A stretch of DNA of 29,926 nucleotides from a virus. Its lineage: Duplodnaviria; Caudoviricetes. Position 1 is the stretch's first letter. Each line of letters opens with the position of its first letter. The translations under genes and the position numbers were made by a program. Location of the stretch: positions 1 to 29,926 of IMG/VR virus record IMGVR_UViG_3300020045_005788; one strand, written 5' to 3'. This document shows, piece after piece, positions 1 through 29,926 of the stretch. The notes under the pieces were generated by a model, which made no database searches, was not told the DNA's origin, and saw only the letters and a list, made by a program, of their open reading frames with translations.

Positions 1-160
1 CTCTGCCTCCGGCAAAAGCACTTGGGCGGAAGCCTACTGCCGTAATAACGGTGCCGTCAACATTAACAGAGATGACCTGCGCTTCTCCCTGTCTGGCTTC
101 CGCACATGGTCTTGCTATAAGGTCAATTTAGTGGGGGGCGTAGATGATGAGATTTATTAA
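1..160 (+). pseudogene. Truncated duplicate of the 5' part of the pnk gene (or an assembly-edge artefact)
   Basis: Bases 1-121 are identical to 2025-2145 (SASGKSTWAEAY...SCYK, Walker A region). The frame then diverges and stops at TAA 158-160. Confidence 0.6.
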
Positions 161-341
161 GTTGACATACGGGGAAGACAAGAGTCCCGTCTTTATCCGT
201 GCGGAGGAGGTTGAAGCGTTTTTCCCTCACCTGTATGAGAAGACATTGCTTGTCCGTACAAAATCGGGTGGCACGTACACGGTGAATGAAACACCATCAG
301 AAATATATAGACTGTTGAATGAATATGAGGGGACAGACTAA
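144..341 (+). CDS. Small FlbD-like protein
   Basis: FIKLT...VFIRAEEVEAF...T.LV.TKSG..Y.V.ET..EI pattern resembles the FlbD family. G-rich SD upstream; stop overlaps the next ATG (TAATG). Confidence 0.6.
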   Translation: MMRFIKLTYGEDKSPVFIRAEEVEAFFPHLYEKTLLVRTKSGGTYTVNETPSEIYRLLNEYEGTD

Positions 342-1630
342 TGCATAAAGCTATCGTAGCCAAGATAACAGATACCTACCCCATTAATGGTGCTGAGAAT
401 ATTCAGGTTGCCGTTGTTCTGGGGGAGAAAGTGGTTGTATCAAAGGGTGCAAAAGTGGGGGATACCGGCGTATTTTTTGAGCCAGATTTGCAGCTGTCAG
501 TGGCGTTTTGTCACCAAAATAACCTGTTTCGTGACAAAAATGCCAACAGTGATAAAGAAAAAACAGGGTTTTTTGAGGATAACCGCCGGGTTCGTGCACA
601 GACCTTTATGAAGGTGAAATCATGCGGGTTCTTTGCCACACCAGAGCAATTCCTCTTTGCTGGTGGTATTCCAAAAGATGTTGGTGCACAGTTTGATGAA
701 CTAAACGGGGTGCCTATTTGCCAGAAGTACATCAACGAGAGAACTGCGAGGATCAAGGCGGGCAACCAGCAGAAGAAGGTGGATAAGAGGGTAACCACAC
801 CGCTCTTCAAGGAGCATGTTGATACAGAGCAATTTAAATATTGTGTTGAAAACATCCTACCGGGGACACTAATCAGCTTCCACAACAAATATCACGGCAC
901 ATCTGGCAGGTATGCGCATACAAAGGTGGTGCACAAACTTCCATGGTGGAAGCGAATGATTAATAGAGCTGCCAACGTGTTTCCAACGGAAACGTATGAA
1001 TATGTTGTGGGAACACGGCGCGTGTCCCTTTACGGGAAGGGCCCCCACCGGGATGGCTTCCATGGGTCAGAGCAGTTCCGCTATGATGTGTTGGATACTC
1101 TCAAGGCGCACATGCCGAGAGGGATGACCATCTACGGAGAGATTGTTGGCTATGCCAACGGCAACCCAATCATGGGGATGCATAACGCGGGTATTCTAAA
1201 GGATAAGACGTTTGAGAAGAAGTATGGCAACCCCATAATCTACTCTTACGGGTGCAAGGAATGGCAGCACCGCTTTATTGTCTACCGCATTACAATAACA
1301 GGTGACGATGGTGCAACCATTGACCTTACATACCCGCAGCTTGCTAACTGGTGTAAGGCGCGTGATATAGAATACTCAATGTCTATTGCCCAACCAGTCA
1401 TCTATGACGGTGATGCGGGTGCCCTAGCCGCGCTTGTGGAATCACTCACAGAGCGGCCAGATGTGCTATCTGAAGACTACGATGATCCATCCATCCCCTG
1501 TGAAGGGGTTATTGTCCGCGTAGACGGGGCGGGGCTTACACCGAAGTTTTACAAGAGTAAATCCTTTGCTTTCCGTGTCATGGAGGGGCTAGCAAAAGAA
1601 GTGGATGTTGACATTGAGGATGCAAGTTAG
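341..1630 (+). CDS. ATP-dependent RNA ligase (DRB0094/Rnl2-like) with N-terminal OB-like module
   Basis: Nucleotidyltransferase motifs: I NKYHGTS, III IYGEI, IIIa FIVYRI, IV EGVIVR, V YKSKS. N-terminus PINGAENIQVA...GVFFEPDLQL. Adjacent to pnk. Confidence 0.85.
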   Translation: MHKAIVAKITDTYPINGAENIQVAVVLGEKVVVSKGAKVGDTGVFFEPDLQLSVAFCHQNNLFRDKNANSDKEKTGFFEDNRRVRAQTFMKVKSCGFFATPEQFLFAGGIPKDVGAQFDELNGVPICQKYINERTARIKAGNQQKKVDKRVTTPLFKEHVDTEQFKYCVENILPGTLISFHNKYHGTSGRYAHTKVVHKLPWWKRMINRAANVFPTETYEYVVGTRRVSLYGKGPHRDGFHGSEQFRYDVLDTLKAHMPRGMTIYGEIVGYANGNPIMGMHNAGILKDKTFEKKYGNPIIYSYGCKEWQHRFIVYRITITGDDGATIDLTYPQLANWCKARDIEYSMSIAQPVIYDGDAGALAALVESLTERPDVLSEDYDDPSIPCEGVIVRVDGAGLTPKFYKSKSFAFRVMEGLAKEVDVDIEDAS

Positions 1631-1683
1631 TATATTAGCCCGCTGTGAAAGCAGCAGGGTTTACTGGTTCGAGGGGGAAATAA

Positions 1684-1977
1684 ATGAGCGACAATCTCTG
1701 TGCAAAATGCGGTAAAGATGTGATAAATCTTTGGCAGACACCCACGCAGATAACGCGCATCATCCTCGTGGATGATCGAGGCGGCATAAAAATGCTGAAA
1801 GGTAAGAACGCTAGACGGGCTCTTATGGCCTACAGAGAATGGGTAAGGTACTCAAGAAACGGTTCATGGGAGAGCATGGACGCCTTGAACGAGTACACCG
1901 AAGCGGTAAATGAGCACATCTGGTATATAGATCAGATTCTTGATTCTTTTAAACCATTAGAAGTATACACCATCTAA
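1684..1977 (+). CDS. Hypothetical protein
   Basis: GAGGGG SD, CxxC near the N-terminus, fits operon spacing. Confidence 0.65.
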   Translation: MSDNLCAKCGKDVINLWQTPTQITRIILVDDRGGIKMLKGKNARRALMAYREWVRYSRNGSWESMDALNEYTEAVNEHIWYIDQILDSFKPLEVYTI

Positions 1978-1995
1978 GACCAGTAGGAGATAAGC

Positions 1996-2859
1996 ATGCC
2001 AAACCTCATATTAACAATCGGAATCTCTGCCTCCGGCAAAAGCACTTGGGCGGAAGCCTACTGCCGTAATAACGGTGCCGTCAACATTAACAGAGATGAC
2101 CTGCGCTTCTCCCTGTCTGGCTTCCGCACATGGTCTTGCTATAAGTTCAAGAAACCGTTTGAGGCTCTAATCACGCGAGTTCAGGAGGCTATTGCCAGAG
2201 AGGCCGTGAGCACTAAATCCGATATTGTCATATCAGACACCAACCTCAACCCCTCCTACCATGTTAAATGGCATAACTTCGCCGTGGAGAACGGTTATAC
2301 GCTCAAGAAGGAGTTCTTTGATACTTCTGTAGAAGAGTGCATCAAGCGTGATACGCAGCGGGCCAATGGTGTAGGCGCAGCAGTGATCCACCAGCAATAT
2401 GCTAAATGGCTTGACCTGCGCGGTCACAAGAAGCACCAGCACGAAGAGGGGCTGCCATCCTGTATTATTGTGGACGTAGATGGAACACTGGATAGGATGG
2501 GCAATAGAGGCCCTTTTGACTGGGAGGTTGATACCGTGGACGCTGTAGTGAGGCAGATTACCAACTCGTTAGGTGGGCGAGTTGACACCGTGTTTCTCCT
2601 CTCTGGCAGGGATGAGGTGTGCAGAGCGGAGACTGAACTGTGGCTAAAGGCAAACGATGTTCGCTACGACCACCTTGAAATGCGTCCAAAAGGCAGCTAT
2701 GAAAAGGACACGATCATCAAGAAACGGATGTTTGATAATCTGATCGACGGGAAGTATAACGTACTGGCTGTGTTAGATGGTCGTCCGTGTGCGGTGAATA
2801 TGTGGAATGGCATGGGTTTGAAGGTGCTGGCTGTAGCAGACCAGCGTATTGAATTTTAG
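1996..2859 (+). CDS. pseT: Polynucleotide 5'-kinase/3'-phosphatase (T4 PseT-like)
   Basis: Walker A GISASGKST, NRDDLR, SDTNLN, ECIKRD..R, HAD motif DVDGT, SGR, MRP...D..IK. AGGAGA SD. Confidence 0.92.
   Translation: MPNLILTIGISASGKSTWAEAYCRNNGAVNINRDDLRFSLSGFRTWSCYKFKKPFEALITRVQEAIAREAVSTKSDIVISDTNLNPSYHVKWHNFAVENGYTLKKEFFDTSVEECIKRDTQRANGVGAAVIHQQYAKWLDLRGHKKHQHEEGLPSCIIVDVDGTLDRMGNRGPFDWEVDTVDAVVRQITNSLGGRVDTVFLLSGRDEVCRAETELWLKANDVRYDHLEMRPKGSYEKDTIIKKRMFDNLIDGKYNVLAVLDGRPCAVNMWNGMGLKVLAVADQRIEF
2025..2145 (+). repeat. 121-bp exact direct repeat of window bases 1-121
   Basis: Base-by-base identity; extends to 126 bp with one mismatch. Confidence 0.95.
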
Positions 2860-2870
2860 AGGACAGACTA

Positions 2871-3782
2871 ATGCAACGCATTATTGGCTACAAAGGTTTT
2901 GATAAAAACCTACAGTGTCGTGGATTTCAGTATGAAATCGGGAAGGAGTATGCCCACAAGGGAGAGGTGGAAGCCTGCGAGGTGGGTTTCCACTGGTGTA
3001 AACACCCACTTGACACATTCAAGTACTACCCACCGATTGATGGCAATCGGTATTGCATTGTTGAGGGGTGGGGGGACATCTCCGAAGGAGATGATTCCAA
3101 GGTTGCGTCAAGCAACATCTGTATCTCTAGGGAAGTCACTCTAGCGGAGCTTATTAAGGCCGCGCCCTCCGCTACGAGCGGGGATTGTTCCCCCTTCGCA
3201 ACAAGCGAGAAGTGTTCCCCTTCCGCTACAAGCGGGGATTACTCCCTTTCCACTACAAGCGGGGGGTATTCCCCCTCCGCTACAAGCGGGAGGAATTCCC
3301 CCTCCGCTACAAGCGAGAAGTGTTCCCCTTCCGCTACGAGCGGGAAGTATTCCCGCTCCGCTACAAACGGGAGGAATTCCCCCTCCGCTACAAGCGGGGA
3401 TGATTCCCCCTCCGCTACAAGCGGGGATTACTCCCCTTCCGCTACAAGCGGAGATCGCTCCCGCTCCGCTACAAGCGGGGATGACTCCCCCTCCGCTACC
3501 AGCGGGGATTTTTCAACTTCTGTGACAAACGGGGGGCACTCCCCTGCAGCCGCAGGGGGAAGGAACTCTATAGCGGCAGCGCTAGGAACAAACTCTAAAG
3601 CTAAGGCCGGGGTAGGAGGGGCTATTGTCTTGACCTGCATATGTCCAACAACTCACGAGATACTCTCGGTGAGAGCATCCAAGGTAGGGGAGAACGGGAT
3701 ATTACCGGGAGTATGGTACTCCCTCGACAAAGATGGGAATTTTGTTGCGTGTGTGGCAGCTGATAATCAGGGGGCGCTATGA
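2871..3782 (+). CDS. Phage protein with a conserved KGFD...C..GFH.C..PLD...YY N-domain (DUF7666-like) and a 9-aa tandem repeat region
   Basis: N-terminal YKGFDKNLQCRGFQYEIGKEY...CEVGFHWCKHPLDTFKYY; central (TSGxxSPSA)n; C-terminal VGENGI.PGVWYSL..G.F. Confidence 0.8.
   Translation: MQRIIGYKGFDKNLQCRGFQYEIGKEYAHKGEVEACEVGFHWCKHPLDTFKYYPPIDGNRYCIVEGWGDISEGDDSKVASSNICISREVTLAELIKAAPSATSGDCSPFATSEKCSPSATSGDYSLSTTSGGYSPSATSGRNSPSATSEKCSPSATSGKYSRSATNGRNSPSATSGDDSPSATSGDYSPSATSGDRSRSATSGDDSPSATSGDFSTSVTNGGHSPAAAGGRNSIAAALGTNSKAKAGVGGAIVLTCICPTTHEILSVRASKVGENGILPGVWYSLDKDGNFVACVAADNQGAL
3174..3605 (+). repeat. 27-bp coding tandem repeat, 13 close units plus about 3 degenerate units
   Basis: Consensus ACAAGCGGGnnnnnnTCCCCCTCCGCT, encoding T-S-G-x-x-S-P-S-A. 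Confidence 0.9.
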
Positions 3783-3985
3783 GTTTGGAAACAACACAGA
3801 ATGACAGGGACATCGCTTTTAACACGTTAAAAGCGCAGGCGGAGCACCACGGGCTAGACCCCGATGATCCAAAGCTTATGGCCTTCCTCTGCCGCCATGC
3901 TGATGACCTTGCAGCGTGGTCTGCCCAAAGCCGTTGGTTGCAGGGCCTTGTGATGGCACAACTTGAAAAGGAGCTGAATGGATGA
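3779..3985 (+). CDS. Hypothetical protein
   Basis: ATGA overlaps at both ends; AGGGGG SD. Confidence 0.7.
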   Translation: MSLETTQNDRDIAFNTLKAQAEHHGLDPDDPKLMAFLCRHADDLAAWSAQSRWLQGLVMAQLEKELNG

Positions 3986-4410
3986 TTGAAGCGATCATCT
4001 TGTCATCACTTCTGTCTCTATCCCCGCACCAAGTGGATGAGCTGGGGTGTATGGTGGAAGCCCTCTACTATGAGGCGCGGAATGACACACAAGAGGGTAT
4101 GTCCGCTGTTGCATCCGTCATCATCAACAGAGTGCAACACCCAAAGTTCCACCACACCATCTGTGGGGTGATACGTGATGAAGGGAGCTTCAGTTATTAT
4201 TCAGATGGTAAGCCAGAGGACTTCCAGTTTGATGGTGTGGTGGACAGGAGGGCGTTTAACGTGGTTGTTGGGGTGGCCCTGACAGCGGTGAATGGAGCTC
4301 TTGTTGACAGGACAGGCGGAAGCTTGTATTATCACACGGTCGACGGGAAGCGGCCTAAGTGGGCATCCTCTAACGGCGTAACAATCGGAAAGCATGTGTT
4401 TTATAAATGA
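3982..4410 (+). CDS. Cell-wall hydrolase, SleB/Hydrolase_2 family
   Basis: CMVEALYYEAR (catalytic Glu), VASVIINRV...F..TIC.VI, FS, T.G.LYYH, IGKHVFY; hydrophobic N-terminus. Confidence 0.88.
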   Translation: MIEAIILSSLLSLSPHQVDELGCMVEALYYEARNDTQEGMSAVASVIINRVQHPKFHHTICGVIRDEGSFSYYSDGKPEDFQFDGVVDRRAFNVVVGVALTAVNGALVDRTGGSLYYHTVDGKRPKWASSNGVTIGKHVFYK

Positions 4411-4422
4411 GAGGGGTGACAA

Positions 4423-4593
4423 ATGACAGATGAGTTGTTTGATATTATCATTGAAACCGCTGTGGGTGAAACCAAGTCAAAGCTGCGCTTTAAAAACGCG
4501 GAGTGCTATGAGCGCTATATCATGGCGAACACCACAATGGCCGAGGAGATGTTCATTAGTGATAGAACCAAGGAAGGAAACATTAAGCACTGA
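4423..4593 (+). CDS. Hypothetical protein, 56 aa (not in ORF track)
   Basis: GAGGGG SD then ATG ACA GAT GAG: MTDELFDIIIETAVGETKSKLRF...IKH*. Better start context than the 4430..4663 frame. Confidence 0.55.
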   Translation: MTDELFDIIIETAVGETKSKLRFKNAECYERYIMANTTMAEEMFISDRTKEGNIKH

Positions 4594-4663
4594 ACGTGTG
4601 AAGTTTATGAGCCACAAACGCAGATGCGCATATCTACTTTTGGACAAAAGACTGGAGAGTTAG

Positions 4664-4894
4664 ATGGAGATACTAAGTATATTAGCACCAAATATGTTCG
4701 AGGCAGTGACACTTGCTTGGCTTATTGGTGTGTTCTACCACACAGAGTTATTCAATTTCACACACTACAATGAGATGAAAACCTATACCAATATACTGCA
4801 CATCTATTTGTGGCCGATTACGAGGGTTTTGTATTACATACATGTTGCATTCTGCAAGGTGCAGGGTTATACTCCTGCTGACTATTTTGAATAG
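4664..4894 (+). CDS. Hypothetical membrane protein
   Basis: GGAGAG SD, hydrophobic segments, LWP motif; followed by a hairpin. Confidence 0.6.
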   Translation: MEILSILAPNMFEAVTLAWLIGVFYHTELFNFTHYNEMKTYTNILHIYLWPITRVLYYIHVAFCKVQGYTPADYFE

Positions 4895-4914
4895 GGGCGA
4901 AAGCCCCTTAATTT
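4893..4914 (+). terminator. Probable intrinsic terminator or hairpin
   Basis: AGGGGC-GAAA-GCCCCT followed by TAATTT (weak U tract). Confidence 0.55.
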
Positions 4915-4927
4915 CGAGGGCGGGAAA

Positions 4928-5266
4928 ATGTATATAACAGAGGATGTCCTGCTAGCCGCAGGCTACCGAAAATTCGGGAAATGGCCGCCAAAAATAGCAG
5001 ACAACTTATTCCAGCGGCGGATCAGCGACGAGAACGGTACGCGATATTACATAGACATCTGGATGTACGACTGGAGTAAGTATCCACACCATATAGGTGA
5101 GTATAAGCAGGCTTTTGAGGCAGAGGCTTATTACAGTGATGGCATATCTGCTATACTGCACCATTGCGAGGAAAGAACACTGGAAAAAGTTGAGGAGTTC
5201 TTTGCTGACCTGTTTATCAAGTTCGGTGCAGGATACTACGAGATGGCTGGAGGGGTAGATGCTTAA
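4928..5266 (+). CDS. Hypothetical phage protein
   Basis: SD present; FQRRI.D..G.RYYID...VEEFF..LF...GAGYYE pattern; overlaps the next ORF. Confidence 0.7.
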   Translation: MYITEDVLLAAGYRKFGKWPPKIADNLFQRRISDENGTRYYIDIWMYDWSKYPHHIGEYKQAFEAEAYYSDGISAILHHCEERTLEKVEEFFADLFIKFGAGYYEMAGGVDA

Positions 5267-5483
5267 GTGGGTGGGTTATGGTGAGCTGAACACGGCGTTG
5301 AACATGCTACAAGAGGTTGGTGATGCGGCTTGGATAAGATCACAAGACACCCGGAGAAGTGAAATTGACAGGGCCAGAGATGAGGCATCCCACTCAGCTT
5401 ATGTTTACTGCCAGCACTTGTTGACTCATCTAGATAAATACCAGAGGTGTGACAATGAACCCGATCATCAAAATGTTGGTTGA
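5259..5483 (+). CDS. Hypothetical protein
   Basis: GGAGGGG SD; overlaps neighbouring ORFs. Confidence 0.6.
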   Translation: MLKWVGYGELNTALNMLQEVGDAAWIRSQDTRRSEIDRARDEASHSAYVYCQHLLTHLDKYQRCDNEPDHQNVG

Positions 5484-5622
5484 GCGTGACGGCATGTCCA
5501 TAAACGAGGCACGAGACCTTTTGAGGGAGGCGAGGGGTGCTGTGCGCGACGGGGAAGACCCCGAAGAAATCCTGCTGGACTGGTTTGGCCTAGAGCCTGA
5601 CTACCTCTTTGACCTGATCTGA
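5455..5622 (+). CDS. Small conserved-looking phage protein, 55 aa (not in ORF track)
   Basis: GAGGTG SD; MNPIIKMLVERDGMSINEARDLLREARGAVRDGEDPEEILLDWFGLEPDYLFDLI*. Confidence 0.7.
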   Translation: MNPIIKMLVERDGMSINEARDLLREARGAVRDGEDPEEILLDWFGLEPDYLFDLI

Positions 5623-5631
5623 GGACCACCT

Positions 5632-5865
5632 ATGACATCATTACGTGTTGCCGATGGGATACCGAAGGGGAGCTCCTGTTATGAAGCAGAGGTGTATGAT
5701 ATATTGGCCAACAGACGCTACATTGATGGGGTGTGCCCTTATTGGGGTAGCTGCCCTGATAAGAGCGCCATGACAAATGGGTACTGTAACCTTACAGGGA
5801 AGAAAGATTGGCAGGATGGCACATCTCTCTGGAATATGGATAAGTGCTGTGGAGAGAATTTGTGA
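5632..5865 (+). CDS. Cys-rich hypothetical protein
   Basis: GAGGA SD; IPKG..CY, CPYW, GYC, LW...K.CG.N; stop overlaps the next GTG. Confidence 0.7.
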   Translation: MTSLRVADGIPKGSSCYEAEVYDILANRRYIDGVCPYWGSCPDKSAMTNGYCNLTGKKDWQDGTSLWNMDKCCGENL

Positions 5866-6410
5866 GCAAGGTATTCTTTCTAAGTGACCTCCACTTCTTC
5901 CACAAGAATATCTGCAATATGCACCAAGGCCACCGTGTCGGGACGACAAGTGAGGAACACGACGAGTGGCTTATTGATGTATGGAACAGCAAAGTGAAAA
6001 AGCGTGACCTTGTTAAGGTGCTTGGTGATGTTTGCATGGGAGGGATAACTAATTCGGAACGATTGAGCATCATTGGTAAGCTGAACGGGACTAAGCACCT
6101 TGTGCTAGGTAACCATGATTGCTTTGCAATCAATGAATATACGAAGTATTTCAGTGCAGTCACTGGGCTTACCAAGTATAAAGGCTATTGGCTATCGCAT
6201 TGCCCTATTCATGAGGCTGAGCTACGGGGGAAGAAAAATATCCACGGGCACACACATTCAGCGGTCATGCTTGATTCGAGCGGAATACGAGATAGCAGAT
6301 ACGTCAATGTCTGTGTTGAGGCATCTGCCGATGGAGGGCCAATCCCTTTTGAGGATATTGTAAGCGGGGGGCACACAGGTATGCCAATTAAGAAAGAAGC
6401 CCCAATTTAG
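5862..6410 (+). CDS. Calcineurin-like metallophosphoesterase
   Basis: SDLH, LGDV, LGNHD, SHCP and HGHTH motifs. Start moved to GTG 5862 (GGAGAG SD, GTGA overlap). Confidence 0.9.
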   Translation: MSKVFFLSDLHFFHKNICNMHQGHRVGTTSEEHDEWLIDVWNSKVKKRDLVKVLGDVCMGGITNSERLSIIGKLNGTKHLVLGNHDCFAINEYTKYFSAVTGLTKYKGYWLSHCPIHEAELRGKKNIHGHTHSAVMLDSSGIRDSRYVNVCVEASADGGPIPFEDIVSGGHTGMPIKKEAPI

Positions 6411-6442
6411 GGGCGATGATACCAGGAATGGGTATGGGGAAG

Positions 6443-6464
6443 AGGGGCCGTAAGGCCCCTTTTT
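6443..6464 (+). terminator. Intrinsic terminator between convergent units
   Basis: AGGGGCC-GTAA-GGCCCCT-TTTT. Confidence 0.85.
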
Positions 6465-6469
6465 ATTGT

Positions 6470-8569
6470 TTAGATTTCACAGTTTCCGGCAGTACAGGCC
6501 AGGGTTTGAACACCCTGTGCATTGTCCTGATCCTCTTGTAGGCTGATGTTATCCCAGTCTACATTCGGCATCTCGCTTAGCATCTTATGATATTCCTCCT
6601 TTGTTATTGCCTCATAGGGGGCTTGCTTGTATGTATGGTCTGATCTAGGTAGAAAACTGACACCTGAGACAGAATCAAAATTCTTCCAAAGCCAAGCACC
6701 AACTTCCATAAACTCATCGTCAGAGTAATAGATGGTGATGGACGGCTTATGTTCACACCAGTGATCTTGATATGTTTTCCAGAAGTTCAACTGGTCAATA
6801 GCTGACAATTCATCCGTTGTAGTGCACCCCTCCGGGGCTTTAATTGGGAATGAAAATACAGCATTCGATGGATTCATAACATCGACTTCCCAAGGAAACC
6901 CCTCTGCTGCCATCCACTGTGTTAACGGGTCTTTCATATCACCACGGACGCGGCGGATGTAATATTCGGAAAATCTCGCGTGCATCCCACTGGACGCATC
7001 AACAAGCTGCGAAGCAGTCCCCTCTGGTTTTACACATGTTGCAGCAGCAGCTTGTTTTATGCCAAGCATACTTGCCCACTCCTTGTTGGTGTCAATCACA
7101 ACCTGCCTAATCCCCTCAAGACCAGCCTCAAGGCTTGTCCCACAGGGGAAGCCGAGTTGCTTCTTGCTTAGCACTAAATGATCCATAATCCCTGTCATGC
7201 TAACCCCAAGAAGGGCCTCATCTTCCGTGTTTGCCTTCCACTCCGGGCTAAGGTACTTAAAATCCGTCAGAGTAGCCTGCAACGTGCCCATAATAGCAGC
7301 ATTTCTGGCCTTCTTTTTGAGTTCCTCTAGCGTATCACTTGCTCTTACCACAATTGTGCTAAGGTTGCAAAACTGTTTTTGACGAAGAATTATTTCTGAG
7401 CACGGGTTAGTTCCAAAGTGCTTATACGCAGCCCTTCGCTTATTCTTAGCTGCTTGCCTCTCACTAGCTACACGAGAAAAGAAACCCCTCTCACCGCTCT
7501 TAGAATTATACAGATTAATCCACTCTTGCATAAATTGACTTACATCGGGCCTCTCCGTATAACAGACAGAGTTGTTTGCCAATCGGCGTTGTGGTTCTGT
7601 CTCCCACCAGTTACCGCTCTTTGCTGTCGCCATGCGCTGATCAGATAAGTTACTAAGGCTTAAACAAGCCGCCCGTCTTACACCGCCAACGACGACAACG
7701 TCACCGATCTTGCAGCAGAGGTCGTGGCACTCTAGGCTTGTCAATTTTCGGCCATACGCCCTTTTAAACATCTCTTTGGCGAATGTGAAAAGTTCTACTA
7801 GTGGTTCGGGCCCACTCGCCCTGCCACCAAAAGTTTTTAGCGGGGCACCTTTAGGGCGCACAGATGACACATCCCAGCTAACATCGAAGTTTCCATTATA
7901 CAGCTCAAATAGCAGGATTCGCAGCGATGACGCCCAGCCATATTTACTGTCGTGGACATGAATGGTGTTTGATCTCTTATCCAGAGTTGATATTTCCTCC
8001 CTGGGAACACCATTGAAGTTTTTGTTGTTTGGCAAGCAACCGCGCCTATTCAACTTTTTACCAACTTTGGGTAGATTGCTTATATACTGACGCTCAACAC
8101 TATATCCAACACCTGTACCACATAACAAAATATACATCATTTCATCAAAGTCTATCGGGTTTGACAGGTGTATTTCTATTGGCTCATCAATCTCATCGTG
8201 TGTTAGTTCAATTTTCTTTCCTGCACCCTTAATTGCAGTATATGAGCAACTATATCCGGCGACATTATCCCGCTCCAACGCAATACCGGCGCACATCAGT
8301 GAGCGCATTGAAGGTAAATCCTCTAACATCAGAATAGATGGTAGAACAACGTCATTAAACTCCCGCACCGCCTTTTCTGCATCCTCCTTCGACATTTTCT
8401 TATCAATCACGTCTGTGAAGAAGGAGCCATATCTTCCAACAGTCTCTGGCCACACTTCGCGACGTTTCAAGTTGTTTAGATAGCGCGAATAGCGACTAAT
8501 ATGAATATAACCTTGATAAGGGTCTAACTTAACACCATCCACCTTTTCCACCTCTTTGTTTTGATACAC
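6470..8569 (-). CDS. nrdJ: Class II (adenosylcobalamin-dependent) ribonucleoside-triphosphate reductase, monomeric type
   Basis: PSMR.L, LLCGTGVG, FGG.ASGPEPL, VVGGVRR.A, TNPCSEI, CVKPEGT.S, WCEHKPS.T, C-terminal CTAGNCEI. No adjacent nrdB in the window. Start codon uncertain. Confidence 0.9.
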   Translation of the reverse strand: MYQNKEVEKVDGVKLDPYQGYIHISRYSRYLNNLKRREVWPETVGRYGSFFTDVIDKKMSKEDAEKAVREFNDVVLPSILMLEDLPSMRSLMCAGIALERDNVAGYSCSYTAIKGAGKKIELTHDEIDEPIEIHLSNPIDFDEMMYILLCGTGVGYSVERQYISNLPKVGKKLNRRGCLPNNKNFNGVPREEISTLDKRSNTIHVHDSKYGWASSLRILLFELYNGNFDVSWDVSSVRPKGAPLKTFGGRASGPEPLVELFTFAKEMFKRAYGRKLTSLECHDLCCKIGDVVVVGGVRRAACLSLSNLSDQRMATAKSGNWWETEPQRRLANNSVCYTERPDVSQFMQEWINLYNSKSGERGFFSRVASERQAAKNKRRAAYKHFGTNPCSEIILRQKQFCNLSTIVVRASDTLEELKKKARNAAIMGTLQATLTDFKYLSPEWKANTEDEALLGVSMTGIMDHLVLSKKQLGFPCGTSLEAGLEGIRQVVIDTNKEWASMLGIKQAAAATCVKPEGTASQLVDASSGMHARFSEYYIRRVRGDMKDPLTQWMAAEGFPWEVDVMNPSNAVFSFPIKAPEGCTTTDELSAIDQLNFWKTYQDHWCEHKPSITIYYSDDEFMEVGAWLWKNFDSVSGVSFLPRSDHTYKQAPYEAITKEEYHKMLSEMPNVDWDNISLQEDQDNAQGVQTLACTAGNCEI

Positions 8570-8596
8570 CTGTTTCCACTCTAATCCCCTACAGAC

Positions 8597-8619
8597 AAAA
8601 AGACCGCCTTTCGGCGGCC
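8597..8619 (-). terminator. Intrinsic terminator just upstream of nrdJ
   Basis: Minus strand GGCCGCC-GAAA-GGCGGTC-TTTTT. Confidence 0.75.
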
Positions 8620-8636
8620 ATAGAGCCCTGCTGCCC

Positions 8637-8816
8637 TCACAATCTTGTTCTTGTTTTCGCGTGGAGTATCCCTATACGTGTCCATCCTACACCGTGCGTG
8701 AGTATACTGAACCAACCCACCACAAGGTACAGGGAAATCCATACCACCACTGTTATAATAAAGATCGGGAACAGTGCGAATACCGCCAACCGCAGCAATA
8801 ACTGTTTAAACATCAT
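8637..8816 (-). CDS. Small membrane protein
   Basis: AGAGGAG SD before ATGATG at 8816; long hydrophobic stretch. Confidence 0.55.
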   Translation of the reverse strand: MMFKQLLLRLAVFALFPIFIITVVVWISLYLVVGWFSILTHGVGWTRIGILHAKTRTRL

Positions 8817-9135
8817 CAGTCTCCTCTTTTGACCCGTCAAGCCCTTGCATACTCTCCCCAGTTAAAGCAGCCTCCTCAGAGAGATGGGCCGCCCACAGGG
8901 TCACCTTCGATGAAGCCAGCATCAGCTCTCTGCCATGCAATGCGTTCTCACTGAGGCCACCATAGTATTCCAGCTCTGCCCCTGTATTAAACATATGGAC
9001 TGACAGTTCGTACAGGTCTCTAACCAGCTCGTGTTTTGTTATTGGTGACGAGCCTTTAAGTGTTGTCATGTTTAATCGCATTCTTATACTGGTTGATAAT
9101 AGACTCTTTATCCCCGAGAGGAACACACTCCACAA
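8806..9135 (-). CDS. Hypothetical protein (true start probably internal)
   Basis: Fits the minus-strand operon; G.ELEYYGG....HG.EL..AS motif. Confidence 0.55.
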   Translation of the reverse strand: MWSVFLSGIKSLLSTSIRMRLNMTTLKGSSPITKHELVRDLYELSVHMFNTGAELEYYGGLSENALHGRELMLASSKVTLWAAHLSEEAALTGESMQGLDGSKEETDDV

Positions 9136-9149
9136 CCATGGTAAGCCAC

Positions 9150-9395
9150 CTATAGTTCAATTAACTCAACTGCAGTAATTCTGCAGTTGTTTGTCGTGAC
9201 CTCATAGGTCACCTGCATTTCTGCTTTCAGCGGAATGCACGATGTTGACACCACAACCATTAAGTGACTGTGGTAGTACTCCAACCTGTACCCGGATTCC
9301 CGGATAAACTCCTCCCCCTCGGTAAAATCTTCCTGAAGGAGACTGAAACAGTCCACCAGAAACTTTTCGCGATGACTCTCCATTTGAATTTTCAT
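9150..9395 (-). CDS. Hypothetical protein
   Basis: ATG ORF in the minus-strand gene array. Confidence 0.55.
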   Translation of the reverse strand: MKIQMESHREKFLVDCFSLLQEDFTEGEEFIRESGYRLEYYHSHLMVVVSTSCIPLKAEMQVTYEVTTNNCRITAVELIEL

Positions 9396-9451
9396 AAGAA
9401 AACCCCGGTAAGGTTAAGTGGATAAAGTAGCTCCTCTAATTTTTGGAAGAG

Positions 9452-10117
9452 CTACATCGAGATCGGAACCGAATCAAAATCCCTTGTGTATGTCAAGTAG
9501 TGCTTACCATCTTCCAATGAAATGCCTAGTTGTTCTGCCGTAGCCGCAAAGGTTTCATCACTCTCGTATTCAACACCATTAAAAGACTCAATGAAGTCGG
9601 TGACATGCTCTAAGGATATGAAATCTACATTCTTGCGTATGTCTAAGCCAATCTGGTGGTTATAATCCGGCCAGATATAAACACACTCTGCCGGTATCGG
9701 GTACATGAGTTTGTTTGTGTAATCTATTGTCAGCTCAGAAGACAGCCTTGCCCGCGTGCTGTGTTCCTCGCGCCAAGCTTCAGAGGGAGCGAACAGGGAG
9801 CAACTAGACAATCCGACTTTCTTGAATAAATCTTTCGGTTCGTTACTCTGTACGTACGGGTAAGCTACAAGCGCACACTCGTCAGCACGACCCCTTACAT
9901 TTGCTAAATAGTCAGATGCCGATGTTGACATTGTTGCAACCCAGAGGCATGGCATACCCTTGTGTACACCAAGGAAGCAGAAGTCTACATAGGGGTTATT
10001 CACGCGCGGGTCATCGAGAATGTTGTGGGTTGTGAAACCCACATACTCACTTTCCCCTAGTCTCTTTAGAAAGTCGTCCACCCACTCACTAGGTGAATCC
10101 TCACACACTTCGACCAT
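9452..10117 (-). CDS. Hypothetical protein
   Basis: 221-aa ORF with GGAG SD. Confidence 0.75.
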   Translation of the reverse strand: MVEVCEDSPSEWVDDFLKRLGESEYVGFTTHNILDDPRVNNPYVDFCFLGVHKGMPCLWVATMSTSASDYLANVRGRADECALVAYPYVQSNEPKDLFKKVGLSSCSLFAPSEAWREEHSTRARLSSELTIDYTNKLMYPIPAECVYIWPDYNHQIGLDIRKNVDFISLEHVTDFIESFNGVEYESDETFAATAEQLGISLEDGKHYLTYTRDFDSVPISM

Positions 10118-10133
10118 AAAAGATTACTCCGTC

Positions 10134-10337
10134 TTACTCTGTGTTAATAACAGCGTCTTTTCGCAGACAAATGCGATTGTTCCCGGTTACAAACAATACC
10201 CCGCCACGGCTTTCGCATGATGCACGGGAACCTGTGAGTTCAAAACTCGAAAGAATGGCAATAACAACGACAGATGTAATTAAACCCACAAAGATACCAA
10301 CTGCAGCGTAGAGCAGTGTTCCGCGATCTAAATTCAT
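10134..10337 (-). CDS. Small membrane protein with C...GG...C motif
   Basis: N-terminal TM helix; CESRGG...C. Confidence 0.6.
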   Translation of the reverse strand: MNLDRGTLLYAAVGIFVGLITSVVVIAILSSFELTGSRASCESRGGVLFVTGNNRICLRKDAVINTE

Positions 10338-10430
10338 TGTCTAAAAACCCCACTAATTTAAGCATCTTCAAGGTTATCGCCTAGCATACCAGTCAAGCCG
10401 GACGGCTTTCAGAAACACTTCAACTCCTTG

Positions 10431-10604
10431 TCAGGGCGCATTAAGCAGGCAGATACCCCACGTAACCAGTCCAGCCGCGATAATCGCTTCAAGCGCCACT
10501 GCAAGCGGTACAGGCTCTTGGATCGTACCTATACTGAGCCAAATTACTTTGATGATAGCATCACATGCCATGAGAACCACAAGTACCCAAATAAATGTTT
10601 CCAT
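10431..10604 (-). CDS. Small two-TM membrane protein, 57 aa (not in ORF track)
   Basis: GAAGGGG SD; METFIWVLVVLMACDAIIKVIWLSIG...ALEAIIAAGLVTWGICLLNAP*. Confidence 0.6.
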   Translation of the reverse strand: METFIWVLVVLMACDAIIKVIWLSIGTIQEPVPLAVALEAIIAAGLVTWGICLLNAP

Positions 10605-10735
10605 CTAGCAACCCCTTCAAATTTACCCCAATGTTCAACCGATAGCGACCGTCGCCGTTTACCACTTAACTTCAACAGCGCTTGTAGTAGCAAGCCGCTG
10701 CGCCATGTGTATGTTAAGCTGCACATGAACATCTG

Positions 10736-10975
10736 TCAACATTGCGCACTGAAAAGATCATCACCGCACCGTTGCAACACCGCTTCATCCGTCACACCAA
10801 AGAGGATTGAGTCCACCCCACAATAGGGGCAGAGGGCTGTCGTTTCCTCGTCACACCACTCAAGGATAGCTGCGCTATCAAACACACGGCAGCAGTAGTA
10901 ACAACCGCACATTTCGTGCTTATCTTGTTGCCAGCGATTATTAATCGCCATAGCTAGCACATCAATCTCACTCAT
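10736..10975 (-). CDS. Zn-ribbon-like small protein
   Basis: CGCYYC...EW.D...TALCPYCGVDSI; AAGGTGG SD. Confidence 0.75.
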   Translation of the reverse strand: MSEIDVLAMAINNRWQQDKHEMCGCYYCCRVFDSAAILEWCDEETTALCPYCGVDSILFGVTDEAVLQRCGDDLFSAQC

Positions 10976-11062
10976 TTAAAGCCACCTTGCAGGTTTATAA
11001 ATGTGGTGAACACACACAAAATCAACAACTTACCCGATGTCAACGACATACGTGTCGTCGTG

Positions 11063-11272
11063 TTAGTAATCCCCTCTCAGGAATTGCCCTAACTCTACCC
11101 AATCCCCGACATCAAGGGTCACAGCCCCACCGTTCTCTGAACAGTAGTTAGCCATATCTTCGAGTGTACATAACCACAAATCTCTCCCTGCGTCAACAGA
11201 ATCGTCACGCAGGGACTTATAGGCCCGGAGGGCTTGTTTTAATTTTGACGGGTACACCGTAACTGTTGCCAT
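11063..11272 (-). CDS. Hypothetical protein
   Basis: TAATG coupling with the upstream ORF. Confidence 0.65.
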   Translation of the reverse strand: MATVTVYPSKLKQALRAYKSLRDDSVDAGRDLWLCTLEDMANYCSENGGAVTLDVGDWVELGQFLRGDY

Positions 11273-11544
11273 TACCCTTTATCCGCTGCCAATAGGTCTT
11301 CAAGTTTTTCTTTGATATATTCCACCGCGCTGAAATATCCATCGTCAACAGAGTGATTCCCATGCACGCCGTACCGCCCATCGGGCCGTTTTAGCACCGC
11401 CTCTAGCTCAGCAACAAAATCCGCTACACGCTGCTCAAGGATGTCCCCGGAGTAGGAGAATTCCAGCCGCACCGTGAGATCAGGCTTCTGCGGAGTCTGC
11501 CATTCAACCGCGTCACTCTTAACCCCCATCTCAAAACTTGTCAT
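11272..11544 (-). CDS. Hypothetical protein
   Basis: GGGTGG SD; first ORF downstream of the structured RNA region. Confidence 0.65.
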   Translation of the reverse strand: MTSFEMGVKSDAVEWQTPQKPDLTVRLEFSYSGDILEQRVADFVAELEAVLKRPDGRYGVHGNHSVDDGYFSAVEYIKEKLEDLLAADKG

Positions 11545-11575
11545 CGTCCACCCATAAAATAGTTAACGCAATGGT

Positions 11576-11915
11576 TGATTCACCCGTCAGTTGTGCGCGG
11601 GGATTACTGGGCCTACACAGACCCGCGGCCCTACGGGTTCCAGTCGGCTGCCCACTGACAACCCCCAACTGTGCTTTGGTACAGGAATTTTAAACTCTAC
11701 CCTAGTTTGACATACTTCCTTGGGTTTGACAGCACCCCCAGCAGCATCGCTGTCGAGCTCTCCCGCTGCCTATACCAAGGCATTAGGCCACCATCCTCGC
11801 CCTTGTCCCCACAACATGATGCATGTTTCCATGCAGCATCCCCCAGTGTGATGACAAGGCCGAGCAGTTCATCCCTTCGCAGGGATGACACCTGCCCGAT
11901 GAACCAGTCCCGATT
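11576..11915 (-). ncRNA. Candidate ~340-nt structured RNA (ncRNA or long leader)
   Basis: Begins just after a consensus promoter. Contains hairpins with GCGA and GAAA tetraloops and a 9-bp terminal closing helix (see findings). Structure assigned by eye. Confidence 0.55.
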
Positions 11916-11921
11916 AAGTCT

Positions 11922-11949
11922 AGTATAACACATCATCAAACCCTGTCAA
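11922..11949 (-). promoter_or_regulatory. Sigma70-type promoter with extended -10
   Basis: TTGACA-N16(...TGTGT)-TATACT on the minus strand. Confidence 0.8.
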
Positions 11950-12099
11950 TAGCACCAGTGAAATTAGTTTTTAGGGTACACCTGTTGAAACGTAGACGTT
12001 TCGTATGACACCCCTAAAGTATTACATTCTTTAAGATAGACACTGTATTTAGTATATTATATAACTAACTAATATATAATAACTAAATACTAGTAATAC

Positions 12100-12168
12100 T
12101 CTTTCCTACGGAAAGATTAGTCTTAATGTTCTTTCAGAACATATAGTCCTCTTATTCCTACGGAATGA
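12100..12168. repeat. Three 17-bp palindromes with 3-nt centres at 26-bp period, in an AT-rich tract
   Basis: TCTTTCC-TAC-GGAAAGA (12100), ATGTTCT-TTC-AGAACAT (12126), TTATTCC-TAC-GGAATGA (12152). Confidence 0.8.
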
Positions 12169-12179
12169 TTATATCTCTT

Positions 12180-12207
12180 ATATTATCACAGAAGTCCAAT
12201 TTGTCAA
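12180..12207 (-). promoter_or_regulatory. Sigma70-type promoter
   Basis: TTGACA-N16(...TGTGA)-TAATAT on the minus strand. Confidence 0.6.
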
Positions 12208-12300
12208 GACCCAAAGGCTTATGATATTTAAATCTAAGCGTTGTGTTTTAATAGAACTAAAGATTATAGGTTATTTTATAAATATTTTCATTCTGTCCTA

Positions 12301-12328
12301 TTGACAAACAGACAACTTGTGTTATACT
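12301..12328 (+). promoter_or_regulatory. Sigma70-type promoter with extended -10
   Basis: TTGACA-N16(...TGTGT)-TATACT, with an AT-rich upstream tract. Confidence 0.8.
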
Positions 12329-12380
12329 TAACACATAGGACACAGATTGTGCCGGCACAGATAAGAACAATAGGTTTGAA

Positions 12381-12728
12381 ATGTTCAAGTTCAAAGATGA
12401 CATAGCGTCGTATTACCCTTGTAAGTTTGGCAATAAACTGAGGTATCCCGACTCCCCCAGTCGGGTATCGTGCCTGTTTTGGGATGGTATGACACTCGGC
12501 GAGTACACTGCAAGACGCTATTTTTATGGTTGGCTCCACAACGTGGATGACATTGGTACGGAAACTATGTCTGGAATGCTTTTCAACCCATCAAACCTCG
12601 ACGGGGTTGGCTCTGGTGAGAGCGCCTACGACCAGATGACCTACACTCACTGGCGTGAGTTTGAGGACTACTTAGAACGTGGGTTTGACTCACTGATTGA
12701 TGAAGTTTGTGGTGTGGATTGCTGCTAA
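12381..12728 (+). CDS. Hypothetical protein
   Basis: Directly downstream of the 12301 promoter; AGGT SD. Confidence 0.7.
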   Translation: MFKFKDDIASYYPCKFGNKLRYPDSPSRVSCLFWDGMTLGEYTARRYFYGWLHNVDDIGTETMSGMLFNPSNLDGVGSGESAYDQMTYTHWREFEDYLERGFDSLIDEVCGVDCC

Positions 12729-12816
12729 TCAATTGGCAGCATTGTCAATTTATTGACATTCCCGTTTTCGTGTGCTTACCTTCGCGAATATAGCACATCC
12801 GGCCAGGTGGGAGTCA

Positions 12817-12984
12817 ATGCAGATTAATCTTTCAACCTTGTCTGACGACGAGATAGACATCCTGTTGTGGTTGGATAAAGCACATAGACAGGTGGTGGAA
12901 GCGCGCAAGGCGCTTGAGGGAGTTTTGAGTGGAAGAAGAAGAGAATATCAGCAAGTCAAAGAGGGGCTTTGCATCACACCCTGA
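12817..12984 (+). CDS. Hypothetical small protein
   Basis: GGGAG SD then ATG 12817 (MQINLSTLSDDEID...); overlaps the TerS-like ORF by 56 bp. Confidence 0.4.
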   Translation: MQINLSTLSDDEIDILLWLDKAHRQVVEARKALEGVLSGRRREYQQVKEGLCITP

Positions 12985-13285
12985 GCTTATCAACCGTGGT
13001 GGCCGCCCCCTTGGAACAAGAAACAAGATTCCTTCTGAGGAAGACTTCCTCGATGCAATCAAAGGGTGCCGTACAGAGGTTATCCAGAAGATAGTTGGCA
13101 TTATGCGCCGTAGCGCAGATGACAAGACACAGCTCAAGGCGGCAGTGAAATTGCTTGATGCAAACTACCAACTGCTTCTCGATGAAGATGAGTTGACACT
13201 CAAGAAGAACAAGAAGAAAGATTCTAATGGTGCTCAGCCAAAAACACAAGTGTGTAAAGTAATTAATCTGCGTGGTGAGCAATGA
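12929..13285 (+). CDS. Putative terminase small subunit
   Basis: GF..HPE.IN..GRP.G.RNK motif, helical core QLKAA.KLL, GAGGGG SD, upstream of terL. Confidence 0.6.
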   Translation: MEEEENISKSKRGFASHPELINRGGRPLGTRNKIPSEEDFLDAIKGCRTEVIQKIVGIMRRSADDKTQLKAAVKLLDANYQLLLDEDELTLKKNKKKDSNGAQPKTQVCKVINLRGEQ

Positions 13286-14139
13286 ATTTCACGTGGGAAA
13301 CAACAACAACAAGCGGCACGGGCAACTTAACCCTTGCCGGGGCAAAGAGCGCACTCTACAAGACGATCAACGCATCGGTTGGAGTCGGGCCACGCTTTCC
13401 GTATACGCTGAAAGACACGACAAACAACGTCTGGGAAACCGGCATCGGCTACTTGTCCGCATCGACTACGATGGTGCGCGAACTGGTGCTAAGCAACTCA
13501 TCCGGGACGCTTGCGGCGTTAACGCTGGGCGGGGCGACAGTCGACGTTTACATCTCAGCGACAAGCGCAAATGTGCCGCTTCCGGCGCTGGGTTTTAGCT
13601 CACTGTCGAGCGTGGGTAAGTTTGCGGTAGGGGCCAACACAATCCGGCCAAATTCCACGCTGGTACTCACAGCCGACAGGACGCTGTGGGCGCCGTTTGT
13701 GTGGCCCACAGCAAAAATAATCGACACGATCGGTTGTGCGATCACTACAGGAGCAGGCACGGGCTCAAACAAACTGCATCTTGGGCTATACGACTGCGAC
13801 CCCAACACAGGCGAGCCGGCGAGTTTGCTTTTGGAAAAAACAAACCTTTTGACAAACTCAGCTGTTGTCGTGTCTGGGACCTTCACCGAGCGCCTTTTGA
13901 TGCCAGGCATCTACTGGGCTGCGTTTTGGAGCGACTCAACGCCTACGCTCCGGGCCGCTGACGGCGGCATCGTCGTCCCGTCACACTTCGCGACCGTCAA
14001 CGGGACGGCATTAATCAACGTCCCATGGTTTTACAAGAGCGCGCAAGCTGGGCTGACAAGCCTGCCGGCCACTGGTAACGCCGACACAGCAAACAAGGCC
14101 AACGCTGCTGTGCCAATGATTTTTCTGGGCCACTCATGA
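13282..14139 (+). CDS. Fibre/receptor-binding-like structural protein
   Basis: ETTTTSGTGNLTLAGA...WETGIG...R..VL.NS N-domain seen in phage fibre proteins; Thr/Gly/Ala-rich beta C-domain. Confidence 0.6.
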   Translation: MNFTWETTTTSGTGNLTLAGAKSALYKTINASVGVGPRFPYTLKDTTNNVWETGIGYLSASTTMVRELVLSNSSGTLAALTLGGATVDVYISATSANVPLPALGFSSLSSVGKFAVGANTIRPNSTLVLTADRTLWAPFVWPTAKIIDTIGCAITTGAGTGSNKLHLGLYDCDPNTGEPASLLLEKTNLLTNSAVVVSGTFTERLLMPGIYWAAFWSDSTPTLRAADGGIVVPSHFATVNGTALINVPWFYKSAQAGLTSLPATGNADTANKANAAVPMIFLGHS

Positions 14140-14627
14140 TGATCACATGCGACTGCTTAAAACTCGGCGTCAGCGATGAAATCGCACGCCAAGGGCACTG
14201 GATAAGATTGCACGACAACGAGTGGCTGTGCTCCGACCCTGTGGCCGTGCAAGCCATTATCGACAGCTTTGATCACGTAGCGCGTGCGCGCAAAGACGCA
14301 AAACTGCGCATCATCGAGCAGATCAACGCGGCGGCCATGTCAATTGAAAAAGCGTACCCAGAAGCCGAAAAAAAGACGTGGCCGTATCAGCGCGCTGAGA
14401 TAGAGGCGTGGCGAAAAGATGCAGCAGCTCCTACCCCGACGATTGACGCCATCGCTTCGATTATCGGTGTGACGCGCGAAGAGCAGCTTGCATCAGTCGC
14501 GTCGAAAGTTGACCAGTACGCCAACTTTTCAAACTTTTTGACGGGCGAGCGGCAGCGGATTTTTGCGCTGATTGATGCGTCAGTTGATGACGCAGAAATC
14601 GACGGCATTAATTTTGGTGGTGGATGA
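14136..14627 (+). CDS. Tail-fibre assembly chaperone-like protein
   Basis: YP..E..TW..Q..E..AW.....A.TP.ID.IA...G......G.RQ pattern; ATGA coupling. Confidence 0.65.
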   Translation: MMITCDCLKLGVSDEIARQGHWIRLHDNEWLCSDPVAVQAIIDSFDHVARARKDAKLRIIEQINAAAMSIEKAYPEAEKKTWPYQRAEIEAWRKDAAAPTPTIDAIASIIGVTREEQLASVASKVDQYANFSNFLTGERQRIFALIDASVDDAEIDGINFGGG

Positions 14628-15508
14628 TGTTTGGTGCGTTTCCACTAGGTGATAGGCCGCTAAGTGACCTGCATGAAATAGCTGCTGGCGGAAGCACATA
14701 CGATGAGTCAGTCACGCTAACCAGCTACGCGGGTGTTACAGTGGCCTCCTCCGCGACATTTGGCGGGGCTGTATCATACACTGCTACAGCAGCATTGTCC
14801 AACGCAGCAGCGCTGATTCTTTCAGAATCAACATCCTTGGCGGCTGTTGCAGCATTTGCGCAAGGTAGTGATCTTCACGCGCAAGGTGCGGTGAGCCTTT
14901 CTTCAGTAGCATCGGATGTAATTAGTTCCCGGGCTGATTTTGGTGCTGGCGTAGATATTAGCAGCATAGCGGGGCAATCTGTTGTTGTACTAGCTGATTT
15001 CTCCCCGACTGTAGCACTCTTGGCTTCTGCAGGGTATGACACATCATCCGTAATGACAATAGAGGCTGCCGCTTCTCTAGGTGGGTTTGCGGGGTCTATC
15101 TTCTCTCTTGAGAATGTATTCTTTGAGTCATTGTCATTAGGGACTACCAGTGCAATTGATGCCGTAGCATCCGTTGACTATGTTGGAAATGTCTCCCTTA
15201 GTGCTACAACAGCCGTTGGAATAACGGTTGTGGCTGACTTCAGTGTAGCTGCTTCGTTGTCATCCTTAAGCGGCGTTGCCGCTTCAGCAGTACTCACGAT
15301 AGAAGAGGAAGCCACTCTTTCTAGTGTCTCAGCAATGCTTGCCTCTGGGGTCATTGGGGACGTTGCTGCAATGATGCACAAGCGCATTACAGTGGCAGAA
15401 GAAGAAAGAACAGGGCTTGTGGCCATAAAGCCAAGAACAACAACCGTGACCGTGGAGGATCGAATCCTCACAGTAACCGTCGCCGTGAAAGATTTAAAAA
15501 TTCTCTAA
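14624..15508 (+). CDS. Ala/Ser-rich elongated structural protein
   Basis: MFGAFPLGDRPLS N-terminal motif, ~20-aa beta repeats, C-terminal V..E.R repeats. Confidence 0.65.
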   Translation: MMFGAFPLGDRPLSDLHEIAAGGSTYDESVTLTSYAGVTVASSATFGGAVSYTATAALSNAAALILSESTSLAAVAAFAQGSDLHAQGAVSLSSVASDVISSRADFGAGVDISSIAGQSVVVLADFSPTVALLASAGYDTSSVMTIEAAASLGGFAGSIFSLENVFFESLSLGTTSAIDAVASVDYVGNVSLSATTAVGITVVADFSVAASLSSLSGVAASAVLTIEEEATLSSVSAMLASGVIGDVAAMMHKRITVAEEERTGLVAIKPRTTTVTVEDRILTVTVAVKDLKIL

Positions 15509-15518
15509 AGGAATAATA

Positions 15519-16073
15519 ATGGAACAAATTGCAAGTGCTGGCCTTGGTGCCTTGGCAAACATCGTTATGCAACCCGTGACACACTACGCAGCGTTTGCAT
15601 CCACGCACTATGATGTGGAATGTTATGACAAAGACGGCAACCTGAAATGGGTTGACGGGTTTGATAATCTAGTTGTTAACACTGGTCTAGATGACATCTT
15701 AAATAAGTATTTTAAGGGTAGCTCCTATACTGCTGCGCACTACGTTGGTCTGAAGGGTGCAGGAACTATTGCTGCTGCTGACACTATGGCATCCCATGCC
15801 GGGTGGGCTGAATCAACTGCCTACTCTGAGGGTGCAAGACAAACACTGACTCTTGGGTCTGTCTCAGGCCAAAGTGTCAGCAACTCAGCATCTAAGGCGG
15901 TGTTCAGTATTAATGGCACAGCCACCATCGCAGGTGCATTTCTTGCCACTGACAGTACAAAAGGTGGCACCAGTGGGACGCTGTATGGAGCTGGTGATTT
16001 TTCTGGTTCACGCTCTGTTGAGAGCGGTGATACACTCAATGTTACTGCAACATTGACGCAGGCTGCATCCTAA
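15519..16073 (+). CDS. Fibre-associated structural protein
   Basis: KW.D...NLVVN.G...IL...F; SN.AS.A.F.IN.T.TI.GAFL...K.GT.G.L...F...RSV.SGDTLNVT; AAGGA SD. Confidence 0.7.
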   Translation: MEQIASAGLGALANIVMQPVTHYAAFASTHYDVECYDKDGNLKWVDGFDNLVVNTGLDDILNKYFKGSSYTAAHYVGLKGAGTIAAADTMASHAGWAESTAYSEGARQTLTLGSVSGQSVSNSASKAVFSINGTATIAGAFLATDSTKGGTSGTLYGAGDFSGSRSVESGDTLNVTATLTQAAS

Positions 16074-16085
16074 CAATAAAAAGGA

Positions 16086-16373
16086 ATGCCGATGAAAGTT
16101 TTTAAAAAGACGCCGGATGGCATTCTTGATTATGGGTTGGACTGGGTAAGTTGGCTTGAGGAAGGGGATACTATCGTAGCCTCTGAGTGGGAAGCCGACA
16201 CAGGTGTCACGGTGGACTCTGACGAGTTTACTACAACACTGACCACAGCCTTTATCTCCGGCGGTAGTATACACAAGAGCTACAACATCACAAATACAAT
16301 AACCACTGATGGTGGTAGGACGACATCACGTTCAATACGCATAGATGTCGTTCCTAAAATTTATGAAGAATAA
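16086..16373 (+). CDS. Fibre-tail adaptor-like protein
   Basis: K.P...LDY.LDW..WL..GDTI..SEW...T.AFISGG.....Y.ITN.ITT..GR...RSI.I.V. Confidence 0.7.
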   Translation: MPMKVFKKTPDGILDYGLDWVSWLEEGDTIVASEWEADTGVTVDSDEFTTTLTTAFISGGSIHKSYNITNTITTDGGRTTSRSIRIDVVPKIYEE

Positions 16374-16376
16374 AGG

Positions 16377-16631
16377 CGTTGCACTCAGGCAGGTGGCCAC
16401 TCTCTGAACAGCAATGATAAATGTTATTGCGCGGGTAATAATAACTTCGGTGCTCTGCCATCGGTAAAGTAGTCCACGCGCAATAACCCTTTCCCTTTTG
16501 GTACCACCCTTTTATGGATTACTGCACCGCCACCTCATCTGTGCAGGACAAGAGTGTGGGAGTCCCCCTCCAAGTTCTCCCTCCCACATTCCTCCATGAA
16601 TTTTTAGTTTATAAGTCGTTACGGAGAACTA
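16377..16631 (+). ncRNA. Structured 5' leader of terL
   Basis: Four helices, a 7-nt loop-loop complement, and an 8-nt loop complement to the terL RBS (see findings). Confidence 0.6.
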
Positions 16632-18062
16632 ATGACGGAATTAACATGGCAAGATATTAAGCCGCAGGAAGGTAAGCAAACTCTCGCCTTCCGCCGCATT
16701 GACGAAGTAGATTTCATGGTGTTTGGTGGTGCTCGTGGGGCAGGTAAAACAGACCTCATCACCATGCTGCCACTGAAAGATTTGCATGACGGTTTTAGTA
16801 GATTTATTTATTTTCGAAGGGAATATGCTGAGATAATGGGGTCAAATGGACTCTGGGAGAAGGCTAGTAAATACTTCCCCTATTTTGACGGTAAGCCGCA
16901 TTTATCCGCTGCAAAATGGTCTTTCCCGTCTGGTGCATCTGTACGTTATAGTCACATGTTCCAAGAGTCTGATAAAGAGAGACACAAAGGGCTTGGTTAT
17001 ACAGGTATCTTCTTTGACGAGATTGACCATTTCTCCAAGGATCAGGTACAGTATCTTCTGACGTGTCTGCGTTCAGAGGCTAAACGTTCGAGCTACTGTG
17101 TCGGAACGGTCAACCCAGACCCGGACTCATGGGTTTTACCGTTGATTGAATGGTATCTGGATGAAAGGGGTTTTCCTGACGAAGAGAAGTGTGGAAAAAT
17201 AAGGCATTTCGTTGTCAAGGATGGGGAGTTTATCTTCTCCGACCATGAAGAGTCCTTCATGGAGACACACCCAGATATAGTCAACCCTTTTATACCGGGG
17301 CGCGGTAATGTTTACATCCGGCCAAAGCGGTTTACATTCATAAACGGCAACTGTTTTGACAACCCGATAAACTTAGCCAAAAACCCTACATATTTGTCGG
17401 AGCTGAATAGCCTCCCGGATCACGAACGTGATAGGCAACTTTGGGGGAACTGGTATGCCAGACCTGCTGGAAGTAACTACTTCCAACGAGATTGGCTTGT
17501 ACCCGTTGACAAAATCCCCTTCGGGACGAGGAAGTGCAGAGCTTGGGATAAGGCATCCTCAGAGCCTTCAGATACAGTGCCATCCCCCGACTTCACGGCT
17601 TGCAGCCCTATAGTGCATAAATGCAAGAATGGGTACTTCTACCTTGAGTGGAGTGTCTTAGACAACATCTGTGACGATGTAGGAGCCAAGAACGCTGACC
17701 CTGAGGTAAAGGGGCGCTTTAGAAAGCGCGCTGGCGAGCGTGACAGGATGATACTTCAGCAGTCCATTGCTGACGGTGTTGACTGTAAGATAGTTATTGC
17801 GATTGATCCGGGATCGAATGGTAAGGATGCTTTTGAGTCAATGGCCAAAAGTTTTGTATCGGAAGGGTTCCAAGTGGTGTCTGACCCGATGCCATCTACG
17901 AAAAGCAAGATGATACGTTTTGAGCCTTTTGCAACAGCAGCTCAGAATGGTTTAGTTAGGGTATTAAAAAGTTCATTCCCGAATGAGAAGACATACAACG
18001 CCTTTATGAAGGAGTTGGAAGCCTTTAACGGGGAGAGATCAACGTCAACAAGAAAAGACGAT
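16632..18062 (+). CDS. terL: Terminase large subunit, exon 1
   Basis: PQEGKQ, Walker A GGARGAGKT, Walker B IFFDE, TVNPD, RAWDKA, D.TA, K..RFEP, EL..F....RKDD, then broken by the intron. Confidence 0.93.
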
Positions 18063-18397
18063 TAACGCAAAAGCAAAGTTGTCTATAAACCTCTTTAATT
18101 GCTGGAAACCCTGCCGTATATACGCCAGACAATCAGCAGCGAAGCCCGATAAGGGAACGTTCAACGACCATCGAAATCACGGGAAACCGGAAGAGAGTAG
18201 AGTAGGGGTTAAGTAACCCCGAAAAGGGAGGCTCTGGATACAGAGAAGATATGGTCTAATCTGCATGGTGACATGCAGCTTCAATTTAAACAAGTGTCCA
18301 TAAATCCAACGGTGCAAAAACCGGCTTGGGGAAATACAAGAGGACACTCCTCAAATTGAAGGGCAATGATTAACGATCTTTGTCTAATAGAAAAATG
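18063..18397 (+). mobile_element. Group I self-splicing intron (IA2-like), no homing endonuclease ORF
   Basis: P1 GACGAU/GUUGUC with U-G at the splice site; P AATTGCTGGAAA, Q AATCAGCAG, R GTTCAACGACCA, S AAGATATGGTC; P8 and P9 hairpins; terminal G18397; P10 GCAAA/UUUGC. Confidence 0.93.
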
Positions 18398-18532
18398 TTT
18401 GCAGACGCAACAGCATCCGCTTTTAACTTTATAAATAAATCCCGCAACATTGACATTGTTGTGCGTAACCAGACAACTACACAAACTCTATCGTCTAGTG
18501 TCTTACATGAGATGAATTTCACGATAGATTAG
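18398..18532 (+). CDS. terL: Terminase large subunit, exon 2 (44 aa)
   Basis: FADATASAFNFINKSRNIDIVVRNQ...TID*. Splicing restores RKDD-FADA...AFN; spliced product 521 aa. Confidence 0.9.
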   Translation, partial: FADATASAFNFINKSRNIDIVVRNQTTTQTLSSSVLHEMNFTID

Positions 18533-18558
18533 CAAAGCCTTAGAGGGGCCAAGAGAGA

Positions 18559-18879
18559 ATGGAAAAGAAGATAATCACCGAGCGCAGACGCGATCCACAC
18601 GGTGTGGCGTCATTCTTCAAGCGGATTCAAGAATCCTTGGATGATGGCTGGCGGTTTGTTGATGCAACAAAATGGAGCGAGATGCCGTCGTTGTTTCCTG
18701 TCCTGACAGTGTGGATGTGTAAAGGTGAAGCCCCCGCGGTTGAGCCTGTACAGGATGCCGAAGAGCAAATGGAAAATGTCGTCGATGACGTTGCTGACGA
18801 AACTGTCGCCAGCCAGCCAGAAGAAAAGCAGAACCGGCCCGGAAGAAAGCCCTCAAAAGTTGGCCAATATAAAAAATAA
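18559..18879 (+). CDS. Hypothetical protein with acidic and low-complexity C-terminus
   Basis: ORF between terL and portal with a purine-rich SD. Confidence 0.7.
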   Translation: MEKKIITERRRDPHGVASFFKRIQESLDDGWRFVDATKWSEMPSLFPVLTVWMCKGEAPAVEPVQDAEEQMENVVDDVADETVASQPEEKQNRPGRKPSKVGQYKK

Positions 18880-18893
18880 TCTTGGAGCGATAG

Positions 18894-20468
18894 ATGCCAG
18901 ATAAGAATGTTAGAAAGGCTGAGACATCTGGCAGGGTTATCGTTCCCACCAGCAGGGAAACAGGTCAACCTCTTGCCATTACAAGCTCTTATTTTATACA
19001 AGAGGCAAAGAAGACGGAGCTTCGGATGCCAGCAAGGTTAACAACCTTTGACGTAATGAGCGAGGACGATGCGGTATTCAACTCGATTGATTATACCAAC
19101 CTCCATGTTGCAAACGCCCTCTGGAAGGGAAAGGTTGTTCCTAAGAGAACGCAGACGAGCAAGATAGCGGCTGAATTCCTTAATTACTGCCTTCACAACA
19201 TGTCCAGTGGCACATGGTATGAGGCTGTAAACAGTGCATGCGCCGACTTGAAATATGGTTTCTCCCTGCAGAATTTCATCATCGAGAAAAGAAATAGGGG
19301 TCAGTATCCCGGCAGCTATGTCTTGAAGAAGTTGTCCCCCCGAAACCAGCATACTGTTGCTGGATGGGTATGGGATGATAATTTCAGAGATGTCATCGGT
19401 TTTGTGCAGAAGCCTATGACGCGACAGGTTACAAACCACCTGTGGGTGGATGACGGCCTGACGAGGCTCACAGCTGCAAGGTGGCAGGAAACCGGCTACA
19501 ACCTTTTGTGGAATAACCAATACCTCCACTATCGGCATAATCCGTCAGATGGAAACCCGCAAGGTGATCCACCCCTCTTGCATTGCTACAATGCTTGGAA
19601 GGAAAAGAGGCTCATTGAGAAATATGAGCTTGTGGGCGTTAGCAAGGATTTAGGTGGCTCAATCGTTCTTAGGGTGCCATCGGAGCTTATCCGCCAAGCC
19701 AATGACCCCGCCAACTACCCCGCAGCCGCAGCGGAGTATGCAGCCTTGCAAGCCAATGCAGCAGCTCTACACGCTGGCGAGAGCGTCCTTATTGTTCTCA
19801 CATCTGACACGGATGACGTGAGTAATAAGTACCTTTACGACTTCGATCTTAAGGGTATTGATGGTGGAGGTAAGCAGTATAACACTTCGGACATTATTGA
19901 CCAGAAAAGAAAAAGCATTTACAACGTATTCGGTACAGGTTTCTTGCTGCTTGGTCAAAGCACTGTTGGATCATATAACCTCAGCTCATCTGGAACATCC
20001 ACTCACGGATTTTACGTTGAGAGGTGCATTAACCAGAAAGTTGATGTGATCAATACGCAGCTCATCCCGCGCCTTCTGGCGGCTAATGACATCCGCCTTG
20101 ATTGGAAGGACATGCCTGAGTTTATCCCATCTGAAACGGGAGAGATTGATTTTGACATCTGGGGCAAATTTATCCAGCGTTCTAAATCGGTTAATGCTCT
20201 GACGAAGGAAGCCCTTGAGTATATCTACGAGAAGGCTGGCCTTCCTTTAGACGGGCTTGATGAGATTGACTTCTCTGACAAAGGTCAGAGTAGGGCTGGT
20301 GAGAGCATGGGCACATCTGGAACGGGTAGCTCACAGCAGGGTTATGATGCCTCCACAGCGAACAACGAGAACGCTGCCACTAAGTCACTTGTCGTTGACA
20401 AAGTGACGGATGATGAGGTGGTGCTGATTGACACTAACACAGGGAATCCCTTGCATATTCCGCGATAG
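18894..20468 (+). CDS. Portal protein
   Basis: 524 aa, after terL; D..V, A.FL.YCL, YGFS, NP.G.PPL..CY.AWKEK, IN.QLIP.L...N. Confidence 0.85.
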   Translation: MPDKNVRKAETSGRVIVPTSRETGQPLAITSSYFIQEAKKTELRMPARLTTFDVMSEDDAVFNSIDYTNLHVANALWKGKVVPKRTQTSKIAAEFLNYCLHNMSSGTWYEAVNSACADLKYGFSLQNFIIEKRNRGQYPGSYVLKKLSPRNQHTVAGWVWDDNFRDVIGFVQKPMTRQVTNHLWVDDGLTRLTAARWQETGYNLLWNNQYLHYRHNPSDGNPQGDPPLLHCYNAWKEKRLIEKYELVGVSKDLGGSIVLRVPSELIRQANDPANYPAAAAEYAALQANAAALHAGESVLIVLTSDTDDVSNKYLYDFDLKGIDGGGKQYNTSDIIDQKRKSIYNVFGTGFLLLGQSTVGSYNLSSSGTSTHGFYVERCINQKVDVINTQLIPRLLAANDIRLDWKDMPEFIPSETGEIDFDIWGKFIQRSKSVNALTKEALEYIYEKAGLPLDGLDEIDFSDKGQSRAGESMGTSGTGSSQQGYDASTANNENAATKSLVVDKVTDDEVVLIDTNTGNPLHIPR

Positions 20469-20486
20469 GGTAGGGAATGAAAATAG

Positions 20487-21224
20487 ATGACAAGCAATAA
20501 AATAGAGAAGGCTCTATATAATGATAAACATGCAGCTTTAAGCCGCGCATGTGGATCAAAATTTAATAAAAGTGAGAACGGTGAATACTACTGGGTGACG
20601 GACTTTGATGATGAGTATGTCTACATCTGCGAGTCTGGTGAGGTCTATCGTTGTACGTACACATACTACGCTAGCGGTGATGTAACACTCGGCGACGAGA
20701 TGGTTCATGTTAACAGACAAACAGAGTACGTCGTATCTTCTGTTCAAGAAGATGAAGACGAGATGATGGAAAAGTCTGTTGAAAGCGCCATGATCAAATT
20801 CTTCAAGAAGCATTTTGGTGGAAGCACAAGAGGTGACGTCCTCCCCACTATCAAGGCGCTCAACGAAGAAGAAATGATCGCTGTTGAGCCGATGTATGTC
20901 CCGCCTGAAACGCCCGATGGTGTTGGCGAGGGGATGAAGGAAGAGCACATCCGCAAGATGGTTGACAGTGCTAATAGGGCCATTTCCGATGGCCGGATGA
21001 AGGCAAATCTATTCCACAAGAAAACCACTGACAAGTTCTCCTTTTTGCGTGCATGGGTAAATGAGTGTGATTGCATAATTGGTGAGTCCTTAGTTAAGAA
21101 GGGGCAGCCTATCGTGGAAGTGCAATTCAATGACAAAGCCCTCTGGGAAGCACGTAAGAGTGGAAAAATCATGGGACTCTCAATCGGAGCAAAATGTAAG
21201 TCCAAGAGGAAGGTAGATGGCTAA
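20487..21224 (+). CDS. Prohead protease, XkdF-like
   Basis: E.MY.P...D..GE, N.FH, LWE..KSG...GLSIG; follows portal. Confidence 0.8.
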   Translation: MTSNKIEKALYNDKHAALSRACGSKFNKSENGEYYWVTDFDDEYVYICESGEVYRCTYTYYASGDVTLGDEMVHVNRQTEYVVSSVQEDEDEMMEKSVESAMIKFFKKHFGGSTRGDVLPTIKALNEEEMIAVEPMYVPPETPDGVGEGMKEEHIRKMVDSANRAISDGRMKANLFHKKTTDKFSFLRAWVNECDCIIGESLVKKGQPIVEVQFNDKALWEARKSGKIMGLSIGAKCKSKRKVDG

Positions 21225-21876
21225 TTTAAATAAGATCAACAATAAAGTTGGCGTATATCTCGAAGATGTACATTTTGACTTTGAAGGCGAAGAAGGTAAT
21301 GACTCAAGTTACCCGCACATTGCTTATACATCAGGTGATGGTGCATGCAGCTTGATGAACGAAGCATTCTTACTGAAATCCAAAGAGGGTTTTAGCGAAG
21401 AAGAGGCTAAGCTCTTGGCTGAGCTTGGTATTGAACCCTCTGGTGATTCTTCCCGCTGTACCAAGGGAAGGGCAGGGGAAGAACTAGAAGAAACTAAAAT
21501 GGAGAAAGACAGCGACATGTCTCCCGAGCAAGAGCAACTGATGAGATCTCTCAAAGAAGAGAACGAAGCCCTCCGCAAGCAATTGCAGACAGGCGAAATT
21601 AAAGAGCAAGTGGCTAAATTTGGTGTGGTCTCCGACAAGGAAGAGGCACTGATCCGGGCACTGGTTGAAATTAACACTGAGCAGAAATGCGCCATCATTG
21701 CCGTGATGGAAGACCTGTTGTCATCTAAGGAAGAGGCTATCAAGAAGGCACTTCCTACAGAAGAGAATCTGCTCGCAAAGCAGCTTGAGAATGAAGTTGG
21801 CGATGCAGGGGCACCAGTTAAAAAGTCATTTGCTGAGCAAGTGGCCCAATCCCGTGAAGCTCAGAAAAAGCAATAA
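21217..21876 (+). CDS. Putative capsid scaffolding protein
   Basis: Acidic coiled-coil C-half; position between protease and decoration/capsid genes. Confidence 0.6.
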   Translation: MANLNKINNKVGVYLEDVHFDFEGEEGNDSSYPHIAYTSGDGACSLMNEAFLLKSKEGFSEEEAKLLAELGIEPSGDSSRCTKGRAGEELEETKMEKDSDMSPEQEQLMRSLKEENEALRKQLQTGEIKEQVAKFGVVSDKEEALIRALVEINTEQKCAIIAVMEDLLSSKEEAIKKALPTEENLLAKQLENEVGDAGAPVKKSFAEQVAQSREAQKKQ

Positions 21877-21894
21877 CTAAGGAGTTAAATAATA

Positions 21895-22557
21895 ATGACA
21901 CTGAATGCAACTGGCCGCAAGCACGTTTCCGAACTTGTCAAAGGCTATACCAAATTTGAATCTGGCCAAGGTGTAAACTACTGTTTCGCCACCGTCAACT
22001 GCGAAGGCTCAGGCGATGTAGAGCCTATCGGCACACTGGTGAAGTGGTCAAACACTGATTCGGCTTTTAAACCTATTACTGTAAACCCTGACTGGGCTGC
22101 CTCAACCGCCTATGCAGCGGGTGCTGTAGTCAAACCTGCCACACAGAATGGCCTTGAGTACGTCTGTATCACCGCTGGCACCAGTAACAACACCGAGGGT
22201 GAGCCGACCTTCCCGACTGTTCCCGGCGCAACTGTAACGGAGACTGACGGCGTTGTGTGGATGGCCCGCGAGCCGTACGGCAATGATGTAACCAGCCCAC
22301 TGCCGAACCACGCCTCAATCTGCATCACTGTCGGTTCTAAAGAGGGCTTTGGCTTTAATAAGGACGATGTCACCCTTTCTGGCACTTCAGTCAAAATGAC
22401 TGTGCTCTACCGTGGTGAAGCAAGCATTGTTACGGAAGGTGTTGAGTGGGGCGCTATCGCCGCAGCCGACAAATCGGAGATTTCTGCTCGTCTTGAGAAG
22501 CAAGGCATCCGCGTAGAAACTTCAGCCACTGCTGTCGTTCCGTCACATATCGCTTAA
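21895..22557 (+). CDS. Head decoration protein with an inserted WxAxTxYxxG module
   Basis: Immediately before the capsid gene; IGTLV and VLYRG.A.I core with an insert at about 22093-22260. Confidence 0.7.
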   Translation: MTLNATGRKHVSELVKGYTKFESGQGVNYCFATVNCEGSGDVEPIGTLVKWSNTDSAFKPITVNPDWAASTAYAAGAVVKPATQNGLEYVCITAGTSNNTEGEPTFPTVPGATVTETDGVVWMAREPYGNDVTSPLPNHASICITVGSKEGFGFNKDDVTLSGTSVKMTVLYRGEASIVTEGVEWGAIAAADKSEISARLEKQGIRVETSATAVVPSHIA

Positions 22558-22576
22558 TAACGGAGAATAATAAATA

Positions 22577-23662
22577 ATGAAAATCACAGCTAGTGAAATT
22601 AGCTACGACGTTAGCAAGGCTCTCGGTGCGTCACAAGCAAACGCATTCCAGATGGAGGACATCACTCCAGCCCTTACGCGCAGCTATGTAAAACCCGGCC
22701 TGCTGACTGCCCTGCTGGCCCCTCAGCAAGAGCTCCTGCTGACCGACACATTCAAGTTTGATCGTACCGATTCCACTGTGGCGCTGCCTGACGGTAAGTC
22801 CTATATGGCACTCGGCAATGACATTGCAAAGGATCGTCCGAAGCAGTATCTGTACTCGGTTCCTTCTTTCGGTATCAAGTTTAATGTGGCCCCCGGCGAC
22901 TATGCCAACCGTCGTAAGCCAGGCACCAATGAGCTGATGCAAGAAGCTGATGTCGTAGCAGCTATGACTGTCAAGGCTGACGATGCTTGGGCACTGTTTG
23001 AAGAGCTGGCCATTGCTCAGTTGGTCACTGCTGATACTAACATTGTACGTGGTGGCCCGTTCACCGTTTACAACTTCCACACTGAACTGGAAGGTGGTGC
23101 TCGTGCAGCAGCTACCGACATGAATCTGGATGGGGCCAATATTGACTTCTACCAAACCTTCCGCGAGCAACGCCGCTTGCTGACTCAAACACTGCAACGT
23201 GCTGGTGACAGCGCTAGTCAGATCGTTTGTGTCTGTGGTGATACGTTCTTCGATCTGCGTTACGCAGTGGAGCAGAAGTCTGGCCTGGCACGTGAAATCA
23301 AGTTTGGTCTTGATCTGGCTTCACAGCCAATCAGTGAATCATCTTTTGGTGCAGGCACGTATAACTATGCCTACTTCGACTCAATGGATGGTATTCGCTA
23401 CATCAACTACGGCTCAGAGATCATTGCTGGCCAGAAGTTGATTGGCGATGCAGATGCCTACCTGATCCCGCTGGGCGCACGCAACCTGATTCGCTCAGTG
23501 TATGCCCCTGCCCAAACCCGCGAGTATGTGAACACTCAAGCCATGAAGCGTTATGCTTGGTCTATGGTGGACAACCGTCAAGGTGTCACCGTTATCCAAG
23601 AGAGTAACTTCCTGCCTGCTCTGCTCACCCCGGCTGCAATTCGCCACTTGACCACCACCTGA
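22577..23662 (+). CDS. Major capsid protein (lambda gpE-like family)
   Basis: 361 aa, strong SD, biased codons, VCVCG..FFD, YAP, ESNFLP...P C-terminus; followed by a terminator. Confidence 0.85.
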   Translation: MKITASEISYDVSKALGASQANAFQMEDITPALTRSYVKPGLLTALLAPQQELLLTDTFKFDRTDSTVALPDGKSYMALGNDIAKDRPKQYLYSVPSFGIKFNVAPGDYANRRKPGTNELMQEADVVAAMTVKADDAWALFEELAIAQLVTADTNIVRGGPFTVYNFHTELEGGARAAATDMNLDGANIDFYQTFREQRRLLTQTLQRAGDSASQIVCVCGDTFFDLRYAVEQKSGLAREIKFGLDLASQPISESSFGAGTYNYAYFDSMDGIRYINYGSEIIAGQKLIGDADAYLIPLGARNLIRSVYAPAQTREYVNTQAMKRYAWSMVDNRQGVTVIQESNFLPALLTPAAIRHLTTT

Positions 23663-23707
23663 GCCTAGGGCGTGTAATGCGCCCTCTTAGTGTGATTTAG
23701 ACAAAAG

Positions 23708-23735
23708 GGGGCTTGTGTTAGCAAGCCCCTTATTT
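23708..23735 (+). terminator. Terminator after the capsid gene
   Basis: GGGGCTTG-TGTTAG-CAAGCCCC-TTATTT; a second hairpin lies at about 23667-23685. Confidence 0.7.
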
Positions 23736-23746
23736 CAGGAGAAATA

Positions 23747-24172
23747 ATGGCCACAATTGATAGAGAACAATTGGTAGCGGATGCTAATTTCTGGCTTCCT
23801 CCTGCGAACACTCTCACAGATACAGACATCCTCACCGTAGGTGAGTTAGTCATCACACAAGTTGGTGATGATAGCGGCAAATACGCCGAAGTTTTGTGCA
23901 AGACATTAAAGGCTTGTGCAGTAAAGAATTTAACAATCGCTGTTACGTCTGCTGGCGCTAAGAAACGTCAGAGAATTGGTGACAACGAGACAGAATATTT
24001 TAATGGGTCAATTAAAGCAAGCTGGCAAGACTATATAGAGTCCCTTGCTGATATTTGCCCCTTGTTTGGCTACATGCCTTCAGTAGCTATCGGGATGTAT
24101 ATTAACCCCGGGGATGCCATAGACGTATTTGAAGGCGCATTTGAAGACACAGACGAAGACGCATACCTATAA
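23747..24172 (+). CDS. Head-tail adaptor (probable)
   Basis: Position after the capsid gene; K..RIGD.E.EY and W..YI..L..ICP motifs. Confidence 0.6.
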   Translation: MATIDREQLVADANFWLPPANTLTDTDILTVGELVITQVGDDSGKYAEVLCKTLKACAVKNLTIAVTSAGAKKRQRIGDNETEYFNGSIKASWQDYIESLADICPLFGYMPSVAIGMYINPGDAIDVFEGAFEDTDEDAYL

Positions 24173-24181
24173 GGAATAAAA

Positions 24182-24430
24182 ATGGCCGTACAACATTGGG
24201 CGCTGACACATCCAGCCTATAAATATGTGCTAGTTGTACCAGATGACGATAATGACTTGCCGGATGGTGCATGTAAGGCATTACTTGTTACCACAGCAGG
24301 AACAGCGAATTTAATGGATATTTACGGAACCACTGTTAACGGTGTTCCAGTCTTTGCAGGGTACAACCCGCTACAGTGTTTGCGCGTACTTACTGGCGGA
24401 ACAGCAACCGGTATTTTTGCTCTCTATTAA
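24182..24430 (+). CDS. Head spike base protein (RcGTA Rcc01079-like)
   Basis: V.P.D..DL.....AL.V..AG........G..V....AG..PLQ..RV..TGGTATGI.ALY. Confidence 0.75.
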   Translation: MAVQHWALTHPAYKYVLVVPDDDNDLPDGACKALLVTTAGTANLMDIYGTTVNGVPVFAGYNPLQCLRVLTGGTATGIFALY

Positions 24431-24440
24431 GAGGTGGTGA

Positions 24441-24599
24441 ATGGCTGCAAATATGTCAGGTATTGGCATCGGGCTTGGTATTGACATGACAACATTCTTC
24501 ATCTCCCAAGATGACCTTATTATCCCTTGGCTGCTTGACGGCGGTGTCTGGAATGATGACGGCATCTGGGTTGATTCTGAGACTTGGCAGGACTCCTAA
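24441..24599 (+). CDS. 52-aa spike-linker-like peptide (not in ORF track)
   Basis: GAGGTGG SD; MAANMSGIGIGLGIDM...WLLDGGVWNDDGIWVDSETWQDS*; TAATG coupling to the next gene. Confidence 0.7.
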   Translation: MAANMSGIGIGLGIDMTTFFISQDDLIIPWLLDGGVWNDDGIWVDSETWQDS

Positions 24600-25852
24600 T
24601 GGCACAACAAACAATAAACAACGGTGATTCAGGCTTATCGGCTCGCAACAAGCTAAATGCCAATTACACAGAGCTTTACGCTGGCATCCTCAGCAACGCC
24701 GTGATTGTAAAAAGTGAAGCTGACTTACCAGCCCTTGACGGCGGCGTACACCCTCTTGTAGATGGAACCACCTACATCATTGACGGCAATGTCACAATTG
24801 CCAACCCGGTGACATTGACCAGTTCCAGCATATCATTTTCTTCAAACGGTACACTGTCCAATTCCCTATCCTATTCAGGGCTTGGAACAATGTTTACAGG
24901 GGTGGACTCAAACCTGTTCATCTCAGGGATGGGCCTTAATGCGCCTAACGGGACGATGTTTAATATGTCATCCCCCGGAGGGGCTAAGACTAAGATTCTT
25001 GCAATACAGGACTTCTTGATCAACGATGTGAAAGTGCTTGGCACTGTACAAGACATGCTGACAATTGGCTTGCTCCGTGGACAGTTTACCAGCATCACAC
25101 AGAACGGGCTTTCCTTCGTTGGTTCCTTCCAACAGTTCGTTTCTGACACCATCAGTAATGACAATAACGTTGGAACATTCCTTAATCTTGGAACAGCAAC
25201 ATTTGACTTCTTTGATTTAGATAATTACAACTTCACCCACGGTGCATCTGGACTCTCCTCCGTGTTTCTTTCTGGGGCAGTCAACTCAGCTAACATTGTG
25301 CAGGGTGGGGCGGGAAAGATTTCAGATGGTGTCCTTAGTGGCCCCGGAACAGATCGTGTAGGTATTACAAGCGAAGACTTGCATTGGTCATTCCAGAATA
25401 ATACGCGCATGCAAGACACCCTTGCAGATGCAATGGCGGCCTTCTCGGGTAATGCACTGGTTACGACTATTGTAACACAGAGCGTAGCAGTCCCTGTTAA
25501 TGCTGTATGGACAGACGTTCGATCCTCTGGCTTCACTGTGTCATCTGACGGAGAGATCATCTATCTTGGGGATCGCCCTGTTGTCCACCCTATTGACATC
25601 AACCTGAGTGTTGAGTCTGTATCTGGAACCAACAAGGTTATCGCTATCTACTTAGCAATGGACACCGGCTCTGGCTATTCAGTCATCGCCGAATCAAAAA
25701 GAACTAACAAAGTGAGTGCATCTGATCCGAGGAACACGTCAGTTATCTGGCAGACGCTAATCAACCAAGGTGACAAGATCAAGGCTTACATTGCCAACAC
25801 CACAGATGCTGTTGATCTGGTAGTCCTTGACGGTGGAATACGCATCCGGTAG
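24599..25852 (+). CDS. Fibre/spike protein
   Basis: Start moved to ATG 24599. N-terminal I.NGD.G...R.KLN.N..ELY motif, beta-helix-like middle, beta-sandwich-like C-terminus. Confidence 0.7.
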   Translation: MAQQTINNGDSGLSARNKLNANYTELYAGILSNAVIVKSEADLPALDGGVHPLVDGTTYIIDGNVTIANPVTLTSSSISFSSNGTLSNSLSYSGLGTMFTGVDSNLFISGMGLNAPNGTMFNMSSPGGAKTKILAIQDFLINDVKVLGTVQDMLTIGLLRGQFTSITQNGLSFVGSFQQFVSDTISNDNNVGTFLNLGTATFDFFDLDNYNFTHGASGLSSVFLSGAVNSANIVQGGAGKISDGVLSGPGTDRVGITSEDLHWSFQNNTRMQDTLADAMAAFSGNALVTTIVTQSVAVPVNAVWTDVRSSGFTVSSDGEIIYLGDRPVVHPIDINLSVESVSGTNKVIAIYLAMDTGSGYSVIAESKRTNKVSASDPRNTSVIWQTLINQGDKIKAYIANTTDAVDLVVLDGGIRIR

Positions 25853-25945
25853 GAATAAATAAAATGACAGTCTACTGTGAAGTAAAAGACAAGAACGGTG
25901 TCATTACTTTCAGTGGGTTTCTTGAACCATCCACTTGGAAGAAAG

Positions 25946-26461
25946 ATGACAAAAAGTACAAAAACAAAAGTGGTAAGAACAGGAAACTCACTGAAGCAAC
26001 TCGGGGAGAGGTTCAGCAACCTGACAAGGTTGAGTGTTGAGGTAGGACACTTCCTTGAACAAGGGAACCACTCAGAGGCAGACCACCTGACGCTGGTGGA
26101 CTTGATGCGGATGCACTCAACGGGGTATGAAACTGGTGGAGTGTCTGTTCCTCCGAGGCCCATCCTTGCAATCTTCCTCGCCTCAATAAAGAACAAACTC
26201 CCACCCCCTGCCAATGCAGCTATTGATAGCTTTCTGAAGACCACTGTGTCGCAGGGTGATGTATTGGAACTCTTGAACACCGTTGGTGCTGCACTAAGGG
26301 CAAAAGAGAAATCAATCTTTGGTCATTCTCCACCTCTCACTAGCAACAGTAAGAATGTGATCAAGCACAAGGGGAATAGGAACACGCCAATGGTTGACTC
26401 TGGAGAGCTTAAAGAGAGAACAGCCTATAAAACATCCATTGATAAGAAGGTGAGGGAGTGA
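25946..26461 (+). CDS. Neck/tail-completion protein
   Basis: V.VG, H..G, VPPRP.L, PL..NS...I..KG..TP.VDSGEL; start moved to ATG 25946. Confidence 0.7.
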   Translation: MTKSTKTKVVRTGNSLKQLGERFSNLTRLSVEVGHFLEQGNHSEADHLTLVDLMRMHSTGYETGGVSVPPRPILAIFLASIKNKLPPPANAAIDSFLKTTVSQGDVLELLNTVGAALRAKEKSIFGHSPPLTSNSKNVIKHKGNRNTPMVDSGELKERTAYKTSIDKKVRE

Positions 26462-26462
26462 A

Positions 26463-26819
26463 GTGAATGACCTGTTAAGCACACACACCCTGACGTTCAC
26501 CAGAAAGGCCGCTGCTGCCCTTGGGGATGATGGCCGACTCACTGATGGGACTACATCCTCTTTTTGCGCTACGGGATCTCTACAGCCTCTCAAGGGCATC
26601 CAGCAGAATATCCTCCCACAAGGGAAGACATCCGCAGATGCAAGACGCTTCTACACAAAGACGGAAGTGAAGACAGCCGACCAGTTCAATCGCACACCGG
26701 CTGATGAAACCGTCATAGGGGGGAGAACATACGAAGTGTTCACCGTTGAGGATTGGTCTGGCTACGGAACAGACGAGGATCACTACAAGTGTATCCTTCT
26801 CAGGAAGGACATGACGTAA
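26463..26819 (+). CDS. Head-closure (stopper)-like protein
   Basis: GSLQP, LP.G, YT, AD...I.G..YEV..V.DW, HYK.IL. Confidence 0.7.
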   Translation: MNDLLSTHTLTFTRKAAAALGDDGRLTDGTTSSFCATGSLQPLKGIQQNILPQGKTSADARRFYTKTEVKTADQFNRTPADETVIGGRTYEVFTVEDWSGYGTDEDHYKCILLRKDMT

Positions 26820-27403
26820 TGATTGACTTTGATACATTGAAATCGGTGCTTGTCCAGATAGCAAGGGAACCAACCTATTCACCTGCCCTCTCCACTGTCA
26901 GTGGTAAGGCGGCGGTATACCAAATAAGACCAAACTCTATCCAGTTGCCATACCCGTTTATTGTGCTGGATGTACTAAGTGTTGAACAAGAGGCCGGATG
27001 GCTCTGGAATGATGGATATGATGAAGATAACAAACCGTACTATGAGACACACTATCTTGTGCTTTGTTCTTATCGCGCATATGGAACTGGTGCTGTTTCT
27101 ATCGCGAATCAGTTAGAAGGTTGGTTCAGGAGAGAGCAAGTATTAAACAGGCTTGAGGATGATGCTGGCGCTGTTGTTATTGAGACAGGGACGCTAACCA
27201 ACCTTCCTGTTCTTGTCGAAGACAAGTTTATCGAGTCTGCCAGCTTCACCATAACACTTGGAGTTACAGATCGGCATGTTGATACCTCTGCTGGTGAGCT
27301 TATCGAAGTCGTTGATACGACGGGTTCAGAACTCTATAGAGAAACGGGCGATGAAGACCCGCTGCCGGTTGACGAAACAATTACACTAGTACCGCCAAAC
27401 TAA
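26819..27403 (+). CDS. Tail terminator / neck protein
   Basis: Start at ATG 26819 (TAATG coupling); P.YPFI.L motif; precedes the sheath. Confidence 0.65.
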   Translation: MIDFDTLKSVLVQIAREPTYSPALSTVSGKAAVYQIRPNSIQLPYPFIVLDVLSVEQEAGWLWNDGYDEDNKPYYETHYLVLCSYRAYGTGAVSIANQLEGWFRREQVLNRLEDDAGAVVIETGTLTNLPVLVEDKFIESASFTITLGVTDRHVDTSAGELIEVVDTTGSELYRETGDEDPLPVDETITLVPPN

Positions 27404-27431
27404 TAATTACAAACCAAGGAGAACCACATAG

Positions 27432-28781
27432 ATGGCCCTGCAAGACATTGCACAAGTAAACATTACACTTGAGACATCCGCCGTAACATCAGTAGGCTTC
27501 AGCACTCCGCTGTTCATCTCAAGTCATCGTTATTTCACCGAGCGTGTACGCTCATACACCAGCCTCGTGGAGTTGGCAGAAGACTTTCCCACCACTTCCA
27601 ACGCCTACATTGCCTCACAAGGCCTGTTGGCTCAATCTGGTGCTCCTGCCCAATTCAAAATTGGCCGCCGTGAAGTGGACTCCATTGAGTTTGCTCTTGA
27701 TGGCGATCCCAATGTTGCAGGCACAGTCTATGCCATCACTGTAACGGATTCAAGTGGTACAGCCACTGTCACCGTCACCACGGATGTCACCACTAACACA
27801 GCCGCTGAAGTTGTTACAGCCCTGAAGGCTGGATTGTCAGCCCTGACGGATGTCGCGGATTCAGGCACCACCACACTGATCCTAACCAAGGGCACTGATG
27901 AGTTCACCATCTCTGGCGTTACTGGCCTGACGGGAACCAACACTGTCACTGAGACTGCCGCTGACTGCATGACAGCAATTCAAGCTGTTGATGACGACTT
28001 TTACTACATTGGTGCAGATGACCACACGCAAGCGTTTATTCTTGCACTGGCCGCTGATGTTGAAGCTAAAAACAAGATTTACTTCTTTAGTGTTGACGAA
28101 GCTGATGGAATCACTGCCCTGACGGAACCCGCTGCTAACGGCGACACACTCGGTAAAGTGGCTGAGCTGGATTACTTCCGCACTGTAGGTTTGTTCCACC
28201 ATGATGCAGACACCCTGTTCCCAGAGATGCGGTATATCGGGGTTGGTGCTGGTAAACAGCCCGGAACAATGACATGGGCCAACCAGAAGGTAGCTGGGCT
28301 TGATGTATCTCAAGACCCATCCACTGGCCTGAACTTGTCTACCACACAAAAGAATAATCTGAGTGATCGTAACGCATCGCTTGTGGTTTCTCTTGGCGGT
28401 ATCACTGCATTCCGTGATGGCAAGGTAGCATCTGGAGAGTGGATCGACGTTATCTCGAGTCGTGACCTGTTGATTGCAAGAATCACTGAGGGCTACGAAA
28501 ACAAGATACTGAACAGTGAGAAGATCACCTATGACGACAACGGCATCCGCGAAATGCAGAATGTTCTTGAATCTGTCCTGAGTCGGTATGTCTCCACGGC
28601 TTCTTCACCCAATATCCTGCAAGCTGAGAACCCGTTCACTGTCACAGTGCCCCGTTCAAAGGATGTGTCTTTTGCCACAAAGCAATCAAGGATACTGAAT
28701 CTTGCATTCGAGGCATACTTGGCTGGTTCCATCCACATCGCTGTAGTGAGTGGAACACTCACGTATGACGCCACGGCATAA
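27432..28781 (+). CDS. Tail sheath protein (DUF3383-like)
   Basis: F.TPLF, R.R.Y.S, PG..TWA, G..ASGEWID, KI.YDD.GI, LAG.IH...V.G. Confidence 0.85.
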   Translation: MALQDIAQVNITLETSAVTSVGFSTPLFISSHRYFTERVRSYTSLVELAEDFPTTSNAYIASQGLLAQSGAPAQFKIGRREVDSIEFALDGDPNVAGTVYAITVTDSSGTATVTVTTDVTTNTAAEVVTALKAGLSALTDVADSGTTTLILTKGTDEFTISGVTGLTGTNTVTETAADCMTAIQAVDDDFYYIGADDHTQAFILALAADVEAKNKIYFFSVDEADGITALTEPAANGDTLGKVAELDYFRTVGLFHHDADTLFPEMRYIGVGAGKQPGTMTWANQKVAGLDVSQDPSTGLNLSTTQKNNLSDRNASLVVSLGGITAFRDGKVASGEWIDVISSRDLLIARITEGYENKILNSEKITYDDNGIREMQNVLESVLSRYVSTASSPNILQAENPFTVTVPRSKDVSFATKQSRILNLAFEAYLAGSIHIAVVSGTLTYDATA

Positions 28782-28795
28782 GGAGATAATAAATA

Positions 28796-29299
28796 ATGTC
28801 ACTGCCTGTTTTTTCTTCACGCAACATCAAAGTAAACTGGCTTGGAAAGAAGCTCGGTGGACTGGCCCCTGATAGCTCGGTGGTTATCACCCCGTCATCA
28901 CCCACTACCGAGACGGAAGTAGGAGCTGATGGTGAGATTAGCATCTCTCTGCTGCCCGACTTCACTGGAACGGTGACCCTGAGCTTCCAATACAACTCGC
29001 CGTCAAACCACTACTTGAGTGCCGTCTATAATGCGCAGCGCGCAAGCGGAACACTCTACCGTGGTGATCTTGGTATCCATGACCCATCTGGTGGTGTTGC
29101 AGCCGTTCTGCGGCGTGCCCACATTCAGTCACGTCCCGAAGTGACCATCGGTTCTTCTGCTGCTGGTCAAACGCAAAACTGGACATTCTTCTGTGAAGAT
29201 ATGTTGTATATGTCTACACTGGATGGGTTTGATATTCCTGCCAACATCCTTGCCGACATCGGCTCGTTTAAAGACGCCATAGAAGCGTTTAAGTTGTAA
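28796..29299 (+). CDS. Tail tube protein
   Basis: Follows the sheath; GLAPDS, VGADG, GTVT..Q.SPSN.YL, W.F. Confidence 0.8.
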   Translation: MSLPVFSSRNIKVNWLGKKLGGLAPDSSVVITPSSPTTETEVGADGEISISLLPDFTGTVTLSFQYNSPSNHYLSAVYNAQRASGTLYRGDLGIHDPSGGVAAVLRRAHIQSRPEVTIGSSAAGQTQNWTFFCEDMLYMSTLDGFDIPANILADIGSFKDAIEAFKL

Positions 29300-29306
29300 A
29301 TCCTCT

Positions 29307-29327
29307 GGGGCGTACCAACGCCCCTTT
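29307..29327 (+). terminator. Probable terminator after the tube gene
   Basis: GGGGCGT-ACCA-ACGCCCC-TTT. Confidence 0.6.
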
Positions 29328-29363
29328 CCCCTTCCCAAGATTATAACGGAGAACTTATAATTT

Positions 29364-29870
29364 ATGGATTTTAAAAGCCTTAGTAAAGCAGCTCAATCTG
29401 CCGGAGGCTATCGAGAAATTGATGCCGACGGCATCACCTACACAATCAAGCTCCTCCCTGCTACGAAAGGTCTATCCGTGGCAACAAGCCTCGCTAGAAC
29501 CATCCTCCCTTCCCTCGGCTCTCTTGCAGATAACGTTGAAAAACGTGACTACATCCTCCCAGAAGAAAGTGTCATCTGGACAGAATTAGCTGTCATGCTT
29601 GTCTCCCAACTCGATAAAATTGATATTGTAAAGACAGTGACGATGTTGATGGATGGTTCGTCTGCTGATGGCGAACCGATCAAGTTTGAAGAGTACTTTT
29701 CTGGCAATTATGGCACGTTAATCTTTCTTGTAGAGTTTGCTCTCAAGGAGAATTTCGGAAGTTTTTTTACCGGGTATCTCAAGGCAAAGGGTTTAGAAAT
29801 CCCCTCCTTGAGAGCGATCTTCAGCAAGAAGGTCACGAGTGCAGAAGAATCAGAGAGCGAATTAGATTAA
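29364..29870 (+). CDS. Tail assembly chaperone
   Basis: Follows the tube; FEEYF.GNY..L..L..F.LKENFG.FF motif. Confidence 0.8.
   Translation: MDFKSLSKAAQSAGGYREIDADGITYTIKLLPATKGLSVATSLARTILPSLGSLADNVEKRDYILPEESVIWTELAVMLVSQLDKIDIVKTVTMLMDGSSADGEPIKFEEYFSGNYGTLIFLVEFALKENFGSFFTGYLKAKGLEIPSLRAIFSKKVTSAEESESELD
29762..29813 (+). other. Programmed -1 ribosomal frameshift signal
   Basis: T-TTT-TTT heptamer at 29762-29768, stem-loop at 29777-29813, -1 frame open to the window end. Confidence 0.7.
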
Positions 29871-29926
29871 CTGCATCACTTGATGAGCATGATTGGTATT
29901 TCCTTAATCTTGCCTGCTCTGAATTT

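Follow-up and report, generated by a model that had tools for sequence, protein, structure and literature searches.

At the head of a leftward operon, the minus strand of a myophage record carries a genuine promoter and, after it, a 5' domain whose structure is also genuine, together with a tRNA-like end that was not expected. The record, a virus sequence of 29,926 bases that was analysed over its whole length (the window), comes from a distant relative of Alteromonas phage PT11-V22 (30% identity in the capsid). The helix that closes the fold, together with the ACCA immediately 3' of it, forms an acceptor end of the alanine type that has no T arm, which went unnoticed in the original prediction for this region. 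The element is a singleton, and an overlapping reading frame gives it a live coding rival. An early, promoter-driven structured RNA that is new to Rfam, as first proposed, is still the best reading, although much of the 3' fold proposed with it did not hold. We consider it possible, at a little short of an even chance, that a discrete tRNA-ended RNA of ~335 nt (11906-11572) is released by tRNA-processing enzymes.

Promoter and operon setting

The element adjoins an AT-rich divergent promoter region, and its composition agrees with the earlier description of a GC-rich island next to an AT-rich tract. The promoter (11922..11949, minus strand) is of the sigma70 type, TTGACA-16-TATACT with an extended TG, and it matches 11 of the 12 consensus positions, which bears out the consensus promoter first reported here; its spacing would place the transcription start near 11915. 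A divergent near-twin (12301..12328, plus strand) would serve the rightward packaging and head genes, which start at 12381 and include terminase and portal. A second leftward promoter (12180..12207, minus strand; 10 of 12 matches, TG) could transcribe a 79-codon ORF that overlaps the element. The leftward operon begins at 11544, where its first clear gene (11272..11544, minus strand) encodes a protein of 90 aa with no homologue, and its last gene encodes a class II-type ribonucleotide reductase (6470-8569). Between the acceptor-like end and this operon lies an AU-rich spacer (11545..11571, minus strand) that includes the ribosome site of the 90-aa gene. Between the promoter and the first gene we found no terminator, no terminator/antiterminator pair and no switch, and the antitermination element that had been offered as one option for the RNA finds no counterpart there.

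The divergent control region itself (11950-12330) is AT-rich, with two leftward promoters and one rightward twin, and contains a 17-nt repeat (12103-12119 and 12155-12171) with small palindromes. The cumulative GC skew of the window turns in this region, which may be an origin or operator region. Elsewhere in the window, a consensus-like promoter lies at 4304-4331 (plus strand) inside an endolysin-family gene (3982-4410), and genes for an RNA ligase and a polynucleotide kinase, possibly a tRNA repair pair, lie near each other at 341-2859 (plus strand).

Folding of the 5' and 3' domains

All of the sequence strings quoted in the original prediction were found on the minus strand at the positions that it had assigned to them. 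The region 11570-11920 folded with a z score of -3.8, and none of 100 shuffles was as good. This is not an extreme value here, since a crude tiling with 176 tiles (6 shuffles per tile; mean z -0.9, sd 1.5) placed the element's minus-strand tile only 15th in the window. The strongest folding scores in the window belong to a tandem 9-residue repeat of the SPSATSG type, within the gene of a 303-aa protein (2871-3782, plus strand; PHROG 4433). The folding signal of the element comes from its two 5' hairpins, H1 and H2, since 11800-11911 gave a z score of -4.5 (0 of 100 shuffles as good), whereas the 3' 228 nt (11572-11799) gave -0.95 and were equalled by 18 of 100 shuffles. The expectation that the RNA would fold better than its shuffles is thus borne out for the 5' third and fails for the 3' 228 nt.

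In the 5' domain, H1 (11861..11898, minus strand) is capped by a GCGA tetraloop and its inner 8 bp are well predicted, while H2 (11801..11859, minus strand) is a long interrupted hairpin with a GAAA tetraloop and a UGGGGG bulge. Two GNRA-capped hairpins of at least 5 bp appeared in none of 1000 shuffles of this domain. Ensemble pair probabilities over 11572-11911 were 0.93 for the closing helix, 0.94 and 0.48 for the inner and outer parts of H1, respectively, and 0.99 for H2. The closing helix, H1 and H2 of the original prediction are present, and both GNRA hairpins are intact, but the closing helix and H1 cannot both be full length because they share base 11898; the outer part of H1 and an extended closing helix are alternatives.

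The tip of H2 (11820-11836, minus strand) forms about the same GNRA hairpin as P9 of a group I intron in the window's terminase gene (18262-18278, plus strand), and it is identical over 17 nt to P9 of the terminase intron in four relatives (L079, L080, L428 and L438; E ~0.1). Only this tip resembles the intron; the group I intron model finds the terminase intron (72.5 bits) and nothing in the RNA region. The intron lies in the large terminase gene at 17993-18397 (plus strand; Rfam match at 17993-18278). By eye it extends from about 18063 to 18397, with the frame resuming at 18398 as FADATASAFNF, which matches the relatives' consensus KDDWADAxASAFNY. Terminase introns are also found in several relatives.

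The fold of the 3' domain (11585..11800, minus strand) is uncertain. One helix proposed for it, H4 (11728-11754), was recovered with a pair probability of 0.73, but the GCCUA/UAGGC hairpin and the long H5 (GUCAGU/ACUGAC, 11586-11659) both had pair probabilities of 0.00. When the complete original fold was forced, it reached -109.8 kcal/mol as compared to -144.8 kcal/mol, a cost of 35 kcal/mol. The ensemble favours pairing of 11785-11791 with 11625-11631 and of 11769-11778 with 11676-11685, together with H4 and local structures at 11635-11664 and 11609-11624. Two tertiary features that were considered, a tetraloop receptor in GCCUA/UAGGC and a pseudoknot in H5 (ACUGG/CCAGU crossing GCGGG/CCCGC), had no model support and were dropped.

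UGGGGG was reported to occur three times in apparently unpaired positions. The three copies are present, all on the minus strand, and copy 1 (11840..11845), in the bulge of H2, is predicted to be mostly unpaired; the prediction is mixed for copy 2 (11735..11740), and copy 3 (11662..11667) is predicted to be mostly paired. A fourth UGGGGG lies at 11528, in the next gene. Three copies have a nominal p of 0.038 (5000 shuffles), some 6-mer reaches at least three copies in 1354 of 2000 shuffles, and the repeat is no more than the G-richness of the sequence would give. That the RNA acts as a sponge, capturing a protein or the anti-Shine-Dalgarno tail of the ribosome through its UGGGGG copies, is very improbable in our estimate. 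The bulged copy 1 and the resemblance of the motif to the G-run ribosome sites of many early genes are in its favour, while the repeat is not significant against shuffles, copy 3 is predicted to be paired, and GGA occurs 9 times as compared to 7.8 in shuffles, with no excess of the Csr/Rsm type. G-run ribosome sites (GGGG, GAGGGG) precede many small or early genes at 144-12000, and the structural genes at 16000-29900 mostly have GGAG or AAGGAG. Two other ideas were rejected: TGTCA, present five times in the element, occurs 81 times on the window's minus strand, and some 5-mer reaches five copies in 795 of 2000 shuffles; for an antisense role, the longest perfect complement to 37 start regions was 9 nt, as in shuffles.

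The acceptor-like end and the overlapping reading frame

The closing helix joins 11898..11906 (5' strand) to 11576..11584 (3' strand), both on the minus strand, and ACCA follows directly at 11572..11575. In tRNA numbering the end reads U1-A72, G2-C71, G3·U70, A73 and CCA. G3·U70 is described as the main identity mark for alanine, with G1-C72 and G2-C71 conserved in bacterial tRNA-Ala (PMC9976931). Two of these three pairs fit, and U1-A72 departs from G1-C72. The RNA contains neither a T arm nor a T loop, as there is no TTCRA in it and the 3' strand of the helix is not preceded by a stem-loop; there is likewise no cloverleaf with anticodon and T arms, such as a tRNA or an allo-tRNA would have.

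To judge this end against chance, we used a test devised after the feature had been seen, in which the helix must start within the first 20 nt of the transcript; the helix boundary came from the original prediction, which had been made without the CCA. A 9-bp end helix was found in 629 of 3000 transcript shuffles, in 21 when followed by NCCA, in 4 when followed by ACCA, and in none when G3·U70 was also present. For a 7-bp version the corresponding counts were 2729, 166, 41 and 6. We also scanned 202 relative loci, some of them overlapping, and the window for helix-plus-NCCA stretches, which gave 402 candidates. The element had the lowest energy per base of all 402, a ranking made without GC correction. 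A73 with G3·U70 was found in 10 candidates and a promoter pattern upstream in 5, and only the element had both; the nine other stretches with A73 and G3·U70 were without a promoter.

The helix depends on where the transcript ends. Transcripts that stop at 11545 or earlier gave it a probability of 0.82-0.93, and this was 0.00 when the fold included the first codons of the next gene (to 11500 or beyond). Two folds are therefore possible, which is one argument that the region is a structured 5' leader, remaining on the operon and controlling translation or stability of the genes that end in ribonucleotide reductase. Part of the ribosome site that serves the 90-aa gene is paired in the prediction, and, as described above, no terminator precedes the first gene. 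Such a leader would have no need of a CCA tail, no terminator/antiterminator pair accompanies it, and no riboswitch family, cobalamin included, matched at E up to 10. We regard this explanation as quite unlikely.

The length of the RNA is near that of tmRNA. A highly eroded tmRNA would also account for the paired ends, G3·U70, A73 and CCA, all of which the element shares with tmRNA and with the TLD-only tmRNA of mycobacteriophage DS6A, one of the phage tmRNAs that have been described (PMC4131195). It differs from them in having no T arm and no recognizable D-loop or tag frame (three frames were read by eye and none was tag-like), in its U1-A72 pair, and in a helix of 9 bp rather than 7 bp. ARAGORN and the Rfam tmRNA models found nothing in it, and we consider a tmRNA origin highly unlikely.

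The 79-codon ORF (11936..11697, minus strand; alternative start 11939) begins in the promoter spacer and is a singleton; that a minus-strand ORF starts inside the promoter had been noted before and is confirmed. It was then dismissed too quickly, because the source's (JGI) gene finder called it and because the only variants seen in H1 fit coding better than pairing. The 5' two thirds of the element could accordingly be an ordinary gene of 79 codons, transcribed from the promoter at 12207-12180, with the hairpins as mRNA structure and the 11949 promoter serving the downstream genes. Other consensus promoters of this phage are likewise inside genes or at gene ends, and neighbouring real-looking genes also lack homologues.

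The properties of the ORF itself argue the other way. An ORF of at least 79 codons occurred in 716 of 5000 shuffles. Its codon score of -0.008 is below that of 22 of 23 presumed small genes (0.03-0.41), the exception being one that overlaps another gene. The score is intermediate, and 7 of 37 shadow ORFs score higher. The ribosome site was among the weakest tested (-3.2 kcal/mol), the protein had no homologue (one spurious match to a repeat protein was seen), and its Atlas pLDDT was 0.45. Two short ORFs, 11783-11697 and 11832-11770 (minus strand; ~28 and ~20 codons), also lie in the RNA, each with a strong run resembling a ribosome site upstream and a start codon that is predicted to be paired.

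Six freshwater DNA runs had small shares, and sequence variants were taken from isolated 151-nt records of four of them; differences below a depth of 5 may be errors. One record from run X5 (11791-11941), whose depth of 4.5 falls in that range, differs at four letters, of which three were located (11865, 11871 and 11874). All three are in the 3' strand of H1 and break inner or outer pairs, and they fall at third positions of the 79-codon ORF, where two are silent and one changes Asp to Glu. Three of three at third positions would occur by chance once in 27, in what is a single low-depth record. In an ORF of 85 codons on the plus strand, whose codon score is that of junk, these changes are silent as well, and the phase may therefore be luck. 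A second X5 record has three other letters, two of them located, one turning a G·U pair into A-U and one breaking a weak helix. Overall, four of the five located X5 changes break predicted pairs, and all five are to A on the RNA strand. The three in H1 weaken that hairpin from -24.7 to -9.5 kcal/mol, H2 is untouched, and the closing helix falls to 0.15 when all five are introduced. A record from run X2 covering 11651-11801 has one other letter. These records may represent one or two amplified molecules, and the variants are real but thin evidence against strong selection on H1. The protein-gene explanation also leaves the helix plus ACCA unexplained. We judge it unlikely, yet still to be reckoned with.

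Relatives of the locus and a proposed role

Searches for known families agreed with the earlier statement that the element has no tRNA, tmRNA, RNase P or riboswitch core. No Rfam family scored at or near its gathering threshold at the element, the RNase P, GOLLD and ROOL models did not match it, and ARAGORN called no tRNA anywhere in the window. Brief resemblances to motifs of tmRNA, RNase P, cobalamin and Y RNA were dropped, as no model supported them. Searches for homologues were also negative within their scope. By blastn there was no real match in phage records or plasmids, blastn and nhmmer found no homologue in 80 terminase loci and 122 portal loci, BLAST found none in 45 whole records, and single-protein locus searches returned nothing. 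Among exact or degenerate sequence patterns, two each matched at least 119 stretches of viral contigs; for the first, none of the matches listed extended, and those listed for the second were chance matches. Of further patterns in viral contigs, one gave no match and another gave two, neither extending and one of them in a coding frame, and a scan of metagenome contigs gave none. Three covariance models, each built from this one sequence and hence limited in reach, were also applied. R1 and R2 found no real match in 50 + 50 records and 73 loci, and R3 matched only the window itself among 100 sources, including the T4 locus, with no real match in 45 records; the best scores, 14-18 bits, fell in coding, AT-rich or promoter DNA. 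Many of the records searched are fragments, and the nearest relatives reached as DNA have only 55-59% identity in terminase or portal; relatives at 63% in terminase and 67% in portal are also known. The adjacent 90-aa gene likewise lacks any relative in a set of 5.8 billion proteins, which indicates that this lineage is unsampled, so the lack of homologues says little about the element. Literature listings and abstracts gave no description of this RNA, and a relative may be present in tables of candidate viral RNA motifs that are not in Rfam.

Genes for tRNAs lie near this locus in several related phages. Among ten distinct relatives of the 118-aa gene (12929-13285), one of which has no upstream DNA, three have tRNAs within 2.5 kb upstream, and in three more tRNAs lie just downstream of the match to this gene. 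Leftward-strand tRNAs occur in the same genome region in several other relatives, and in some, eroded tRNA-like pieces, recognized by eye, stand directly behind the leftward promoter. In L012, a GC-richer stretch behind such a promoter (6400-6960, minus strand) has several of these pieces, which neither ARAGORN nor Rfam called. In L036 (5680-6100, minus strand; the same in L005 and L006), the promoter lies in a long palindrome and is followed by what by eye is a broken tRNA-like element ending in ACCA. The element thus appears to stand roughly where its kin keep tRNAs, which lends loose support to the tRNA-like reading.

The element could also be what is left, in decay and no longer under selection, of an RNA gene or array at the former tRNA locus. 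The eroded pieces heading the leftward operons of relatives, the 3' domain that folds no better than shuffles, and the mostly pair-breaking X5 changes, all to A, are in keeping with a relic. In the window, on the other hand, nothing is missing from the promoter, the two GNRA hairpins or the ACCA end, and the X2 record has almost no change; we hold a relic to be improbable.

On the reading that we prefer, a discrete tRNA-ended RNA, the promoter would give a long early leftward transcript whose first ~345 nt fold, with the 5' end pairing to 11576-11584 and ACCA left free in the manner of a tRNA acceptor. A short 5' leader (11907..11915, minus strand) contains a GG whose predicted partner, as long as the leader is present, is the CC of the CCA tail, and host RNase P would remove these ~9 nt. 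RNase P is known to cut acceptor-stem model substrates and pre-4.5S RNA (PMC11143913). An endonuclease, for which the spacer at 11545-11571 is the candidate cut site, together with trimming would then free the 3' end, in the manner of tRNA precursors, and a stable RNA would be released, as happens with phage tRNAs and with the species 1 and 2 RNAs of T4.

It is the T4 species 1 and 2 RNAs that the element would work most like. These are processed by RNase P. Two small stable non-tRNA RNAs are annotated in the T4 tRNA cluster (NC_000866) as species 1 and 2 (rnaC and rnaD); in sequence, rnaC shows a T arm and rnaD is followed by CCA. The T4 RNAs are non-decoding and have tRNA-like 3' ends, and the element, with its acceptor helix plus ACCA, would resemble them in this. 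The T4 RNAs, at ~140 and ~120 nt, are less than half as long, and they lie in a tRNA cluster, whereas the element stands alone behind its own promoter, lacks the T arm that species 1 keeps, and has no similarity to them. Large structured phage RNAs are also known in GOLLD and ROOL, whose function is described as unknown and which often lie near tRNA islands (10.1101/2024.12.08.627333), and in the ~800-nt ncRNA of ICP1 (PMC7567579). The element is about half their size or less and has an acceptor-like end, while the main text of the GOLLD and ROOL report contains no instance of CCA (10.1101/2024.12.08.627333). It shares an acceptor helix of more than 7 bp with allo-tRNAs, which have 8/4 or 9/3 acceptor branches, but those described fold as cloverleaves, complete with T, D and anticodon arms (PMC5389517), none of which the element has.

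With no T arm, anticodon or tag, the RNA should neither decode nor rescue ribosomes, and its likeliest job would therefore be to present its acceptor-plus-CCA end. An abundant end of this kind, possibly charged with alanine, may soak up host enzymes that act on tRNA ends; this is the weakest step of the scheme. Anti-phage toxSAS toxins recognize the CCA together with the first five acceptor pairs, and they also modify minihelices; tRNAs encoded by phages have been reported as a counter to defences that target tRNA (10.1101/2024.07.05.602228). By analogy, a decoy for enzymes attacking acceptor ends would be the likeliest function if the RNA is released, though one we would expect in fewer than half of such cases, and so unlikely overall. 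The specific form, a ~335-nt RNA that is alanine-charged or presents an acceptor-plus-CCA end without a T arm and acts early against defences directed at tRNA 3' ends, seems to us rather unlikely. Otherwise the acceptor end may serve just for processing, as the handle of a core that does something else.

Since it is a singleton and one variant record speaks against it, the element is a lead and not a family. Phage tRNA loci already hold non-decoding RNAs, among them T4 species 1 and 2, GOLLD, ROOL and the TLD-only tmRNA, and a long RNA with just the acceptor helix and CCA of a tRNA would extend this collection. Such an RNA is invisible to ARAGORN and Rfam, and a scan for a promoter, an end helix and NCCA might find more of them. 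If the decoy reading is true, this would be an RNA counter-defence that mimics the acceptor end only and has a large folded body of its own.

Follow-up and report, generated by a model that had tools for sequence, protein, structure and literature searches.

A structured RNA upstream of a myovirus large terminase gene: a probable uncatalogued mRNA leader limiting terminase translation rather than a packaging RNA of the phi29 type

CU-rich loops complementary to the Shine-Dalgarno (SD) sequence are a feature of the mycobacterial 6C RNA and of RsaE and RNAIII, which are free-standing genes acting in trans, and loop L13 of cobalamin riboswitches can carry the ribosome-binding site (RBS). In the L5-L13 kissing interaction of these riboswitches, as described in the available parts of PMC9600662, base pairing links a loop of the upstream folded domain to one in the expression platform. 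For the T4 genes e, soc, 49, and I-TevI, the accessible sections of PMC3014915 describe leaders in the form of simple stem-loops, whose effect is lifted by a late promoter located within them. At the packaging motor itself, the pRNA of phage phi29 serves the gp16 ATPase on the prohead, and its molecules associate through 2 to 4 bp (PMC2241910 and PMC5340915, from the portions available). Finally, the accessible text of PMC10690425 reports 14 candidate structured RNAs (csRNAs) upstream of the large terminase gene psiM2_ORF9 with a proposed role in cis.

The RNA considered here lies in a window of 29,926 nt, i.e., the whole stretch of DNA that we analyzed (IMG/VR record IMGVR_UViG_3300020045_005788). 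This 29.9-kb virus record carries genes for an RNA ligase, a polynucleotide kinase, and a ribonucleotide reductase, followed by those for terminase, portal, capsid, and sheath. Its closest GenBank relatives are Pseudoalteromonas phage H101 (49% identity in TerL), Aeromonas 2L372X-like phages, and rV5-like phages, and the top TerL match in protein searches (P0002) is 63% identical. A spacer of 258 nt separates terL from a gene of the Gp77 family (Table 1). Further upstream lies the likely terS, whose product has tblastn matches upstream of terL in five relatives, a shared GRP.G motif, and Atlas look-alikes, among them a cluster in which 47% of the members carry DUF5681; Pfam and PHROG searches with this product gave no match. 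Between 11922 and 12328, divergent strong sigma70-like promoters with identical hexamers (11/12) are arranged around an AT-rich spacer, and the one on the + strand may drive the terS-terL operon. In a 303-aa open reading frame starting at 2871, a 9-nt word occurs five times within 3270-3494, which suggests a repeat in the encoded protein.

Near its end, terL is interrupted by a group I intron that is compact and contains no endonuclease ORF; its splice sites were placed by reading the P1/P10 pairings by eye. The apparent terL stop codon at 18063 consists of the first three intron bases, and exon 2 aligns with residues 476-493 of P0002, picking up immediately where exon 1 leaves off. The region 18280-18560, comprising the 3' domain of the intron and exon 2, was left blank by ORF calling and would pass for intergenic. 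Group I introns are also present in the terL loci L007, L014, L016, L040, L086, and L092.

Table 1. Features of the spacer upstream of terL and of the neighboring genes. Structures are predicted; z values and fractions refer to comparisons with shuffled sequences.
Feature	Position	Strand	Remarks
Likely small terminase subunit gene (terS)	12929..13285	+	label inferred from context
Gp77 fibre-tail-adaptor family gene	16086..16373	+	PF23148, E 3.9e-24
Unit 1, three-way junction with arms A and B	16372..16492	+	z -2.36, 3/150 shuffles
Hairpin A, 13-nt loop 16390-16402	16377..16416	+	P 0.63-0.99 by context
Kiss 1, 5' strand AGGUGGC	16391..16397	+	complement of 16529-35; duplex -13.5 kcal/mol
Palindrome GTGGCCAC in loop A, possible homodimer site	16393..16400	.	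8 nt
Arm B, perfect 11-bp helix, internal loop, and tip hairpin 16447-16464	16423..16487	+	
Alternative 9-bp pairing 16468-76/16515-23	16468..16523	+	sequence complement only
Pyrimidine-rich linker between units	16493..16510	+	palindrome TGGTACCA at 16499-16506
Unit 2, three-way junction with arms C and D	16511..16600	+	z -3.61, 0/150 shuffles
Hairpin C with a loop of 13 nt; 3' strand of kiss 1, GCCACCU 16529-35	16522..16546	+	P 0.63-0.99
Hairpin D, 11-bp stem and CU-rich anti-SD loop of 18 nt (16563-80)	16552..16591	+	P 1.0
Hairpin E, 7-bp stem burying AUG 16632-34, SD GGAGA 16623-27 in loop	16615..16636	+	
terL exon 1	16632..18062	+	phrog_979, E 4e-153; PF03237, PF17289 (Terminase_6N/6C)
Group I intron in terL	18063..18397	+	RF00028, 72.5 bits at 17993-18278
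terL exon 2, 44 codons	18398..18532	+	weak alignment, E 0.011

On the + strand, the spacer is predicted to fold into two junctions and a last hairpin that together span 16372-16636. A first-pass annotation of the window had described part of this structure, i.e., hairpin A (16377-16416), the stem of hairpin C (16522-27/16541-46), a perfect 11-bp helix between them (16423-33/16477-87), and the sequence AGGTGGC in loop A facing its exact complement GCCACCT in loop C. Our analysis confirmed the helices and the 7-nt complement exactly as described; in hairpin A, CGTTGC 16377-82 pairs with GCAATG 16411-16, and TCAGG 16385-89 with TCTGA 16403-07. The proposed bounds of 16377 to 16546 are too short, since their 3' limit cuts the C-D junction in half, and hairpins D and E as well as the loop-loop pair on the RBS were missing from that description.

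Unit 2 is closed by an 8-bp helix (16511-18/16593-600), and its minus strand reaches a z of only -0.29. In unit 1, arm B is well supported (z -3.43, 0 of 200 shuffles; P 0.96-1.0), hairpin A alone is no more stable than shuffled sequences (z -0.72), and the closing helix 16372-76/16488-92 is weak (P 0.06-0.67 by context). Over longer segments, z is -0.51 for the 186-nt region and -1.5 for the 273-nt spacer. The alternative 9-bp pairing of Table 1, to which the folding method used could assign no pseudoknot score, would cross helix B and compete with the closing helix of unit 2.

The + strand of the spacer folds better than the - strand, and G-U pairs occur in six of the nine predicted helices. 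Both features favor a + strand RNA over the far-fetched reading that the spacer acts as DNA, with its two 8-bp palindromes (16393 and 16499) and two 11-bp inverted repeats forming a packaging-initiation or protein-binding site by terL. The Rfam scan that the first-pass annotation had proposed gave no match on the spacer, either at gathering thresholds or at E<=10 and including the pRNA model, and ARAGORN gave none either, i.e., no known riboswitch, ribozyme, tRNA, or tmRNA was recognized. Together with the better folding of the + strand, this blank upholds the earlier suggestion of a structured, undescribed RNA. After comparison with the consensus by eye, we also dropped a minus-strand T-box, SAM-II, the HDV-like, pistol, twister, and hammerhead ribozymes, and a piece of a group I intron.

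The last eight nucleotides of loop D (16573-80) are the exact complement of 16623-30, the RBS of terL (P=0.0017 by loop permutation). Hairpin E, which is itself more stable than most shuffled versions (z -2.29, 6 of 150 shuffles), would bury the AUG in its stem and show the SD in its loop, with predicted unpaired probabilities of ~0.02 for the AUG and ~0.98 for the SD. Since loop D is an exact 8-nt complement of the SD shown by hairpin E, a D-E kiss would cover the SD and block 30S loading. Loop D would be presented for this purpose by the three-way junction made of the closing helix, hairpin C, and hairpin D, and the A-C kiss would fold the upstream A-B unit onto arm C and thereby steady or tune this junction. 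The first-pass annotation had also offered a regulatory role in cis, and this suggestion gains support because the 3' part of the RNA is predicted to pair with the terL RBS and to bury the AUG. The complementarities, the fold statistics, and the recurrence of the layout in relatives are observations; that the spacer is transcribed, that either kiss forms, that repression results, and that the A-C pair has a role is our inference. Reads of run X1 give no coverage of the spacer. Altogether, we give a probability of about one half to the reading that 16372-16636 is a cis-acting mRNA leader braking TerL translation in which A-C serves as an intramolecular brace.

This arrangement has partial counterparts among the systems introduced above. 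Like the leaders of T4 e, soc, 49, and I-TevI, for which the available sections of PMC3014915 predict reduced translation, the predicted fold places the SD and/or AUG of a late gene in intramolecular structure, as is characteristic of RBS sequestration. Unlike these simple stem-loops, it would hold the AUG in a stem and cover the SD through a loop-loop contact provided by a three-way junction, and sigma70-like promoters inside the spacer do not rise above background. The pairing of an upstream-domain loop with a loop at the translation start resembles the L5-L13 kiss of the cobalamin riboswitches as far as the accessible parts of PMC9600662 describe it, whereas the spacer has no Rfam riboswitch match. 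In genomic position and proposed cis role, the leader matches the csRNAs of PMC10690425, for which the available text gives no mechanism, unlike the anti-SD proposal made here. The window leader may overlap one of these 14 csRNAs; motifs of the window and of the leaders in L004 and L001 are absent from three of the six text supplements of that study. In literature that mostly comprised journals outside subscription, we found no description of such a leader.

Pairing with an RBS could also happen in trans, i.e., the spacer or a processed piece of it might be a small RNA whose CU-rich loops D and C and linker pair with RBSs of other phage genes, e.g., turning down the RNA-ligase/kinase cluster once late transcription starts. 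Loop D indeed matches at least 8 nt at four of the 45 genes in the window, i.e., at terL and at ORFs 1684 and 5259 (8 nt each) and 29364 (9 nt), with P=0.0007 by loop permutation, a significance that is overstated because this control destroys the anti-SD word. By energy, terL is outside the ten best RBS partners of loop D in the window. Loop D has a higher affinity for the RBSs of the left cluster than for those of late genes (p=0.007), and loop C matches the RBS region near 24441 over 7 nt. In the relative G008, the corresponding loop has matches of at least 7 nt at 4/27 of its own genes, compared to 1/183, 3/203, and 1/117 in other relatives and 2/42 in the window, and the loop of G003 has a far-off 11-nt match. 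However, the left-cluster bias is also displayed by four of five foreign loops (p 0.002-0.025; 0.10 for L093), and it therefore reflects G-rich RBSs rather than tuning and gives no sign of targeting in trans. In contrast to the free-standing 6C, RsaE, and RNAIII genes, moreover, loop D lies only ~45 nt from its cognate RBS with no terminator between them or elsewhere in the spacer. The single promoter-like site of the spacer, a 9/12 match to sigma70 at 16414-42, lies at the background rate for such sites (5 found versus 5.9 expected). We regard a small RNA acting in trans as unlikely. Across the window, left-cluster genes (144-5483) mostly have G-run RBSs and structural genes (15519-29870) those of the GGAGAA/GGAAT types, and one half of loop D is complementary to each type.

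The leader reading includes the A-C pair, for which chance has to be weighed separately. At least seven Watson-Crick pairs between loops A and C are rarely obtained when each loop is permuted (P=0.001), and the same holds for any pair among the four pooled hairpin loops (P=0.0011). In dinucleotide shuffles of the spacer, a hairpin-hairpin match of at least 7 nt never arose (0/500) and a perfect 11-bp helix arose in 4/500, whereas some perfect complement of at least 7 bp was present in 373/500; the significance of A-C thus hinges on A and C truly being loops. Their predicted persistence depends on where the RNA begins: with a 5' end at 16360, both hairpins are retained in 98% of sampled folds, and with one at 16374, A and C are opened in 57-62% of them and their complementary segments pair over the same 7 bp in a plain helix. 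Among 594 window tiles of 235 nt on both strands, of which none contained A plus all of C, three had a loop-loop match of at least 7 nt, i.e., the D-E pair and two chance matches on the minus strand elsewhere.

It is conceivable that only C, D, and E matter, that the A-C complement arose by chance or as a side effect of one loop resembling an SD and the other an anti-SD, and that A-B is a separate stem for stabilization or RNase processing after the gp77-family gene. The marginal stability of hairpin A and the frequency of 7-bp complements in shuffles fit this explanation, as does the resemblance of loop C to the 16S anti-SD. Furthermore, loop-loop matches of at least 6 nt, and thus anything like the A-C kiss, are absent from all 13 relatives' leaders compared. 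Against it stand the P of ~0.001 obtained with the composition of each loop kept and the geometry of the two loops, which are both 13 nt long with the pairing segment in a shared 1+7+5 register; the first-arm loop of relatives' junctions measures 3-7 nt, compared to the 13 nt of loop C. On balance, we consider a function limited to C, D, and E unlikely.

The first-pass annotation had likened the A-C pair to the loops through which phi29 pRNA oligomerizes and had speculated about a multimerizing RNA, and this part of its interpretation found no support, unlike the uncatalogued + strand RNA and the cis role. With phi29 pRNA as described in the available portions of the literature, the RNA has in common a size of ~170 nt, three-way-junction content, two complementary loops, and a link to packaging. 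It differs from pRNA in its 7-bp match, in loops located on separate junctions, and in a spacer co-oriented with terL; in the predicted fold, the complementary loops do not sit within one junction domain as the CE- and D-loops of pRNA do in those accounts. The phage is a TerL-type myovirus with a Terminase_6N/6C motor and a likely TerS, as opposed to the gp16 motor of phi29, and its spacer lacks an Rfam match. As natural pRNAs share little sequence according to the accessible text of PMC5340915, the missing Rfam match is weak evidence. Conserved presence in relatives, as would be expected of a pRNA, was not found either: no homolog emerged, and the nearest terL loci compared at the DNA level encode TerL proteins ~56-59% identical.

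A multimer could form through intermolecular A-C pairing into a pRNA-like ring or through A-A pairing into a dimer like that of the retroviral DIS, with a role in head assembly or packaging. The spacer adjoins terL, and the predicted A-A duplex (-19.1 kcal/mol) is more stable than A-C. Moreover, an identical palindromic loop sits on different stems in L001 and L071, and its hexamer recurs in a loop of L015. Yet the palindrome in loop A is not significant (chance P=0.058), and palindromic loops overall number 4/33 where 1.9 would be expected. The location of A and C in separate junctions, the type of motor, the lack of an independent promoter or terminator in the spacer, and relatives that package without such a leader all argue against a multimer as well. 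With A and C in two predicted junctions joined by an 18-nt linker, intramolecular pairing looks easy, and we consider a multimerizing RNA very improbable.

We searched for homologs of the RNA in a sample of 243 terL loci and 4 terS loci and beyond. No spacer homolog was found by blastn (447 loci), by nhmmer (478 loci), or by R1, a covariance model built from the window RNA as its one sequence, on 99 of the terL loci, 95 loci from a pattern scan, 10 complete records, and 2 of the terS loci; the A-B-C part had no homolog in the loci searched. In blastn searches of GenBank phages, two 23-nt matches to the window RNA were chance, the L004 element had no match, and the H101 element matched H101 only. 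Neither TerL nor the major capsid protein, each used singly against viral contigs, yielded a relative, and TerS yielded none among GenBank phages. Exact-pattern scans of viral contigs gave 95 and 109 matches that were judged chance by structure and model screens; among the 95, both stems were present in two, neither of which had helix B in addition, and none scored with R1, and a further pattern scan returned only six loci, all already in the sample. Weak R1 matches in L089 (inside an ORF after terL) and in L475/476 (E 0.04, on the minus strand and covering part of the model only) were rejected.

While the sequence of the RNA appears to stand alone among these loci, the layout of unit 2 recurs. 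A closing helix, a hairpin, a short linker, and a CU-loop hairpin with an RBS 37-67 nt downstream are predicted before terL or the adjacent gene in L004/5, L006, L008/9/39, L164, L032, L087, L093, L001 (H101), and L071, with looser versions in L016, L018, and L475, and Rfam assigned no family to the relatives' leaders. A descriptor of this layout, whose sole match on the + strand of the window is 16511-16600, gave five motif matches in four of 61 near loci (not dereplicated), all in sense orientation upstream of terL and none antisense or coding. Among 182 far loci, its matches were two sense upstream, two antisense, and four coding; it missed five leaders recognized by eye. The layout is not universal, and loci L048-50 have both upstream genes and no leader (L049 inspected), while several others have no gap before terL.

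In 10 leaders that were hand-picked by eye and include several kin, the loops fit their own RBSs better than those of the other leaders (p=8.5e-5 by energy, 0.001 by match length). For this test, the duplicates L005, L009, and L039 were left out, L015, L016, L071, and L143 were not included, and the start in L001 was set 17 nt before the annotated one. In four six-leader subsets with kin removed, 1-5 of 720 permutations were as good by energy and 12-39 of 720 by length, and L475, found after the test, has a 7-nt loop-RBS match. Within individual genomes, terL is the best partner of the loop among 27 genes in G008, and the next gene in H101 ties for the longest loop match among 183; the loops of G003 and G009 pair best with genes located far away.

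A covariance model of seven relatives' leaders (R2) scores unit 2 of the window at no better than E 4.3 and misses L001 and L071, so that the likeness of the window RNA to these leaders is one of layout only, i.e., of an analog for which homology is not demonstrated; the A4 profile had no window match, and the junction failed to appear when the mixed alignment A6 was folded with RNAalifold. Among the relatives, 7 of 24 predicted pairs in the four sequences of the L004 group have changes on both sides. In alignment A7, this is true of 12 of 18 pairs (1/500 shuffles); A7 was fitted to the model, includes six weak or chance rows, and, being without the window, gives the latter no support.

Several of these leaders have features of their own. 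In L004 (372-520), L008 (2626-2780), L164 (3816-3990), and L006 (1-140), a conserved terS-terL RNA of ~150 nt without Rfam match has tetraloop hairpins, an anti-SD loop on a junction, and, in its three full copies, an invariant 5' word, and the U before the RBS GGAG that pairs with this loop is kept in all four. The leaders L001 1572-1668 (H101) and L071 1690-1795 precede the gene adjoining terL, an annotated endonuclease in H101; they have an anti-SD arm in common, their palindromic loop is 7 nt long, and loop A of the window contains a related palindromic hexamer. A minimal junction of 70 nt with compensatory changes in both arms, by eye, directly follows terS in L032 (1694-1763) and L087 (2731-2800). 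In L475 (5343-6063), ~700 nt of mostly non-coding, folded sequence without Rfam match lie between terS and an endonuclease-like ORF (by eye) and end in a four-way junction with an anti-SD strand. L143 carries a GOLLD RNA (494-909, 195 bits) by a tRNA cluster upstream of a related terL.

The A-C and D-RBS kisses could moreover be real and the RNA also dimerize through the palindrome in loop A. In such a tandem two-junction switch, loop A would change from an intramolecular to an intermolecular kiss in response to the concentration of the RNA or to a protein, e.g., TerS. We consider this switch quite unlikely; if true, it would link the level of late transcripts to the supply of packaging motors in a TerL-type phage.

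Taken together, the likely role of the spacer is that of an uncatalogued leader in the terL mRNA through which translation of the terminase is held down, and not that of a phi29-type packaging RNA. If the RNA does dimerize, this would bear on the use of RNA by TerL-type motors, though nothing points there strongly. The terS-terL spacer in this group of myoviruses holds a recurrent, uncatalogued junction with a loop that fits the RBS of the next gene, and the version in the window, with a further loop-loop pair upstream, is the most elaborate among those compared. Should both kisses form, this natural phage leader would bring two tertiary contacts to bear on a single translation start. The junction provides a direct way to test how the levels of TerL or of the adjacent homing endonuclease are set in such phages, and the same layout is present in a cultured relative, Pseudoalteromonas phage H101.
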